Source of the DNA: Candidatus Staskawiczbacteria bacterium RIFOXYB1_FULL_37_44
Lineage (GTDB): Bacteria; Patescibacteriota; Minisyncoccia; Minisyncoccales; Staskawiczbacteraceae
DNA: 44,680 nucleotides
Direction of reading: 5' to 3'
Assembly (NCBI GenBank): GCA_001822065.1
Contig: MHPJ01000009.1
Span: 38,663-83,342 of the forward strand
Shown: piece after piece, positions 1 through 44,680 of the stretch
Position numbering within the stretch: position 1 is the first letter of the stretch
How the letters are laid out: every line of letters begins with the position of its first letter
Notes under the pieces: generated by a model
What the model saw: the letters and a program-made list of their open reading frames with translations, nothing else
What the model was told of the DNA's origin: nothing
Database searches by the model: none
Program-made: the position numbers and the translations under genes

Positions 1-1689
1 GGTTCTGATGGATGGAGTCCATGTCCGCCCTGTGAAGACAAAGTTTGTCCCGATGGCAGTACTGTAGATTGCACCAAAAACTGTCTGCCGTGTACAAAAA
101 CTTGTCCCAATGGCGCAGTTGTTGATTGTGACTTAACTTGTCCAAACTGCCCCAACCCATGCCCTGATGGAAGTTGCAACACAACCTGTCCGCCTTGCCA
201 AACTAAATCTTGTCCTGACGGAAGCGAAGTTTGTGATAATATTATATGTCCGCCCTGCTCTGAAACTTGCGAAGACGGCAGTAAAGTGCCGTGCGGTAAA
301 GACTGTCCGCCTTGCATTATAGATTGCGGAGAAGGCAAAACAGTCAGTTGCGGAGAGGAATGTCCTGCGCCTCCTCCCTCTGATAAAAATCATTGCAATG
401 AATATGGGAAATGTGTTGCAGGAAAAGGAAAAATAAATTGTTCAAAGCCCGAAGATTGCGAAAGCAGCTGTAAAATCAATTTCCAGTGCAAACCCGGCGG
501 CGGGGGAGCTGTATGTTCTGAAAACACAGATTGTTTGCTTGAAGGTAAAAAATGCGTTTTAAATAATGGAGTAAAACAATGCAGGCCAGATAATTGCGGA
601 GGTAAAGAATGTGGCGTAGATTCTGAATGCGAAAGCCTTGAAACATTTTGCGACCGCGATTGTAAAAAGTGCGTGCCTGGCGGAGACACAGGCATTGAAT
701 GCAGCAGCGACGTTGAATGCCAATATGGATGCACTGCCAACAATCCTGCTCAGTGTGTTTTTGGCGGAGCAGGAGGAATTTGCAGTCCATATAGCAATGA
801 CTGTTCGTCCCAAGAATTAAGGTGCGTTTTAAACGACAATGGAAGCAGGCAGTGCATTAAAGATGATTGCGGAGGGGAAATTTGCAGCACAGTCGCTAAT
901 TGCAACCAGACGCCAACTTGCGACAGCAAATGCCAAAAATGCGTGCCTGGGGGAGACACCCGCATCCCGTGTTCAGATGATTCAATATGCAAAATTGTAA
1001 ACAAGCGGCCTGAAGCAAAAAATTTGAATGTTGTAAATAAGCCTTGCACGGGAAATGTTTCTTTTCAGTGGACTTATAGCGACGGTGAAAATGATCCAGA
1101 GTATTATGCCAGGCTTGAAATAGATAATAATGCGGATTTTTTGTATCCAGAATTTATTGAAGATATAAAATATACTTATCCGCCTGCTCTAAACTTGAAT
1201 CAACAATTGGTTCCGGTAAAATATAATGTAGGATATTATTGGCGCGTAATGGTTTTAGAAAGAATTGGCATTTCGGGTTCTCAAGCTTCCGAATGGACGT
1301 ATTATGATGGTCAAAGCGGCACAACAAACCCTGAACTTGCAGAAATCTATATTAAAACAGGCCATCCTGACCCTTCGCCACGGTTTACTGTTTCGCCAAA
1401 TCCGGCTGTTGTGGACACGACAGTTAATTTTAAAAATTCATCTTTATGCTATTCAGATTCCGAGTGTAATTATAAATGGTGGTTTGGAGATCCGCATACT
1501 CCGCCAGAAAGTCCAGATAGCACAAATTCCAGCGCAAGCCATTCTTATGCCGTAAAAAAGACTTATTATACTGCAACTTTGGAAGTTTGCGATGAACAGC
1601 AATGTTGTCCCGCAAGCCGAGATGTTACAATAACTCCAAAAGGATTAAAAGACCTGCCAATTTGGAAAGAAATCTCCCCATTTTGGTAA
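1..1689 (+). CDS. Cysteine-rich repeat surface/secreted protein with C-terminal PKD-like domain (5' end runs off the window)
   Basis: Frame 1 is open from nt 1 (GSDGWSPCPPCEDKVCPDGSTVDC...), so the ORF-track Met at 286 is internal. The N-terminal part has at least 6 tandem 17-19 aa units of the form CPDGSxVxCxxxCPPCxxx. Two ~60 aa Cys-rich modules follow (CVLNNGVKQCRPDNCGGKECG...CKKCVPGGDTGIEC and CVLNDNGSRQCIKDDCGGEICS...CQKCVPGGDTRIPC). The C-terminal FTVSPNPAVVDTTVNF...YKWWFGD...HSYAVKKTYYTATLEVCD fits the PKD-domain pattern. Confidence 0.75.
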   Translation, partial: GSDGWSPCPPCEDKVCPDGSTVDCTKNCLPCTKTCPNGAVVDCDLTCPNCPNPCPDGSCNTTCPPCQTKSCPDGSEVCDNIICPPCSETCEDGSKVPCGKDCPPCIIDCGEGKTVSCGEECPAPPPSDKNHCNEYGKCVAGKGKINCSKPEDCESSCKINFQCKPGGGGAVCSENTDCLLEGKKCVLNNGVKQCRPDNCGGKECGVDSECESLETFCDRDCKKCVPGGDTGIECSSDVECQYGCTANNPAQCVFGGAGGICSPYSNDCSSQELRCVLNDNGSRQCIKDDCGGEICSTVANCNQTPTCDSKCQKCVPGGDTRIPCSDDSICKIVNKRPEAKNLNVVNKPCTGNVSFQWTYSDGENDPEYYARLEIDNNADFLYPEFIEDIKYTYPPALNLNQQLVPVKYNVGYYWRVMVLERIGISGSQASEWTYYDGQSGTTNPELAEIYIKTGHPDPSPRFTVSPNPAVVDTTVNFKNSSLCYSDSECNYKWWFGDPHTPPESPDSTNSSASHSYAVKKTYYTATLEVCDEQQCCPASRDVTITPKGLKDLPIWKEISPFW

Positions 1690-1979
1690 ACTGCTTATTA
1701 GATAAAATAAAGGAAATAGAGGACGGTAAAGCAGAAAAACCCGACTTGATTATGCTCGACCTTTTACTGCCGGATATAAACGGAGATAAAATATTGGAAA
1801 AAATACGAAAGACGCCGTCAACAAAAGATATTCCTGTATTTATTTTTACAAACTACGGCGGTGAACAAATGGAAAATGAACTGGCGAAAAACTTTAATGC
1901 CGAAAAATACCTCGTCAAAACCGATTATGGCCCAAACAAACTAATGCCGATGATAAAAGAAAAACTACAACTGAAATAA
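1683..1979 (+). pseudogene. Response-regulator receiver domain lacking its N-terminal third (remnant or aberrant short form)
   Basis: KPDLIMLDLLLPDINGDKILEKIRK...IPVFIFTNYG...KYLVKTDY aligns with the intact receivers at 16049 and 25172 from the phospho-acceptor Asp onward. The beta1 (ILIVEDD) segment is absent. The reading frame (ORF track 1602..1979) overlaps the 3' end of the upstream CDS. The only start candidates are ATG 1602 inside that CDS or TTG 1683. Confidence 0.5.
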
Positions 1980-2082
1980 AGAATTTTAGAAAATCGTCTT
2001 AATCGGCGATTTTTTAATTTTTAGCGTGGGAGGGGTTCTAAAAAAGCATCAGTAGTGCTATGATTGCGCACCAACAAGAATC

Positions 2083-2111
2083 TTGACTAAATTTGATAAT
2101 AGTAGTATTAT
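2083..2111 (+). promoter_or_regulatory. Candidate sigma70-type promoter of the 12-gene operon
   Basis: TTGACT (2083-2088), 17-nt spacer, TATTAT (2106-2111). It lies 59 nt upstream of the first ATG (2170). Confidence 0.4.
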
Positions 2112-2129
2112 TGACATATAGTTAAAAAT

Positions 2130-2161
2130 GTAAAAACTGTAACGATTTCTAGAGTTTTTAC
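2130..2161 (+). promoter_or_regulatory. 9-bp inverted repeat in the operon 5' UTR (operator or translation-control hairpin)
   Basis: GTAAAAACT (2130-2138) and AGTTTTTAC (2153-2161) are perfect reverse complements with a 14-nt loop. The repeat ends 8 nt before the ATG at 2170. Confidence 0.3.
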
Positions 2162-2169
2162 ACATAATT

Positions 2170-2799
2170 ATGAGAACATCCTATATCAAAGATTGCGTGG
2201 AGACAATAATAAATATGGCCCAGGATAATAATATAAGCTCTCCGCTTAACGTTCTTGAATTATTTGCAGGGGAAGGGTCCATTTTTACTCAATATTTGGC
2301 CAAAAAATGTAATAAGGTTATTGGGTGGGAAATAAAAAATGAATTTGCCTCTGATTTCGAGAAAAATGTCCCAAATGGCCGATTTTTCTGTAAAGATACT
2401 ATAAGCCTGCTTCAACAAGAGAATTCTGATGATTTTTTAAACGATGCCAATATTATTTGCGTTGATAATCCCCTAGGAAAATATGGAGATGAATATTTCG
2501 AACATTTTAAGTTTATAAATCATATCCATAAACTTATACATAGGCCATCTATTTTAGCAATAGATATTATTAAAAAACCATATAATATTGAAGGCAATTT
2601 AGAATGGGTTGAGGAAAGAAAAAGGTTTTATAATATCGACAAAGATGAACTAGATATGGGTTATGCGTTAAATTTTTATAAAAAAATTCTAGAAAAGCAA
2701 GGATTATCCGTTGGGGATGCAAAAATTGTTTGTCGGGAATTAGATGGAGATTTGGATTATTTTTATATGATAATTTGTGTAGTTGATAAAGCAAAATGA
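2170..2799 (+). CDS. Class I SAM-dependent methyltransferase, RsmD-like layout with degenerate motif IV
   Basis: Motif I VLELFAGEGS, then an acidic residue after beta2 (GWEIKN), then ANIICVDNPLGKY where DPPY/NPPY would sit in RsmD-type N-methyltransferases. Confidence 0.55.
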   Translation: MRTSYIKDCVETIINMAQDNNISSPLNVLELFAGEGSIFTQYLAKKCNKVIGWEIKNEFASDFEKNVPNGRFFCKDTISLLQQENSDDFLNDANIICVDNPLGKYGDEYFEHFKFINHIHKLIHRPSILAIDIIKKPYNIEGNLEWVEERKRFYNIDKDELDMGYALNFYKKILEKQGLSVGDAKIVCRELDGDLDYFYMIICVVDKAK

Positions 2800-2806
2800 T
2801 AAAATT

Positions 2807-3454
2807 ATGAAAGTAGCAATTAGCCAACCAGAACATTTTCCATATTTGGGATACTTTGAAAAAATGGCAGTATGCGATATTTTTGTAATTCTTGATAATG
2901 TCCAATTTTCTGGTCCTAGAAGCTGGCAAAACAGGAATAGATTTATAAATAAGAGTGGCGAGTGGCAGTGGTTCACCGTGCCCGTAGCTAAAAACTCTTA
3001 CTTTGAAAAAATAAATGATGTTAAAGTTGCACCTGATTTAGGTTGGAGAAATAAATTGATCAAAACTTTATCTTTAAATTTTCCAGGTAATCCTAAATTT
3101 GATTATGAAAAAATATATAACAGCGGTAAACTGGTGGACATTAATATGGAATCAATTAATTTGTGTCGAAATATTTTAGAAATTAACACTCCTATGATAA
3201 AAAGTTCTGAAATTCCCGTTATTGGGATAAAGGCAGAATTGATCTATAATATATGCAAATACCTTAAAGCTGACATTTATATTTCTGGCCAGGGGGCAAA
3301 GGACTATCTGAAAGATGCAAAATTTAAAGATATAGAAATAAAATTTATAGAGCCTAAAGTAAAAACACTAGAATCAACGATTGTTTTAATAAGCAATGAT
3401 GATAAATTGAAGGAAGCTAAGGAAATAATAAAAAAATTGCGTAACAATGAATAA
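2807..3454 (+). CDS. WbqC-like family protein
   Basis: MKVAISQPEHFPYLGYFEKMAVCDIFVILDNVQFSGPRSWQNRNRF...WFTVPV matches the characteristic WbqC N-terminus (MQPyfFPyiGYF...DdVqf...wqNRNrI). I chose the ATG at 2807 over the ORF-track ATG at 2783, which overlaps the previous gene. Confidence 0.75.
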   Translation: MKVAISQPEHFPYLGYFEKMAVCDIFVILDNVQFSGPRSWQNRNRFINKSGEWQWFTVPVAKNSYFEKINDVKVAPDLGWRNKLIKTLSLNFPGNPKFDYEKIYNSGKLVDINMESINLCRNILEINTPMIKSSEIPVIGIKAELIYNICKYLKADIYISGQGAKDYLKDAKFKDIEIKFIEPKVKTLESTIVLISNDDKLKEAKEIIKKLRNNE

Positions 3455-4244
3455 TTATAATAAAATTATAATTGGCGATATAGAATTTACAGCCTTTGAA
3501 GCCGGAGAATTTAGAATGGGCGCGCTCGGCGGTGATAAATACGCAAATATATTAGAGAAAAATCGCAATACAAAAATTGAAGATTTTTATTTACAGTCCA
3601 CACCAGTTACAGTTGGACAATATTTTTCTTTTTTAAAGGATACTGGTTATGACAGTAATTATCAAATTGAAATTTGGGATGGAGATGATTGGGTTAAAGG
3701 GCCTCATTTTTTAGAAATTAATGGAAAGGGCAATGATTATCCTGTCGTAGGAGTTTCTTTTATTGATGCAGAAAATTACATTGATTGGCTATCAAAAAAG
3801 TATGGAAAAAAATTTAGACTTCCCACAGAGGCCGAATTTGAATACGCTGCCAAAAGTTATTGTAAATGTAAGTCTGAATGTCGGTATGCAAATAAAGCTC
3901 AGGAGTTAAAAATAGTTAGAAATGAAGGAGAAATGCCAGCAAAAGGTCCTAAAAAAATAGAGGAGACCGTAAAAACTGATTCTGGTTTGTATGCAATGCA
4001 CGGAGCGATATGGCAATGGTGCAATGATTGGTTTTTCTATTACGACGAAAGAGACGTTGAAAATCCAAAAGGCCCGAAAGGAGAACCTTTATATGCTCCA
4101 TGGAAAGGGGAAAAATGGTCGCCTGGCAAGACTATCAGGGGCGGATCGTTTTCCTATCCGTTTTATTACGCACGCTGTTCTGACAGACATTATTCAAAAA
4201 TAGAGGATAGAAACTATAATGTTGGATTCAGATTATGTATTTGA
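3447..4244 (+). CDS. FGE-sulfatase (SUMF1/EgtB C-terminal) family protein lacking the FGE catalytic cysteine pair
   Basis: Family hallmarks are present: TPVTVGQYFSFL, YPVVGVSFIDAENYIDWLSKKYGKKFRLPTEAEFEYAA, MHGAIWQWCNDWF and RGGSF...NVGFRLC. The CxxxxC segment of true formylglycine-generating enzymes is replaced by SYPF. Confidence 0.8.
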   Translation: MNNYNKIIIGDIEFTAFEAGEFRMGALGGDKYANILEKNRNTKIEDFYLQSTPVTVGQYFSFLKDTGYDSNYQIEIWDGDDWVKGPHFLEINGKGNDYPVVGVSFIDAENYIDWLSKKYGKKFRLPTEAEFEYAAKSYCKCKSECRYANKAQELKIVRNEGEMPAKGPKKIEETVKTDSGLYAMHGAIWQWCNDWFFYYDERDVENPKGPKGEPLYAPWKGEKWSPGKTIRGGSFSYPFYYARCSDRHYSKIEDRNYNVGFRLCI

Positions 4245-4275
4245 CAAATAAAAATTAACAAATTAAAAAAACTTT

Positions 4276-5268
4276 ATGCCATCATTATACGAAGAATATA
4301 GTCCATGGAAAGGAGCTCATTTTATGGATAGATTGGCCGCCATCAAGAAGGGTGGTAAATGTGCCCCTGTGAGTTTGCAAATATCTTTGACTAATAGATG
4401 TTGCGCAAAATGCTATTATTGCTATGTGGAAAATAGTAATAAATTTAAAGTAGATATTGATACAGAAAAACTTTTTAAAGTACTTGAGGAGGCTAAAGAA
4501 ATGGGAGTGAAAGCGATAGAAATAACCGGCGGCGGGGAACCTCTAGTTCATCCCGATGCGTGGAAGATTATTTCTAAAATAAATGAACTTGGTCTTGATT
4601 TAGGATTGATTACTAACGGAATCATGCTTGATCCGGAAAAATTAGGTAAAGCAACATGGGTAAGAATAAGCCTTGATTCATTTAATCCTGCAACATACAA
4701 AAAGATCAAAGGCGTTAATATGCCTGATATGAAGCTGATAGGGAAAATGTGTAAAAATAAAAATGTAACCGTTGGAGCATCATGCGTAATTACGCCATAT
4801 AATTATAAAGAGCTTTATAGTTTTGCGAAGAAGGCTAAGGAAATGGGATTTAGTAATGTTTGTTTCAAGCCCGTTGAAGTTGAAAATAGAAAAGTATTGA
4901 ATCGCTTTGAAAAAATTGTAAAAGAGCAGATGGATAAAGCGATAAAACTAACGGATAATAATTTTAAAGTATTTTCTTTGGAATTAAGAAGAAATGATAA
5001 CACGGAAGCAAAACCGTTTCCGCTATGCATACAACAGCATTTAGCCGCTTTTATTTGGTCTAATGGAGATATCTATTCATGCTGCTCTCTTCAGGGAAAT
5101 AAAAATATGGTCGTAGGGAACATTTATAAAGGATCATTTAAAGATCAATGGTTTTCAAGGAAAATAATTGGAATAAAAGATTGCAAGATAGAGTGCTTTT
5201 TTGCCGGGAAAAATTCTTTTCTAAATTATTTGGTCGGGGATAATCCAAAACATGTAAATTTTATGTAA
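4276..5268 (+). CDS. Radical SAM enzyme with C-terminal twitch/partial-SPASM Cys motif
   Basis: CX3CX2C in LTNRCCAKCYYCYV, and a GGGEPL SAM-binding motif. The C-terminal CIQQHLAAFIWSNGDIYSC fits CX9-15GX4C and is followed by DCKIEC. Confidence 0.85.
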   Translation: MPSLYEEYSPWKGAHFMDRLAAIKKGGKCAPVSLQISLTNRCCAKCYYCYVENSNKFKVDIDTEKLFKVLEEAKEMGVKAIEITGGGEPLVHPDAWKIISKINELGLDLGLITNGIMLDPEKLGKATWVRISLDSFNPATYKKIKGVNMPDMKLIGKMCKNKNVTVGASCVITPYNYKELYSFAKKAKEMGFSNVCFKPVEVENRKVLNRFEKIVKEQMDKAIKLTDNNFKVFSLELRRNDNTEAKPFPLCIQQHLAAFIWSNGDIYSCCSLQGNKNMVVGNIYKGSFKDQWFSRKIIGIKDCKIECFFAGKNSFLNYLVGDNPKHVNFM

Positions 5269-5269
5269 T

Positions 5270-5974
5270 ATGAAAAAAGAAATTTTAAATAAAAAACCAG
5301 TTTTATTGGCTGTAATGGCGCACCCGGATGACGCAGAATTAAAATGTTATGGAACATTATGCAAATATTCAGAGATGGGCTTTGATTGCGTTTTATTGAT
5401 TATCTGCAGCGGTGAAAATGGAATATCCTTGAATGATAAAAAAAATCTGAATGTTAAAAGTATCCCAAAAAATGTCAGACTAGAAGAAACTATAACGGCG
5501 TTTAAAAATACCAGCGTGCATATTGATACTTTAAATTTTGATGATGGCAATATTTTTTTCGGCAGAAAATTAATAGAAGTAATAGAGCAAAAAATGAGGG
5601 AATATAAGCCGGAAATAGTTATAGCTCAATATGGGGATAGTTTGGGGGTAGACCATCAAGATCATGGTAATGCTGGAAGGGCAACAGTAAACTGTGCCAC
5701 AAGGTTAGATTTTGTTAAAAAAATATTACTTTGTGAGCCGCTTATGACACTCAGATCAGAATTTACGCCGAATTATTTTATAGATATTACTAAATATTTT
5801 CCTAAAAAAATTAAAGCGCTTGCTAGCCATAAGAGTCAGGAGGGCAGGTATTATCTTGAGGAAGAATATCATAATACTAAGGCGGATTTTTATGCGACAT
5901 CTGTCAGTTATAACAAAGCAAGGGAAGGAAATAAATATGAAGCATTTAAGGTGATTTATCAACTAGACGATTAA
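5270..5974 (+). CDS. PIG-L/LmbE family N-acetylglucosaminyl deacetylase
   Basis: VLLAVMAHPDDAELKCYGTL (AHPDD motif) and VDHQDHGNAG (HxDH zinc motif). Confidence 0.85.
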   Translation: MKKEILNKKPVLLAVMAHPDDAELKCYGTLCKYSEMGFDCVLLIICSGENGISLNDKKNLNVKSIPKNVRLEETITAFKNTSVHIDTLNFDDGNIFFGRKLIEVIEQKMREYKPEIVIAQYGDSLGVDHQDHGNAGRATVNCATRLDFVKKILLCEPLMTLRSEFTPNYFIDITKYFPKKIKALASHKSQEGRYYLEEEYHNTKADFYATSVSYNKAREGNKYEAFKVIYQLDD

Positions 5975-5976
5975 AT

Positions 5977-7200
5977 ATGGTCACACAGCAAGAAGGCAAA
6001 CAAATTAAAATATATTTTACTGGGGACATACATTCGAATATTCCTTATTCTATTGATTTGGTTGAAAAAATGTTTGATTTTAAAAAGGATAAATCATCGG
6101 TGTTGATTGATGCTGGAGATTTTTTCCAGGGGTCGCCGTTCTTTAATATTTTTGGAGGAAATCCGGAAAAGAAGATTTATAAGGAGTTATATGACATATC
6201 CATTCCCGGAAACCACGGATTCAAAATTGCAAAAAGCCTTAGAAATAAAGCTAATATTGTAAATGCCAATATTTACATGGGTGATGAGCCAGTTTTTCGA
6301 CAATTCCAAATATTAAAAAGGCAGGGAATGAAAATTGGTTTTGTGGGAATAATTTCGAAAGAAGCTTTTGACGCGATAGAAATGAAAGAAAGAAAAGGTC
6401 TGCAATTTAAAGATCCAATTCTGGTTTTTGAATCACTTGTCCCAAAATTACGATCAAAAGTAGATGCTGTGATATTGGTAAGCCACTCTGGTGTTGAATA
6501 TGATAAAAAGATATCGAGAGAAATCAAGGGTGTAGATGTCATTATAAGCAGTCATTGCCATTCTTCGTTTAAAAAAAATGATAAGTTGAATACAAAAATG
6601 ATAAAAGCACCGGAAATGGGGATGGGATTTGGTGAAATAAATATCGATAATAAATTTGCCATAGGGTTAAAAATTTATAAAATAAACAATAAATCGAAAT
6701 TATTTAATAAAAAAAATTTATTATTTTTCAATCGATACCTTAAAAAATACTACCAAGGAATGTCTCCGGTTGTTCTGTTAGTAGATTCAAATTTTTCTAA
6801 TAAATATGATAACCGTAAAGCTTTATGCAAATATATTTCTGGACGTGTCGGAAAATATTTTAATTCCGATATATGCGTCATTAATTATTTTTGCCTAAGA
6901 GATGTTTTTAAACAAGGGAATGTAACCAAAGAAGATGTTTATAGAATAGCGCCACTGGAAACAAAATTGGTTAAATTCGCTACTGATATAAAGGAATTTA
7001 ATGAAATAATTTCGGGAATAAGGAGAGAGACAAAGTCTTCATTGTGCATGTATAAAAATATTAATGATGGGAAGCATTTACAAATCATAACAACAGAATA
7101 TTTATTCAATAATTATTTTAGAGATTGCTTAAAGGATAAAAAGTATAAACAAGTTATCGATTTAGTTGAATTTATTTCTAAATACTTATTTAAAAAATGA
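5977..7200 (+). CDS. Calcineurin-like metallophosphoesterase, UshA/5'-nucleotidase-type
   Basis: The ordered motifs are YFTGDIHS (GDxH), DAGDFFQGS (GDxxQG), IPGNHGF (GNH), VSHSG and SSHCH. The C-terminal half is long and poorly conserved. Confidence 0.7.
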   Translation: MVTQQEGKQIKIYFTGDIHSNIPYSIDLVEKMFDFKKDKSSVLIDAGDFFQGSPFFNIFGGNPEKKIYKELYDISIPGNHGFKIAKSLRNKANIVNANIYMGDEPVFRQFQILKRQGMKIGFVGIISKEAFDAIEMKERKGLQFKDPILVFESLVPKLRSKVDAVILVSHSGVEYDKKISREIKGVDVIISSHCHSSFKKNDKLNTKMIKAPEMGMGFGEINIDNKFAIGLKIYKINNKSKLFNKKNLLFFNRYLKKYYQGMSPVVLLVDSNFSNKYDNRKALCKYISGRVGKYFNSDICVINYFCLRDVFKQGNVTKEDVYRIAPLETKLVKFATDIKEFNEIISGIRRETKSSLCMYKNINDGKHLQIITTEYLFNNYFRDCLKDKKYKQVIDLVEFISKYLFKK

Positions 7201-7721
7201 TTTTAACAGGAGATTACATTTTTAAAGAGTTATTAAAGGGGAATATTAGTATTTACCCTTTTAAGCGTTCGCAAATTAATCCGAATAGCTATAATTATAG
7301 GCTTGGAAAAACTATCAAAGTATTTGATAAATTTGTTAATGGAAAAAGTGTTTTTAAAAAAGTTGTGATCCCGGAATCGGGTTACTTGCTTGAGCCCGGT
7401 AAAATGTACTTAGGTAACACATATGAATTTATCGGCAGTAAAAAGTATGCGATGTCATTAATAGGGCGCAGTTCAATGGGCAGGCTTGGTCTTTTTTTAC
7501 AGGTTTCTGCTAATCTTGGTCATACCACATCATATCATAAATGGACGCTTGAACTTGTAGCATTAAAGCCAATAAAAATTTATCCGAAAATGATTATTGG
7601 ACAGATATCTTTTTGGACAAATTTTGGCAGAATTTATAAATATGGCGGTAGGTATGCAAAGATAAATAAACCACAAGAATCTTTTATTAATATAAACATA
7701 CATGATTTTAACAGGGTATAA
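7197..7721 (+). CDS. dCTP deaminase/dUTPase-fold protein, paralog A (Glu and RSSxxR kept, IDxG motif lost)
   Basis: MILTGDYIFKEL...INPNSYNYRLG and IGRSSMGRLGLF...SANLGHTTSYHKWTLELVA...IGQISFW align to Dcd (GRSSLARLGL...HRIDPGWSGCIVLEF). ATGA overlap with the upstream gene. Confidence 0.7.
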   Translation: MILTGDYIFKELLKGNISIYPFKRSQINPNSYNYRLGKTIKVFDKFVNGKSVFKKVVIPESGYLLEPGKMYLGNTYEFIGSKKYAMSLIGRSSMGRLGLFLQVSANLGHTTSYHKWTLELVALKPIKIYPKMIIGQISFWTNFGRIYKYGGRYAKINKPQESFININIHDFNRV

Positions 7722-8232
7722 AATTATCAAAGAGGTTAAAGGCGGTAAAATTAAAATTACTCCTTTTGATCATAATAGAATTACAACAAACTCCTATGAT
7801 TTGAGGCTTGGGAGCAAGCTTATTAGGTATACATCGAAAACTCTTGATCCTAAAATTAAGCCCGATTTTAAAATTATGGATATACCAAAGAGCGGAATGA
7901 TAATGCAGGCGGGGGATTTTTTATTGGGAGAGACAGAAGAGATGGTGGGTAGCGATTCTTATGTGCCTATAATACATGCAAAATCAGGAACAGCTCGCAT
8001 GGGATTATTCGTGCACGTAACAGCCGATTTAATTGATATAGGGTATTATGGAAAGTTTACTTTGCAACTTTTTGCGACATTGCCGGTTAAAATATATCCT
8101 TATATGCTTATAGCTCAAGTAAGCTTTTGGCAACCTAAGGGAAAGATAGTTCTATACAAGGGGAAATATCAAAATAGCGACGGGCCAAAGCCGTCAATGT
8201 GTTACAAAGATTTCGGCAAAATAAATAAATGA
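7702..8232 (+). CDS. dCTP deaminase/dUTPase-fold protein, paralog B (IDxG kept, catalytic Glu replaced by Gln, RSS replaced by KSG)
   Basis: MILTGYKIIKEV...TTNSYDLRLG and HAKSGTARMGLFVHVTADLIDIGYYGKFTLQLFA...IAQVSFW. It overlaps paralog A by 20 nt and the next gene by ATGA. Confidence 0.7.
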   Translation: MILTGYKIIKEVKGGKIKITPFDHNRITTNSYDLRLGSKLIRYTSKTLDPKIKPDFKIMDIPKSGMIMQAGDFLLGETEEMVGSDSYVPIIHAKSGTARMGLFVHVTADLIDIGYYGKFTLQLFATLPVKIYPYMLIAQVSFWQPKGKIVLYKGKYQNSDGPKPSMCYKDFGKINK

Positions 8233-9323
8233 AAATATTAACAGGAATAGATTTACCATTTGCCCCGCTTAGCGGAAGTTTTACGCTTTGCGATGATTTA
8301 TATGGCAATATAAATGCACAAGATAGTGTTAAATTTTTATCATTACATTCAAATGCTGGGAAAAAATGGTCGAAAATCAAAGAAGTAGATTTATTGAATA
8401 TCAAGAAGGAAAAAAATACTAATGGGTATGCTAAATATGTTGATAAAATACATTCCTCGATTGAAAAACAAATAAATACTTTTAAACCCGATATAATACA
8501 TATTCAGCATTTTTGCTTTGGTATGGCGGCGGCTTTTAGTGAAATAGATTTGCCAAAGATCGCCTTTTGTCACGGGACTGATGTTGAATTTGCCATTAAG
8601 AACGAAATCCACAGGAAGACTATTAAAAAAGTATTGGAATCATCGGAGAAAGTTGTATTTCCAACAAAAAGCATGTTTTATGATTATAAAAAGCTTTTTC
8701 CTAACATAAAGATAAATCCGGTCATAATACCGTGGGGTATCTCGGATGAAATTTTTAAAATCAACAGATCTAGAACGATTTGGCATAAAAATAAATGCAA
8801 TTTGTTGTATGCTGGGCGTTTGAGTAAAAATAAAGGGGTTGATACAATTATAAAGTCGATGAAATTTTTAGATAAGAGATTTGTTTTAACTATCATCGGT
8901 GACGGAGATCAAAAAGATGCTTTGATCAAATTGGTAAAAGAATACGGGTTATCTTTAAGAGTAAAATTTTTAAAATTTCAACCCAGGAAGGAGCTTTGGA
9001 AGCTTTTTAATAATTATGACATAATGATTATATCCACTAAAATTATTGAAGCTTTTTGCTTGACAGCTATAGAGGGCCAAGCACACGGTTTGCCTGTAAT
9101 TCATTCAGATATCGGAGGAACGAAAGATGTTATTGGATTATCAGCACTTAGATTTAGATCGGGAAATTGTTTAGATTTATCGGAAAAGATTAAATCTTTG
9201 GCATTTGATTTCAAGAAAATGAATCAGTATTCAAAGATTGGTTTTAAGAATGCCAAAAAATATAAGATATCTCAAACAAAAAGGAAGATTTGGGATATTT
9301 CACGTAAAGTAATTAAAAAATAA
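8229..9323 (+). CDS. GT4-family (GT-B) glycosyltransferase
   Basis: LLYAGRLSKNKGVD, and an EX7E motif in EAFCLTAIEGQAHGLPVIHSDIGG. Confidence 0.8.
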   Translation: MKILTGIDLPFAPLSGSFTLCDDLYGNINAQDSVKFLSLHSNAGKKWSKIKEVDLLNIKKEKNTNGYAKYVDKIHSSIEKQINTFKPDIIHIQHFCFGMAAAFSEIDLPKIAFCHGTDVEFAIKNEIHRKTIKKVLESSEKVVFPTKSMFYDYKKLFPNIKINPVIIPWGISDEIFKINRSRTIWHKNKCNLLYAGRLSKNKGVDTIIKSMKFLDKRFVLTIIGDGDQKDALIKLVKEYGLSLRVKFLKFQPRKELWKLFNNYDIMIISTKIIEAFCLTAIEGQAHGLPVIHSDIGGTKDVIGLSALRFRSGNCLDLSEKIKSLAFDFKKMNQYSKIGFKNAKKYKISQTKRKIWDISRKVIKK

Positions 9324-9328
9324 AAAAT

Positions 9329-10090
9329 ATGACAGATTTTATTATTCTCGCTGCAGGGAAAGGCACTAGATTGAAAACGGAAACATCTAAAGCTTTAATC
9401 AAAGTCCTCGGGATTCCTATGATACATTATACCGTCGATTTAGCTGAATCGACTGGAATATGTAGTAATATTTTTGTCGTAACATCAAACGTTAATCGCG
9501 AAGATATCGAAAAAGAATTATCGGGGGAGAAATGCTATTTTATTATACAGAAAGAACAACTTGGGACAGGAGATGCCGTGAGGTCTGTTATTGATAACAA
9601 TGCAAATTTAAACGATAATGTTCTTGTATTGTTAGTGGATCATCCTTTAATACCTTTAAATGCGATATTAAAGTTAAATGATGTACATATTAAGGGCGAT
9701 TCACCATTAAGTATGGTGACGGCTTGTGTCCCTAATTATGAAGGAATATATGCTGGTTTTTATCATGATGGGAGAATAAAACGAGATGAGAATGGAAATA
9801 TATTGGGAATAATCGAGCCGACGGAGGCGACAGAATATGAAATGAAAATAAAAGAAATAAATACATCCCTTTATATGTTCAATAGAGATTGGCTTATTGA
9901 AAATATGTCAAAGATTAAAATTAACGAGAAAAAGGGTGAATATTATTTAACAGATCTCGTAAAGCTGGCGGTTGATCAAGGCGTTAAAATAGGATCGGTT
10001 CAGATAGATGCAAAAGATAGTGCAGGAATAAATACTCAAAAAGATTTAGAAACTGTCGAGTCTTTTTTAAAGGAAAAAAATCATGAATAA
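9329..10090 (+). CDS. Sugar-1-phosphate nucleotidyltransferase resembling the GlmU N-terminal domain (no acetyltransferase domain)
   Basis: ILAAGKGTRLKTETSKALIKVLGIPMI, QKEQLGTGDAV and NTSLYMF. At 253 aa it covers only the pyrophosphorylase domain. Confidence 0.75.
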   Translation: MTDFIILAAGKGTRLKTETSKALIKVLGIPMIHYTVDLAESTGICSNIFVVTSNVNREDIEKELSGEKCYFIIQKEQLGTGDAVRSVIDNNANLNDNVLVLLVDHPLIPLNAILKLNDVHIKGDSPLSMVTACVPNYEGIYAGFYHDGRIKRDENGNILGIIEPTEATEYEMKIKEINTSLYMFNRDWLIENMSKIKINEKKGEYYLTDLVKLAVDQGVKIGSVQIDAKDSAGINTQKDLETVESFLKEKNHE

Positions 10091-11174
10091 GACTATAATA
10101 TTTACCGGTGGGGGGACGGCAGGCCATGTTACTCCTAACTTAGAAATAATTCCATTTTTTATTAACAATGGGTGGAATGTTTTCTATGTTGGATCAAAAT
10201 ACGGTATGGAAAAAGAGATTGTAACTAAATCAGATGTTAGAATAAAATTTTTACCCATACACGCTGGCAAATTACGCAGGTATTTTTCATTACAAAACGT
10301 TGTAGATATATTTTTGATTGGACTAGGCATAATTGAAGCATTTATTATAATAAAAAAATATAAACCCGCTATCATATTCTCTAAGGGTGGGTTTGTATCT
10401 TTTCCAGTTGTTTTTGCGGCTTGGTTGAATATGGTTCCTGTGCTAATACATGAATCTGATGTTACTCCGGGGTTGTCGAATAAACTTTCAGGTTTTTTTG
10501 CTTCAAAAATATTTTCTACATTCTCTGAAACAAGTAAATATACAAATAACAGCAAATTAGAATATATCGGACCAATAATACGCAGTGGTTTTAAAAATGC
10601 CAACTATAAAAAAGGATTTGAATACTGTGGCTTTAATAAAAATATACCAGTAATCTTGGTTATGGGCGGTAGTCTCGGTTCGGAAAACATAAACAAAGCG
10701 ATAAGGAGAGATTTAAATAAACTAATAAATAATTTTCAAATAGTTCATATTTGCGGAAAGAGAAATGTCGATAAAAATATAAAATTTGATAATTATAAGC
10801 AGTTTGAATATATCAATGATCAATTTCCTGATGTTTTAGCAATGTCGAAATTGGTTGTCGCTAGAGCTGGCTCAAATTCAATATTTGAATTTTTATTTAT
10901 GAAGAAGCCGATGATATTAATTCCACTACCGCCTAAATCAAGCCGAGGAGATCAGATAATGAACGCAAAGATATTTAAGGAAAAAGGTTATTGCGAGGTT
11001 ATTAATGATGAAGATTTAGAAAATGTTTCATCGGATAATGTTATAAGAGTAGCTTACAAAAATAAGGATTATTATATAAAGAATATGCAGAATGTAAATT
11101 TTTCAGATAATGCAAAGAAAGTTTATGAATTTATTACAAAGAAATTGGCGAATAAGTGTAAATTGAATAAATAA
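10083..11174 (+). CDS. murG: MurG, UDP-GlcNAc:lipid I GlcNAc transferase
   Basis: IIFTGGGTAGHVTPNL, GKLRRYFSLQNVVD, FSKGGFVSFPVV, VPVLIHESDVTPGLSNK, VARAGSNSIFE and SSRGDQIMNA closely follow streptococcal-type MurG. Confidence 0.85.
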   Translation: MNKTIIFTGGGTAGHVTPNLEIIPFFINNGWNVFYVGSKYGMEKEIVTKSDVRIKFLPIHAGKLRRYFSLQNVVDIFLIGLGIIEAFIIIKKYKPAIIFSKGGFVSFPVVFAAWLNMVPVLIHESDVTPGLSNKLSGFFASKIFSTFSETSKYTNNSKLEYIGPIIRSGFKNANYKKGFEYCGFNKNIPVILVMGGSLGSENINKAIRRDLNKLINNFQIVHICGKRNVDKNIKFDNYKQFEYINDQFPDVLAMSKLVVARAGSNSIFEFLFMKKPMILIPLPPKSSRGDQIMNAKIFKEKGYCEVINDEDLENVSSDNVIRVAYKNKDYYIKNMQNVNFSDNAKKVYEFITKKLANKCKLNK

Positions 11175-11177
11175 TTT

Positions 11178-11663
11178 ATGATTATTTTTATCAATGGTTC
11201 TATAAATTCCGGAAAGACCACAGTTGCTAAAATTTTATTTAAAGAACTACCCAATTTTGTTTTGGTGGAAATTGATGCGTTTCATGAAATGATAAATTGG
11301 ATGCCGATAAGTCAAGCTGTTCCGATTAACCTTGAGAACGCAGTTTTTGCAATTAAAAATTTTGCAAGAAAAGGGATTAACTCAATAGTCCCATATCCAT
11401 TGTCCCAAAAAAATTATGATTACATGATGGGCGAGCTTAAAGCTGTTAATACTAAAATTTACGTTTTTACATTATCTCCAAAATTTGATAAAGCACTTAC
11501 AAATCGAGGAGAGAGGAAACTTACCAATGAAGAAAAAGACCGAATTAAATATCATTATGAAATCGGTATTCATGCGCCAAATTTTGGAGAAATTATTGAT
11601 AATTCCGAACAAAGCCCGGAAGAAACCGCAAAAGTAATTTTAGATAAAATAAAAATCGCATAA
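11178..11663 (+). CDS. Small P-loop kinase (AAA_33 / chloramphenicol-phosphotransferase-like)
   Basis: Walker A in IIFINGSINSGKTTVAKIL. 161 aa. Last gene of the operon. Confidence 0.55.
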   Translation: MIIFINGSINSGKTTVAKILFKELPNFVLVEIDAFHEMINWMPISQAVPINLENAVFAIKNFARKGINSIVPYPLSQKNYDYMMGELKAVNTKIYVFTLSPKFDKALTNRGERKLTNEEKDRIKYHYEIGIHAPNFGEIIDNSEQSPEETAKVILDKIKIA

Positions 11664-11729
11664 GAAAAGCGTATAAACTGTTTAAGGGGGTATTTTCTCA
11701 TGGAAGTTAATATTAGTTTATAGAAAAGT

Positions 11730-11759
11730 TTGACAAGTTTGGGTATGTTAGTGTATAAT
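11730..11759 (+). promoter_or_regulatory. Strong sigma70-type promoter of the GC-rich gene
   Basis: TTGACA (11730-11735), 18-nt spacer, TATAAT (11754-11759). A GGAGGAG Shine-Dalgarno lies 4-5 nt before the ATG at 11808. Confidence 0.55.
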
Positions 11760-11807
11760 AAAAGACGATGAGTTGGACATTGAAAATTATAACCCTGGAG
11801 GAGTCCA

Positions 11808-12809
11808 ATGAACAGATCAGTCGCAAACGCGCAGCCGATTTCATTGGTTCTCTCCAGAAAGAGAATCAAGAAAAAAGTTGTGGCAAAAAAGACGGTTGGA
11901 GAGTTCTTTAACTTTCACATCCGCCTTCTGTTGATCGAGCTTTTCGGCTTGATTTTCAATCACGACTGGATATTTTGGCTGATAGGATCAGCCAACAGGA
12001 AGCTCGGACTGATAAAGTCTGTTTTTCTTGTATATCCAGCCACCGAGGAGTACGAAAGAGCGTACACCTATAAGAAAAGGGCAAAGAGAATTGAATGGAG
12101 CCCTTGGCTTGTGGGTTTGTTCTGGCAAAACGGAAAAGTTGGCGTAAAATTCGCCATTTCTTCAAGCAACAGTCAATTTGTAGATCCGGGCAATAAGGAA
12201 AAACTCCGGAGCGTTGCCGAAAGGATGGAGAAAATCAGGCAACTTTTTCGCGCCGAGCATAAAACTTTTGCCGGCATTCTTCCCGGGGTGTTGCTTGCCA
12301 ATAGAATGGTGAGAAAAACTCCGGAAGCTGATGTAACGGTTGAAGTTGTGTGCCAGGCAATTGGCAAAGTAAAGTCGCTTGAAGGATTAGGCGATGATAC
12401 GCCAATTATTGTCCTTGGCGGGAGAGGATTTATAGGACGACGAGTTGTTTCCTCTCTGCCAAAGAACACTGCTTATTGTGTGGACATCGCAGGAAATAAT
12501 GGTCAATATGCTTGGCCGTCTCATTTGCAGGGCAGGCCCGTGTTGCTCGTCAACATAAGCTTGAACTCTGCATTGGGGCAATATGTCCATCTGCTTTGGC
12601 CCGAGGTTGTGATTCTCAACGAAGTTTACCCGGAGCCATCGCAGGAGTTAGTTGAACGATTAGAGGCTGTTGGCTCTCGCTGCTGGCATGTTGCGGGAGT
12701 TAAGGCAGGGGCTTTGCCTTCATTTCCCGGCGGTTATCAAGGGGGGATTCCTTGTTGTGCCGCATGGCAATCCGATGAGATGGAGGTTTTGCTCAAAAAG
12801 ATCGTTTAG
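11808..12809 (+). CDS. GC-anomalous NAD(P)-binding Rossmann protein, possibly of the acyl-ACP-reductase/shikimate-DH-like family
   Basis: IIVLGGRGFIGRRVVSSL is a dinucleotide-binding motif. The overall order of segments loosely parallels cyanobacterial acyl-ACP reductase (tentative, from memory). Hand counts of two 60-nt lines give 50-52% GC against about 30-38% in the flanks. Confidence 0.6.
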   Translation: MNRSVANAQPISLVLSRKRIKKKVVAKKTVGEFFNFHIRLLLIELFGLIFNHDWIFWLIGSANRKLGLIKSVFLVYPATEEYERAYTYKKRAKRIEWSPWLVGLFWQNGKVGVKFAISSSNSQFVDPGNKEKLRSVAERMEKIRQLFRAEHKTFAGILPGVLLANRMVRKTPEADVTVEVVCQAIGKVKSLEGLGDDTPIIVLGGRGFIGRRVVSSLPKNTAYCVDIAGNNGQYAWPSHLQGRPVLLVNISLNSALGQYVHLLWPEVVILNEVYPEPSQELVERLEAVGSRCWHVAGVKAGALPSFPGGYQGGIPCCAAWQSDEMEVLLKKIV

Positions 12810-12847
12810 GGCTTGTCATGGATTTGACAGGCCCTTTTTTGTTTTTT
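12809..12847 (+). terminator. Rho-independent terminator
   Basis: GGGCTTGTCA (12809-12818) pairs with TGACAGGCCC (12825-12834) with one G-U pair, followed by TTTTTTGTTTTTT. Confidence 0.7.
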
Positions 12848-12872
12848 AATTTTGGTGGTATAATAAAAAAAT

Positions 12873-14903
12873 ATGTTTAATTTATTGTTTGATCCAATTA
12901 ATATATCGTTAATTTCCACCGCTCTGCTAAATTTCTTTTTGGGATTGCTAATTTTTATTAGTGGGAAAAATAAGAAAATAAATATTGTATATAGTTTAAA
13001 TATTGTCGCCATTATTAGTTGGATATTGGCAATGTTTTTTTATCGTTCTTCACCTAAAGAAACCAACTTGCTCTGGTGTACAATTTTGTATGTTACGCCA
13101 ACTCTAATTGCCAGCAGCTTTTTATATTTTACTTATATTTTTCCTTCGCAAAAAGAAAAATATTTTTTTTGGAGAACTGTTCTAATTTTTGGCATAAATT
13201 TATTAATAATAATTTTGGTAATTTGGCCCGGGTTTATAATAAAAGGAGTCAGTGTTAGGCCTGGCTTAGAAAAACAAATAATTTTTACTTCATACTATTG
13301 GTTTTATTTCTTGTATACCTCGATATTTTTTTCTCTCGGATTTTTCCGGCTTTTTGTAAAATATTCAAAAAGCATCGGAATAGAACGCTTGCAGATAATT
13401 TATCTTGTGACAGGATATTCTTTAGCCACAAATCTTGCTTTTGTCACAAACTTAATAATGCCATGGATTGGGTTTTTCTTTTTGAATTGGCTTGGACAGG
13501 TTTTAACTTTTATAATGGTAGTTTTTACAACTTATGCAATTTTTAAGCACCACCTTCTTAATATCAAAATTATAGCTACTGAATTATTTGCGCTGGCTCT
13601 TTGTGTTGTAATATTGATCAGAACTTTTTTGTCGAACAATTTTCAGGATTTATCAATAAATATAGGAATTCTTGTCAGCATTGTGCTTTTTGGAATATTG
13701 CTTATTACAAGCGTTATCAGGGAAGTTGAACAAAAAGAAAAAATGGAACAAATGGCAAAAGATATAGAAAAGGCTTATGAATCGGAGAAAATGTCAAAAG
13801 AAAAAATTGACGAGGCAAGGGTGGAAGACGAAGCTCTTTTGTCAAGCATTGGAGATGGAGTTATTGCCATAGATAAAACCGGAAAAATAATGTTTATAAA
13901 CGAAGCTGCTGAAAAAATGTTGGGATATAGCCAAGCAGAAGCTGTAAGCAAACAGGTCGAAAATGTTTTGCTTGTGCAAAATGAAAAAGGCGAGCCAGTG
14001 CCAAAAGAAAGAAATTGGCTTTATAATGTTTTGGTTTTCGGCAAGAAAATAGTTACCGATGCCGCCAGCAAGCCGGATGCCGTAAATTATTATGTTAGAA
14101 AAGATAAAACAATGTTTCCTGTGGCGGTTACCGTTGCGCCAATTGTTTTAGGCGAACAAATAATTGGCGCGGTAGATGTGTTTCGCGACATTACTGTTGA
14201 AAAGCAAATAGATAAATCCAAAAGCGAGTTTGTGTCGCTGGCGTCGCACCAATTGCGTACTCCGCTTACTGCAATAAAATGGTATGCGGAAGTGCTTATG
14301 CGCAAAAAAGAAGGCAATAATATTACTTTAAAGCAGAAAAAATATCTGCGGGAAATTTTACACGGAAACGAACGGATGATAAAATTAATAGATGTAATGT
14401 TAAACGTTTCACGGCTTGAAGCAGGCAAAGTAAAAATAAATTTAGAGCCAGCAAACATAAAAGAGCTTTTGACAGACATAATAAAAGAGCAAAAATTTGA
14501 CATTAACCATAAAAAACAGAAATTTACTTTTTTTTGTCAAAACGGCTTGCCGGAGATTATGACGGACAAAAATTTATTTAGGCTGGTTTTTCAGAATCTT
14601 ATTTCCAATGCTATAAAATATACTCCCGATAAAGGCGAAGTTTCCTGCAAAGTTGAGAAAAAAGATGAAAATATTTTAATTGAAGTTGAAGATACGGGCA
14701 TTGGAATTCCAAAAGACCAGCAAAAAAGAATTTTTGAAAAATTATTTAGGGCCGACAACGCGTTTTCGCACACAGGCGAGGGTAACGGGCTTGGGCTTTA
14801 CGCGGCCAAAGCAACAGTTGAAAATTTGGGCGGGAAAATTTGGTTCAATTCCGAGCAAGGAAAGGGCACAGAGTTTTTTGTTAATTTTCCCATTAAAACT
14901 TAA
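12873..14903 (+). CDS. Sensor histidine kinase (multi-TM N-terminus, PAS, HisKA, HATPase_c)
   Basis: About 290 aa of hydrophobic helices, a PAS-like LLSSIGDGVIAIDKTGKIMFINEAAEKMLGY, the H-box SEFVSLASHQLRTPLTAI, the N-box NLISNAIKYTP, and G-boxes DTGIGIP and GNGLGLY. Confidence 0.85.
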   Translation: MFNLLFDPINISLISTALLNFFLGLLIFISGKNKKINIVYSLNIVAIISWILAMFFYRSSPKETNLLWCTILYVTPTLIASSFLYFTYIFPSQKEKYFFWRTVLIFGINLLIIILVIWPGFIIKGVSVRPGLEKQIIFTSYYWFYFLYTSIFFSLGFFRLFVKYSKSIGIERLQIIYLVTGYSLATNLAFVTNLIMPWIGFFFLNWLGQVLTFIMVVFTTYAIFKHHLLNIKIIATELFALALCVVILIRTFLSNNFQDLSINIGILVSIVLFGILLITSVIREVEQKEKMEQMAKDIEKAYESEKMSKEKIDEARVEDEALLSSIGDGVIAIDKTGKIMFINEAAEKMLGYSQAEAVSKQVENVLLVQNEKGEPVPKERNWLYNVLVFGKKIVTDAASKPDAVNYYVRKDKTMFPVAVTVAPIVLGEQIIGAVDVFRDITVEKQIDKSKSEFVSLASHQLRTPLTAIKWYAEVLMRKKEGNNITLKQKKYLREILHGNERMIKLIDVMLNVSRLEAGKVKINLEPANIKELLTDIIKEQKFDINHKKQKFTFFCQNGLPEIMTDKNLFRLVFQNLISNAIKYTPDKGEVSCKVEKKDENILIEVEDTGIGIPKDQQKRIFEKLFRADNAFSHTGEGNGLGLYAAKATVENLGGKIWFNSEQGKGTEFFVNFPIKT

Positions 14904-14953
14904 TTTGCTTGTTGACAGGCAAATTCACGGGTGTATCATTAAAAGAATATATT

Positions 14954-15319
14954 ATGAATAGAGAAATATACGTAATAATAGTTGAAGTTTTCTCTTTTTT
15001 GGTTGTTGGCTTGACTGTGGCTTTTGTGATTGGCTGGTATTTATCAAGAAGAGCGGAAATAAAAAGATACCGCAGGATTTTGCTTTCAAAGCGCGACGTT
15101 GAATCTTCATATAATCTTATAAAAAAAGACATAAATTCAGCGCTAAAAAATATTTCAGGAGACACTTTAAGCGAAGGCAGAATAAACGAAATAAAACATT
15201 TGCTTATGCGCGTTGATGAAAATATTGAAAAAATGAATAAATATGTGGCGCAAGGCATTAAAATAATCGGCAAATATGATATTATAAAAAAAATAGATAA
15301 ATCATTAAAAATTGACTAA
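14954..15319 (+). CDS. Small single-TM coiled-coil protein
   Basis: The ATG at 14954 gives MNREIYVIIVEVFSFLVVGLTVAFVIGWYL followed by a charged helical tail. The ORF-track start 14909 lies within 6 nt of the kinase stop and adds a non-hydrophobic leader. Confidence 0.45.
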   Translation: MNREIYVIIVEVFSFLVVGLTVAFVIGWYLSRRAEIKRYRRILLSKRDVESSYNLIKKDINSALKNISGDTLSEGRINEIKHLLMRVDENIEKMNKYVAQGIKIIGKYDIIKKIDKSLKID

Positions 15320-15698
15320 AATGCTAAATAAAAAAATGAAAGTTTTAATTGTCGAAGATGAAGATGCGCTGTCTGACGTTGTGAAAGAAGAGCTTCGCGG
15401 CCATGGCTACGACGCCAAGGTTGCCCCGGACGGAGAAGAAGCTTTAAGGCTTGCCAAATCGTTTAAGCCCAGCTTGATTTTGTTAGATTTAATTTTGCCA
15501 AAAAAGGGCGGGCTGGATGTTTTGGCAGAGCTGAAGGCCGAAGCAGAATTAAAAGCCATACCGGTTATCGTGCTGTCCAATTTGGCGGAAGACGAAAGCA
15601 TAAAAAAAGCTTTTTCAATTGGCGCCATTGATTATTTTGTCAAAAGCCAGCATTCCATTTACGAAGTTGTGGAAAAAGTCCAAAAGTATTTAAAGTAA
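15312..15698 (+). CDS. Receiver-only response regulator
   Basis: KVLIVEDEDAL, PSLILLDLILPKKGG, IPVIVLSNL and the IDYFVKS receiver motifs, with no output domain. The ATG at 15336 is an alternative start. Confidence 0.8.
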   Translation: MTKMLNKKMKVLIVEDEDALSDVVKEELRGHGYDAKVAPDGEEALRLAKSFKPSLILLDLILPKKGGLDVLAELKAEAELKAIPVIVLSNLAEDESIKKAFSIGAIDYFVKSQHSIYEVVEKVQKYLK

Positions 15699-15722
15699 TT
15701 TCTAAACAAAGGGAAAAGATGC

Positions 15723-15836
15723 ATGCAAAAAGCAAATTCAAGAGGGTTTGGATTATTAGATTTTATTATTATAGGATCAGTAATAAGCATTTTAGTCTTC
15801 ATAATAATTTCGAATATTATGGCTCATGCTTATTAA
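15723..15836 (+). CDS. Possible 37-aa prepilin-like hydrophobic peptide (below the ORF-track cutoff)
   Basis: My translation is MQKANSRGFGLLDFIIIGSVISILVFIIISNIMAHAY. It has a short basic leader ending in Gly, then F-G-L-L-D and a hydrophobic helix, resembling a type IV prepilin N-terminus with Asp at +5 and no globular domain. Confidence 0.25.
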   Translation: MQKANSRGFGLLDFIIIGSVISILVFIIISNIMAHAY

Positions 15837-15853
15837 CGGTACAATAAAAAAAT

Positions 15854-16042
15854 ATGGCTGTAGATAAAAGAACATTTATTATTGTGGCGGTAATTGTTGC
15901 CGTTGTTCTGCCGGCTATTGTTTTGGTTTTTCATAGGACTTTTTTTCCGATAATTATTTCTATGCAAAAAACTTTTACTTCCGCCGCCTTAACAAACGGG
16001 ACAACCGGCGTTCCGCCCATGCTGATGAAGCTTTTTAAATAA
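15854..16042 (+). CDS. Small single-TM protein
   Basis: MAVDKRTFIIVAVIVAVVLPAIVLVF, then a short tail. No recognisable family. Confidence 0.35.
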   Translation: MAVDKRTFIIVAVIVAVVLPAIVLVFHRTFFPIIISMQKTFTSAALTNGTTGVPPMLMKLFK

Positions 16043-16048
16043 AATTGT

Positions 16049-16429
16049 ATGGAAAAAACAAATAAAAAAATTCTTATTGTTGAAGATGATAAATCGTTTC
16101 TTTGGATTTTAAAGCAAAGTTTTACAGAAGAAGGCTTTATGGTTTCTTTTGCAACAGACGGTCAAAGAGGCCTTGACGCTGCAGAAAGAGAAAAGCCCGA
16201 CTTGATTATTTTGGATATTTTAATGCCAAAAGTCGATGGCATAACCCTGGCAAGGGAGTTGCGGAAAAAAGGCATAAGTTCTCCAATTATTTTTTTGACA
16301 AATTTAAAAGACACAGAGCATATTGGCGAGGCAGTTGAACTGGGAGAGGGGACTGACTACGTGGTAAAATCTGACATTCATATAGATCAAATTATTGAAA
16401 TGGTCAAAAAAAAGTTGGGAGCAAAATAA
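16049..16429 (+). CDS. Receiver-only response regulator (paralog of 25172..25543)
   Basis: KILIVEDDKSF, KPDLIILDILMPKVDG, PIIFLTN and DYVVKS, with no output domain. Confidence 0.85.
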   Translation: MEKTNKKILIVEDDKSFLWILKQSFTEEGFMVSFATDGQRGLDAAEREKPDLIILDILMPKVDGITLARELRKKGISSPIIFLTNLKDTEHIGEAVELGEGTDYVVKSDIHIDQIIEMVKKKLGAK

Positions 16430-16492
16430 TTTTATTAAAAAATAAAAACGAACCCTGTTCAGCGGGGGTTTTTTGTGTTATTATTTTTTAAT

Positions 16493-16566
16493 AGGGGCGT
16501 GGTGAAATGGTATCATAAGGGTCTCCAAAACCCTTGGTCTGGGTCCGATTCCCAGCGTCCCTGCCA
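16493..16566 (+). tRNA. tRNA-Trp (anticodon CCA), CCA end encoded
   Basis: My manual fold uses acceptor AGGGGCG/CGTCCCT (one G-U), D stem GTGA/TCAT, anticodon stem AGGGT/ACCCT with loop CTCCAAA, and T stem CTGGG/CCCAG. It ends in discriminator G plus CCA. It resembles E. coli tRNA-Trp (AGGGGCG...CTCCAAAAC...CCCCTGCCA). Confidence 0.85.
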
Positions 16567-17114
16567 TGGATTTATTAGATCAACAACTTATAACAAATTA
16601 TTTAGGTGGGGATAATAATTCCTTGGAGCTTTTGATTAAAAAGTATTTAAAGTATATCTATAATTTTGTTTACAAGAATGTCGGTGACCAGGCTTCTGCC
16701 GAGGACATAACACAGGAGGTCTTTATCAAGGTTTGGAAAAACATCAGAAAGTTTGATCAGAATAAAAATTTTAAGCCATGGATTTTTCAGATAGCTAAAA
16801 ATACATCTGTAGATTTTTTAAGAAAGAAAAAAACCATACCCTTCTCAAGATTTGAAAACGAAAAAGGACGGAACCCATTCATTGAAAACATTGTTTCAAA
16901 ACCATTAAATCTATTAGAAAATTTTGGTGATAAAAGAACCTTGGCAATTGCGATGCATGGCTTAACTGGTGAAGAACAAAAATTAATAAATTTAAGGCAT
17001 AATGGCGGAATGAGTTTTAAAGAAATTGCAGAAACGTTTCAAGAATCAATAAATACCATAAAGAGTAGGTATCGTAGAATAATTATAGACCTTAGAAAAA
17101 ATACTAAAATATAG
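16566..17114 (+). CDS. ECF-type RNA polymerase sigma factor
   Basis: Region 2 (LLIKKYLKYIYNFVYKNVGDQASAEDITQEVFIKVWKNIRKFD...FKPWIFQIAKNTSVDFLRKKK) and region 4 (LINLRHNGGMSFKEIAETFQESINTIKSRYRR). The ATG shares its A with the last base of the tRNA CCA. Confidence 0.85.
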   Translation: MDLLDQQLITNYLGGDNNSLELLIKKYLKYIYNFVYKNVGDQASAEDITQEVFIKVWKNIRKFDQNKNFKPWIFQIAKNTSVDFLRKKKTIPFSRFENEKGRNPFIENIVSKPLNLLENFGDKRTLAIAMHGLTGEEQKLINLRHNGGMSFKEIAETFQESINTIKSRYRRIIIDLRKNTKI

Positions 17115-17142
17115 AAAGGATGCACCAAAGTGCATCCTTTTT
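17115..17142 (+). terminator. Hairpin/terminator between the sigma and anti-sigma-like genes
   Basis: AAAGGATGCAC (17115-17125) and GTGCATCCTTT (17130-17140) form a perfect 11-bp stem with a 4-nt loop, followed by a T run. Confidence 0.6.
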
Positions 17143-17155
17143 GCGTATAAAAAAT

Positions 17156-17536
17156 ATGGATATAGAGCCGCCAAAAGAATTATTCGGAAAAATACTAAAA
17201 CGCATTCATAGAGAAGAGCGCCTTTTGGTGTTTAGAAAGGTTGTTATTTTTTCTGTCATGATAACGGGATCTTTAGTGGGGTTTGTGCCATCTCTTAAAA
17301 TGCTTTTAGCTGATTTTAGACAATCTGGATTTATTAATTTCTTTTCTCTAATTTTTTCTGATTTCACAGTAGTGAGAACCTATTGGCAGAGTTTTGCAAT
17401 GATTCTTTTAGAGACTTTACCTGCCTTAAGCTTAGTTCTATTTTTAGGTGTTTTACTAATACTTTTGCAGTCAATAAAATCTTTAACAAAAAATTATTAT
17501 GAATACAAACAATATTTTAGAATCAAAATTATTTAA
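17156..17536 (+). CDS. Membrane protein in anti-sigma position
   Basis: I chose the ATG at 17156 because the ORF-track start 17120 lies inside the hairpin. The protein has a short cytoplasmic N-terminus (MDIEPPKELFGKILKRIHREERL) and then about 4 hydrophobic helices. The assignment rests on position only. Confidence 0.4.
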   Translation: MDIEPPKELFGKILKRIHREERLLVFRKVVIFSVMITGSLVGFVPSLKMLLADFRQSGFINFFSLIFSDFTVVRTYWQSFAMILLETLPALSLVLFLGVLLILLQSIKSLTKNYYEYKQYFRIKII

Positions 17537-17990
17537 AGCAATAATTTTAAGCATAGCCGTATTAATTATATTGGTTTTTGTTTTTGGACTTGGAGTATTT
17601 GTTGGCACGAAAAAAGCGGACTTCTCTTTTAGGTGGGCAGATCAATATCATCGTAATTTTGGCGGTCCACAAAGAGGATTCTTTGGAGACATAATGGGTA
17701 ACCAGTTTACAAATAGTAATGGTGTTTTTGGTCAAATATTAAAAATTGACGGCCAAATTTTAATTATAAAAGGTAGGGGCAATGCGGAAAAAAGTATTTT
17801 AGTCAGCGATAAAACATCTATTATCCGACAAAGGGATAATATAAAATTATTTGACTTAAAGACTGATGACATTGTTGTAGTCATAGGAGAACCCAACGAT
17901 AACGGTCAAATAGAAGCAAAACTTATTCGCGTACTTCCACCGCCGCCGATGACTTTGAGACCAGATACACATAAATTTCATAAATTTTAA
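17499..17990 (+). CDS. Membrane-anchored beta-rich protein (paralog of 21602..22015)
   Basis: An N-terminal TM segment, then GQILKIDGQILIIKG...SDKTSII...LKTDDIVVVIGEPNDNGQIEAKLIRVLP. The second protein shares the same pattern (G.I...L.L....T.....DL..G..V.V.G..N.DGS..A..I.I.P), reminiscent of DUF5666-type domains. Confidence 0.5.
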   Translation: MNTNNILESKLFKAIILSIAVLIILVFVFGLGVFVGTKKADFSFRWADQYHRNFGGPQRGFFGDIMGNQFTNSNGVFGQILKIDGQILIIKGRGNAEKSILVSDKTSIIRQRDNIKLFDLKTDDIVVVIGEPNDNGQIEAKLIRVLPPPPMTLRPDTHKFHKF

Positions 17991-17991
17991 A

Positions 17992-19647
17992 ATGATTAAT
18001 ATAATTAAAAAAATAGCAAGTGTAATTAAGGTTTTTACATTAAAACATAAAATAATAAGTTTAATAATAATTTTATGTTTATTGGGCGGGGGATTTTGGA
18101 TATATAAATCTTTAACCAATAATGACGGCCAAACTAGCTATGTTTTGGGTGCCGTTGCGAAGGGGACAATAATTTCTTCTATTTCTGGAACAGGACAAGT
18201 TTCGGCTTTTGATAAAATAGATGTCAAACCAAAGGTTTCAGGAAAAATTGTATATATTAATATTCAAAAAGATAATGAGATTAAAGCAGGAACGTTTTTG
18301 GCGCAGATTGATGCGCGAGATGCCCAGAGCGCTGTGCAAAGCGCAGAAAACGATTTAGATAGTGCTCGGTTGTCGTTAACTGATATTAATGGTGAAGCTA
18401 AAGACGCGCTTGATGCAGCTTATGATAAGGGATTAGATGCTCTAACAACTACATATAAGGATTTAGCTTCAATGAAAGCTAATTTGGATAGTATGTTTTT
18501 AGAAAGTAGTTATAATGGTAATGACAGCGATATTAATTATTATCTTGATTTTGTGCGTTTTTATGATGAAAAAACAAATGATCTAAGTTTTTGGATAACT
18601 GATGCTAAACAAAAATATTCAGATATGCAAAAAAACATGGATACGGTCGAGGAAATAGGATGGACAATTAGTAAAAATTCTCAAGCATCTCAGATTGAAA
18701 ATATAGTCGCAGAAACTTACAATTCTGTAAAAATATTTTTAGATTTAATTAGACAAACATCTAATCTTACACAAAGGTATCAAAAGATTTCTGAAACAAA
18801 AAATTTAACAACTCCTATTAAAACAGCAGCAACCACAACACAAATAACTCAACTAAGCGCCGCCCTTGAAGCGCTTATTAAAGACACAGCAACTCTTTTA
18901 ACTGCAAAATCTGATATAACCGCCAAGAAAGTTGCTCTTTCTAAGGCAAATATAGATATAAAATCTCAAAATTTAAGTATGCAGAAATATGAAAATGCGC
19001 TTTTAGATGCAAAGGAAAATTTGGCAAAATATTATATATATTCTTCTATAGATGGTATTATTTCTGCGGTTGATTCTACAATTAAAACAGGGGATATAAT
19101 TTCTTCAGGAATCGTTTTGGGATCTATCGTTACCAAACAACAAGTTATTGAAATTTCTTTAAATGAAGTTGATGCTGTTAAAGTAAAGACAGGCCAAAAA
19201 GTAACAATAGCTTTTGATGCTCTTCCAGATATAACTGCTACGGGTTCTGTCGTAGATGTCGATATTGTTGGAGTTGTAAGCCAGGGGGTAGTAAGTTATG
19301 GAGTAAAAATTGCTTTAGATATTATAGATAGCCAAATAAAGCCTGGAATGAGTGGGAGTGTGAATATCATAACCGAAACAAAACAAAATGTTTTAACTGT
19401 GCCCAACGGAGCGGTCAAATCAAAAAACGAAGCCTATTATGTTTTAGTTCCAGGCTCGCCCGCGCCAATACAAAAAACAGTAGAGGTGGGAGTTGCCGAT
19501 GACACCAACACAGAAATAATTAGCGGATTAGCCGAGGGGGATCAAATTGTCATTAGAACAATCTCCAATAGTAAATCTGCCACCCCTACAATCCCTTCCA
19601 CAACAAGACAAGCAACGCAGGGCCTATTTGGCCCGGGAGGACGATAA
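17992..19647 (+). CDS. HlyD/MacA-type periplasmic adaptor with an unusually long helical insert
   Basis: An N-terminal TM segment, a lipoyl-like GTGQVSAFDKIDVKPKVSGKIVYI, about 250 aa of helical sequence, a beta-barrel YSSIDGIISAV..., and a C-terminal VLTVPNGAV...YYVLV. Confidence 0.8.
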   Translation: MINIIKKIASVIKVFTLKHKIISLIIILCLLGGGFWIYKSLTNNDGQTSYVLGAVAKGTIISSISGTGQVSAFDKIDVKPKVSGKIVYINIQKDNEIKAGTFLAQIDARDAQSAVQSAENDLDSARLSLTDINGEAKDALDAAYDKGLDALTTTYKDLASMKANLDSMFLESSYNGNDSDINYYLDFVRFYDEKTNDLSFWITDAKQKYSDMQKNMDTVEEIGWTISKNSQASQIENIVAETYNSVKIFLDLIRQTSNLTQRYQKISETKNLTTPIKTAATTTQITQLSAALEALIKDTATLLTAKSDITAKKVALSKANIDIKSQNLSMQKYENALLDAKENLAKYYIYSSIDGIISAVDSTIKTGDIISSGIVLGSIVTKQQVIEISLNEVDAVKVKTGQKVTIAFDALPDITATGSVVDVDIVGVVSQGVVSYGVKIALDIIDSQIKPGMSGSVNIITETKQNVLTVPNGAVKSKNEAYYVLVPGSPAPIQKTVEVGVADDTNTEIISGLAEGDQIVIRTISNSKSATPTIPSTTRQATQGLFGPGGR

Positions 19648-19657
19648 TAATAATTGT

Positions 19658-20341
19658 ATGATCGAAGTTAAAAATATAGTAAAAATATATCAAACAGGAA
19701 GTGTTGGCTTTCAGGCTCTATCAGGAGTTAACTTTACAATAAAAGACGGAGAATTTGTTGCGATAATGGGGCCTTCCGGTTCCGGCAAATCAACTTTAAT
19801 GCATATTCTAGGAGCCATAGATATTCCAACAACTGGGACATATTTTTTAGATGGAAAAGACGTTTCGACATTAAATGAGGGTGAGCTTGCTGATATAAGA
19901 AAAAATAAAATAGGTTTTGTTTTTCAGGCATTTAATCTTTTACCAAGGGCAAGCGCAATAAGAAATGTATCTTTGCCATTAGTTTATACTGGCACCACGA
20001 AAGAAGAGCGAGAAAAAAGAGCAAAACAAGCATTAAAAGCGGCTGGGCTAGAAGAAGAATCTTTCAGCCATCTATCTAATCAACTATCTGGCGGACAAAT
20101 TCAAAGAGTTGCAATTGCTAGGGCATTAGTTAATAATCCAACTGTAATTTTAGCCGATGAACCAACAGGAAATCTTGATTCGAAAACAGGCGAAATAGTT
20201 TTGGAAACATTTAAAAAACTCAATAAAGAACACGGAAGAACGATCATTCTTATTACCCACGAACATGACGTTGCTGAACACGCCGATAGGATTATTTTTC
20301 TTAAAGACGGTTTAATTGTAAGCGATATAAGAAAAAAATGA
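19658..20341 (+). CDS. MacB/LolD-type ABC transporter ATP-binding protein
   Basis: MIEVKNIVKIY, Walker A GPSGSGKST, the signature LSGGQIQRVAIARAL, Walker B ILADEPTGNLD, and the H-loop ITHE. I chose the ATG at 19658 because the ORF-track start 19547 lies inside the adaptor gene. Confidence 0.9.
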   Translation: MIEVKNIVKIYQTGSVGFQALSGVNFTIKDGEFVAIMGPSGSGKSTLMHILGAIDIPTTGTYFLDGKDVSTLNEGELADIRKNKIGFVFQAFNLLPRASAIRNVSLPLVYTGTTKEEREKRAKQALKAAGLEEESFSHLSNQLSGGQIQRVAIARALVNNPTVILADEPTGNLDSKTGEIVLETFKKLNKEHGRTIILITHEHDVAEHADRIIFLKDGLIVSDIRKK

Positions 20342-21570
20342 AAATAATAGATATATTAGAAGAAACATTTTTAGCCTTATTATCGAATAAAGCCAGAACA
20401 GGCTTAACTATTTTAGGTATTGTTATTGGAATAAGTTCTGTAATTGTAATGGTGTCTGTGGGGCAGGGAGCAACATTGTCAATTCAGGCAAGTATAGAAT
20501 CAACAGGGTCTAACCTTTTAATGATAACACCGGGTGTTGCAAGGAACATTGGTTATTCTGCTCGTTCGGCTGGCGGTACGGCTCAGTCGCTTACCATAGA
20601 TGATGCTGACGCGATAGCAAACGAAGTTTCATCTGTTATATATATGACACCACAGGTTACAGGAAGGTATCAGGTTGTTTATAAAGGGAATAATACGAAC
20701 ACATCTGTAATCGGAACAGGTGATACGTATCCTTTCGTTAGAAATTTAAGCATAGATAAGGGAAATTTTATTACCACACAGGACGTTGAGAATACCACAA
20801 AAGTGGCGGTAATCGGTCCGACAGTTGTAATAGATTTATTCGGCCCAGATGCGGTGGCTGATGACGTCATAGGGCAAACAATAAAAATAAATAAAATAGA
20901 ATTCAAAGTTATAGGAGTTACAAAAACCAAGGGCGGAACAGGATTTCAAAATCAAGATGACAGAATTTATATACCTTATACGGTTTCACAAAGATATTTT
21001 TCCGGAAATAAATATTTGTCAGAAATTGATTTACAAATAAGTAGTTCTGATTTGATGACATCTGCTCAGAATGAAGTTACAAGTTTATTGTTGGCCCGTC
21101 ACAATATCGCAGATTCGACATCGGCCGATTTTACCGTACAAAATCAGTCCGATATATTATCCAGTATTTCAAGCGTAAGCCAGACCCTCACGATTTTGCT
21201 TGGAGCCATAGCCGGAATTTCTTTGCTTGTCGGTGGAATTGGAATTATGAATATGATGCTTACCACAATTACAGAAAGAACAAGAGAAATAGGTTTACGA
21301 AAGGCTATAGGCGCAAAAGCGAAAGACATCACAACACAGTTCTTGACCGAAGCAGTTGTTTTAACATTTTCTGGCGGAGTAGTTGGAGTTTTTCTTGGTT
21401 GGATAATTTCTTGGGGTATAAAATATTTTAATTTATATCAAACACAGGTTTCGTTTTTCTCGGTACTTTTAGCAGTTGCTGTTTCTGCCGCCATCGGGAT
21501 TATTTTCGGATATTATCCAGCCAAAAGGGCAGCTAAACTTAATCCAATAGAGGCATTACGTTATGAATAA
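20338..21570 (+). CDS. MacB-type ABC permease (MacB periplasmic domain plus FtsX domain)
   Basis: LLSNKARTGLTILGIVIGISSVI, a large extracytoplasmic domain, GGIGIMNMMLTTITERTREIGLRKAIGA, and a C-terminal YYPAKRAAKLNPIEALRYE. Confidence 0.9.
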   Translation: MKIIDILEETFLALLSNKARTGLTILGIVIGISSVIVMVSVGQGATLSIQASIESTGSNLLMITPGVARNIGYSARSAGGTAQSLTIDDADAIANEVSSVIYMTPQVTGRYQVVYKGNNTNTSVIGTGDTYPFVRNLSIDKGNFITTQDVENTTKVAVIGPTVVIDLFGPDAVADDVIGQTIKINKIEFKVIGVTKTKGGTGFQNQDDRIYIPYTVSQRYFSGNKYLSEIDLQISSSDLMTSAQNEVTSLLLARHNIADSTSADFTVQNQSDILSSISSVSQTLTILLGAIAGISLLVGGIGIMNMMLTTITERTREIGLRKAIGAKAKDITTQFLTEAVVLTFSGGVVGVFLGWIISWGIKYFNLYQTQVSFFSVLLAVAVSAAIGIIFGYYPAKRAAKLNPIEALRYE

Positions 21571-21601
21571 TAAAATTAATAATAATTAAAAGTATAAACA
21601 T

Positions 21602-22015
21602 ATGAAAAAATCACATTTAATCGTAGTAATAATTATTTTGGCAGTTGTAGTGATGGGAGGATCTTTTTATGGAGGTATGATCTATGTCAAAAGTCAAAAC
21701 CCACGTGGAGGGTTTAATGGTGGAAACTTTCAAACAAGAGTTAACAGGGTTGGAGAGAATGGTTCTAATTTTATTTCAGGAAACATTATTTCTAAAGATA
21801 ACAACAGTATTACATTGAAATTATTAAATAATGCCGGCTCGAAGATAATTTTTTATTCAGAAAATACGCAAGTTAACAAACAAGCCGCAGGGACACCAGA
21901 TGACTTAGTAGTTGGAACATCATTAAGCGTAACTGGTACAACAAACTCCGATGGAAGCGTAACAGCGCAAAGCATTCAAATACGACCAGCTGGGCAGATT
22001 AAACCAGGTTTATAG
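21602..22015 (+). CDS. Secreted/membrane-anchored beta-rich protein (paralog of 17499..17990)
   Basis: An N-terminal TM segment, a Gly/Asn-rich linker, and GNIISKDNNSITLKL...TQVNK...DLVVGTSLSVTGTTNSDGSVTAQSIQIRP. Confidence 0.5.
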   Translation: MKKSHLIVVIIILAVVVMGGSFYGGMIYVKSQNPRGGFNGGNFQTRVNRVGENGSNFISGNIISKDNNSITLKLLNNAGSKIIFYSENTQVNKQAAGTPDDLVVGTSLSVTGTTNSDGSVTAQSIQIRPAGQIKPGL

Positions 22016-22126
22016 AACGAGTTGCCACGCATGAGCGAAAATCTAAACTAATTTATGCCAGTAAACGCTGGTATTTTAGTTAGATTTGGGATATAAATAA
22101 GAAGCAAAGGCGAATCGGGTGAAAAA

Positions 22127-22384
22127 ATGATAAAGAATAATGCAAACAAAAGTTCAAACATTTCTGTAAACGACTTGATTCTGTTTTGCATACATTCAGT
22201 AATTTTGAATTCCGAACAATGCAGTTTTGATCGCCTTGTAAAGGAATGTTTTACTTTATTCCCCGGGACGTTGCGCTTTATGCGCTATCCAATTTGGCCC
22301 GAAACATATTTTATTTTAACAAAAACCGGAGCAGAAAAAGCGGCAGCTGTTTCTAAATCATTAAGGCAAGGAAAACTACTATGA
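22127..22384 (+). CDS. Hypothetical protein
   Basis: An 85-aa ORF whose stop overlaps the mltG start (ATGA). No recognisable motif. Confidence 0.35.
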   Translation: MIKNNANKSSNISVNDLILFCIHSVILNSEQCSFDRLVKECFTLFPGTLRFMRYPIWPETYFILTKTGAEKAAAVSKSLRQGKLL

Positions 22385-23403
22385 AAAGAGACTTTTCAAA
22401 AATTTCCGTAAAGCAATTAAAAAACATTGCAAAAGCAGCCGGAATTGTTTTTCTGTTGGCATTTTTTTACGTGTGTTTTGAAATTTATATTCCTATAAAC
22501 CCTGGTTCCCATGAAACAGCTATTTACACAGTTCAAAAGGGCTGGGGGGACGATGAAATTGCAAGAGACTTGGAGAAACTTGGAATAATCAGAAGCAATT
22601 ATTTTTTCAGGCTTTATGTTGTTGCTTCCCTCCAGCATTCATCGCTAAAAGCAGGGGAATATAATTTGTCCCCCAAAATGTCTATTTACCAAATTGCCAA
22701 AAAAATGGCAGCAGGAGATATTATAAAAGATACAGTGGTAGTTTTGGAAGGCTGGGACGCAAAAGACATTGGAAAATATTTAGAAGCAAAAGGAATTTGC
22801 AAACAAAATTATTTTATTTCCCTTACGAAAAAAGATTACGCGGGCGATTTTTCTTTTTTAAAAGACAAGCCAAAAGATGAAGGTTTGGAAGGCTATCTTT
22901 TTCCGGACACTTACCAAATTTCAAAAGGCGAAACTTGCGAAGATATTTTAAGCTTGATGCTGGATAATTTTGACAAAAAATTAACGCCCGAATTAAACAA
23001 AGAAATTGCAAACCAGAAAAAATCTATTTTTGACATTGTTACAATGGCTTCAATTATTGAAAAAGAAGTCAGGAAAATGGATGAAAAAGAAATTGTTTCG
23101 GGAATTTTGTGGAAACGTATCAGTATTGGAATGCCCTTACAGCTTGATTCAACGGTAAATTTTATTACAGACGGAAACGACCCAAGTGTTTCAATTAAGG
23201 CAACAAAAATTGATTCGCCTTACAATACCTACAAATACCATGGCTTGCCCAAAGGACCAATTTCAAATCCGGGATTGGGTTCTATTTTGTCTGCAATTTA
23301 TCCTAAAAAAACAAATTATTGGTTTTGGCTTTCAGACGGCATAACGCATTTTAGCGAAACATTGCAACAGCACAACATTGCTAAAGCAAAATATTTAGAC
23401 TAA
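22381..23403 (+). CDS. mltG: Endolytic murein transglycosylase MltG (YceG-like)
   Basis: An N-terminal TM segment, a LysM-like VQKGWGDDEIARDLEKLGIIRS, EGYLFPDTY, ASIIEKE and LQLDSTVNF...YNTYKYHGLPKGPISNPG. Confidence 0.85.
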   Translation: MKRDFSKISVKQLKNIAKAAGIVFLLAFFYVCFEIYIPINPGSHETAIYTVQKGWGDDEIARDLEKLGIIRSNYFFRLYVVASLQHSSLKAGEYNLSPKMSIYQIAKKMAAGDIIKDTVVVLEGWDAKDIGKYLEAKGICKQNYFISLTKKDYAGDFSFLKDKPKDEGLEGYLFPDTYQISKGETCEDILSLMLDNFDKKLTPELNKEIANQKKSIFDIVTMASIIEKEVRKMDEKEIVSGILWKRISIGMPLQLDSTVNFITDGNDPSVSIKATKIDSPYNTYKYHGLPKGPISNPGLGSILSAIYPKKTNYWFWLSDGITHFSETLQQHNIAKAKYLD

Positions 23404-23413
23404 TTTAAAAAAT

Positions 23414-25153
23414 ATGACGGCAGAAGTTTTAATAATAGCCATTATTTCAATTTTGATTATTCTTGTAATTGCCGGAATTTTCACTTTTCAAAAAAATAAA
23501 AAGTTTGAGAAAGACTTAATAAAAAGGGAGAAAAGTGCCAGGCGCAAAATGTATGAAATTGCAATTTTAAATGAACTTGGAGATAAAGTGGGATATTCGT
23601 TAAATGTACAAAATATTGCAGAGATGATAATTGGATCTTTGCGCCAGTTTATAGAATATAGCGCCGCATCTTATATGCTTTTTTACCCAGAAAAAATAAT
23701 TTTTCGGACATATATTGAAAAACCAGTTTCTCATAAATTTATCCGTGATATAAAAGAAAAAATGTTAAATTCTGCGGGGGTGCTTTTGAATGCTGATTTT
23801 AAAAATACAAAAATTGATGAAGCATTATGGGGGTCTAATTTAAGCAATGAAGCAAATGATTCGGTAGGATCGTTTTTTAATATTCCTTTGGCAATATCAG
23901 GTAAGACTGTCGGTCTGGTGACCGTGGCAAGCAAGGAATCTGGTTTTTACAAAGAAGAAGAAATAGATATTTTATATAAAATATCCCAGCAGGCAACAGA
24001 AGCAGTAATGAGGTTGCAGATGGTTGTGGAGCAAGAAAAGAGCAAGTTAAATGCAATGGTGGCAAGTATGGCAGATGGAGTAATAATGACAGACATGGAT
24101 TTCAAAGTTCTTGTGGTAAATCCTGCAGCAAGGAAGGTCGCAGGTTCTGAAAATAAAAGCGATCCGTCCATAGCTGATTTTACTCTTTGCCTTAGGGGAA
24201 AGTTTGATTTGAGGGATAAAATTGAAGAAAGCATAAGACTGGAAAAAGTTTTTGTTTCCGATGAAATTTCTCTTCATAGCGGTTTTTTTCAAATCATAAT
24301 TTCTCCCGTTAAAGACAGATGGAAATCATTGGGGTGCGTTATTGTTTTTCGCGATATAACCCGCGAGAAGGAGATACAAAAAATTAAAGATGATTTTACA
24401 TCAATGATAGTGCACGAACTTAGGTCGCCTTTAGATTCAATAAAAAAAATGATAGAATTAATTCGGATGTCCGAAGTAAAAAAGCAAAAACAGGAGGAAT
24501 GTTTTAAAATGATATACAGCAGTTCTTCAGATATGCTTTCGCTTGTCAATAATATTTTAGATGTTGCTAAAATTGAAGCCGGAAAATTTGAACTTGTAAA
24601 ACAGCCTTCGGATATAAAAGAAACTGTCAAAAGACGAATATCATTTTTTGACATAGCCGCTAAAGATGCTAAAGTAGAATTAATAAGCCAATTTGGCAAA
24701 GATCTTCCGGACAAAGTTGAGTTTGATCCGCACATGATTTCTGAGGTTTTGAATAACCTTATTTCCAACGCGATAAAGTTTAACAAAAAAAATGGTAGTA
24801 TAATTATTCAAGTTTTAGTTCACAAAAACGGAAAAAGCATAGAAAACGAAGCAAAAGATTCAAAAATAAACTGGTTTATAAAAAATGATATTACGGCTAT
24901 TCCTGATTCGTTGATAGTTGCCGTTACCGATACGGGCGCTGGCATAGCTTCAGAACAAATAAATAAACTTTTTAACAAATTCTTTCAGGTTAAAAGCGCG
25001 TTTGCGCAGAAAGGGGGAACAGGTTTGGGTTTGGCCATAATCAAAAGTATTGTTGAATCTCATGGCGGCGTTGTGGGCGCAGAATCAGTTGAAGGGCAAG
25101 GGGCAACTTTTTATTTTTCTCTTCCAATAAATGCGGCGGAAATTAGGGAATAA
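23414..25153 (+). CDS. Sensor histidine kinase (TM, GAF-like, PAS, HisKA, HATPase_c)
   Basis: MVASMADGVIMTDMDFKVLVVNPAARKV (PAS), the H-box DDFTSMIVHELRSPLDSI, the N-box NLISNAIKFN, DTGAGI and GTGLGLAI. Confidence 0.85.
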   Translation: MTAEVLIIAIISILIILVIAGIFTFQKNKKFEKDLIKREKSARRKMYEIAILNELGDKVGYSLNVQNIAEMIIGSLRQFIEYSAASYMLFYPEKIIFRTYIEKPVSHKFIRDIKEKMLNSAGVLLNADFKNTKIDEALWGSNLSNEANDSVGSFFNIPLAISGKTVGLVTVASKESGFYKEEEIDILYKISQQATEAVMRLQMVVEQEKSKLNAMVASMADGVIMTDMDFKVLVVNPAARKVAGSENKSDPSIADFTLCLRGKFDLRDKIEESIRLEKVFVSDEISLHSGFFQIIISPVKDRWKSLGCVIVFRDITREKEIQKIKDDFTSMIVHELRSPLDSIKKMIELIRMSEVKKQKQEECFKMIYSSSSDMLSLVNNILDVAKIEAGKFELVKQPSDIKETVKRRISFFDIAAKDAKVELISQFGKDLPDKVEFDPHMISEVLNNLISNAIKFNKKNGSIIIQVLVHKNGKSIENEAKDSKINWFIKNDITAIPDSLIVAVTDTGAGIASEQINKLFNKFFQVKSAFAQKGGTGLGLAIIKSIVESHGGVVGAESVEGQGATFYFSLPINAAEIRE

Positions 25154-25171
25154 TATTAATAATTATAAAAA

Positions 25172-25543
25172 ATGGACACAAATAAAAAAATTCTAATTGT
25201 AGAGGACTCAAAAAATTATCTGTGGATTATTTCTAACGAACTTGAGAGGCAGGGATATATTGTATTTACTGCTGAAAACGGAGAGGATGGTTTGGTTGCT
25301 GCAAAAAAAGAAAAGCCCGATTTAATTCTTTTAGACATTGAAATGCCTAAAATGGACGGTATGACTATGTCTAAAAAGTTAAGAGAATTCGATACTAAAA
25401 CGCCAATTATATTTTTGACAAATAGGGGCGATTTAAAGCATATTAGCGACGCGATTGAAGTGGCGGCAGATTACATTATTAAATCTGACATAAACACAGA
25501 GGGTATTGCAGACAGAGTCAAAGAAAGATTAAACCTTAAATAA
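25172..25543 (+). CDS. Receiver-only response regulator
   Basis: KILIVEDSKNY, KPDLILLDIEMPKMDG, PIIFLTN and DYIIKSD. Confidence 0.85.
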   Translation: MDTNKKILIVEDSKNYLWIISNELERQGYIVFTAENGEDGLVAAKKEKPDLILLDIEMPKMDGMTMSKKLREFDTKTPIIFLTNRGDLKHISDAIEVAADYIIKSDINTEGIADRVKERLNLK

Positions 25544-25548
25544 GAGTA

Positions 25549-25577
25549 TTGACAATAATTAAGTTATAGATTAAGAT
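25549..25577 (+). promoter_or_regulatory. Candidate rplJ-rplL promoter
   Basis: TTGACA (25549-25554), 17-nt spacer, TAAGAT (25572-25577). Confidence 0.45.
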
Positions 25578-25589
25578 ACAAGCATAATT

Positions 25590-25794
25590 AAAAGCCACAG
25601 ACGATAGCGTAGCGAAAGCGTAAATCCTATCTAGGCGACTAACCCAACTTTGTTGGGCGAAATGTCTGTGGAAACAGGCATTTTTTATTCTTAAAAAATT
25701 AGCAAGGTGTCGCAACGTAATTTTAGCACTAAGGCATTTTATAAATCATGCTAAAATTACGAAGTGAATTTACTCGCTTGCTCGCAAATTCATG
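25590..25794 (+). ncRNA. Structured rplJ 5' leader, probably a ribosomal protein L10 leader with attenuator
   Basis: The long-range pairing CCACAGAC (25595-25602) with GTCTGTGG (25664-25671) encloses inner hairpins GATAG/CTATC and CCCAAC-TTT-GTTGGG. An alternative hairpin TGTCTGT-GGAA-ACAGGCA (25663-25680) followed by TTTTTTATT competes for the same 3' strand. A 12-bp perfect inverted repeat lies at 25717-25728 and 25749-25760. A hairpin at 25765-25792 reaches into the ATG. Confidence 0.45.
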
Positions 25795-26313
25795 GCGCTT
25801 ACAAAAGAGCAAAAAATAAAGCAAATAGAAAATATAAAAGAAAAAGTTTCAAAACAGAAATCGGTAATTTTTGTTGATTTCTCAAAAGTTGCTTCAAAAG
25901 ATATGTTTTCTTTGAGGAAAAACTTAAAAGAAGCCGGATGCAATTTGAAAATTGCTAAAAAAACTTTGGTAAGAATTGCTTTCGGGCAGTCAAACATTTC
26001 CTTTTGGAACAAAATAATGCCCAGCATTCCCGGACAGTTGGCATTGGTGTTTGGAATTGAAGACGAAATAGCCCCGGCTAGAATTGCAAATAATTTTGCA
26101 AAAACCCAAGAGAACTTCAAAATTTTAGGAGGAATTTTTTCCGCCCAAGGCGGACCAGCCTCGGGCTGGGAATTTATTGCAAAAGAAAGGGTTTTAGAAT
26201 TGGCAAATATACCGCCAAGAAACGAATTACTGGGCAGATTGGTTGGATCAATTTACAGTCCGGTATCAAGTTTTGTAAGAGTGTTAGATAAGGTTAGGCA
26301 AGCAAAAGCCTAA
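25792..26313 (+). CDS. rplJ: 50S ribosomal protein L10
   Basis: MALTKEQKIKQIENIKEKVSKQKSVIFVDFSKV...LRKNLKEAGCNLKIAKKTL. It sits directly upstream of rplL. Confidence 0.9.
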   Translation: MALTKEQKIKQIENIKEKVSKQKSVIFVDFSKVASKDMFSLRKNLKEAGCNLKIAKKTLVRIAFGQSNISFWNKIMPSIPGQLALVFGIEDEIAPARIANNFAKTQENFKILGGIFSAQGGPASGWEFIAKERVLELANIPPRNELLGRLVGSIYSPVSSFVRVLDKVRQAKA

Positions 26314-26473
26314 CACTTATACCAGACATTATAAAAATATATAAAGTGGTATAAAATTAGAGAAAATAAAAATTAATTAATAATAGCGGCATCGCCACAA
26401 TTTATACAAATGTATTTGATATATCATGTATAAATCGCGGCATGAATTTATTCGCTCCGCTACATAAATTCAT

Positions 26474-26881
26474 ATGACAGACGAAGTAAAAGTTGAAATA
26501 CCGGAAAAATTTCAAAAACTGGTAGCCGAAATAGAAAAAATGCCGATTGTAGAATTGGCAGAACTGGTAAAAGTTTTGGAAAATAAATTTGGAGTTTCAG
26601 CCGCCGCTCCAGTGGTTGCCGCTTCCGCCGCAGGCTCCGGCGAGCCAACGGAGGAAAAAACATCTTTTAATGTTGAATTGAAAGAAGTTGGAGCCCAAAA
26701 AATTGAGGTCATTAAAGTTGTCCGCGACGTAACTGCAAAAGGATTAAAAGAGTCAAAAGATTTGGTTGACGCAGCCGTAGCCGGCACAGCCCAATTGGTA
26801 AAAGAGGGTGTAAAGAAAGAAGAAGCCGATGAAATTGCAAAGAAATTTACAGCAGCGGGAGCCAAGGTAGAAATAAAATAA
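26474..26881 (+). CDS. rplL: 50S ribosomal protein L7/L12
   Basis: [20 protein letters not shown], an Ala-rich hinge, [35 protein letters not shown] and [19 protein letters not shown]. Confidence 0.92.
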
Positions 26882-26907
26882 ATTTTGCGTTCGGAAATCA
26901 AAGCTAA

Positions 26908-26941
26908 AAGACAGTCTTGCTTATGCGGGACTGTTTTTTTG
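26908..26941 (+). terminator. Rho-independent terminator after rplL
   Basis: ACAGTC (26911-26916) pairs with GACTGT (26929-26934), extended by A-U and G-U pairs, followed by TTTTTTTGTT. Confidence 0.6.
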
Positions 26942-26968
26942 TTGAAAAAATGTTAAAATTATAAATAA

Positions 26969-27041
26969 GGACGAGTAGCTCAATGGTCAGAGCACTGCAT
27001 TCACATTGCAGGGGTTACAGGTTCGAATCCTGTCCCGTCCA
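26969..27041 (+). tRNA. tRNA-Val (anticodon CAC), no encoded CCA
   Basis: My manual fold uses acceptor GGACGAG/CCCGTCC (one A-C mismatch), D stem GCTC/GAGC, anticodon stem CTGCA/TGCAG with loop TTCACAT, and T arm ACAGG-TTCGAAT-CCTGT. Confidence 0.75.
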
Positions 27042-27050
27042 CTTCATAAT

Positions 27051-27458
27051 ATGGCTAGTTATAAAAAACTTTTTTGGACAGAACATTCTAAAATAAAAAT
27101 GCGGCAGTATGGTTTGTCGAAACAAAAATTGCTGGGAATTTTATACCGGCCGGAAAGAAAAGAGCAGGGGATTGCGCCGGGCACCAGCGCTGTAATGAAA
27201 ACAAACAAAACGTTTTTTAGAGAGAAACAAATAACTTTGGAAAAAGCCCTTCGGCAGGCTCAGGGTCTAACGACCTGGCAAAAACCCAAAAAAGCACCTG
27301 GCGAAATTTGGATAATGTTTAAAGATATCAGAAAAAAAGAAGAGGGAGAAGTAAGAAAAATAATAAGCGCGTGGCGTTATCCTGGAATTTCAAAACCTGG
27401 CGAGGAAATTCCAATTCCGGAAGATATAAAAAACGAAATACTAAATAATTTAATGTGA
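27051..27458 (+). CDS. Hypothetical protein, N-terminus resembles DUF4258-type small toxin-like domains
   Basis: I chose the ATG at 27051 because the ORF-track start 27006 lies inside the tRNA. WTEHSKIKMRQYGLSKQKLLGILYRPE resembles the t.Ha..rm..RgIs...v..vl pattern. The family call is weak and from memory. Confidence 0.4.
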   Translation: MASYKKLFWTEHSKIKMRQYGLSKQKLLGILYRPERKEQGIAPGTSAVMKTNKTFFREKQITLEKALRQAQGLTTWQKPKKAPGEIWIMFKDIRKKEEGEVRKIISAWRYPGISKPGEEIPIPEDIKNEILNNLM

Positions 27459-27464
27459 TAACTC

Positions 27465-27541
27465 GTCATTGCGAGGAGCCCGCAGGCGACGCGGCAATCT
27501 ATAACTCTGGATTGCTTCGTCGCTACGCTCCTCGCAATGAC
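27465..27541. repeat. 77-nt palindromic intergenic element (REP/MITE-like)
   Basis: GTCATTGCGAGGAGC (27465-27479) and GCTCCTCGCAATGAC (27527-27541) are perfect 15-bp reverse complements. The 47-nt interior is itself an imperfect palindrome (GGCGACGCGGCAATC versus GATTGCTTCGTCGCT). The right arm contains the ATG (27537) of the next gene. Confidence 0.75.
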
Positions 27542-27881
27542 AACAATTATGATAAACAAAATTTTAGGTTATGTTTTGCTAGTTTTGGGAGTAGTAATTA
27601 TGGTTTTTACCCTTTGGCAATCTTATAATATTTTTACCGCAAAAGTTGCGGCGCCCTTAATTTTCAGAACCCAGGTTCCTTTGCAGCAATCTGCGAGCGC
27701 TACTGATGTTCAAAAACAAATGAATGATGCGGTAAAGCAACAATTAAACCAAATTCTACCCCCGGATTCCATTACAAAAATTTTAAATTTGACAAGCTGG
27801 TCTCTGCTGGCGTTTATTTTAATTATGGGAGGTGGCGCAGTTTCTGGAATTGGTGTAAAATTGCTAAATGGAAACAAATAA
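27537..27881 (+). CDS. Two-TM membrane protein
   Basis: Hydrophobic segments ILGYVLLVLGVVIMVFTLW and SWSLLAFILIMGGGAVSGIGV. It overlaps the next ORF. Confidence 0.5.
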   Translation: MTTIMINKILGYVLLVLGVVIMVFTLWQSYNIFTAKVAAPLIFRTQVPLQQSASATDVQKQMNDAVKQQLNQILPPDSITKILNLTSWSLLAFILIMGGGAVSGIGVKLLNGNK

Positions 27882-28257
27882 CAAGCAAAATATTTTAATA
27901 ATGTGGGCTTTGTGGCAGTTTTATGAAATGCCGGTGTTTTTATTTTCGGTTTGGAAAAGCTATATTTTATTTTCCCTAAATTATTTTTCCTTGGTAAATT
28001 TGCTAAAATCGCTTTTTTCTCCATGGCGCCATTATCGGTGGAATTATCCCAAGCTAATAAATATGGGCGAATTTTTTAACACTTTAATTTCTAATACATT
28101 TTCCAGAATTATAGGATTTTTTATGAGAATTATTTTAATTATTGCCGGAATTTTATTCCAAATTTTTGTTATTTTTGCGGGAGCTGTAATTTTGCTGGCT
28201 TTTGTTTTGCTCCCGGTTGCCGTAATCGCAGGGATTTTTTTTATTTTTTATGTTTGA
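27868..28257 (+). CDS. Membrane protein
   Basis: The C-terminal IIGFFMRIILIIAGILFQIFVIFAGAVILLAFVLLPVAVIAGIFFIF is hydrophobic. It overlaps the Clp-like gene start by 8 nt. Confidence 0.5.
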   Translation: METNNKQNILIMWALWQFYEMPVFLFSVWKSYILFSLNYFSLVNLLKSLFSPWRHYRWNYPKLINMGEFFNTLISNTFSRIIGFFMRIILIIAGILFQIFVIFAGAVILLAFVLLPVAVIAGIFFIFYV

Positions 28258-30742
28258 ATTTAATTTGCAAAACACGGAAGTTATAAGAGCGGTAAAAACG
28301 GAAAGGTTTTGGATTTTTAGGTTCGCGGATTTTTTTAAAAATCTTTTTTTGTTTTTGTTTATTCTTTCTTTGGCCAATTTAATTTCTTCTTTTTTGGGTT
28401 TTGCGTCCGAATATGTTGCCATAAAAATAGCTGTATTGTTTTTTGCCGTGTTTCTTGTTTTTTGGAATATTAATTTGTTTGTAAATTTAAAAATTAAAAA
28501 GCCGAAAATTTTAGCCGGCAGCAATTTAGCCGATCGCTTAAGTTTCGATTCTGCAAAAATTGTTTTAGACGCAATGTCTTTTTGCAAGAAAAGAAAAATA
28601 AATGTATGCGCAACCGCATTATTTTGTTCAGCGCTAAAATTGGGCAAGGATACAAATTTAATTTGTATAAGGCTTGGGTTAAATCCTAAAAAATTGCAAT
28701 CGGATATTAAAAATTGTTTAGAAAAAATGCAGAGGCAAGGCGCTAATGAGCTGGTTTTTTCTGATGATTTTAAAAAAACTATTGAACTCGCGTATAAAAT
28801 TTCTGCAGACAGGCAGCGCGCAATCATCGGCGAAAAAGAAATTTTGACGGCTTTGGCAAATGAAGATGAATTTTTTAAAAAAATTTTGGTTGAGTTTGAT
28901 TTGAAAAAAGAAGATGTTGAAAATTTAACATTATGGCTGGATTCATCGCCCCGCGAAAATTTAATGGGCACTGGATCCATGGGAAAGGATTGGTCTTTTG
29001 GATATACCGTAACTTTAGATAGATTTTCTACAGATTGGCGGAGGGTTATTTCAAAATGGAAGTTTAGAAAAATCATCGGCCATAAAAAAGAAGTTGAGGA
29101 AACTGAAACAATTTTGGCCAAACCGGAAATCGCCAATGTTTTGATTGTTGGAAATCCCGGCACAGGCAGAAAAAGCATCGTGCAGCAGCTGGCGCAAAAA
29201 TGCTATTTGGGAACTTCTTTGCCCCAGTTAAATAATAAAAGGGTGGTTGAGCTGGATTGCGTTTTGCTTGCCGCGCAAATTCCGGATTTTGAAAAATTGG
29301 AATCTGCGTTAAACCAAATATTTTCTGAAGCCGCAATGTCTGGCAACGTAATTTTAGTTGTTGATGATATTGAAAATTTTGTCGGCCAGAAAGCGCAAAG
29401 AGCCGGCGCTTTTGATATTTCTGGAGTGCTTTCAAAATATTTGCCTTTGCCAAATTTTAAATTTATTGGCATAACGTCTTACGAAGGGCTCCACAAAAGC
29501 ATAGAAGAAAATTCTTCGTTTGCAAGTTTGTTTGAAAAAGTTGAAGTTTTGGAAGTTGCGGAAGCTGAAACAATAAATATTTTACAGTCTGTGGCTTTGG
29601 AATTGGAATATAAAAATAAAATGCTGGTTTTATATCCTTCTATCCGCGAAATTGTAAATTTGACTACCAGATATATGCCCAGTCTGCCTTTTCCAAAAAA
29701 AGCTTTGGATGTTTTACAGGAAGCTGTTATTTATGCCCAAAAAAATAAAGAAAAAATTGTTTTGCCCCATCACATTGCAGAAATCATTTCTAAAAGAACA
29801 GATATTCCTGTTGGAAAAATGGAGCTGAAAGAAAAAGAAACATTGCTTAATTTGGACAATTTAATCCACCAAAGAATTGTAAATCAAGCCGAAGCAGTTA
29901 GCGAAATTTCCATTGCAATGCGAAGAGCCAGAATGGGAATCGGCTCTAAAACTCGGCCAATGGGAACATTTTTATTTTTAGGCCCGACAGGAGTCGGAAA
30001 AACCGAAACTGCAAAAGCCTTGGCTCAAATTTATTTTGGCAGCGAGGCAAAAATGATAAGGCTTGATATGTCGGAATTTCAGTCAATTTCAGATATTTCC
30101 AGGCTGATTGGAGCTGTAAGTCCAATTGAAATGCAAGGCCTTTTGACCACTCCTGTAAGAGAAACTCCATTTTCTTTGGTTTTGCTGGACGAAATTGAAA
30201 AAGCGCATAAAAACATTTTAAATTTATTTTTGCAAGTTTTAGACGAAGGCCATATTACAGACGGGCAAGGCAGAAAAGTTGCTTTTAGCAACACAATAAT
30301 TATCTGCACATCAAACGCCGGATCAGAAGATATTTTCAATAAAATTGAACAAAACCAGCCCGTAGTAAAAGATAAATTATTGGATGGGCTTTTTGCAAAA
30401 AAAATATTCAAGCCAGAATTTGTAAATCGTTTTGACGCAACGGTAATTTTTCATCCGCTTACAAAAGAAAATTTATTGCAAATTGCCCAATTGTCCCTGC
30501 AAGTTCTGCAGAAAAATTTAAAAGAAAAAGAAATTGATTTTGAAATCACAGAATCCCTTAAGGAAAAAATTGTGGAGCTTTCTTATAAGCCAGAATTTGG
30601 CGCTAGGGAAATGCGAAGAGTTATCCAGGATAAAGTGGAAAATTCGGTTGCGCAAGCTTTATTGTCTGATAAAATAACCAAAGGAGATAAAATTCATGTT
30701 GACTCAGAAAACTTTCAAATAATCGTAAACCCAGTTTCGTAG
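28250..30742 (+). CDS. Membrane-anchored two-ring Clp/Hsp100 AAA+ ATPase with a non-canonical first ring
   Basis: N-terminal hydrophobic helices and two Clp_N-like repeats. D1 has VGNPGTGRKSIVQQLAQK and VILVVDDIENF. D2 has the canonical FLFLGPTGVGKTETAKAL, LVLLDEIEKAH, TSNAGS and FKPEFVNRFD. Confidence 0.85.
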   Translation: MFEFNLQNTEVIRAVKTERFWIFRFADFFKNLFLFLFILSLANLISSFLGFASEYVAIKIAVLFFAVFLVFWNINLFVNLKIKKPKILAGSNLADRLSFDSAKIVLDAMSFCKKRKINVCATALFCSALKLGKDTNLICIRLGLNPKKLQSDIKNCLEKMQRQGANELVFSDDFKKTIELAYKISADRQRAIIGEKEILTALANEDEFFKKILVEFDLKKEDVENLTLWLDSSPRENLMGTGSMGKDWSFGYTVTLDRFSTDWRRVISKWKFRKIIGHKKEVEETETILAKPEIANVLIVGNPGTGRKSIVQQLAQKCYLGTSLPQLNNKRVVELDCVLLAAQIPDFEKLESALNQIFSEAAMSGNVILVVDDIENFVGQKAQRAGAFDISGVLSKYLPLPNFKFIGITSYEGLHKSIEENSSFASLFEKVEVLEVAEAETINILQSVALELEYKNKMLVLYPSIREIVNLTTRYMPSLPFPKKALDVLQEAVIYAQKNKEKIVLPHHIAEIISKRTDIPVGKMELKEKETLLNLDNLIHQRIVNQAEAVSEISIAMRRARMGIGSKTRPMGTFLFLGPTGVGKTETAKALAQIYFGSEAKMIRLDMSEFQSISDISRLIGAVSPIEMQGLLTTPVRETPFSLVLLDEIEKAHKNILNLFLQVLDEGHITDGQGRKVAFSNTIIICTSNAGSEDIFNKIEQNQPVVKDKLLDGLFAKKIFKPEFVNRFDATVIFHPLTKENLLQIAQLSLQVLQKNLKEKEIDFEITESLKEKIVELSYKPEFGAREMRRVIQDKVENSVAQALLSDKITKGDKIHVDSENFQIIVNPVS

Positions 30743-30757
30743 ACGGAGAGAGGGTAT

Positions 30758-30785
30758 TTGACACAAATTTTTGAAGGAATATAAT
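30758..30785 (+). promoter_or_regulatory. Consensus sigma70-type promoter
   Basis: TTGACA (30758-30763), 16-nt spacer, TATAAT (30780-30785). Confidence 0.55.
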
Positions 30786-30825
30786 AGAGATATAAATAGA
30801 AAAATATATTAGCCAATAATTATCT

Positions 30826-31464
30826 ATGAAAGAATTAAACAAGGTTTTAAACGAGAACGAAAAGATTTTTTGGGAAGGAGCTCCAAGTTTCTGGCCATTT
30901 CTTTTTGGCAGATCCTTTCCGCTTGTAATATTTGGTTTCTTCTGGATGATGTTTTTGATTCCATTCATAGCAATGGCTATTTACGATATATTATTCGGCA
31001 GCCATATTATTGGTTTTGGAATTCTACTTCTGCCTCACTTTTGGGTTGGAATTTTTCTGTTGTTCGGACCCGCCGTCTACAGCATTTTGGTTTTTAAACA
31101 TACCCATTATGCGATTACAGACAAAAGGGTGATTATTCAGAAGGGTTGGATCGGCAGGGATTTTGAGATTGTTGATTTTGATCAGATCACGAATGCCGAA
31201 GTTAACGTTGGTCTCTTTGATAAAATATTTGGCAAAGGAGATACTGGCAGCATTTTAATATCAACAGCAGGAACTTTTACACAAACTCGCCGAGGATTAT
31301 CAAGTAAGCCGTATACAATGTATAATATAACTAATCCGTACGATGCTTTTAAGTTTTTGAAAAAAGTTTCTCACGACGTTAAAACAGATATTGAATATCC
31401 GAACAAGCTTCGCCCTGAAGAAAATCCAGGGTATGGTACAAATTATGACCCAAGTAAGAAATAA
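30826..31464 (+). CDS. Membrane protein with bacterial PH (YdbS/YdbT-like) domain
   Basis: Two TM helices, then HYAITDKRVIIQKGWIGRDFEIVDFDQITNAEV, typical of bPH_2 domains. Confidence 0.6.
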   Translation: MKELNKVLNENEKIFWEGAPSFWPFLFGRSFPLVIFGFFWMMFLIPFIAMAIYDILFGSHIIGFGILLLPHFWVGIFLLFGPAVYSILVFKHTHYAITDKRVIIQKGWIGRDFEIVDFDQITNAEVNVGLFDKIFGKGDTGSILISTAGTFTQTRRGLSSKPYTMYNITNPYDAFKFLKKVSHDVKTDIEYPNKLRPEENPGYGTNYDPSKK

Positions 31465-31485
31465 TTTTAGAAGAAACCGGCAGAT

Positions 31486-31513
31486 TTGACACGATTTTTT
31501 TATAGAATATAAT
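31486..31513 (+). promoter_or_regulatory. Consensus sigma70-type promoter
   Basis: TTGACA (31486-31491), 16-nt spacer, TATAAT (31508-31513). Confidence 0.55.
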
Positions 31514-31541
31514 GGTATTATAGGTAATAAATCATAAGAAT

Positions 31542-31835
31542 ATGCTTGATGCAGAAGATATAAAAAAATTAATCGAGGCGCAAGAGCCGGTTTTTGCAAC
31601 AAAAAAAGATTTGCAAGACATAAAGGATGATATTTTTGAGTTTAAAAGTGAAATTTTAACCGGACAAGATCAAATATTAAAAGAGTTAAAGACATTGACG
31701 GAGGAAAAAACAGTTAAAGACGCGCAAGAAAAAAGAGAGAAAAAAGTTTTGGAGATTCATGACAGCGCACTAAAAAATAATAAAATTTTATCAAAAGAGC
31801 AGTCACTGGAAATTGATAATTTGCGAGTATTTTAA
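31542..31835 (+). CDS. Small coiled-coil hypothetical protein
   Basis: A 97-aa charged helical sequence with its own promoter. No family recognised. Confidence 0.4.
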   Translation: MLDAEDIKKLIEAQEPVFATKKDLQDIKDDIFEFKSEILTGQDQILKELKTLTEEKTVKDAQEKREKKVLEIHDSALKNNKILSKEQSLEIDNLRVF

Positions 31836-31961
31836 AAATGAAAAAGATAATAAATAAAAATTTAAATACCTCCTTGTTGTTAAGCTTGCTTTTGTTATGC
31901 AAAGGTCCGGGAGGTTTTATTCTAAAAATTTAAAAATTACAAAATTTAAAAATTAGAAATG

Positions 31962-31986
31962 AAATCCTCTCGGCGAGGATTTTTTG
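31962..31986 (+). terminator. Hairpin plus T run at the left edge of GC-rich island 2
   Basis: AAATCCTC (31962-31969) pairs with GAGGATTT (31975-31982), followed by TTTTGTTTG. Confidence 0.55.
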
Positions 31987-32015
31987 TTTGTCCTTTCACA
32001 ATTAGAGGAGTTGCT

Positions 32016-32243
32016 ATGTGCGAACGAGATGGAAAGTTTGTGGTTCCTAAAAAACCGTCTGCCAAAATTAAGCGCAGATGGGTGGGTCTGGTTACTGCCA
32101 CGCGCGGAAAGCTTTACGAGGTGAATATTCTTCACACTGAAGATCCACGTTATGTTGGCGAACTTGTGACGCATTGTTTGCCCGAAGAGCTGATTGAATT
32201 TGGCTCTGAAGAAGCGGCAATGAATCATTTGTCAGGCAAATAG
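32016..32243 (+). CDS. GC-rich 75-aa hypothetical protein
   Basis: I chose the ATG at 32016 because AGAGGAG lies 5 nt upstream and the ORF-track start 31959 lies in the hairpin. MCERDGKFVVPKKPSAKIKRRWVGLVTATRGKLYEVNILHTEDPRYVGELVTHCLPEELIEFGSEEAAMNHLSGK. No family recognised. Confidence 0.5.
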   Translation: MCERDGKFVVPKKPSAKIKRRWVGLVTATRGKLYEVNILHTEDPRYVGELVTHCLPEELIEFGSEEAAMNHLSGK

Positions 32244-32273
32244 TTATTGCGCTCCCGGCTGTGCAGTGACTTT

Positions 32274-32305
32274 AGCGGTTTTTTGCCTCGAGGCAAAAAA
32301 CCGCT
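32274..32305 (+). terminator. Perfect 32-nt palindrome (terminator-like hairpin)
   Basis: AGCGGTTTTTTGCC-TCGA-GGCAAAAAACCGCT, followed by ATTTTATT. Confidence 0.6.
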
Positions 32306-32306
32306 A

Positions 32307-32322
32307 TTTTATTGTGCGACAA
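32307..32322 (+). repeat. 16-nt motif TTTTATTGTGCGACAA, copy 1 (contains the palindrome ATTGT-GCG-ACAAT)
   Basis: Identical 16-mer at 33520-33535. This copy ends 4 nt before a -35 box. Confidence 0.8.
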
Positions 32323-32326
32323 TGAC

Positions 32327-32355
32327 TTGACACGGAAAAAATAATATGCTATAAT
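32327..32355 (+). promoter_or_regulatory. Perfect consensus sigma70 promoter of the nucleotidyltransferase gene
   Basis: TTGACA (32327-32332), 17-nt spacer, TATAAT (32350-32355). Confidence 0.65.
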
Positions 32356-32403
32356 AAAAAAAGCACTTACAATCATTTACCGTTGAGATGAAAGGGTATA
32401 AAG

Positions 32404-33435
32404 ATGAGTAAAAGCACGCTGCTGGTTTCACAAAGTTCGTCGCTCCCGTTTGAGGAGCCGGTGTTTGTCCAGTCGAAAGAGTTGGACCTGGGTTGCCTGC
32501 CCGATTGGTCGGCAATACTTGAAGACATGCCCGTTGGCGTGGGCGTGAAAGGGGGAATTGCCAGAAAAATCCTGAAAGTGATTTCAGGGTTGAATGGTGA
32601 ACATCCGGACTTTGCGGCTGAAATGGACGGCAACGGCGATATTGATATTGTTGTTGCTGTTCCAAGGGTTTCCGCAGACCTGCGTCTGGCGATTCGGCAA
32701 CACTTCACCGGAATGAAATTTGGCGAAATGCAAGTGATGGCCAAGGACATCGAAGTTTCTGACAACCTTGAGCGGTATTTCCGTGTTAGGGATGTCACAA
32801 TGAACGAAGTCTTGGCTTTCCGCGTGAGCCATAATACGGTGATGCTGTACTTCACTGCGACCGCCCAGCAGGACATTAAAGGCGGGTTGATTTCACCGTC
32901 GATCCACTGTTTGCACACGAAGTTCGGCCAGGTTTGGCGGTATGATGAGAGAGGAAGATTTGTCATCTGCCAAAGCTTTGATCGCTGCCTGATTCGGTGG
33001 CTCAAGGGTCATGGACTTTACTACGGGATTCCAATGAGCACCTGGGATCACTATCGGGAAAGAAAGCTCGGTTTCCGGAGCATTTTCCGAATCTTCAAGA
33101 ATTTTGTAGGCGACGAGCAGAAGTTTCGTTTGTGCCATCGGCACTTGGCGGAGCTTGGGCTTATTGCGCGCGATTCTGACCCTAACTTGTTGTGGGGGTC
33201 GGCGATGTTTAATCTCAATGCGCGTCTGGCAAAGTTCGGCAAGAGGCTTTCATTTGTGGAGCCGGATGCCAAACAGATTGAAGATTGGATTTTGCGTAAA
33301 GAGCAAGAGTTCTGCGATTGGCAGTTTGATCGCTCAACGAGAGTGGCTATGGGCATGGAAGTTGAACCCGATACCGAGGCGCAGGTTTTCCTGCCCGACG
33401 GCCTCAAAAACTTCCCGGCATTTTACGGCCAGTAA
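32404..33435 (+). CDS. GC-rich divergent nucleotidyltransferase with CCA-adding enzyme/poly(A) polymerase head-domain motifs
   Basis: VKGGIARKIL...NGDIDIVV parallels GGxVRD...DxD. VRDVTMNEVLAF parallels RRDFTINA. TAQQDIKGGLISPS parallels the GG..DL....IR segment. The C-terminal ~170 aa are unrecognised. A sample line counts 53% GC. Confidence 0.6.
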   Translation: MSKSTLLVSQSSSLPFEEPVFVQSKELDLGCLPDWSAILEDMPVGVGVKGGIARKILKVISGLNGEHPDFAAEMDGNGDIDIVVAVPRVSADLRLAIRQHFTGMKFGEMQVMAKDIEVSDNLERYFRVRDVTMNEVLAFRVSHNTVMLYFTATAQQDIKGGLISPSIHCLHTKFGQVWRYDERGRFVICQSFDRCLIRWLKGHGLYYGIPMSTWDHYRERKLGFRSIFRIFKNFVGDEQKFRLCHRHLAELGLIARDSDPNLLWGSAMFNLNARLAKFGKRLSFVEPDAKQIEDWILRKEQEFCDWQFDRSTRVAMGMEVEPDTEAQVFLPDGLKNFPAFYGQ

Positions 33436-33492
33436 ACCAAAGTCGGTCTGCATTAGCAGAAAAAGCGAATACCGGCACAACCAAATTTCGCA

Positions 33493-33524
33493 AAAGCCCA
33501 ACGGTTTCCGTTCGGGCTTTTTTA
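33493..33524 (+). terminator. Rho-independent terminator
   Basis: AAGCCCAACGG pairs with CCGTT(C)GGGCTT (one bulge), followed by TTTTTT. Confidence 0.65.
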
Positions 33525-33535
33525 TTGTGCGACAA
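33520..33535 (+). repeat. 16-nt motif TTTTATTGTGCGACAA, copy 2
   Basis: Identical to 32307-32322, and again placed immediately 3' of a terminator hairpin. Confidence 0.8.
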
Positions 33536-33612
33536 ATGTGAAAATAGCAACTGTGGATAAGTCAGGCTAAAACGGCGATTTTACGACTATTTTTAATGGA
33601 ATATTAATACTG

Positions 33613-33676
33613 TTGACAGCATACTATAAAGTGGAGTATAAATAATATAAAGTGGAAGTAAGTGGATAACTGTGGG
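33613..33676 (+). promoter_or_regulatory. mraZ promoter with phased GTGG(A/G) repeats (candidate MraZ boxes)
   Basis: TTGACA (33613-33618), 18-nt spacer, TATAAA (33637-33642). GTGGA occurs at 33652 and 33662, and GTGGG at 33672, exactly 10 nt apart. An extra GTGGA lies at 33631. Confidence 0.55.
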
Positions 33677-33682
33677 TAAAAC

Positions 33683-34114
33683 ATGTTAATAGGACAATAC
33701 GAACATACAATTGATACTAAAAAGCGTTTGGCTTTGCCTGCGAAATTTAGAGGCGAGCTGGGCGACAAAGTTATAATCACAAGAGGAATTGAGGGCTGTC
33801 TTGCGGTATATACAGAAATGGAGTGGAAAATTATGTCAGATAAGCTTGGGGCTTTAACAATTAGCCAGGCAGAAGCAAGGTCTTTTACCAGAATGATTTT
33901 GGCAGGAGCTATGGAGGTCTCGCTTGATAAGCTGGGCAGAATATTGGTGCCAGATTACTTAAAAGATTATGCGGGCTTGAAAAAAAATGTGGTAATTTGC
34001 GGATTGTCAAATCGCCTTGAAATTTGGGATTCTGAAAAATGGGAAAAATACAAAAAGGAAGCTGAGAAAGGTGTGGACGAGATTGTTTCTAAATTGGGAA
34101 GTCTTGGAATTTAA
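33683..34114 (+). CDS. mraZ: Transcriptional regulator MraZ
   Basis: MLIGQYEHTIDTKKRLALPAKFR and a second SpoVT/AbrB-like repeat, LDKLGRILVPDYL. Confidence 0.9.
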   Translation: MLIGQYEHTIDTKKRLALPAKFRGELGDKVIITRGIEGCLAVYTEMEWKIMSDKLGALTISQAEARSFTRMILAGAMEVSLDKLGRILVPDYLKDYAGLKKNVVICGLSNRLEIWDSEKWEKYKKEAEKGVDEIVSKLGSLGI

Positions 34115-34145
34115 AAATTGAAAAATTTAAAAATTTAAAAATTTA

Positions 34146-35024
34146 GTGATACACACAGCTGTTTTAAAAAAAGAAGTTTTAGAATATTTAGACCCAAAGC
34201 AAAACGAAAATTTTGTTGATTGCACAGTGGGCGAGGGAGGGCATTCTGAAGATATTTTAAATAGTACAGGCCCGAATGGAAAAGTTTTGGGTATTGATTT
34301 AGACCCCCAGCAAATTGTGTATAGCCATTGGCTAGAAGCAATTTATAAAGACAGAGTGGTTTTGACAAACGATTCCTACACAAATTTAAAAGAAATTATT
34401 GAAAGGAAAAATTTTGGCCCAGTTTCCGGAATTCTGCTTGATTTGGGAATGTCTTCGGCCCAGCTGGAAGGTACGCACAAGGGATTTTCTTTTCAGGTGG
34501 ACCAGGGTCTGGATATGCGATACAACGATTTGACCGGATATTTGACAGCAGAAAAAATTGTAAACGAATATCCGGAAGAAAAAATTGAGGAAATTTTACG
34601 GGACTACGGAGAAGAAAAATTTTCAAAGAAAATTGCAAAAAATATTGTTGAACAGCGTAAACAGGGGAGAATAAAAACCACGTTCCAGTTAATAGAAATA
34701 ATAAAAGACGCAACGCCAAGCGTGTATTGGCGGGGTAAAATACACTATGCCACCAGAACATTTCAAGCTTTACGGATTGCGGTAAATGACGAATTGGAAA
34801 ATATAAAAAGGGTTTTGCCGCAGGCGCTTTCTGTTTTACAGCCACAAGGAAGATTAGTTGTGATATCTTTCCACTCGCTGGAAGACAGAATTGTAAAAGA
34901 TTTTTTCAAAAAAAATAAATTATTTAAAATATTAACTAAAAAACCGGTTACAGCAGGCCGAGACGAACTTGGCAAAAATCCAAGATCGCGATCAGCTAAA
35001 TTGCGAGCTGTAATAAAGATATAA
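34146..35024 (+). CDS. rsmH: 16S rRNA (cytosine1402-N4)-methyltransferase RsmH
   Basis: GTG start. HTAVLKKEVLEYL, DCTVGEGGHS, LLDLGMSSAQL, FSF, DMRY, ISFHSLEDRIVK and RSRSAKLR. Confidence 0.9.
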   Translation: MIHTAVLKKEVLEYLDPKQNENFVDCTVGEGGHSEDILNSTGPNGKVLGIDLDPQQIVYSHWLEAIYKDRVVLTNDSYTNLKEIIERKNFGPVSGILLDLGMSSAQLEGTHKGFSFQVDQGLDMRYNDLTGYLTAEKIVNEYPEEKIEEILRDYGEEKFSKKIAKNIVEQRKQGRIKTTFQLIEIIKDATPSVYWRGKIHYATRTFQALRIAVNDELENIKRVLPQALSVLQPQGRLVVISFHSLEDRIVKDFFKKNKLFKILTKKPVTAGRDELGKNPRSRSAKLRAVIKI

Positions 35025-35028
35025 TAAT

Positions 35029-35364
35029 ATGACAACTACAGTATTAAATTTATCAAAAGTTAGCTTTCCTGAAATTAAAATAAGCTGGAAAATAGTTTGC
35101 TTTGCCGGCCTTTTTGCAAGTTTGTGCCTTTTGGTTTTTTATGTTTGGCAAATTAACGATTTGACAAAAGGGTCTTATTTGGTAAACACTTACGAAAACC
35201 AAATCAGCAAACTGTCATATGAAAATAAAAATTTGGAAGTTTCTTTTGCGGAAAGCAGCTTTTTGGGAAGCACCCTTGAAAAAATCCAGGCAATGAATTT
35301 TCAAAAAACAACTTCGGTAAAATATATACAAATTCCAGATAATTCAGTTGCAATTAAGAGATGA
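35029..35364 (+). CDS. ftsL: FtsL-like division protein
   Basis: A single TM segment plus a coiled coil (NQISKLSYENKNLEV). The call rests mainly on its position between rsmH and ftsI. Confidence 0.5.
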   Translation: MTTTVLNLSKVSFPEIKISWKIVCFAGLFASLCLLVFYVWQINDLTKGSYLVNTYENQISKLSYENKNLEVSFAESSFLGSTLEKIQAMNFQKTTSVKYIQIPDNSVAIKR

Positions 35365-37088
35365 AAAAGTTTGCGAATTGGAGGGTAAATACGGTTTCAA
35401 TTTTAATTTTTCTTTTCGGGGCAGCTGTGGTCAGCCGCCTGTTTTTTCTTCAAATTGTAGAACGCAAGCTTTTTGAGGCGCAAGCCTTGGGACAGCAAGT
35501 CGGCTTTTCAAGTATTACCGGTTCTCGCGGAGAAATTTTGTGCGAAAATAGCCAGGAAACAAAAGGGAAAAAGGGATCGGGCGAAGTTAAAAGTTTGGCA
35601 ATAAACAAAGATAGCTGGACAATTTCCGCAAATGTAAGCCAAATTCCAAACAAAGAATCTTTTGCTGAAATTCTCAGCAAAAATGTTAGCGAGACAAAAG
35701 AACAGATACTTTCAGAAATAAACGGCGCCGATTTATATGTTGTTTTAAAAAGAGATTTGCTGGTCAGTGAAATAGATAAAATAAAATTGCTTAATTTAAA
35801 GGGTTTGTCGTGGCAAAACACGCCCGAAAGGTTTTATCCTCAAGGAAATCTATCCTCGCAGGCTCTTGGATTTTTGGGCGGAGAGGGAGCTGGTCAATAC
35901 GGCGTTGAAGGCTATTATGACGAAATTTTAAAAGGCAAATCAGGAGTTAAAGAAGAAAAATCCGGCTTAGGCTCAATTTTTTCCGATTCAAGTCAAATTT
36001 CTTTGGACGGCTCTGATATTTATTTGACCATAGATTACAATATACAATTTCAGGCGGAAGCTTTGTTAAAAAAAGTAAAAGAAAAATTGGACATTGAATC
36101 CGGGCAGATAATTGTAATGAAACCCGATTCAGGCAGAATTCTGGCTATGGCTAATTTCCCGAGTTTTGATTTGAATAGTTTTTCAAAAGAAAAAGATTTG
36201 GGAATTTTTCAGAACAGCGCCGTGCAAAAACTTTTTGAGCCCGGCTCCATAATGAAACCTTTTACAATGGCTTCGGCTTTAAATGAAGGAAAGATAACTC
36301 CTGACTCAACCTATGTTGACACAGGATCCTTAAAATATGGAATATACACCATACATAATTTTGCCAATGAAGTTTATGATAAACAGACGATGACGCAAGT
36401 TTTGGAGAATTCAATAAATACCGGAGCGGTTTTTGCGCAAGAGCAAATTCCGCATAATATTTTTTTAGATTATTTGGATAAATTCGGATTTTTTGAAAAA
36501 ACCGGAATTGATTTGCAAGGCGAAGTTTACTCGCGCAATGATTTATTGAAAAATGGCTCTAATATTAACTTTGCCACGGCTTCTTTCGGGCAGGGAATTG
36601 AACTGACTCCAATTCAAATTGCAACGGGATTTTGCGCCATTGCAAACGGAGGAAAATTGGTAAAACCGTATATTGTTGAAAAAATTGTAAACGGAAAAGA
36701 TGAGTCAATAACAAAGCCTGAAATTTCCCAGCCCATTGTTTCCCAGCAGACAATTTCAAACCTAACTTCAATGTTAATTAACGTTGTTGATAAAGGGTTT
36801 AACAGCGTTGCAAAAGTTCCAGGATATTATTTGGCCGGTAAAACCGGAACCGCCCAAGTTCCGCTAAAAAATGGAAAGGGATACGAACCGGATAAAACAA
36901 TTCAAAGTTTTGTGGGTTATGGACCAGCATTTAACCCGCAATTTTTAATATTGGTTAAACTTGATAATCCAAAAGTTCCGAAGTCATCTTTATCAGCAGT
37001 TCCGGTTTTTAAGGAATTGGCGCAATATATAATAAATTACTGGAAAATCCCGCCAGACTACGATCCGGCAAAAATAGACAAAAAGTAA
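35361..37088 (+). CDS. ftsI: Class B penicillin-binding protein (FtsI/PBP2-type transpeptidase)
   Basis: An N-terminal TM segment and a PBP dimer domain. EPGSIMKPF gives SxxK, ENSINT gives SxN, and AGKTGTA gives KTG. Confidence 0.85.
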   Translation: MKKFANWRVNTVSILIFLFGAAVVSRLFFLQIVERKLFEAQALGQQVGFSSITGSRGEILCENSQETKGKKGSGEVKSLAINKDSWTISANVSQIPNKESFAEILSKNVSETKEQILSEINGADLYVVLKRDLLVSEIDKIKLLNLKGLSWQNTPERFYPQGNLSSQALGFLGGEGAGQYGVEGYYDEILKGKSGVKEEKSGLGSIFSDSSQISLDGSDIYLTIDYNIQFQAEALLKKVKEKLDIESGQIIVMKPDSGRILAMANFPSFDLNSFSKEKDLGIFQNSAVQKLFEPGSIMKPFTMASALNEGKITPDSTYVDTGSLKYGIYTIHNFANEVYDKQTMTQVLENSINTGAVFAQEQIPHNIFLDYLDKFGFFEKTGIDLQGEVYSRNDLLKNGSNINFATASFGQGIELTPIQIATGFCAIANGGKLVKPYIVEKIVNGKDESITKPEISQPIVSQQTISNLTSMLINVVDKGFNSVAKVPGYYLAGKTGTAQVPLKNGKGYEPDKTIQSFVGYGPAFNPQFLILVKLDNPKVPKSSLSAVPVFKELAQYIINYWKIPPDYDPAKIDKK

Positions 37089-37116
37089 TTTTTATGTTAA
37101 ATTGAATTTGCAATTG

Positions 37117-37191
37117 GCTCCCATCGTCTAGCCCGGTTTAGGACGCGCCCCTCTCACGGGCGCAACGCCGGTTCAAATCCGGCTGGGAGCA
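37117..37191 (+). tRNA. tRNA-Glu (anticodon CTC), no encoded CCA
   Basis: GCTCCCA-TC-GTC-TAGCCCGGTTTAG-GAC-G-CGCCC-CTCTCAC-GGGCG-CAAC-GCCGG-TTCAAAT-CCGGC-TGGGAGC-A. The architecture matches E. coli tRNA-Glu, including the 3-bp D stem. Confidence 0.85.
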
Positions 37192-37207
37192 CAAATTTTG
37201 CAAATTT

Positions 37208-37888
37208 ATGGATAAAGAAAATGCAAAGAAAATTTTGAAAATTGCTGTGGCAGTATATCTGGCGAGTTTTTTGATTATAAACTGGAATGATGTTTCGTGG
37301 ATTTTTAATTACAAAGAAGTTTCGGGCTTAGTAAGCGATTTTTTCAATCCCTATCCTTCAATAGACGCAAATGCCATCACTCCTTATTTTTATCCAAACC
37401 ATAGCCAGGAAATGTCTGTGCCGGTTTTAAGAGAAATAAAAACAAATTATACAGACAAACAAAATACGCTTGAAATTCCAAAATTATCCATTTCAGTTCC
37501 AATAATTTTTTCAGACAGCGCAGATAAAGATTTATTAACAAAAGATTTGAATAAAGGCGTTGTTTTTTATCCTGGGTCTGTGTATCCCGGTCAGCAGGGT
37601 CAGATTATTATTTTAGGGCATTCTGCTCCTCCCGGTTGGCCAAAAATAAAATACGATTGGGTTTTTACGAATTTAGATAAGCTGGCCGCCGGCGATACAA
37701 TTTCAATTGATTTAAACAGCAAGCAATACACATACACAGTAAAACAGAAAACAATAATTAAACGGGGTGCGGATGTTCCGCAAGATAATTTAAATGCAGA
37801 TAATAATATTTTAACATTAATTAGCTGCTGGCCGCCGGGCAAAGATTACCAAAGGATTACAGTGCAGGCTGAACTTGAGTTAAAATAA
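37208..37888 (+). CDS. Sortase family transpeptidase
   Basis: An N-terminal TM segment, the His motif IIILGHSAPPGW, the catalytic LTLISCWPPG (TLxTC-like), and Arg in QRITVQAEL. Confidence 0.8.
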   Translation: MDKENAKKILKIAVAVYLASFLIINWNDVSWIFNYKEVSGLVSDFFNPYPSIDANAITPYFYPNHSQEMSVPVLREIKTNYTDKQNTLEIPKLSISVPIIFSDSADKDLLTKDLNKGVVFYPGSVYPGQQGQIIILGHSAPPGWPKIKYDWVFTNLDKLAAGDTISIDLNSKQYTYTVKQKTIIKRGADVPQDNLNADNNILTLISCWPPGKDYQRITVQAELELK

Positions 37889-37911
37889 AATTATTAAGGT
37901 AAAATATATTT

Positions 37912-38748
37912 ATGGCAGATAAATATAACGCAGTTTGGGTTTCACATTCGTCAATCGGCGACTTTTTAAAATGTCCGCGGCTTTATTTTTTGCGCAATGT
38001 TTATAAAAATGAAAAAGGCAGGAAAATAAACATAACTTCGCCTTCGCTTTCTTTGGGAATTGCGGTGCATGAAACTTTGGAAGGGCTTTCAAAATACAAA
38101 GCAGAAGACAGGTTTAAAAAATCTTTAGAAGAAGTTTTTGAGGAGCAATGGAAAAAAGTTTCCGGCAAGCAAGGCGGATTTAAAAACGATCAAGAAGAAA
38201 AAGAAGCAAAAAAGCGCGGAAGGGTAATGGTTTTAAGAGTTGAAAAAAATCCCGGGCCTTTGGCTAAAAAAACAATAAAACTCGCCCTTGCAAACAACGC
38301 TATGCCCCCGAATTTTTTCTTGTCTGAAAAAGAAAATATTATTTTGAACGGAAAAATTGACTGGTTAGAATATATTGAACAAGATGACAGCATACGCGTA
38401 ATTGATTTTAAAACCGGCAAAAATGAAGAAAAAGAAGGTTCGCTTCAGCTGCCAATTTACCTTTTGCTTTTGAATAATTTGCAGAAAAGAAAAGTTTCTG
38501 GAGCTGCTTATTGGTATTTAGAGCGCGACGAAAAACCTGTTTTGGTTAATTTACCTGATGCGAAAAAAGCTTATGAAGACGTGCTTGAAATAGCAAAAAA
38601 AATTAAACAAGCCAGAGAAAAAAAAGAATTTAATTGTAAAAAAGGTTCTGAGGGATGCTTTGCCTGCCGGCCGTTCGAAAAAATATTAAAGGGCGAGGCG
38701 GAATTTATTGGAGTTGGGGGATACGGCCAAGAAATGTATATTGTATGA
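37912..38748 (+). CDS. PD-(D/E)XK nuclease with a four-Cys (Cas4/AddB-type Fe-S) signature
   Basis: An N-terminal SSIGDFLKCPRLYFL, GIAVHETLE, the core VIDFKTGK, and a C-terminal CKKGSEGCFACRPF (Cx6Cx2C) that pairs with the N-terminal Cys. Confidence 0.6.
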   Translation: MADKYNAVWVSHSSIGDFLKCPRLYFLRNVYKNEKGRKINITSPSLSLGIAVHETLEGLSKYKAEDRFKKSLEEVFEEQWKKVSGKQGGFKNDQEEKEAKKRGRVMVLRVEKNPGPLAKKTIKLALANNAMPPNFFLSEKENIILNGKIDWLEYIEQDDSIRVIDFKTGKNEEKEGSLQLPIYLLLLNNLQKRKVSGAAYWYLERDEKPVLVNLPDAKKAYEDVLEIAKKIKQAREKKEFNCKKGSEGCFACRPFEKILKGEAEFIGVGGYGQEMYIV

Positions 38749-40058
38749 AGCAAAATAACATTTTAGAAAATTCGGGGTTTTGGATTTTAGGAATTTTTTC
38801 TGCAACACCCCTATTACTGTGGATTTTTACGGCTCCTTTAATACCGCAAATTTCTAATTTGAATGTTTTAATAATAAGCATGGGAAACGTTGCCGGGCTT
38901 TGCGGATTTGCAATGTTTTCTTTAGTTATAATTTTATCCTCGCGCCTGAAAATTTTCGACAAACTTTTTAGGGGTATAAACGAGTCATACACGGTTCATC
39001 ACACTTTGGGTGGATTGGCATTTTGCTTATTGTTGTTCCATCCTTTGCTTTTGGCATTCGGATATTTTTCTACTTCTTTTAAAGGCATGGCGCAATTTTT
39101 ACTGCCTGGCGCGTATTGGTCGCAAAACTTTGGAATAATAGGGCTTTCTTTAATGATTGCCGCGCTTGTAATAACTTTTTATGCAAAATTAAAATACCAG
39201 ATTTGGAAATTTACCCATAAATTTATGGGGGTTGCTTTTATTTTTGCATTTTTGCACACTTTTTTAATTGGAAGCGACGTGGCATCAAATCAGCCTCTAA
39301 AAATTTATTTGTTTATTTTGGGGATTGCTGCGATAATAGCTTATTTTTATCGGACGCTTTTTCCAAATTTTTTGGTGCAAACCTATGGCTACGCGGTAAA
39401 AAATGTTAAGGCTTTTGAAGATAAAATATGGGAAATAGAATTTGCGCCGGCCGGCGGAAATAAAATAAGTTTTAACGCAGGGCAATTTGCTTTTATTAAA
39501 TTTTACAGCAAAGCATTGTCAAAAGAGCTTCATCCGTTTTCCTTCAGTTCGGCTCCCGGCCAGCCCTTGAGAATCGCCATAAAAGAATCGGGCGACTATA
39601 CAAATAAAATAAGCGGCTTAAAAGCCGGAGATTTTGCAAAATTTGAAGGGCCTTTTGGAGTTTTTAATTTTCAGAAATATTCAAATAAAAAGCAAATTTG
39701 GATTGCCGGAGGAGTTGGCATTACTCCATTTTTAAGCATGTTGAGGAGCTTGCCAGTAAAAGATTCAGATTATAAAATTGATTTGTATTATTCCGCGAAA
39801 AACGAAAATTGTTTTGCGTTTAAGCGGGAAATTGAGGAAATTTCACGGGCAAGTAAAAATTTAAACGTTAAATTTTGGGATACATCAAAAGAAAAATTTA
39901 TTAGCGCCGATGCCATATGCAAAACAACGCAAGATTTTTTGGATAGAGATATTTTTGTTTGTGGTCCTCCTGTTTTGATGCAATCGCTGAAAACCCAATT
40001 TTTAAAATTTGGTTTTTTTAAAAAAAATATACACATAGAAGAATTCCAGCTATATTAA
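38745..40058 (+). CDS. NOX/ferric-reductase-like flavocytochrome (6-TM heme domain plus FAD and NAD(P)H domains)
   Basis: The ATG at 38745 overlaps the upstream stop (ATGA). Two His pairs are spaced 13 residues apart (HHTLGGLAFCLLLFH and HKFMGVAFIFAFLH). HPFSFSS marks FAD binding and IAGGVGITP marks NAD(P)H binding, with a C-terminal FVCGPP. Confidence 0.8.
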   Translation: MKQNNILENSGFWILGIFSATPLLLWIFTAPLIPQISNLNVLIISMGNVAGLCGFAMFSLVIILSSRLKIFDKLFRGINESYTVHHTLGGLAFCLLLFHPLLLAFGYFSTSFKGMAQFLLPGAYWSQNFGIIGLSLMIAALVITFYAKLKYQIWKFTHKFMGVAFIFAFLHTFLIGSDVASNQPLKIYLFILGIAAIIAYFYRTLFPNFLVQTYGYAVKNVKAFEDKIWEIEFAPAGGNKISFNAGQFAFIKFYSKALSKELHPFSFSSAPGQPLRIAIKESGDYTNKISGLKAGDFAKFEGPFGVFNFQKYSNKKQIWIAGGVGITPFLSMLRSLPVKDSDYKIDLYYSAKNENCFAFKREIEEISRASKNLNVKFWDTSKEKFISADAICKTTQDFLDRDIFVCGPPVLMQSLKTQFLKFGFFKKNIHIEEFQLY

Positions 40059-40171
40059 TTATGAAAATAAAAAATATTGTTACTGCTTCCTTAATAATTT
40101 TTATAACCGCAGTTATTGTAATATTTTTTTATGCATTGTAAAATAAAATTAAATAAAATTAAGTAAAAAAT

Positions 40172-40645
40172 ATGAGCAAAAATGCAACAATAATTTTCGC
40201 AATAGCAGTAATAATAATTATAGCATTGGCAATATATTTTGTTTTGCCAAAAATTAATAATATGCCTTCAACATCAACAGCATCGTTATCTGAACAAAGC
40301 CCTTTAAGTTTTGATATTCAAGGAATGAAAGTTGAAATTTTAAAACAGGGAACAGGAGAAGCCGCAAAAGCCGGTGATTATGCGACAGTAAATTATGTGG
40401 GAACTCTTTTAGACGGTAAAAAATTTGATTCATCAATTGACCGCGGCCAGCCGTTTTCACTCACGCTTGGACAAAACAGCGTAATTCAAGGCTGGGAGCT
40501 TGGGCTTGTGGGAATGAAAATTGGAGAAAAAAGAAAATTGACAATTCCTCCGCAATTAGCTTATGGCTCGCAGGGAGCGGGCGGAGTAATTCCTCCAAAC
40601 GCAACTCTTATTTTTGAAATAGATATGCTAAAAATTGGAAAATAA
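40172..40645 (+). CDS. Membrane-anchored FKBP-type peptidyl-prolyl isomerase
   Basis: An N-terminal TM segment, then GDYATVNYVGTLLDGKKFDSS, FSLTLGQNSVIQGWELGLVGMKIGEKRKLTIPPQLAYG and IPPNATLIFEIDML. Confidence 0.85.
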   Translation: MSKNATIIFAIAVIIIIALAIYFVLPKINNMPSTSTASLSEQSPLSFDIQGMKVEILKQGTGEAAKAGDYATVNYVGTLLDGKKFDSSIDRGQPFSLTLGQNSVIQGWELGLVGMKIGEKRKLTIPPQLAYGSQGAGGVIPPNATLIFEIDMLKIGK

Positions 40646-40711
40646 AAACAGGACCAAGTTTAAAAAATCGTCCTAAGCCGGGCTTTTTTTAATGTATTTG
40701 CAATGAAATAA

Positions 40712-41290
40712 TTGGAAAATAAATCCGTGGATGATATTTTGGAAGATACTTTTAACCGAGAAACAATTGTCCTTGGAGGAGGGTGTTTTTGGTGTACTGA
40801 AGCTGTTTTCAAAATGTTAAAAGGAATTATTTCTGTGGAGCCAGGATACGCCGGAGGGAGCGCAGAAAATCCGGTTTATGAAGAAGTTTGCGCGGGGAAA
40901 ACCGGCCACGCCGAAGTTGTCAAAATAGAATTTGATCCGCGGATAATTTCTTTTAAAAACATACTTACAGTATTTTTTGCAGTTCACGATCCTGCAACAA
41001 TCAATCGGCAAGAAAACGACGTGGGAGAGCAATACAGATCGATTATTTTGTATACAACTGAAGCGCAAAAGAAAACTTCAAAAAAATTTATTGAAAAACT
41101 CAACAAGTCAAGCAGAATTGGCAAGCCAATTGTTACGGAAGTGAGAAGTTTGGATGTTTTTTATCCGGCGGAAACAAGCCATAAAAATTATTACAAAAAT
41201 CGTCCGAATGAAGCATATTGCCAGGTTGTTATAAATCCAAAACTTTCGGCTGTGCAGGAAAAATTTGCAAAATTGCTTAAAAATATTTAG
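40712..41290 (+). CDS. msrA: Peptide methionine (S)-S-oxide reductase MsrA
   Basis: LGGGCFWCTEAVF, GYAGG, VCAGKTGHAEVVKIEFDP, FFAVHDP, GEQYRS. The start is uncertain: TTG at 40712 or the in-frame GTG at 40727. Confidence 0.9.
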   Translation: MENKSVDDILEDTFNRETIVLGGGCFWCTEAVFKMLKGIISVEPGYAGGSAENPVYEEVCAGKTGHAEVVKIEFDPRIISFKNILTVFFAVHDPATINRQENDVGEQYRSIILYTTEAQKKTSKKFIEKLNKSSRIGKPIVTEVRSLDVFYPAETSHKNYYKNRPNEAYCQVVINPKLSAVQEKFAKLLKNI

Positions 41291-41299
41291 AATGGTTAA

Positions 41300-42493
41300 A
41301 TGAAAAATGAGGCTAAAAACAGAAATGTTTGGTATGTGGGGTGGTTGAGTTTTTTTGGCGGGATAAGCCAAGATATTTTTTCACCAATTTTACCGATTTA
41401 TTTGACCTCAATATTAGGTTTTGACAAAACTGTTGTTGGAATTGCCGAAGGCATTGTAGGCGCCAGCGCGCAAATTTTAAAAATTGCTTCGGGATATTTG
41501 TCCGATAAATTTAGCAAGCAAAAGCCCATAATTTTTTTGGGATATTTTTTATCAATGATCGGCCGGATTTTGCTTGTGTTTTTTACATCTATTGGGTGGG
41601 TGGTTGGCCTAAGATTATTAGACGGGACAGGCAAGGGAATCAAAGATCCGCCAAAAGATGTGCTGGTGGCTGGCTCGTCTGCAAAGGAAACCCGCGGAAA
41701 AAGTTTTGGAATTGCCAGAATGTTGGACACTTTGGGAAGCGTTGCTGGGCCGTTAATTTTATTTGTTTTATTGTGGATTTTTCAGGGCAGCGCATCGCTT
41801 TATCATAAAATTTTGCTTTTCTCTGCCGTACCGTTGATTATAACGCTCTTACTTGTCTTTAAACTGCGTGAACTTCCACTGGTTGTCATTGCGAGCCGCA
41901 GCGAAGCAATCCAGAGTAAGTACAATGACACAGGAAAATTGCCGAAAAATTTTTATATTTTTATTTTTATAATAATGATTTTCACATTGGGCAATTCATC
42001 TGACGCATTTCTAATTTTACGGGCAAAAAATTTGGGAATTACTTTGCTCCAAATTCCTTTGGTTATTGCGCTTTTCAATTTAATTTATGCGTTGGCTGCA
42101 GTTCCATTTGGAAGCTTGTCTGATAAAATTGGCAGAATTCCCACGCTTCTTATCGGCTGGCTTGCTTTCGCTTTGGTTTATTTAGGATTTGCCTTTGCCT
42201 CGGGGCCAATTTTAATTTGGTTTTTGTACGCTTTTTACGGAGTTTATTATGCGACAAGCGAAGGTGTTTCACGCGCATTGCTTGCAGACATTGTGCCGGC
42301 CTCGCGTCGCGGAAAAGCTTTTGGAATTTACGGAATGGCAGTTGGGCTGACAATTTTGCCTGCCAGTTTTTTAGCAGGCTTTTTATGGGACAAATTCGGC
42401 GCGCCCGTTCCGTTTTACTTTGGAGCAGTTATGTCGCTTATTGCATGTTTTGGCTTGCTTTTATTCGCGAAAAAACAGCGTTTTGCCTCTTGA
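41300..42493 (+). CDS. MFS transporter
   Basis: About 12 hydrophobic helices, with the MFS loop motifs GYLSDKFSKQKP and GSLSDKIGRIP. Confidence 0.8.
   Translation: MKNEAKNRNVWYVGWLSFFGGISQDIFSPILPIYLTSILGFDKTVVGIAEGIVGASAQILKIASGYLSDKFSKQKPIIFLGYFLSMIGRILLVFFTSIGWVVGLRLLDGTGKGIKDPPKDVLVAGSSAKETRGKSFGIARMLDTLGSVAGPLILFVLLWIFQGSASLYHKILLFSAVPLIITLLLVFKLRELPLVVIASRSEAIQSKYNDTGKLPKNFYIFIFIIMIFTLGNSSDAFLILRAKNLGITLLQIPLVIALFNLIYALAAVPFGSLSDKIGRIPTLLIGWLAFALVYLGFAFASGPILIWFLYAFYGVYYATSEGVSRALLADIVPASRRGKAFGIYGMAVGLTILPASFLAGFLWDKFGAPVPFYFGAVMSLIACFGLLLFAKKQRFAS
41885..41917. repeat. Half-copy of the 27465-27541 palindromic element embedded in frame in the MFS gene
   Basis: GTCATTGCGAGCCGCAGCGAAGCAATCCAGAGT compares with the reverse complement of the right half of the element, GTCATTGCGAGGAGCGTAGCGACGAAGCAATCCAGAGT. 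CGAAGCAATCCAGAGT (16 nt) and GTCATTGCGAG (11 nt) are identical. It is translated as VVIASRSEAIQSK in the central loop. Confidence 0.7.
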
Positions 42494-42523
42494 TTTTTTA
42501 ATTTTTTCGGTTATAATGGCAGT

Positions 42524-42988
42524 ATGGAAAATGAAGAAAAAAATGATGAGTTGAAGACGCTTCAACTCAAATGCGAAGAATATTTAAATGGCTGGAAACG
42601 CGAGCGAGCTGATTTTTTGAACTATAAAAAGGAGGAAATGGAAAAAATTTCAAGCCTTGTAAAATATGCAAACGAAGAATTAATTTTAAAACTTTTGCCG
42701 GTTTTAGATAATTTGTGTTTGGCAGAAAAACATATTCCAGACAACAAAGAATTTGCCGAAGGATTTCTTCAAATTAAAAAACAGCTTTCAGATTTTTTAC
42801 AAAAAGAGGGAATTGAGCCAATAAGGACAATAGGCGAGGCGTTTAATCCTGAATTTATGGAAGTGGTTGAAGAGGTGAGCGATGATTCTGGATTGAAAGA
42901 AATTGGGACAGTAATTGAAGAAATTCAGCGCGGCTACACATTACACGGCAAACTAATCCGTGTTGCTCGCGTAAAAATTAGTAAATAA
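42524..42988 (+). CDS. grpE: Nucleotide exchange factor GrpE
   Basis: YLNGWKRERADFLNYKKE, LLPVLDNL, FNPEFMEVV and GYTLHGKLIRVARVKISK. Confidence 0.85.
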   Translation: MENEEKNDELKTLQLKCEEYLNGWKRERADFLNYKKEEMEKISSLVKYANEELILKLLPVLDNLCLAEKHIPDNKEFAEGFLQIKKQLSDFLQKEGIEPIRTIGEAFNPEFMEVVEEVSDDSGLKEIGTVIEEIQRGYTLHGKLIRVARVKISK

Positions 42989-42997
42989 AAATTACGG

Positions 42998-43651
42998 ATG
43001 ATAAATAAAGAAAAAATCATTGAAAAAATTGCGGGACATATAAAAAAAGAATTTGACGGTGATCCCAGCGGGCACGACTGGTGGCACGTTTATCGGGTTT
43101 GGAAAATGGCAAAAAAAATACAGAAAAAAGAAGGAGGGGATTTATTTATAATTGAGTTGGGTGCTCTGTTGCACGACATCGGCGATTGGAAATTTAATAA
43201 TGACGAAAAAGCAGGTTCAAAGAAATCCAGAGAATTGCTTAAAAAATTAAATGTTGATGAGCCAGCCATAAAACACATTTGTGATATTGTTGACAATGTT
43301 TCTTTTAAGGGAGTTAACCACAAAAATGGCATTACAACATTGGAAGGAAAAATTGTTCAGGATGCCGACAGATTAGACGCCATTGGAGCCATCTGTATTG
43401 CCAGAGTATTCGCTTATGGCGGAACCGTTGGAAGAGCAATATATGACCCAAAAATAAAACCAAAACCAAACCAATCATCAAAAGCATATAAAAAGAATAA
43501 AAGCTCGGGCATAAATCATTTCTACGAAAAAATTCTGCTTCTTAAAGATATATTAAATACCAAAACCGCAAAAAAGATTGCAATTCCGCGGCACAAATTT
43601 ATGGAAGCGTATCTTAAGGAATTTTTCAAGGAATGGGAGGCTGAAGTTTAG
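42998..43651 (+). CDS. HD-domain phosphohydrolase (YedJ-like)
   Basis: GHDWWHVYRV, GALLHDIGD, IVQDADRLDAIGA and HFYEKILLL. Confidence 0.8.
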   Translation: MINKEKIIEKIAGHIKKEFDGDPSGHDWWHVYRVWKMAKKIQKKEGGDLFIIELGALLHDIGDWKFNNDEKAGSKKSRELLKKLNVDEPAIKHICDIVDNVSFKGVNHKNGITTLEGKIVQDADRLDAIGAICIARVFAYGGTVGRAIYDPKIKPKPNQSSKAYKKNKSSGINHFYEKILLLKDILNTKTAKKIAIPRHKFMEAYLKEFFKEWEAEV

Positions 43652-43738
43652 TTTATCTTCCGCATAACCGATTAAATTTGTCGGTTATGAGAAAAAAATA
43701 AAAAATATAATAATAAAATAAAAATAAAATACAAAAAA

Positions 43739-44680
43739 ATGAGCAAAATACTTGGAATAGACTTGGGGACAACGTTTTCGGCAATGGCGGTTGTAGAATC
43801 TGGCGAGGCGAAAATTGTTGAAAATAAAGAAGGCGCCAGAACTACGCCGTCAATTGTTGCAATTTCAAAAAGCGGGGAACGGGTTGTTGGAGTATTGGCA
43901 AAAAGGCAAGCCGTCACAAATCCGCACAACACAATTTTTTCCGTAAAAAGATTAATTGGCAGAAAATTTTCTGACGCGGAAGTTCAGCGCGACAAGAAAT
44001 TATTGCCGTACGAAATTAGAGAGTCTGCCGATGGCGGAGTGGATGTTAAAATGGGCGATAAGTGGCTTAACCCGGCGGAAATTTCCGCAATGATTTTGCA
44101 AAAATTAAAAGCAGACGCGGAAGCAAAACTTGGCGAAACAATTACAGAAGCGATAATTACTTGCCCGGCATATTTTGACGACTCGCAGAGAAAAGCCACA
44201 AAAATTGCCGGAGAAATTGCCGGCTTCGACGTAAAAAGAGTTATTAACGAACCCACTGCCGCGGCATTGGCTTACGGCCTGAATAAAAAGAAAGACGAAA
44301 AAATTGTGGTTTATGATTTTGGCGGAGGAACTTTTGATATATCTATTCTGGATGTGGGAGCTGATACGGTTGAGGTGAAAGCTACCGGGGGCGACACGCA
44401 TTTGGGCGGAGATGATTTTGACCAGCGGATTATGAATTGGATTGTTGCCGAATTTAAAAAAAGCAACGGAGTTGATTTACAGCAGGACAACTTGGCCTTG
44501 CAAAGAATTAAAGAATCGGCGGAAAAAGCAAAAATTGAATTATCTTCAAGTTTGGAAGCTCAGATAAATTTGCCGTTTATTACTTCAGACCAAAATGGGC
44601 CCAAACATTTGGATTTAAAACTGACAAGGGCGCAATTGGAAGATATGGTGGCTGATTATTTGGACAAATCTATTTCTTTA
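43739..44680 (+). CDS. dnaK: Molecular chaperone DnaK (3' end runs off the window; not in the ORF track because no stop is reached)
   Basis: My translation from the ATG at 43739 is [20 protein letters not shown]...TTPSIVA...[14 protein letters not shown]...[41 protein letters not shown]...[14 protein letters not shown]...[11 protein letters not shown]. Confidence 0.95.

Follow-up and report, generated by a model that had tools for sequence, protein, structure and literature searches.

The twelve genes at positions 2170 to 11663 of the window, the 44.7-kb stretch of DNA analysed as a whole, are confirmed as a single coherent unit rather than a chance juxtaposition. This unit is horizontally mobile, as seen from its lower GC content, an IS insertion in a variant and the mobile genes that flank its relatives. 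The best, if still tentative, explanation is that the operon would encode a pathway to a soluble, amine-modified glucosamine glycoconjugate, the chemistry being assigned through guilt by association.

Layout of the operon

All twelve open reading frames lie on the + strand, and their coordinates, like the 4-, 8- and 20-nt overlaps between them, agree with the preliminary description. Family searches also bore out the domain identities proposed there, the methyltransferase call only weakly. The features are as follows.

1986..2017, +, terminator-like hairpin (13-bp stem with only 3 G-C pairs, then a T run)
2083..2111, +, promoter-like site 5' of the first gene (TTGACT-17-TATTAT, 10/12 matches)
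2170..2799, +, class I SAM-methyltransferase-like (MT-like) protein, 209 aa; VLELFAGEG SAM loop and DNPL motif
2783..3454, +, WbqC-family protein; PF08889, E=8e-45
3447..4244, +, FGE-fold protein; subfamily-specific CxCxxxC motif, best solved relative PvdO
4276..5268, +, radical SAM enzyme with SPASM/twitch domain; CX3CX2C at C41/C45/C48
5270..5974, +, PIG-L/LmbE-family N-deacetylase; AHPDD and HxDH zinc motifs
5977..7200, +, cytoplasmic UshA-like metallophosphoesterase / 5'-nucleotidase; no signal peptide
7197..7721, +, DCD1, Dcd-fold; deaminase Glu (E. coli E138) and R110 kept, D128 lost
7702..8232, +, DCD2, Dcd-fold; catalytic Glu replaced by Gln and R110 by Lys, D128 kept
8229..9323, +, GT4 retaining glycosyltransferase; EX7E motif
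9329..10090, +, GlmU N-terminal-type sugar-1-phosphate uridylyltransferase (NTP protein); E=2e-52 to the GlmU N-domain, no acetyltransferase domain
10083..11174, +, GT28 MurG paralog of the PRK12446 type; MurG G-loop and UDP-GlcNAc-donor residues kept
11178..11663, +, small P-loop kinase, lineage-specific; Walker A GSINSGKT
11730..11759, +, promoter-like site in the 144-nt gap 3' of the kinase gene (perfect -35/-10 consensus, 12/12)

The gene junctions are, in order, -17, -8, +31, +1, +2, -4, -20, -4, +5, -8 and +3 nt, with two overlaps of 4 nt, two of 8 nt and one of 20 nt among them; the -17 junction, between the MT-like and WbqC genes, is valid only if WbqC starts at TTG, other gene callers placing the start at a later ATG. 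The hairpin closes the upstream response-regulator gene and probably marks the 5' boundary of the operon, while the site at 11730..11759 is probably the start of the next unit and marks the 3' boundary. No terminator-like site was found on the + strand within 2170-11663. The motif scan agrees here with what had been noted earlier, namely both promoter candidates and the lack of intergenic terminators, and promoter-like matches are weak evidence in such AT-rich DNA, since their number (65 observed vs 52.4 ± 6.7 expected) barely exceeds chance. Co-direction is not special either, because all long reading frames of the window are on the + strand; the real evidence for a cluster is synteny.

Recurrence and mobility of the gene set

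Ten genes make up the recurring set, those for the MT-like, WbqC, FGE-fold, radical SAM, PIG-L, phosphoesterase, two Dcd-fold, GT4 and MurG-paralog proteins. Members of the cluster are found in shuffled order in Kitasatospora, Streptomyces (on the chromosome and on a linear plasmid, as in Streptomyces sp. NBC_00239), Asanoa, a Litoreibacter MAG, Bacillota and uncultured bacteria. Loci L178/L229 contain ten of the twelve, with order and orientation altered, and eight of the twelve window proteins are matched jointly in Kitasatospora, Streptomyces, Asanoa, the Litoreibacter MAG and one uncultured bacterium, with a TauD dioxygenase as a ninth component. Homologous genes are co-located in many genomes, and at 69 control loci, which surround other members of the FGE family, all partner genes are absent. 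Because most loci were fetched through the FGE or DCD2 gene, the co-occurrence counts are biased toward these two. As first supposed, the combination matches no described pathway: full-text literature searches returned none, and PADLOC, applied to the proteins other than NTP and GT28, matched no system save a generic hit of the radical SAM enzyme to pVip and a weak one of the MT-like protein to mad2.

The operon as a whole may combine two mobile gene modules into a mosaic, a proposal that forms part of the best explanation and falls a little short of even odds with it. Module A comprises the MT-like, WbqC, FGE-fold, radical SAM/SPASM, PIG-L and GT28 genes and shows 45-66% identity to clusters of Bacillota and uncultured low-GC bacteria; against the Bacillota and L178 versions the values are similar from gene to gene, GT28 included (about 43-66%). 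Module B comprises the phosphoesterase, DCD1/DCD2, GT4 and uridylyltransferase genes and is collinear with a segment found in further uncultured low-GC bacteria (42-77% identity), where its closest relatives adjoin a MurA paralog, with ddl also nearby in L180; on a Streptomyces plasmid, too, Module B is joined by a murA paralog. In the Bacillota versions the DCD, phosphoesterase and GT4 genes were not found within the fetched flanks, and the nucleotide scaffold is therefore not universal.

It could be argued that the genes share no function at all, the compactness and single-strand bias of a small genome having merely brought housekeeping dcd, murG, glmU and nucleotidase genes side by side. 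The entire window is indeed co-directional and tightly packed, DCD2, GT28 and the NTP protein look like housekeeping proteins, and the NTP and kinase genes are not conserved with the cluster beyond its nearest relatives. This account is nevertheless barely credible: it is already contradicted by the cross-phylum synteny of ten genes, and the non-canonical catalytic residues of the Dcd pair, a GC content of 31.8% vs 36.6% in the rest of the window, and the similar identities of the Module A genes also speak against it.

Cluster flanks often carry mobile-element or defence genes; transposase, conjugation or R-M genes border related loci, and an IS element splits the NTP gene in strain variant L084. 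Another reading is a nucleotide-based anti-phage or other conflict system, in which the Dcd pair, the nucleotidase and the radical SAM enzyme would use up dCTP or yield a modified (glycosylated) nucleotide that stops phage replication. One reduced cluster, phosphoesterase-TauD-GT4-FGE, has CBASS, SIR2-HerA and OLD-family genes on its two sides, and restriction systems of type I and type ISP are neighbours of L178 and L177. The PADLOC pVip models give the radical SAM enzyme 76 bits, and GT4 has a weak GT4-conflict match. However, island siting is expected of any mobile accessory cluster, PADLOC otherwise yielded only the mad2 hit among the proteins scanned, and the viperin model stays far under its cut-off (63 vs 180), with MoaA, PqqE and BlsE scoring as well or better. 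At least ten biosynthetic enzymes, two glycosyltransferases and a deacetylase among them, also go far beyond the needs of depletion, and a defensive role is considered quite improbable.

Proteins of the two modules

The family match of the MT-like protein is weak (PF03602, E=5e-4, under the cut-off); its DNPL motif suggests an amino-group methyltransferase, and orthologs with 48-50% identity adjoin WbqC in Paenibacillus, Lutispora and L178. The FGE-fold protein is a candidate for tailoring or binding. It had been likened to the C-S bond-forming domain of EgtB/OvoA, a claim that fails: with no DinB-type iron domain and neither FGE catalytic cysteine (the first falls in an absent segment, the second aligns with Pro), it can be neither an EgtB/OvoA-type enzyme nor a true FGE. 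The best PDB matches of the radical SAM enzyme are PqqE, then BlsE and MoaA. Across the cluster loci this enzyme and TauD are mutually exclusive, TauD occurring in Kitasatospora, Streptomyces, Asanoa, Mesobacillus, Litoreibacter and Burkholderia, all of which we take to be aerobes, and radical SAM in Lutispora, Anaerosporobacter, P. macerans and the present low-GC organism. The radical SAM enzyme would then be the anaerobic counterpart of the aerobes' TauD.

The PIG-L protein matches the BshB1, BshB2 and Mca models, all under cut-off, and would unmask a GlcN amine. Its gene is adjacent to WbqC in several lineages and lies within 6 kb of it in 21/80 viral contigs, with an MT-like gene near WbqC in 10/80. 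The AF2 model of WbqC (pLDDT 93.8) finds only weak HUP / class I aaRS-like matches (TM 0.36-0.39, E about 0.02), and no cyclodipeptide synthase is among its top structure matches. Since distant members, in amino-sugar polysaccharide loci, have NTP-transferase, DegT aminotransferase or GNAT genes as neighbours, WbqC would act on amino sugars; it is probably the "missing ligase", a candidate aminoacylating enzyme for the amine freed by PIG-L.

Most cluster versions contain genes for acyl or aminoacyl activation. A ProRS paralog and an aberrant tRNAPro are embedded in L010, L014 and L259; in L087 a tRNA-Pro(AGG) adjoins WbqC, and an adenylation enzyme and carrier protein are also present, as they are in Paenibacillus together with a weak BtrH_N match; the Burkholderia version has a PaaK-like ligase. 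The published Streptomyces operon proSx-GT4-WbqC-lmbE-tRNAProX-murG (PMC10404621) belongs to the present cluster and, beside its ProRS/tRNA pair, WbqC is the sole protein without assigned chemistry. This membership suggests a purpose for the "mistranslating" proline tRNAs that the cluster carries elsewhere. The cluster in the window itself lacks an aaRS paralog, a tRNA, an adenylation enzyme and a carrier protein, so aminoacylation here would need housekeeping aminoacyl-tRNA.

Alternatively, the operon might modify nucleic acid, attaching a sugar and further groups to a base or ribose, whether of DNA, of the co-encoded tRNAPro-like RNA or of other tRNAs, with the Dcd-fold, kinase and thymidylate-synthase-like enzymes supplying a hypermodified pyrimidine nucleotide, much as in T-even phage pathways. 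Several versions do embed tRNA genes, the MT-like protein weakly resembles rRNA/DNA amino-methyltransferases, the Paenibacillus version has a ThyA-like gene, and WbqC, PIG-L and MT genes occur in viral contigs. Yet the co-encoded ProRS paralogs imply charging, and hence a tRNA that is donor rather than target; the window version lacks a tRNA; the viral genes examined sit among ordinary glycan-synthesis genes; and the cluster lacks DNA-binding proteins, base-exchange enzymes and components linked to a polymerase. We hold this to be highly improbable.

In Module B, the phosphoesterase gene is collinear with DCD1-DCD2-GT4 in L179/L180, L262 and the actinomycete clusters. DCD2 passes the dCTP-deaminase model (107 > 92.8) and DCD1 fails it (59.8). 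DCD1 homologues have E at the E138 position in 85/91 and H/Q/N at the D128 position in 85/91, while DCD2 homologues have Q for the catalytic Glu and D at the D128 position in 88/88 each; the two genes are adjacent in 77/80 metagenome loci. These complementary losses, conserved in about 90 pairs, suggest that DCD1 and DCD2 are subunits of a presumed heteromer, a conserved specialised pair and not a housekeeping dcd duplicated by chance. The best named relative of GT4 is BshA, and GT4 is on that account probably UDP-GlcNAc-dependent. The uridylyltransferase, which has a 50% identical ortholog straight after GT4 in L179, would provide the nucleotide-sugar donor and belongs to Module B in the nearest relative. 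The kinase weakly matches CPT, Gar/GrdA, nucleoside kinases and PezT, and no ortholog was found in related loci; it possibly serves self-protection, or acts on a nucleoside or nucleotide sugar.

The MurG assignment of the preliminary description stands with a correction, and the peptidoglycan branch it drew from it is conceivable. GT28 retains the MurG motifs (G-loop GGxxGH, HE, GGS, E268, Q288, N291) and passes NF009102 (427 > 339), failing TIGR01133 (225.5 < 250.25); it is, however, a paralog that travels with the cluster, in 14/16 cluster loci and even on a Streptomyces plasmid. It may conceivably be a working MurG isozyme on lipid I, with the other enzymes making or editing a non-standard UDP-aminosugar or lipid II head group, deacetylation and subsequent N-acylation or aminoacylation of GlcN giving a modified peptidoglycan or linkage unit and, for example, resistance to lysozyme, antibiotics or phage. 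The window has a PBP gene yet no second murG, the MurA and ddl neighbours of Module B fit, and Bacillota versions include GlmM-, GlmU-C- and YdjC-like genes. Dedicated non-translational tRNAs, moreover, serve peptidoglycan cross-bridges through Fem transferases. On the other hand, a flippase, an MraY-like enzyme, a polymerase and any evident membrane protein are all missing from the operon; the cluster occurs sporadically and moves on plasmids and transposase-bearing islands; and the dcw cluster of Paenibacillus and Streptomyces presumably includes a housekeeping murG as well. No known wall-precursor chemistry calls for the Dcd pair, for TauD / radical SAM or for the FGE-fold protein, and some versions contain NRPS-like, amidinotransferase and APH genes of the kind met in secondary metabolism. 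An envelope role is unlikely, though worth keeping in view.

A proposed route and its closest parallel

For the soluble glycoconjugate, the most likely end product would be an aminoacyl-aminosugar pyrimidine nucleoside-type metabolite, antibiotic- or antiviral-like. A soluble product is favoured because the twelve proteins have no Pfam matches to transporter, flippase or polymerase families and, on reading their sequences, no signal peptide or hydrophobic stretch was seen. The uridylyltransferase would first make a UDP-HexNAc donor, and the heteromeric Dcd-fold enzyme would convert dCTP (or CTP) to a uracil nucleotide as scaffold or handle. The nucleotide-derived product raised earlier is compatible with this; simple nucleotide depletion is unlikely, because nine further biosynthetic enzymes are present. 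GT4 would then place alpha-GlcNAc on a phosphorylated acceptor, the phosphoesterase would take off the phosphate, and PIG-L would expose the 2-amine. WbqC would acylate that amine with an amino acid, probably delivered by aminoacyl-tRNA; in clusters that encode a ProRS paralog and tRNAPro this would be proline, and here one from the cellular pool. The MurG paralog would add a beta-HexNAc, the radical SAM enzyme (TauD in aerobes), methyltransferase and FGE-fold protein would tailor the product, and the small kinase would protect the producer or activate an intermediate.

Of the earlier suggestion of a GlcN-based small molecule, the FGE-fold C-S step falls away and the ligase is probably WbqC; what stands is the GT4/phosphatase/PIG-L logic of mycothiol and bacillithiol as the best template, the proposed GT4 and phosphoesterase steps following the MshA / MshA2 logic of mycothiol.

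Layout and domain content of the operon

The twelve genes of the operon, whose positions in an ORF listing were identical to those of the preliminary description, run from a methyltransferase-like gene (MT) through WbqC, an FGE-fold protein, a radical SAM enzyme, a PIG-L deacetylase, a UshA-like phosphoesterase, two dCTP-deaminase-fold proteins (DCD1 and DCD2), a GT4 glycosyltransferase, a GlmU-N-type nucleotidyltransferase (NTP) and a MurG paralog (GT28) to a small kinase. Their eleven junctions measure, in order, -17, -8, +31, +1, +2, -4, -20, -4, +5, -8 and +3 nt.

Features of the window
1986-2017, terminator-like hairpin
2083-2111, promoter-like site
2170-11663, + strand, twelve-gene operon
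2170-2799, + strand, MT
9329-10090, + strand, NTP
10083-11174, + strand, GT28
11730-11759, perfect -35/-10 consensus (promoter-like)
11808-12809, + strand, ORF of 333 aa
12808-12835, terminator hairpin
32000-34000, GC-rich patch
32404-33435, ORF of 343 aa
35361-37088, PBP2-type transpeptidase gene

Both previously described promoter sites, upstream of the operon and downstream of it, were recovered by a consensus scan, which also found the upstream hairpin and, as claimed before, no terminator-like site on the + strand inside the twelve-gene block. Promoter-like matches are near chance for such AT-rich DNA (65 found against 52 +/- 7 expected), and all long ORFs of the 44.7-kb window lie on the + strand with GC skew positive throughout, so that packing and co-direction alone are not proof of an operon. 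The GC content of the cluster is 31.8%, compared with 36.6% for the rest of the window.

Family searches reproduced all of the earlier domain calls, the class I methyltransferase match being weak, and catalytic motifs are recognisable in the cluster protein sequences. PIG-L passes its Pfam cut-off (PF02585, 69.2 against 28.2) and carries the AHPDD and HxxH zinc-binding motifs, here VMAHPDDAE and DHQDH. Similarly, the radical SAM enzyme with a twitch was borne out by a CX3CX2C motif (C41-x3-C45-x2-C48), C-terminal Cys residues and matches above cut-off to PF04055 (68.9) and PF13186 (23.7). The DNPL motif of MT suggests a putative amino-group methyltransferase. PDB sequence searches with WbqC, MT and the kinase returned nothing useful. 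Among the twelve proteins, no signal peptide or hydrophobic stretch was seen when the sequences were read by eye, there was no match to transporter, flippase or polymerase families, and no gene is aaRS-like; ARAGORN and Rfam found no tRNA within 2170-11663.

Just downstream of the operon, the 333-aa ORF has no Pfam, NCBIfam or PDB match. It carries a Rossmann-like motif, GGRGFIG, in its interior and lies between the region's best promoter consensus and its best terminator hairpin. The 12-13 kb segment that holds most of it has a GC content of 43.7%, clearly above that of neighbouring segments, and a separate acquisition beside the operon is possible. The second GC-rich patch (44-48% against about 35%) contains the 343-aa ORF, which has no family match and is unrelated to the 333-aa ORF.

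Recurrence and mosaic composition of the cluster

The FGE-fold protein belongs to a tight subfamily, at the edge of which homolog-search scores drop from 179 to 118 bits. Neighbourhoods were collected from members of this subfamily and from a scan of one genome per species. The preliminary description had held that the idea fails if homologous genes are never co-located in related genomes, and the gene sets were found co-located in multiple lineages; this synteny excludes chance juxtaposition. The partner genes were absent from all 69 other FGE-family loci, which served as controls.

Arrangements in other genomes
Kitasatospora aureofaciens, a second Kitasatospora, Streptomyces sp. 4F14 and Asanoa iriomotensis: phosphoesterase-TauD-DCD1-DCD2-PIG-L-WbqC-GT4-FGE-GT28
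A Litoreibacter MAG and an uncultured bacterium: a rearranged version of this actinomycete set
L178 and L229 (metagenome contigs, both from an uncultured low-GC bacterium): counterparts of ten of the twelve genes, 31-66% identical, order and orientation differing
Bacillota and related metagenome loci (Paenibacillus macerans, Lutispora, Mesobacillus zeae, Anaerosporobacter and locus L087): MT-WbqC-FGE with GT28, PIG-L and radical SAM, at ~37-64% identity
Burkholderia gladioli: APH-?-ADI-WbqC-PIG-L-TauD-GT28-PaaK-like ligase, bounded by transposases

The Dcd pair, phosphoesterase and GT4 were not found in the Bacillota-type loci within the fetched flanks. Both the Paenibacillus cluster and L087 also carry adenylation enzymes, a carrier protein and an amidinotransferase-type gene, and the former additionally has a weak BtrH_N match and a thymidylate-synthase-like gene. 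ORF clustering of 16 loci, with ORFs called mechanically, placed GT28 in 14, WbqC in 13, PIG-L in 12 and TauD in nine, the phosphoesterase, Dcd pair and GT4 in eight each, and MT and radical SAM in five each; these co-occurrence counts are biased, as the loci were gathered via FGE, WbqC or DCD2. The work defines a ten-gene accessory cluster that is shared by several uncultured lineages and four named phyla (Actinomycetota, Bacillota, Alpha- and Betaproteobacteria). Its cultivable carriers include Streptomyces sp. NBC_00239, K. aureofaciens, P. macerans, M. zeae and B. gladioli, and its chemistry is therefore approachable without culturing the low-GC host of the window.

TauD and radical SAM never occur together in one locus. 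The TauD-bearing genera are aerobes, and the radical SAM version occurs, besides the window, in organisms that are anaerobic or facultatively anaerobic. This mutual exclusion, together with the split by lifestyle, suggests that the two would be oxygen-dependent and oxygen-independent enzymes for the same step.

Five genes of the window, phosphoesterase-DCD1-DCD2-GT4-NTP (Module B), are collinear with locus L179, at identities of 42, 72, 77, 59 and 50%, respectively, and the block is also collinear with L180. In both loci it is preceded by a true murA and a beta-lactamase-like hydrolase. The remaining window genes, including GT28, are each ~43-66% identical to the Bacillota-type and L178 versions. 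These two affinities point to an operon formed by joining Module A (MT, WbqC, FGE-fold, radical SAM, PIG-L and GT28) to Module B, and the interleaving of the two sets in the actinomycete clusters means that they work together. A third recurrent arrangement combines a MurA paralog, phosphoesterase, Dcd, Dcd, GT4 and a beta-lactamase-like serine hydrolase, with the position of the hydrolase varying among the three loci concerned: L179 (142-6648) and L180 (5830-11624), which come from uncultured low-GC bacteria, and L262, the linear plasmid of Streptomyces sp. NBC_01562 (murA-phosphoesterase-Dcd-Dcd-GT4-serine hydrolase set at 6468-12434). The GT4 gene of L262 is present in the DNA and absent from the PLSDB gene table.

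Two genes of the 3' part are less widely shared: the kinase is without an ortholog in any related locus, and NTP is common only to the window and L179. Moreover, a strain variant of the window organism, from another assembly (L084:15883-17254), has an IS element with an rve integrase that interrupts the GlmU-N-like gene after ~60 codons, at a site corresponding to window ~9329-9540. This strain therefore either can dispense with the 3' part of the operon (NTP, GT28 and kinase) or expresses it separately.

The closest other relative, L177 (5000-7300), encodes an FGE-fold protein 87% identical to that of the window and adjoins a type ISP restriction gene; its MT and WbqC are broken into several frames, being either pseudogenes or the result of long-read indel errors. 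Another locus, L089 (509-20000), holds a reduced version with an unknown 420-aa protein, phosphoesterase, TauD, GT4, the FGE-fold gene and a second, longer FGE-fold gene. Its flanks contain a CBASS-like set (SMODS, bacterial HORMA, AAA), SIR2-HerA-like genes and an OLD-family TOPRIM gene, a defence-island context.

Only island context suggests a defence role for the cluster. PADLOC and PHROGs scans gave no defence-system membership (PADLOC being run without NTP and GT28); in PADLOC, radical SAM matched pVip in a generic way and MT matched mad2 weakly, with nothing further. In literature searches no described pathway or product was found for this cluster, in keeping with the earlier remark that the gene combination was not recognised as any described pathway.

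Properties of the individual enzymes

Prototypic dCTP deaminase is a homotrimer that converts dCTP to dUTP, with active sites lying between subunits. Both window paralogs have the dCTP deaminase fold and a GRSS-x-x-RLG phosphate loop, DCD2 scoring 107.1 bits, above the TIGR02274 cut-off of 92.8, and DCD1 59.8, below it. When the paralogs were aligned to E. coli Dcd and about 90 pairs were surveyed, DCD1 was seen to keep Glu138 and Arg110 with His, Gln or Asn at the Asp128 position, and DCD2 to have always Gln at 138, always Asp128 and usually Lys110; neither unites E138, D128 and R110 in one polypeptide. The two genes are adjacent in 77 of 80 loci. These complementary losses, the adjacency and the intersubunit location of Dcd active sites argue that DCD1 and DCD2 would form an obligate heteromer. 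Unlike homotrimeric Dcd (TIGR02274), the window type is always a tandem pair with its catalytic equipment split. The same alignment and census, with complementary residues conserved across ~90 pairs, exclude the idea, raised in the preliminary description, of a housekeeping dcd duplicated by chance. If so constituted, DCD1/DCD2 would be an enzyme of two subunits that is widespread and passes in current annotation as plain dcd.

Three or more different accessory contexts contain the pair, and two of these contexts abound in aaRS-like genes; the DCD1-DCD2 tandem has a much wider distribution than the cluster (metagenome loci L181-L258, e.g., L187:6403-12081). In most of the metagenome loci the tandem belongs to another conserved set, made up of an S66 LD-carboxypeptidase of the MccF family (27 loci), a PLP-dependent Orn/DAP-type decarboxylase (23) and a class I methyltransferase (53), followed by DCD1-DCD2, often accompanied by AlaRS-catalytic-domain paralogs, an AsxRS-like gene, an ATP-grasp gene or DUF1826. 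This non-cluster set looks like a second, undescribed pathway of the aminoacyl-nucleotide type. On the R. etli Mim1 plasmid pRetMIM1e (L260), DCD1-DCD2-MT-hyp-NUDIX adjoins a metallophosphoesterase. The plasmid of Streptomyces sp. NBC_00239 carries, immediately after its tRNAProA cluster (L259:16425-20906), two radical SAM genes, an LD-carboxypeptidase and another "amino acid--tRNA ligase-related" gene, which repeat the carboxypeptidase and aaRS-like theme of the stand-alone Dcd pairs.

GT28 matches NF009102 over its full length (427 against a cut-off of 339) and falls below that of TIGR01133 (225.5 against 250.25). NF009102/PRK12446 covers the second MurG copies ("MurG2") of Bacillota, and the nearest GT28 homologs outside the CPR/host lineage are ~50-55% identical Bacillota proteins named MurG. 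When eight cluster GT28s were aligned with E. coli MurG, the N-terminal GGxGGH G-loop and the C-domain residues E268, Q288 and N291 were invariant; identity between GT28 and E. coli MurG is 25%, with all invariant motif residues shared. In E. coli MurG, E268, Q288 and N291 are taken to bind the UDP-GlcNAc donor. GT28 differs from housekeeping MurG, the GlcNAc transferase that converts lipid I to lipid II, in that it is not in dcw context and sits in an accessory mobile cluster, also on a plasmid. Its presence in 14 of 16 cluster loci and on that plasmid shows that it is part of the cluster. No dcw-type murG was found in the 44.7-kb window; the PBP2-type transpeptidase gene is followed by a tRNA-Glu and not by mur/fts genes.

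These properties bear on the main alternative, namely that the cluster is a branch of cell-wall precursor synthesis. GT28 keeps the MurG motifs, murA paralogs (and ddl in L180) adjoin Module B, and the Bacillota versions include GlmM/GlmU-like genes, all of which would suit such a branch. Its distribution, however, is sporadic and plasmid- and island-borne, and the Dcd pair, TauD or radical SAM, NRPS-like, amidinotransferase and APH genes are out of keeping with it. The reading that we prefer is an accessory biosynthetic cluster of amino-sugar or nucleoside type, which the gene context would suggest.

Several more specific assignments could be set aside. The FGE-fold protein is not a true FGE, as both catalytic copper-binding cysteines are missing: in a profile alignment with S. 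coelicolor FGE, the first falls in a segment missing here and the second aligns with Pro. Its best solved relative is PvdO, and it has a CxCxxxC motif of its own. The C-S bond-forming role suggested earlier by analogy with EgtB/OvoA was likewise rejected, since the 265-aa protein consists of the FGE domain only, without a DinB-type domain, and scores far below the cut-offs (EgtB, 64.9 against 360; OvoA, 40.9 against 400). A viperin-like ddhCTP synthase activity for the radical SAM enzyme was rejected as unsupported, its score against the pVip model NF038283 being 63.3 bits (cut-off 180) and MoaA, W-cofactor maturase, PqqE and BlsE scoring equal to or higher than viperin. BlsE is its second-best solved relative, through a generic similarity (49 bits).

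WbqC was predicted with a pLDDT of 93.8 and is without a close solved relative; Foldseek gave weak matches to HUP/TyrRS-type Rossmann folds (TM 0.36-0.39), with no CDPS or GNAT among the top 50 structure matches, and so pointed to no function by fold. Its pairing with an adjacent PIG-L recurs in several lineages, and its distant members adjoin sugar nucleotidyltransferase, DegT aminotransferase or GNAT genes in polysaccharide loci. Both observations suggest that WbqC would act on amino sugars, here on the amine freed by PIG-L. IMG/VR holds 198 WbqC relatives in viral contigs and, among the best 80 (L094-L173), PIG-L lies within 6 kb in 21 and an MT-like gene within 6 kb in ten. The single contig of this kind inspected (L111:4765-6573) places WbqC/PIG-L among GT1/GT2 glycosyltransferases and an SDR epimerase, i.e., ordinary glycan genes, and INPHARED held no isolated phage of note with WbqC (one weak match). 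O-antigen clusters presumed to bear WbqC, such as that of E. coli O121, carry amide-linked N-acetylglycine, which offers a lead. The sugar chemistry is confirmed by a review.

Most versions of the cluster supply an activated acyl or aminoacyl group, by way of a ProRS and tRNA, an adenylation enzyme and carrier protein, or a PaaK-like ligase. Considering also that WbqC is the sole protein without an assigned chemistry in the minimal published operon, it is proposed to transfer an amino acid to the GlcN amine, probably from an aminoacyl-tRNA.

Proposed aminoacyl donors, proposed product and known systems

That minimal operon is the "tRNAProX operon" of Streptomyces and Kitasatospora, proSx-GT4-WbqC-lmbE-tRNAProX-murG (Schuntermann et al. 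2023, PMC10404621), which carries genes for a ProRS paralog and for tRNAs that combine a tRNAPro body with an Ala, Thr or Asn anticodon (PMC10404621). The native role of ProRSx/tRNAProX was stated as unknown and possibly non-translational (PMC10404621), and as of 2024 the question had not been settled; published work regards the operon as a device for mistranslation and gives no account of the cluster around it. On the NBC_00239 plasmid the published operon is the 3' part of a longer array, MT-phosphodiesterase-TauD-DCD1-DCD2-PIG-L-WbqC-GT4-ProRSx-tRNA(AGC)-MurG, comprising eight window gene families by tblastn plus an annotated MT and TauD in place of radical SAM. Judged by sequence, the tRNAProX operon on this plasmid is part of the cluster family of the window.

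The ProRSx/tRNA slot of this actinomycete layout corresponds to the FGE-fold slot of K. aureofaciens. Rfam found no tRNA in the FGE-MurG gap of K. aureofaciens (E<=10), which indicates that FGE-type actinomycete clusters are truly without one. Both a ProRS paralog and a tRNA occur in L010, L014 and L259, and L087 has the tRNA only.

tRNA and ProRS genes in related loci
L010 (uncultured bacterium), 11934-13154: ProRS paralog without editing domain
L010, 13163-13236: tRNA with Pro-type acceptor stem and degenerate anticodon arm
L014 (Litoreibacter MAG), 16637-16710: tRNA with Pro-type acceptor stem and anticodon UCG
L014, 16755-17843: adjoining ProRS paralog without editing domain
L087 (Bacillota-type), 674-750: tRNA-Pro(AGG) with A33, directly upstream of WbqC

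The tRNAs of L010, L014 and L087 share a bacterial tRNAPro-type acceptor stem (C/U-G-G/A-G-G-U-G ... A73) and would extend the published tRNAProX family beyond Actinomycetota. In related clusters the anticodon loops of the tRNAPro-bodied RNAs are of various kinds or degenerate, a pattern in favour of a donor role that lies outside translation. With ProRSx and tRNAProX located inside this biosynthetic cluster, such a role would offer a concrete, testable answer to the 2023-2024 question of what the two do. Nucleic-acid modification is a further possible function of the cluster, suggested by these tRNAs and by the family to which MT belongs. On the preferred reading of an amino-sugar or nucleoside-type pathway, GT4, whose nearest named relative is BshA, would glycosylate a phosphorylated acceptor, from which the phosphoesterase would then remove the phosphate. 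PIG-L would unmask the GlcN amine, WbqC would add an amino acid to it, and the MurG paralog would attach a second, beta-linked HexNAc; radical SAM (or TauD), MT and the FGE-fold protein would tailor the product. The Dcd pair and nucleotidase argue for a deoxy-pyrimidine nucleotide as the scaffold or as the nucleotide handle of the donor, and the lack of a transporter, flippase or polymerase match favours a soluble metabolite.

It is conceivable, if on balance rather improbable, that all of these elements belong to one scheme. WbqC would represent a new family of aa-tRNA-dependent transferases acylating the amine of a deacetylated hexosamine, and ProRSx/tRNAProX and their UCG, AGG and degenerate relatives would be dedicated, translation-insulated prolyl donors rather than proteome-wide mistranslation devices. 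The product would be a prolyl- (or other aminoacyl-) glucosaminyl pyrimidine nucleoside mimicking the 3' end of aminoacyl-tRNA, its nucleotide part arising from a new heteromeric two-subunit Dcd-fold enzyme.

Among known systems, mycothiol and bacillithiol synthesis proceeds by a GT4 GlcNAc transferase acting on a (phosphorylated) acceptor, a phosphatase, a PIG-L deacetylase and amino-acid acylation of the amine, the same order of chemistry as proposed for the window. The preliminary description had noted this logic, and the enzyme order holds up; among named NCBIfam families, GT4 and PIG-L come closest to BshA, BshB1/2, MshA and Mca. The equivalog cut-offs all failed (BshA, 61.8 against 273.7; BshB1, 60.4 against 182.5; MshA, 51.3 against 462.5), and the twelve proteins include no match to a cysteine-ligase family, as had been remarked, and no MshC, BshC or MshD homolog. 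Where an amino acid is indicated in the clusters it is proline, whereas the thiol pathways use cysteine, and the window goes beyond them in its MurG paralog, Dcd pair, radical SAM, MT and FGE-fold protein.

Nucleoside and aminosugar antibiotic pathways, including the blasticidin type and that of tunicamycin (TunB/TunM/TunD/TunE), share with the cluster nucleotide processing, glycosyltransferases, a PIG-L-type deacetylase followed by N-acylation, and radical SAM tailoring. Aminoacyl- or peptidyl-nucleoside and aminosugar pathways drawing on aa-tRNA or aaRS-like enzymes include ascamycin AcmF, BD-12 Orf11 and pacidamycin PacB (review PMC12945691), and tRNA-dependent aminoacylation is what is proposed here. 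No transferase fold of the kinds known to depend on tRNA (GNAT/Fem, CDPS, aaRS-like) was recognised in the window, so that WbqC would be a new one, and the window is without the CMP hydrolase, UDP-GlcA chemistry and SDR (TunA/TunF) enzyme of those pathways.

The closest described entity is the tRNAProX operon, four of whose six elements (GT4, WbqC, LmbE and the MurG-like protein) are shared with the window. The operon differs in its two defining elements, a ProRS paralog and, upstream of murG, a tRNAPro-bodied tRNA with a non-Pro or A34 anticodon, both lacking from the window, and the window differs in its FGE-fold gene, in radical SAM instead of TauD, and in its additional GlmU-N-type transferase and kinase.

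Follow-up and report, generated by a model that had tools for sequence, protein, structure and literature searches.

Tandem dCTP-deaminase/dUTPase-fold paralogues with divided catalytic carboxylates, probable subunits of one enzyme in a specialised-metabolite-like gene cluster

The dUTPase/Dcd superfamily is the textbook case of homotrimers with three identical sites. In E. coli Dcd (structure 1xs1), Ser111, Arg115 and Glu138 reportedly carry out deamination, and Asp128 is said to bind the 3'-OH. This enzyme is encoded by one gene, regulated by dTTP and housekeeping in function. Known bifunctional DCD-DUT enzymes are one-chain homotrimers or hexamers that carry both the Asp and the Glu. The active sites of DCDs and dUTPases are intersubunit clefts, dUTPase motif V is absent from DCDs, and an Asp-to-Asn replacement in motif III of dUTPase abolishes catalysis but not binding (PMC4827122). 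Covalent dUTPase pseudo-heterotrimers have also been engineered, with three units in one chain and individual sites switched off (PMC4827122).

The window analysed here, 44,680 nt of contig MHPJ01000009.1 from Candidatus Staskawiczbacteria, contains two DCD-fold genes, A and B, which overlap in tandem as originally predicted (Table 1). The genes share the same opening, ATGATTTTAACAGG (MILTG), and the proteins are 40% identical (E 4e-40). Both match Pfam PF22769 (DCD) over their full length (4.2e-26 for A and 4.1e-30 for B) and have Dcd-type tails (Y-x-G-K-Y-Q...); neither matches PF00692 (trimeric dUTPase) at E<=0.01. Against the TIGR02274 cut-off of 92.8 bits, B scores above (107.1) and A below (59.8). 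Among solved structures, bifunctional DCD-DUT enzymes come nearest, at 25-29% identity; none lies closer than about 29%, and none is described as being of the A/B type. Foldseek matches DCD-DUT and Dcd at TM 0.70-0.74 (E 4e-11). AF2 monomers confirm the DCD fold, with motif II, the pocket loops and the tails at pLDDT <50. A and B resemble the bifunctional enzymes in fold, length, motif II Ser/Arg, pocket hairpin, C-terminal lid and interface sites, but share only 25-32% identity with them and differ in splitting the carboxylates over two obligatorily co-inherited paralogues. Full-text searching found no literature on the A/B pair or its clusters.

Table 1. Genes and features around the A/B pair, in window coordinates
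Feature	Coordinates	Strand	Basis
Small class I methyltransferase, weak RsmD/Erm-like matches	2170..2799	+	profile matches
WbqC-family protein	2783..3454	+	profile match, homologues in L037 and L083
FGE-sulfatase/EgtB-C-terminal-like protein	3447..4244	+	profile matches
Radical SAM/SPASM enzyme	4276..5268	+	profile matches, cluster homologues
PIG-L family deacetylase (BshB/MshB-like)	5270..5974	+	profile matches, BLAST to L083
Metallophosphoesterase, UshA/5'-nucleotidase-like	5977..7200	+	profile matches, homologues upstream of A in Streptomyces plasmids
Subunit A gene, DCD fold, 174 aa	7197..7721	+	Pfam DCD full-length match
A stop region/B start overlap, 20 nt	7702..7721	+	ORF coordinates
Subunit B gene, DCD fold, 176 aa	7702..8232	+	Pfam DCD full-length match
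GT4 glycosyltransferase	8229..9323	+	profile match, homologue in Streptomyces NBC_00239 cluster
Sugar-1-phosphate nucleotidylyltransferase, GlmU N-terminal domain-like	9329..10090	+	profile matches
GT28 (MurG-like) glycosyltransferase	10083..11174	+	profile match, cluster homologues
Small P-loop kinase (CPT/dNK-like), possible cluster member	11178..11663	+	profile match

When A and B are aligned with HMMER to Dcd:dut of M. tuberculosis (2qxx/2qlp) and to 4xjc of B. halodurans, the motifs fall into the register that had been assigned by eye. In A, GRSSMGR lies opposite GKSSLGR, and LGHTTSYHKWTLEL opposite IDPGFSGHITLEL. As had been claimed, A keeps motif II (G90-R-S-S-M-G-R96) and the catalytic Glu119 and loses IDxG, with His109 at the position of the motif-III Asp. 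Its pocket hairpin reads Q102...G108-H109-T-T-S-x-H114-x-W116-T-L-E119 and its tail Y149-x-G-R-Y...P-Q-E161-S. A metal site formed by H109, H114 and E119 was considered and set aside, as the 5-residue spacing on a β-hairpin places neighbours on opposite faces and there is no reliable model.

In B, AKSGTAR lies opposite GKSSLGR, and LIDIGYYGKFTLQL opposite IDPGFSGHITLEL. The motif-III Asp112 is retained and Gln122 replaces the catalytic Glu, within a hairpin that reads H105...L-I-D112-I-G...T-L-Q122; the C-terminal lid is canonical (Y-K-G-K-Y-Q-N-S-x-G-P-x-P-S). These assignments agree with the original prediction, with one refinement concerning KSG in place of RSS. In the B motif (H92-A-K-S95-G-T-A-R99), S95 and R99 correspond to E. 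coli Ser111 and Arg115, as do S92 and R96 in A, and all four are invariant; because the Ser and Arg are still there, KSG is a variant and not a loss. It resembles the dUTPase motif II consensus Pro-Arg-Ser-Gly and is specific to one B subclade, RSS being frequent in B across the wider family. By alignment, then, the motif-III Asp and the Glu are split between A and B, both proteins keep the motif-II Ser and Arg, and neither retains all catalytic residues.

The two genes are not chance ORFs: at E<=1e-3 the databases contain 2299 homologues of A and 1045 of B, the nearest of them sharing 65-95% identity. In 121 A and 121 B sequences, the residues specific to each family never vary. Among the 80 loci most similar to the window's A, full-length A-type proteins always have His, Asn or Gln for the motif-III Asp and all keep the Glu, and B-type proteins have the Asp in nearly all cases and Gln, rarely Met, for the Glu. 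The absence of one canonical catalytic carboxylate per copy could be read as decay of tandem duplicates, one or both of them functionless pseudoenzymes. However, the replacement residues of A and B are near-invariant across thousands of homologues from several phyla, and this conservation effectively refutes decay.

The two genes also travel together. They are adjacent or near one another in 75 of the 80 related loci. A precedes B in 66 of 78, and 30 of those 66 pairs overlap by 4 nt; overlaps between the two genes are the rule. Pairwise distances in A and B are correlated (mirror-tree r=0.82, 0/2000 permutations), and the tree resolves them as sister monophyletic clades. One ancient duplication gave rise to A and B, which have since been passed on together, by descent and by transfer.

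Natural single-chain fusions bear on how the proteins assemble. P0279, P0397 and P0398 (463-466 aa, 70-77% identical, from several assemblies) are each built of three DCD domains, two B-like ones followed by an A-like one. Perfectly conserved among them are HNKSGTAR in the first domain, DLGHTGVRHRWTLEI in the third and the ...GAQES tail; the third domain's own motif II (GLESMAA) and that of the second (NKAATAA) are degenerate. P0242 and P0277 likewise have the pocket on one domain and motif II on another. Judged by their sequences, the B-B-A fusions argue for a mixed trimer whose site would combine the A pocket with the Ser/Arg of B, and they prove co-assembly for their own lineage only, because they are rare (three 90%-clusters) and their B-like domains are more degenerate than the window B. 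The ring orders implied by P0279 and P0242 are irreconcilable under one handedness without a structure. A further protein, P0252 (231 aa), was discarded as fusion evidence, since a deletion or an assembly error seems to have run an A gene into the end of a B gene.

The engineered pseudo-heterotrimers likewise illustrate that the sites of a trimer can be non-equivalent. Those are laboratory constructs, whereas P0279/P0397/P0398 and P0242/P0245 are natural proteins with one surviving composite site. A widespread natural two-gene version with divided carboxylates would exemplify the evolution of an asymmetric enzyme from a symmetric one, a case that single-chain pseudo-trimers strengthen.

The fusions also weigh on a different arrangement, in which two homotrimers act in sequence: A3 as a deaminase only (dCTP to dUTP) and B3 as a dUTPase only (dUTP to dUMP and PPi), that is, a subfunctionalised DCD-DUT linked by consecutive steps. 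Ser, Arg and Glu are all found on A alone, and B proteins outside the CPR-like clade combine RSS, the Asp and a canonical lid. The affinity to bifunctional structures fits as well, as does the M. jannaschii E145Q variant, which crystallised with pyrophosphate (3gf0 title), and the 5'-nucleotidase-like gene upstream would extend the series to the nucleoside. In the fusions, however, it is the A-type domain that is without its own motif II and the B-type motif II that is perfectly conserved, which would be senseless if A used its own motif II. The B-like pockets are degenerate there, so that the dUTPase step would be dispensable. Strict 1:1 co-inheritance and translational coupling are, moreover, more typical of subunits, and we regard sequential homotrimers as unlikely.

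We consider it somewhat probable that A and B are two subunits of one dCTP-deaminase/dUTPase-fold enzyme, most likely a mixed trimer, and that the pair serves a cluster metabolite. The original prediction of a functional unit, most likely a hetero-oligomer with altered sites, survives on the strength of the 75 loci, the correlated distances and the fusions, but complementation restores no canonical site: the motif-III Asp and the Glu stand 10 residues apart on the same pocket hairpin, so no A/B interface can rebuild one. At an interface between the A pocket and B motif II, the Ser/Arg/Glu deamination set would come together, but not the Asp. The same set could be drawn from A alone or from A and B when compared with E. 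coli Dcd, which shares the fold but, unlike the pair, keeps Asp128.

In the proposed enzyme, the motif-II Ser and Arg would reach into the neighbouring subunit's pocket. The key site would be the A pocket, closed by the A tail and completed by K-S-G-x-x-R of B; it would thus have all of Ser, Arg and Glu with which to carry out a hydrolytic substitution at C4 of a cytosine nucleotide. The A pocket keeps the deaminase Glu and has lost the motif-III Asp needed for dUTPase-type phosphoanhydride hydrolysis; its recognition of the sugar 3' side would be altered. The B pocket with RSSxGR of A would form a non-deaminating nucleotide site, possibly dUTPase-like (NTP to NMP and PPi) or regulatory.

The genes appear to be translationally chained between the 5'-nucleotidase-like metallophosphoesterase and the GT4: ATGA overlaps join the metallophosphoesterase stop to the A start and the B stop to the GT4 start. 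This glycan-type setting had been called unusual, yet the pair is surrounded by the same gene set in Paenibacillus tundrae and on a Streptomyces plasmid. Counterparts of eight window genes (WbqC, radical SAM, PIG-L, metallophosphoesterase, A, B, GT4 and GT28) are present in the A/B cluster that the Streptomyces sp. NBC_00239 plasmid carries, and of most of them, six, in P. tundrae, with BLAST E values from 1e-8 to 1e-117. This cluster type comprises six core genes (A, B, PIG-L, WbqC, GT28 and radical SAM) with or without GT4, metallophosphoesterase, TauD and methyltransferase; the window carries all six as well as the GT4 and the metallophosphoesterase.

The window GT4 is 30% identical to that of NBC_00239 (E 2e-57), the PIG-L protein 33% to its counterpart at Streptomyces locus L083 (E 5e-34), and the GT28 46% to Paenibacillus locus L037 (E 8e-117) and 32% to L083. 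The GT28 is a member of the A/B cluster and not of the dcw operon, which starts at ~34.1 kb. The metallophosphoesterase is homologous to a Streptomyces plasmid counterpart (26% identity, E 1e-43); such metallophosphoesterase/phosphodiesterase genes lie immediately 5' of A at L082 and one gene farther at L083, and the metallophosphoesterase-A-B order with the same 4-nt overlap recurs in Streptomyces NBC_01562. The FGE-sulfatase/EgtB-C-terminal-like family is found in 2 other A/B operons. The methyltransferase is probably the first gene of the cluster, the Streptomyces cluster opening with an 'rRNA adenine N-6-methyltransferase family' gene; its membership is tentative because the two methyltransferases have no direct BLAST link. 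Nor does the P-loop kinase have a BLAST link to family c6 or other cluster kinases, and for neighbour families c13 and c6 the PDB and Pfam comparisons reveal nothing informative apart from a P-loop.

A and B would thus form part of a conserved 8-12 gene cluster with WbqC, radical SAM, PIG-L, GT4, GT28 and nucleotidyltransferase genes, in which their task would be to provide or transform the pyrimidine nucleotide unit of a nucleotide-derived specialised metabolite that is glycosylated and possibly aminoacylated, and not to act as a housekeeping dcd. The E. coli gene, by comparison, is not located in a secondary-metabolite-like cluster.

Annotation pipelines, in contrast, call A and B dCTP or deoxycytidine deaminase, as would be expected of a divergent housekeeping enzyme for dTTP synthesis in reduced genomes with coincidental neighbours. 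The TIGR02274 score of B and the many small-genome symbionts among the carriers agree with this. So does the fused gene, which stands alone among housekeeping genes, between dxr/ispG and rimP-nusA; an ordinary dCTP-deaminase role fits, at least there. Against it, the distribution is patchy: a census with alignment-derived patterns over 185,579 species genomes gave 532 A-type relatives among 550 pattern matches, to be read as at least 532 because the search is limited by the patterns used. Carriers include CPR bacteria, DPANN archaea, Proteobacteria, Chlamydiae, Firmicutes and actinomycete plasmids, and the pair resides on Rhizobium plasmids as well. Different phyla have the same non-housekeeping neighbours around the pair, the operon of four loci also includes a third DCD paralogue that has both carboxylates, and neither A nor B has the full canonical residue set. 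A housekeeping role for the pair is, in our view, quite improbable. Thousands of CPR, DPANN and plasmid genes called 'dCTP deaminase' or 'deoxycytidine deaminase' are probably mis-assigned, which skews nucleotide-salvage reconstructions of CPR/DPANN symbionts. DCD-PPDK_N-PEP-utilizer fusions at Streptomyces loci L078-L080 were set aside, as they occur without an A partner.

The neighbours in other genomes recall microcin C. A MccD-like methyltransferase (PDB 5fcd E 5.5e-22, next best 4e-7) occurs in 39 of 73 related loci, an S66 hydrolase of the MccF clade (E 1e-83 to 1e-35, vs 3e-17 for LdcA) in 28, a PLP decarboxylase of the MccE1 fold class in 19 and all three together in 15, frequencies that are biased because the 80 loci were chosen by closeness to the window's A. 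Stand-alone AlaRS-core paralogues (profile E 2.5e-41) are present in 31 of the 73; divergent LysRS, ProRS and LeuRS copies, ATP-grasp enzymes, HIT proteins (in Streptomyces, a further likeness to microcin C, whose tailoring and immunity set is MccD, MccE1, MccF and MccH) and MFS exporters are also encountered. In contrast to microcin C, MccB (ThiF-like) is found neither among the window genes nor among the 25 commonest Pfam families of 133 further operon genes. The window cluster has no MccD-, MccF- or aaRS-like gene, so the natural-product reading of this locus rests on its Streptomyces and Paenibacillus counterparts.

These enzyme types occur in aminoacyl-nucleotide antibiotic pathways (PMC8323819, PMC12945691), and in ascamycin the aminoacylation of a nucleoside is carried out by AcmF, a truncated AlaRS-like enzyme (PMC12945691). 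The AlaRS-core and divergent LysRS/ProRS paralogues of A/B clusters are likened by type to AcmF and to SbzA (SB-203208), both aaRS-like transferases. By analogy, the clusters look like factories for nucleotide-based antibiotics.

A bolder and fairly improbable proposal casts the A/B heterotrimer as the core enzyme still missing from a large, unrecognised class of 'Trojan-horse' compounds, non-ribosomal aminoacyl- or glycosyl-nucleotides whose makers would include CPR bacteria and DPANN archaea as well as rhizobia, Photorhabdus, Pseudomonas and actinomycetes. The dUTPase-fold B pocket (Asp kept, deamination off) would let an amine or amide, not water, attack the α-phosphate and so install the nucleotide through an N-P bond, with no need of MccB; base editing would fall to the A pocket. 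Aminopropylation of the phosphate by MccD/MccE1-like enzymes would follow, and the producer would be shielded by MccF/HIT proteins and additional copies of aaRS. The pair flags clusters that combine tailoring and immunity genes of the microcin C type with aaRS paralogues and exporters, in hosts that are not known antibiotic makers, and could be a genome-mining handle for new nucleotide antimetabolites and unusual nucleotide chemistry.

The patchy, HGT-like spread and plasmid carriage would also suit an anti-phage dCTP-depletion module, or DNA hypermodification of plasmid or phage type (dCTPase, kinase, methyltransferase and glycosyltransferases, as in T-even phages). Some actinomycete plasmids do read P-loop protein, A, B, CDA-like, methyltransferase, UGPase, glycosyltransferase, HAD. 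The window radical SAM enzyme weakly resembles pVip, but we rejected a viperin identity, since the match is limited to the radical-SAM core, a SPASM domain is present and MoaA/NirJ score equally. The anti-phage dCTP deaminase carries an N-terminal kinase-like domain. It shares the DCD-fold domain and patchy spread with A/B, which differ in being two proteins with split residues in another gene context; PADLOC models give no match to A, B or their immediate neighbours at E<=1e-3. A phage origin was likewise dismissed: 2.9 million IMG/VR viral contigs hold one distant relative, and matches in phage genomes reach only 33-37%, to ordinary dUTPases and unannotated or 'hypothetical' proteins. Defence or hypermodification is thus very improbable; the exporters, MccF/HIT-type immunity genes and aaRS paralogues of related loci speak for a diffusible product and against DNA modification.

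A and B, the two overlapping DCD-fold genes of the window (20-nt overlap), encode proteins that are 40% identical. Among solved structures the best matches are DCD-DUT enzymes (25-29% identity), and none closer was found. HMMER alignments to solved DCD-DUT enzymes bear out the motif register that the original prediction had set by eye. A carries GRSSMGR and the Glu of WTLEL, and LGHTTS replaces the IDPG of Dcd, turning the motif-III Asp into His109. B retains the Asp within LIDIG, has Gln122 in place of Glu (FTLQL), and presents AKSGTAR at the GRSSxxR position. The proposed reciprocal loss therefore holds for the two carboxylates. It does not extend to the KSG of B, which had been counted as a further loss. 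The K-S-G-T-A-R stretch retains the Ser and Arg equivalent to E. coli Ser111 and Arg115, and R-S-G is the usual motif II of dUTPases, so that Glu is the sole clear loss in B. AF2 monomer models confirm the fold, with pLDDT below 50 in motif II, pocket loop and tail, from which no geometry can be read; this fits elements that may become ordered only in the oligomer. An ATGA overlap joins the metallophosphoesterase gene upstream to A (stop to start), another joins B to the GT4 gene downstream, and the four genes form one translationally chained block.

Coordinates of A, B and other features in the window and in related loci (L-numbers)
Locus	Feature	Positions	Strand	Remarks
Window	ORF A	7197-7721	+	174 aa; Pfam PF22769 (dCTP deaminase-like) end to end, 4e-26
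Window	ORF B	7702-8232	same as A	176 aa; Pfam PF22769 end to end, 4e-30
Window	Radical SAM/SPASM gene	4276-5268		PADLOC prokaryotic-viperin models, 7e-22; NCBIfam viperin_w_prok, 63 bits, below cut-off
Window	High-GC stretch	1-1000
Window	High-GC stretch	11808-12809		333-aa protein, no Pfam match
Window	High-GC stretch	32404-33435		343-aa protein, no Pfam match
Window	dcw-type operon start	34146-37088		RsmH/MraW, small FtsL-sized ORF, FtsI-type PBP
Window	tRNA-Glu	37117-37192		directly after the dcw-type operon start
Window	PD-(D/E)XK Cas4-like nuclease	37912-38748		after tRNA-Glu
Window	Ferric-reductase-like membrane flavoprotein	38655-40058		overlaps the Cas4-like ORF by 94 nt
L003	SrmL gene	6921-8036	-	NCBIfam NF051887, 398 bits; just downstream of a CPR-type A/B cluster
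L037	Third DCD paralogue	8061-8630		Asp and Glu both kept
L063	Third DCD paralogue	8083-8649		Asp and Glu both kept
L067	Third DCD paralogue	7157-7795		Asp and Glu both kept
L068	Third DCD paralogue	8060-8617		Asp and Glu both kept
L045 (Pseudomonas batumici UCM B-321)	A/B operon	2223-13378
L081 (Rhizobium etli pRetMIM1e)	Fused P-loop/deaminase-like gene	14081-15016		311 aa, annotated 'hypothetical protein'
L085 (metagenome variant of window locus)	Shortened nucleotidyltransferase gene, then rve-family integrase (IS element)	4628-5999		after GT4

Database homologues number 2299 for A and 1045 for B, mostly from Patescibacteria MAGs (65-72% identity), and the two lists have contigs in common. 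The substituted residues are themselves invariant in 121 A and 121 B sequences, which excludes decay of the pair. The invariant stretches are N28-P-N-S-Y-N-Y, GRSSxGR, Q102 and S-A-N-L-G-H-T-T-S-x-H-x-W-T-L-E in A, and T-T-N-S-Y-D-L, H-(G/A)-K-S-G-T-A-R, H105, T-A-D-L-I-D-I-G and T-(F/L)-Q-L in B. A pattern scan over one genome per species yields at least 532 A-type loci, the best 80 of which served as a wider comparison set. These come from Patescibacteria, Saccharibacteria, Nano- and Woesearchaeota; Alpha- and Gammaproteobacteria (including Pseudomonas batumici, Photorhabdus viridis, Bordetella tumbae and Facilibium); Bdellovibrionales, Parachlamydiaceae and one cyanobacterium; Bacilli and Clostridia (including Paenibacillus tundrae); and actinomycetes such as Micromonospora, Nonomuraea and Streptosporangium. 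The pair is also found on 18 plasmids. Practically all examined loci contain both types, in the order A-B in 66 (30 of them with a 4-nt overlap) and B-A in seven. Across this set, the Asp position of A-type proteins is occupied by H, N or Q, and Glu is retained; B-type proteins retain Asp, and their Glu position holds Q or, rarely, M. KSG is limited to the B subclade that contains the window, and elsewhere B reads RSS, KSS or RSG. The A and B clades are each monophyletic and mutual sisters in a tree rooted on DCD-DUT enzymes and a third paralogue, and A and B pairwise distances are correlated (r=0.82; none of 2000 permutations as high). These data point to a single ancient duplication, after which both genes were inherited jointly and transferred horizontally. 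The closest relatives of the window pair are from Patescibacteria.

An exhaustive profile search (170 representatives at E<=1e-30) also recovers natural multi-domain proteins. P0279 (466 aa) comprises three DCD domains that HMMs score as B-like, B-like and A-like. Independent assemblies supply two homologues of it, at 77% and 70% identity, and a 147-kb contig carries one of these. In all three proteins the A-type pocket (IDADLGHTGVRHRWTLEIRC) and tail (SGAQES) of the third domain show perfect conservation, and so does HNKSGTAR, the B-type motif II of the first. Motif II of the third domain itself is degraded to GLESMAA, that of the second is variable (NKAATAA, NKSTTAA or NKSRTAS), and the B-like domains have neither tails nor Asp. 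One pocket and one motif II thus survive, on separate domains. The metagenomic proteins P0242 (532 aa) and P0245 (549 aa) likewise contain three DCD domains, the first with a canonical Asp/Glu pocket and a degenerate motif II, the third with an intact GRSSIGR and a dead pocket; judged by these motifs, they are natural pseudo-trimers with one predicted site. The two-domain P0277 carries GRSSTGR on its first domain and an A-like pocket on its second. Such a separation is expected, since active sites of the dUTPase fold are intersubunit clefts (PMC4827122). The fusions indicate that A-type and B-type units are able to share a single trimer.

An obligate hetero-oligomer with altered sites had been predicted. 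Co-inheritance and the B-B-A fusions argue for an A/B heterotrimer with a composite site spanning both proteins; the complete canonical site at A/B interfaces must be abandoned, because Asp and Glu lie on the same hairpin and neither chain has both. Two separate homotrimers, performing consecutive DCD and DUT steps, seem unlikely, as they leave unexplained that in the fusions the A domain has no intact motif II of its own while a B-type one is conserved. In the heterotrimer, the A pocket together with Ser95 and Arg99 of B would present a full Ser/Arg/Glu set in a cleft without Asp, and we infer that deamination would take place there. The same set reportedly carries out deamination in E. coli Dcd, according to 2005 work by Johansson et al. 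The B pocket combined with RSSxGR of A would supply Asp and the phosphate-binding residues without Glu. In dUTPase-type hydrolysis the motif-III Asp is essential, and Asp to Asn kills catalysis (PMC4827122). In the two-gene form of the window, pocket, motif II and tail are conserved in A as well as in B, and each kind of cleft is therefore likely to be in use. The two chemistries of DCD-DUT enzymes therefore appear to be split into different clefts of one particle.

BLAST ties the WbqC, rSAM, PIG-L, metallophosphoesterase, A, B, GT4 and GT28 genes of the window to counterparts in Streptomyces and Paenibacillus (46% identity between the window and Paenibacillus GT28). On a plasmid of Streptomyces sp. 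NBC_00239 the order is Erm-like methyltransferase, phosphodiesterase, TauD, A, B, PIG-L, WbqC, GT4, ProRS-like, GT28, HIT, SDR, two rSAM genes, LD-carboxypeptidase and LysRS-core-like; in Paenibacillus tundrae it is AIRS-like, A, B, third DCD, GT28, PIG-L, TauD, rSAM and WbqC. Streptomyces NBC_01562 has MurA-like, metallophosphoesterase, A and B genes with the same 4-nt overlap. Placement in a glycan-type operon, originally regarded as unusual, is instead the rule for this branch of the family. The MurG-like gene of the window, 23 kb from the dcw operon start, is thus a cluster glycosyltransferase. The window cluster has glycosyl, deacetylase and rSAM genes, and no Mcc-like or aaRS-like genes. 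A housekeeping dcd is improbable, even more so than paired homotrimers: the names given by annotation pipelines and the position of the fused gene between dxr/ispG and rimP-nusA speak for it, but the distribution is patchy, plasmids carry the pair, non-housekeeping neighbours recur, and a third DCD with both carboxylates can be co-resident.

Among 73 related loci, a class I methyltransferase lies directly upstream of A in 39 (best PDB match MccD, 5.5e-22; next 4e-7), and 31 encode a stand-alone AlaRS catalytic-core paralogue (profile E 2.5e-41). An MccF-clade S66 hydrolase occurs in 28 (1e-83 to 1e-35 vs 3e-17 for LdcA), a PLP decarboxylase of the Orn/DAP class in 19 and a divergent class II LysRS paralogue in 14. 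Further neighbours are ATP-grasp ligases, extra LeuRS or class I LysRS copies, histidine phosphatases and a family that NCBIfam names "PheS-related mystery ligase SrmL". The remaining operon genes are most frequently MFS exporters, then NUDIX, HD, carbamoyltransferases and AMP-binding enzymes. In microcin C biosynthesis, MccD and MccE1 place an aminopropyl group on the phosphoramidate, and the immunity enzymes MccF and MccH, a HIT protein, cleave aminoacyl-nucleotides (PMC8323819). The MccD-like, MccF-clade and decarboxylase genes, and the HIT gene of Streptomyces NBC_00239, resemble this system; no MccB-like enzyme was seen among the window genes or the 25 most frequent Pfam families of the A/B operons. 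The AlaRS-core and LysRS paralogues recall AcmF (truncated AlaRS-like) and SbzA (IleRS-like), which attach amino acids to nucleoside or sulfonamide antibiotics (PMC12945691). Most economically, A/B can be read as a marker of clusters that make and export nucleotide-derived metabolites, often with aminoacyl or glycosyl groups. In this putative natural-product role, suggested by genomic context, A/B would work on a pyrimidine nucleotide at the start of the pathway. Defence or DNA hypermodification is disfavoured: a PADLOC search is empty for A/B, and the pair is nearly absent from viral sequence. Firmly established are the sequence features, their conservation, the co-inheritance, the fusions and the conserved cluster. 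Neither the fold nor the superfamily is new. The organisation as two putative subunits with split residues, its single-chain derivatives and the cluster association appear to be undescribed; a full-text literature search for the pair or its clusters found nothing.

SrmL equivalents occur in L007, L008, L011, L013, L015 and L017, usually partnered by a protein of ~80-110 aa. The Pseudomonas batumici operon comprises a LeuRS copy, an unknown gene, MccD-like methyltransferase, A, B, DUF1826, aldo/keto reductase, glyoxalase, alpha/beta hydrolase, ATP-grasp and AlaRS-core paralogue, with a divergent LysR regulator; the gene set of Photorhabdus viridis (L038) resembles it. These two, the former cultivable, are good experimental entry points. 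The third DCD paralogue comes after B in clusters opening with an AIRS/PurM-like gene, giving three different DCD-fold genes in a row. Another branch, on actinomycete linear plasmids and one Rhizobium etli plasmid, has the order P-loop protein, A, B, cytidine/blasticidin-S-deaminase-like protein, methyltransferase, with or without UGPase, glycosyltransferase and HAD. Its P-loop (c6) and deaminase-like proteins are separate genes flanking A/B on the actinomycete plasmids and are fused in pRetMIM1e. Proteins of ~810-840 aa join a B-like DCD domain (Asp kept, Glu to Gln) to PPDK_N and a PEP-utilizer swivel domain (L078-L080 from Streptomyces; P0260, P0268, P0269, P0271, P0282 and P0285). No A-type partner was found near them, and they look like a separate, uncharacterised use of a non-deaminating pocket.

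The viperin match of the window rSAM covers the radical-SAM core only, and MoaA/NirJ-type models score equally. In L085, the shortened nucleotidyltransferase and IS integrase imply that in that population the cluster is interrupted in its downstream half. Within the metagenome collection, the window organism recurs in no fewer than 38 blocks. All genes of the window are on the same strand at ~33% GC, and the high-GC stretches (44-48% vs ~33% for the genome) may be acquired genes.

Follow-up and report, generated by a model that had tools for sequence, protein, structure and literature searches.

In an ultra-small (CPR) bacterium the operon for cell division is preceded by a block of unusual base composition, holding two genes, and this raises the question of what the two genes encode, whether they form a pair and how they came to lie there. 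The gene just upstream of mraZ, which starts at position 33683, encodes a protein of 343 residues (here NT343), and its neighbour encodes one of 75 residues (small75); all features described here are on the forward strand of the window, that is, the whole stretch of 44,680 nucleotides that was analysed. The GC content of the three 500-nt intervals covering 32001–33500 is 0.448, 0.506 and 0.502, against about 0.35 elsewhere. It is 0.483 for the cassette as a whole (31960–33540), 0.510 for the NT343 gene, 0.461 for the small75 gene and 0.351 for the remaining window, while GC at third codon positions (GC3) is 0.60 in the NT343 gene as opposed to 0.28–0.37 in adjoining genes. These values reproduce the GC anomaly of the original prediction. 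Another GC-rich gene (11808–12809) was considered as a paralogue of NT343 and is unrelated.

The block is not an assembly chimera, a possibility named beforehand as one that would speak against the prediction. The same locus has been independently assembled at least four times with 99.98–100% identity (NCBI MHPV01000022.1, two ENA assemblies and one from JGI), which rules the chimera out. The window allele of NT343 is intact, and is identical or one substitution apart in four assemblies. A nonsense allele, A33097T, which converts AAG to TAG at codon 232, occurs in two independent assemblies (contigs L015 and L017); the stretch common to the window and L015 (99.8%) begins at 31835/6.

The small75 gene is preceded by a conserved, non-coding leader (31836..32015), seen in an alignment of the upstream regions of seven homologues and in its folds. 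A first, terminator-like hairpin (about 31868–31915) ends in GGGAGGTTTT and is followed by an A-rich spacer; a second (31961–31983; −10.2 kcal/mol) consists of AAATCCTC, a loop and GAGGATTTTTT. The 3′ arms of both hairpins are conserved among the seven homologues, with one compensatory change in L102, and an Rfam scan of the leader returned sub-threshold noise only. The AGAGGAG ribosome-binding site (32003..32009) can be read directly six nucleotides before the ATG of the 75-codon reading frame (32016..32243), as had been described. Downstream lies an intrinsic-terminator-like hairpin of 15 pairs followed by a T-run (32273..32306; −23.7 kcal/mol, z −6.7).

The original prediction had cast small75 as a small partner of NT343, and this did not hold. 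A single-sequence search found only small75 itself, but tblastn in relatives, and likewise a profile search, showed that the protein is no ORFan. Homologues with 34–46% identity occupy the same position, between clpB and mraZ, in seven relatives that lack NT343, and the profile search gathered at least 21 clusters, which bear the names Staskawiczbacteria or Patescibacteria. These make up a Patescibacteria-specific family of small proteins, with the motif MC..R..KFVVP.KP.A..GWWIG...IN.LWVE.PEY. Conversely, tblastn against all loci of NT343 homologues revealed no relative of small75, and among the small75-family contigs examined only this genome's own locus carries NT343. The AlphaFold2 (AF2) model of small75 (pLDDT 78) is a small beta-sheet with a helix; fold comparison gave no significant match, and neither PADLOC nor NCBIfam matched the protein, and no toxin–antitoxin signature was found. 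Small75 is an independent, lineage-specific resident of the clpB–mraZ spacer and not a partner of NT343.

The unit that carries NT343 is framed by a direct repeat. A repeat search of the window located the left copy, GCTATTTTATTGTGCGACAA, at 32303..32322 and the right copy, GCTTTTTTATTGTGCGACAA, at 33516..33535; the 20-nt copies are identical at 19 of 20 positions, lie 1213 nt apart and represent just two exact matches in the window. A third apparent copy at 42244, inside an MFS transporter gene, was dismissed as chance. Between the copies are a sigma-70-type promoter (32327..32355; TTGACA, 17 nt, TG-TATAAT), the 343-codon reading frame (32404..33435), for which homologues, an AF2 model, Foldseek matches and GC3 all speak, and a terminator-like hairpin with a T-run (33492..33521; −16.6 kcal/mol, z −4.6). 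The promoter scores 12/12 against consensus and has the TG extension in addition, in keeping with its earlier description as a textbook case, and the three hairpins calculated here likewise agree with the predicted insulation of both genes. The left copy includes a palindrome, ATTGTGCGACAAT (32311–32323), which is a native element upstream of mraZ in relatives: it is found about 186–196 nt from mraZ in at least nine of them and at 354 nt in a tenth. The right copy retains the native spacing of the palindrome to CTGTGGATAA and to the mraZ promoter. The native mraZ regulatory region (33549..33682), with CTGTGGATAA, TTGACA...TATAAAT and an array of GTGGA/GTGGG boxes, is conserved upstream of relatives' mraZ; it is outside the insertion and marks its right-hand boundary.

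NT343 is horizontally acquired, as had been proposed. Its GC3 (0.60 against about 0.3), its flanking 20-nt repeat and its absence from all 80 of 80 relatives with clpB...mraZ-rsmH-ftsL-pbp synteny, as seen in an MraZ-anchored comparison, agree on this point. Homologues of NT343 also depart from the GC content of their hosts, in both directions, and the neighbours differ in 7/7 other gene contexts, those of six close homologues and of the distant homologue P0019. The mode of insertion is read from sequence features. A promoter–gene–terminator unit of 1213 bp may have entered the hypervariable clpB–mraZ spacer (226 to 4356 bp long among relatives) of a Staskawiczbacteria-like CPR genome, duplicating in the process a 20-nt native site that holds the mraZ-upstream palindrome. 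An empty-site allele, with the palindrome and mraZ coming straight after small75, was found in none of the fetched loci, and the insertion model is therefore based on the repeat and on what more remotely related genomes show at this locus. Homologues of the neighbouring bPH_2 gene occur here and there in unrelated archaea and bacteria, with no conserved gene order, which made this gene useless as an anchor for the empty site; the MraZ anchor worked. No integrase was seen adjoining NT343 in the window. The locus also shows the spacer to be a hot spot for strain-specific genes in this CPR lineage, with a recognisable short palindromic site where the insertion lies.

The NT343 family is rare, sporadic and previously unannotated. 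Close homologues form 13 clusters (90% identity) among 5.8 billion proteins, all from CPR bacteria and 40–63% identical to NT343; the wider family has 64 representatives in 1.8 billion proteins, with about 50 distant clusters, and extends to eukaryotes (a green alga, ichthyosporeans and a chytrid). Its members are annotated throughout as hypothetical proteins. NT343 has no match in Pfam (E≤10), NCBIfam or PADLOC, and a Pfam scan of 24 family members (E≤10) returned zero nucleotidyltransferase families, with no PF01743 (PolyA_pol). Searches of PDB sequences with phmmer and with a profile (hmmsearch) likewise gave no nucleotidyltransferase, only chance matches (uS13, E2 acetyltransferase), and PHROGs gave one chance-level match for each of the two proteins (E 0.3–0.4).

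A specific set of residues is conserved from bacteria to protists. The head-domain motifs GGIARK...DIDIVV and RDVTMNE, on which the original prediction was founded, are present in NT343 and invariant or nearly so in the 13 close and 24 wider homologues. Across the 24 bacterial and eukaryotic sequences K49, G50, G51, R54, D79, D81, D130, N134, R194 and K201 are invariant, and D115, E117, R129 and T132 nearly invariant; these residues together with K55 make up the putative catalytic set. Most members are acidic to neutral (pI 5.3–6.7) and basic only in residues 166–250, which is not typical of RNA-binding enzymes.

The AF2 model of NT343 (pLDDT 87.7, pTM 0.86) places the GG between a strand (46–49) and a helix (51–60), the DxD at the opening of the next strand (80–85) and KDIEV in a further strand (109–119). 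Fold comparison had been named beforehand as the check on a Pol-beta-type, class-II-like nucleotidyltransferase, and it supports that assignment: in a Foldseek search of the PDB, CCA-, A- or CC-adding enzymes of class II fill every one of the ranks 1–16 (E 2e-4 to 2e-2, probability about 1.0), and the best matches in BFVD are tRNA nucleotidyltransferases of phages and giant viruses. The TM-scores are low (0.33–0.37), and therefore only the domains match and not their relative arrangement. The C-terminal half had been called unrecognisable, without a tRNA-binding body or tail. The former part of this description did not stand, since the alignments to CCA-adding enzymes span about 290–335 columns and so include neck-like helices; the distal tail, on the other hand, does seem to be missing. 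NT343 counts 294 residues from its GG onwards, while the Foldseek targets are 410–440 residues long. There is accordingly a helical C-terminal half, but it falls some 90 residues short, and the tail is probably lacking.

Profile–profile comparison adds detail on the register of the motifs. The hhalign targets were four CCA enzymes, three from PDB alignments and the fourth an E. coli sequence which its strong PDB matches validated. The NT343 profile gave a non-significant local match (probability 2.6–4.9%) which puts L-E-x-Y-F-x-x-R-D-V-T-M-N-E over s-L-E-e-D-L-x-R-R-D-F-T-I-N-A. In this register (probability about 3%) the GG and motif B are aligned but not the DxD, because the gap between GG and DxD is 27 residues in NT343 and about 12 in the targets; at the level of the fold the match is consistent with the GG...DxD register. 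A Pol-beta core is predicted from G50, G51, R54, D79 and D81, which are invariant, from D115/E117, which are nearly so, and from secondary-structure positions that fit it. In class II enzymes motif B (DxxRRDxxxN) serves in ribose recognition, and motif D (EDxxR) is the amino-acid template for CTP and ATP (PMC2910056). The counterpart of motif B in NT343 has nearly invariant R129 and T132 and invariant D130 and N134, but conservation does not extend to the first Arg of RRD. For motif D, the columns before the invariant R194 hold F/L/V-D/S/A/V and not a conserved Glu-Asp pair.

On this evidence the explanation that we favour, with somewhat better than even confidence, is that NT343 is a horizontally acquired, monocistronic accessory gene and a predicted catalytically competent member of a new family with class II head and neck architecture. 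It is probably a stand-alone, active, class-II-like ribonucleotidyl transferase, and would use a ribonucleoside triphosphate as donor and RNA as acceptor. In the mechanism envisaged, the strand-G50G51-helix element with K49, R54, K55 and K58 would hold the triphosphate of the donor, D79 and D81, which open the following strand, would bind two Mg2+ ions together with D115/E117 on the neighbouring strand, and R129-D130-x-T132-x-N134, the counterpart of RRDxxxN, would read the ribose. The NMP would then be moved to a 3′-OH, most likely at the end of an RNA or oligonucleotide. Since EDxxR is lacking as a template, and the distal tail probably so too, neither CCA specificity nor canonical tRNA measurement is expected.

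This last point bears directly on the proposal that NT343 was taken up in support of tRNA maturation, as a minimal enzyme that adds CCA or A to tRNA 3′ ends or repairs them. Its closest matches by fold are indeed CCA-, A- and CC-adding enzymes, counterparts of motifs A and B are conserved, and two of the three tRNAs in the window (tRNA-Val and tRNA-Glu) lack an encoded CCA, as had been stated, while tRNA-Trp has one. However, the template for choosing CTP or ATP and about 90 residues at the C-terminus, probably the tail, are missing, the family is very rare and absent from the 80 relatives with the same need, and two independent assemblies carry the TAG codon. Canonical class II CCA enzymes have, moreover, been reported in Patescibacteria (bioRxiv 10.64898/2026.05.29.728689). 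A housekeeping role of this kind, which the original prediction had entertained, is quite unlikely. Its other suggestion, an RNA-modifying toxin or defence effector with small75 as antitoxin or regulator, has fared worse and is highly improbable. Nucleotidyltransferase toxins such as MenT/AbiEii exist, the two genes are adjacent on one strand in a common GC-elevated block, the variable region around P0019 contains AbiEii and CARF genes, and the nonsense allele could reflect a cost of the gene. But small75 has a family of its own and occurs without NT343, NT343 homologues never have small75 as a neighbour and have no conserved adjacent gene at all, the −23.7 kcal/mol terminator and the consensus promoter of NT343 separate the two transcription units, and no padloc or toxin–antitoxin match was obtained for either protein. 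It is just as improbable that NT343 is a functionless passenger, recently transferred and already decaying in the population: the nonsense allele in L015 and L017 and the foreign codon usage would fit, but the window allele is intact and at most one substitution apart in four assemblies, the promoter is a perfect consensus and residue-specific conservation reaches from bacteria to eukaryotes.

A more serious competitor, though still an improbable one, holds that NT343 is not an RNA 3′-end polymerase but serves the scavenging and transport of nucleic acids, either as a nucleotidyltransferase directed at nucleotides or small molecules or as a module that binds nucleotides. CPR bacteria depend on nucleotide salvage, and NT343 alone would act on salvaged nucleotides or oligonucleotides in these nucleotide auxotrophs; in protists the domain would be cytoplasmic, with a nuclease outside the cytoplasm on one side of it and an ABC transporter on the other. 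The eukaryotic homologues (Chlorella sp. A99, Chromosphaera, Creolimax and metagenomic proteins) have the domain N-terminal to ABC-type transmembrane and nucleotide-binding domains, fusions which are suggestive of a nucleotide or small molecule, rather than RNA, as acceptor. P0044 carries Endonuclease_1 (E 1e-32), the N-terminal part of P0017 scores 28.3 bits against Ribonuclease_T2, where the Pfam cut-off is 26, and a single transmembrane helix separates nuclease and NT-like domain; the acidic pI of most members and the apparent lack of a tRNA-anchoring tail are also consistent with this reading. Against it, each nuclease fusion is one protein cluster, the matches to ABC nucleotide-binding domains are weak, the closest structures are all RNA 3′-end polymerases, motif B reads the donor ribose and is uninformative on the acceptor, and no transporter or nuclease consistently adjoins the bacterial genes. 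Slightly less probable again is the extended version, that the domain is a new branch of the class II fold with an ancestral role in handling scavenged nucleic acids, which became a mobile stand-alone gene in CPR bacteria. In this version the protists would have it as part of a single membrane protein, in which an extracytoplasmic domain (RNase T2 or Endonuclease I) is followed by one transmembrane helix, a cytoplasmic NT343-like domain and an ABC transporter. If this were true, NT343 would modify oligonucleotides or nucleotides after their import, by nucleotidylation or some other processing, or else tag RNA to be exported or degraded, an activity which to our knowledge has not been described for the class II fold.

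Class II nucleotidyltransferases are a textbook case of small changes by which one fold comes to add CCA, CC, A or poly(A). In the NT343 family the metal- and ribose-reading residues are kept, the base template is replaced and the tRNA anchor is apparently dropped, and a different donor or acceptor is therefore expected. The family links CPR bacteria with unicellular eukaryotes while being invisible to Pfam and NCBIfam; it is a well-delimited orphan enzyme family and not a new kind of system.

Parallels with known systems exist for both the mobile unit and the protein. As a 1.2-kb single-gene unit with direct repeats of a short palindromic native site and no recombinase evident in it, the insertion resembles integron cassettes and Xer-dependent IMEX or pdif-type modules; unlike these it has its own promoter and terminator, and we know of no resemblance of the repeat to attC or dif. 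MenT/AbiEii (DUF1814) and MNT-HEPN toxins share with NT343 the Pol-beta superfamily, modify RNA 3′ ends and are often found on accessory DNA. They are, however, a different structural family which is not among the fold matches, and their obligatory conserved partner gene has no equivalent beside NT343, which also lacks a padloc match.

Class II tRNA nucleotidyltransferases and bacterial poly(A) polymerase I (PF01743) are the best and only consistent Foldseek matches to the predicted NT343 head and neck; examples are the structures from B. stearothermophilus (1MIV), T. maritima (3H39/5HC9) and A. aeolicus (A-adding 4WBY/4WC2, CC-adding 3WFR). Like them, NT343 is predicted to have a strand-GG-helix, then a strand that opens with DxD, and beside it a strand bearing the third acidic residue; L-E-x-x-F-x-x-R-D-x-T-x-N of NT343 aligns with LExDLxRRDFTINA, and a D...G..I/V-R/x-P turn is at the position of motif C. 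In contrast to class II enzymes, which are universal, NT343 is sporadic and has no detectable sequence homology to them (PF01743, PDB profile search). It differs further in its wider GG–DxD spacing, a conserved 40-residue N-terminal extension (PV.V....LPDW), the lack of an EDxxR nucleotide template and of a BxA/flexible-loop arrangement, a conserved beta-hairpin insert (P165-x-x-H-C-L-H...W178), R194-x-x-x-R198-x-x-K-G-H-G in place of motif D, and the shorter C-terminus, which suggests that there is no tail domain. S. pneumoniae NP_344798.1 (2LA3), a stand-alone CCA-adding-enzyme head-domain protein, is likewise small and has the class II head fold; it is Foldseek rank 14 (158 columns, rmsd 4.6, TMt 0.46), and a sequence relationship was not detected. 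Unlike this head-only protein of 191 residues, NT343 adds a conserved, helical C-terminal half of 180 residues with motifs of its own.

The low-GC host DNA (0.351 in the window outside the feature formed by NT343 and small75) is interrupted by three 500-nt windows, from 32001 to 33500, with a GC content of 0.45–0.51. This block holds small75, a 75-aa ORF at 32016-32243 with the ribosome-binding site AGAGGAG six nt 5' of its ATG, and NT343, a 343-aa ORF at 32404-33435 on the + strand. The NT343 promoter (32327-32355) matches the sigma-70 consensus at 12/12 positions and carries a TG extension. Three hairpins of -10.2, -23.7 and -16.6 kcal/mol bracket the two ORFs, the latter two lying far outside shuffled controls, and downstream of NT343 follow mraZ, rsmH, ftsL and a PBP gene. 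The GC block, ORFs, promoter and hairpins of the original prediction are thus confirmed by composition, promoter and folding calculations. An assembly chimera was rejected, since the locus was assembled independently at 99.98-100% identity in NCBI MHPV01000022.1 (GCA_001820515.1), two ENA assemblies and one JGI assembly.

Two other parts of the window deviate in composition. A 333-aa gene at 11808-12809 (within 11680-12850; GC 0.47, GC3 0.49) has a Rossmann-like GGRGFIG motif and is served by a TTGACA...TATAAT promoter and a terminator of its own; Pfam gave no match, and the gene was ruled out as a paralogue of NT343, to which it is unrelated. The GC-elevated first kilobase corresponds to a 467-aa ORF (286-1689) with a PKD domain at its C-terminus.

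NT343 is not recognised by the curated libraries searched (Pfam, NCBIfam, PADLOC, PHROGs and PDB sequences). A collection of 5.8 billion proteins nevertheless contains a family of 13 clusters at 40-100% identity, two of them named, as Staskawiczbacteria and Moranbacteria, and an exhaustive phmmer search of 1.84 billion representatives gave 64 matches. Fifty-five columns are invariant in the close set. Across 24 sequences, eukaryotic domains included, K49, G50, G51, R54, D79, D81, D130, N134, R194 and K201 are invariant and D115, E117, R129 and T132 nearly so. Judged by this conservation, NT343 is a genuine, conserved protein. Most members of the family are acidic to neutral, with a basic stretch at residues 166-250 only.

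An AlphaFold2 model of NT343 built from the family alignment is confident (pLDDT 87.7, pTM 0.86). In it, G50-G51 sit at a strand-helix junction, D79-x-D81 open the following strand, and K114-D-I-E117 fall within a long adjacent strand. When the model was compared with the PDB by Foldseek, ranks 1-16 were all class II CCA-, A- and CC-adding enzymes together with one stand-alone CCA head domain (E 2e-4 to 2e-2, probability up to 1.00), and scores collapsed below rank 16; a viral library yielded a mycobacteriophage tRNA nucleotidyltransferase and giant-virus CCA-adding enzymes. The model and these matches uphold the earlier structural guess of a class-II-type Pol-beta nucleotidyltransferase. The TM-scores are only 0.33-0.37, indicating that the domains match but their mutual orientation does not. 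Profile-profile comparison of the family with four genuine class II sequences was non-significant (probability 3-5%). Within this weak alignment L-E-R-Y-F-R-V-R-D-V-T-M-N-E falls over L-E-E-D-L-K-R-R-D-F-T-M-N-A of motif B, and the GG of NT343 falls over that of class II; the DxD is left unaligned because 27 residues separate GG and DxD in the NT343 family, compared with about 12. Taken with the model, these features indicate that NT343 is a divergent, probably active class-II-like ribonucleotidyl transferase.

A single-sequence search with small75 found only itself. By tblastn, seven relatives without NT343 have homologues at 34-46% identity in the clpB-mraZ interval, and a profile search recovered at least 21 clusters of 79-116 aa, the named ones from Patescibacteria or Staskawiczbacteria. 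These homologues are GC-enriched relative to their own genomes, and the 'GC block' is therefore partly intrinsic to small75. Upstream of the genes of this family lies a conserved leader containing two terminator-like hairpins (window 31836-32015; also in loci L041, L054, L057, L093, L097 and L102): a hairpin ending GGAGGTTTTTGATAAA, an A-rich spacer, and a AAATCCTC-loop-GAGGATTTTTG hairpin, in which L102 carries a compensatory CCCTCC/GGAGGG change. The leader has no Rfam match and might act as an attenuator or as a small RNA. The small75 model (pLDDT 78) is a five-stranded sheet with a C-terminal helix, with weak SH3/KOW/PWWP-like similarities. At none of the NT343 homologue loci examined is there a small75 neighbour, and the neighbourhoods of those homologues have nothing consistently in common. 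Small75 and NT343 are separated by a -23.7 kcal/mol terminator, and NT343 is preceded by a consensus promoter of its own. The proposal that small75 is the partner of NT343 is therefore rejected, and separate occurrence, the lack of a common neighbourhood and independent transcription signals leave a two-gene toxin or defence reading unsupported.

The horizontal acquisition proposed for NT343 is borne out by three observations. Its GC3 is 0.60, compared with 0.28-0.37 for its neighbours; it is absent from all 80 related loci fetched via MraZ (78-96% identity), as are the bPH_2 gene and the 97-aa gene of the same spacer; and a 20-nt direct repeat, GCT(A/T)TTTTATTGTGCGACAA, flanks its promoter, coding sequence and terminator, the copies being 19/20 identical and 1213 nt apart, with no further exact copies within the window. 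NT343 homologues also deviate from the composition of their host contigs, in both directions. The order mraZ-rsmH-ftsL-pbp is kept in 80/80 loci, and the upstream clpB-like gene in most. Among 47 related loci, the clpB-mraZ spacer measures anything between 226 and 4356 bp and so constitutes a hot spot of strain-specific genes, which differ between loci; in the window it is 2941 bp long (30743-33682) and holds four ORFs. Homologues of the bPH_2 gene (30826-31464), at 49-67% identity, occur in MAGs labelled Woesearchaeota, Pacearchaeota, Saccharibacteria and Gammaproteobacteria with no neighbours in common, and this gene appears to have been promiscuously transferred. The accessory 97-aa coiled-coil ORF (31542-31835) is preceded by a second perfect 12/12 promoter (TTGACA-16-TATAAT, 31486-31513).

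The core of the repeat is the palindrome ATTGTGCGACAAT (32311-32323 and 33524-33536). It is conserved about 186-196 nt 5' of the mraZ start in at least nine relatives and at 354 nt in a tenth (among L029-L043 and L054), with CTGTGGATAA about 16 nt further on and then the mraZ promoter; in the window, the right-hand copy has the identical arrangement. ATTGTGCGACAAT looks like an operator or recombination site of the dcw-cluster control region. Around the mraZ promoter (TTGACA...TATAAAT), at 33549-33682, lies an array of GTGGA/GTGGG boxes, kept in relatives, which may correspond to MraZ-box repeats. On the simplest reading, a 1.2-kb unit would have been inserted at a native ATTGTGCGACAAT site and duplicated it, by site-specific recombination or some other route; the site before insertion would have run from the small75 terminator through ATTGTGCGACAA to the mraZ region, without the 1213 bp. 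No recombinase was seen at the locus, nor an empty-site allele among the fetched loci.

From 31836 onwards the window sequence recurs at 99.8% identity in two further assemblies, L015 and L017. Both have A33097T, which changes NT343 codon 232 from AAG to TAG; part of the population, at least, can therefore do without NT343. The upstream genes of L015 differ from those of the window, and both contigs stop at window position 33164, pointing to a strain-level breakpoint. At the left end of L017 (1-58), window 32308-32345 is joined to 31782 onwards via a common AAAAAATAAT; such a junction is what a 564-bp unit containing small75 would give if duplicated in tandem or circularised, or it could be a chimeric read.

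NT343-like domains also occur in larger proteins of Chlorella sp. A99, Chromosphaera perkinsii, Creolimax fragrantissima and several metagenomes, where they follow one transmembrane helix and precede an ABC-type transmembrane and nucleotide-binding region; a chytrid homologue is stand-alone. Nine eukaryotic and metagenomic proteins (P0015-P0018, P0020, P0024, P0036, P0041 and P0044; 900-1660 aa) are built alike: after a nuclease (RNase T2 or Endonuclease I), which is optional, come a single transmembrane helix, the NT343-like domain, several more transmembrane helices and a nucleotide-binding domain of ABC-like type. One fusion protein begins with Endonuclease_1 (E 1e-32), and another opens with a C-terminal RNase T2 segment that scores 28.3 bits, above the Pfam cut-off. 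As far as could be found, this family of membrane proteins is undescribed.

The best-supported mechanism for NT343 is a predicted Mg2+-dependent transfer of ribonucleotides to a 3'-OH, and the default acceptor would be an RNA or oligonucleotide end, because all structural relatives act on such ends. A serious alternative is that the domain is tied to nucleic-acid scavenging or transport; the eukaryotic fusion architecture of nuclease, transmembrane and ABC parts points there, and such a role would be in keeping with the dependence of CPR bacteria on salvage. An encoded CCA is absent from two of the three tRNA genes in the window. A housekeeping CCA role is very unlikely for NT343: members of the family are few and scattered, relatives whose tRNA genes have equal need do not carry it, a nonsense allele exists, the CTP/ATP template is missing, and so, probably, is the tail. 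Moreover, canonical class II CCA enzymes are reported in Patescibacteria (bioRxiv 10.64898/2026.05.29.728689). Both functions originally predicted, CCA/A addition and a toxin or defence system with a partner, are weakened. Ribonucleotide transfer remains the preferred reading, and NT343 is a clean candidate for biochemical characterisation, whose importance the unusual eukaryotic fusions could raise.

In class II enzymes, motif A contains DxD, motif B is DxxRRD and recognises ribose, BxA is accompanied by a flexible loop, and motif D, EDxxR, is the template for CTP and ATP (PMC2910056). Like these enzymes, NT343 keeps the ribose-reading and, by prediction, the metal-binding parts; unlike them, it lacks EDxxR and the BxA/loop arrangement, and its C-terminus is about 90 residues shorter. 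Known rules therefore do not predict which nucleotide and acceptor NT343 uses. The family has conserved elements of its own: PV.V....LPDW near the N-terminus, a hairpin with P-x-x-H-C-L-H...W, and the motif R194-x-x-x-R-x-x-K-G-H-G. NT343 is a hitherto unannotated form of a known enzyme type, located in an insertion hot spot.
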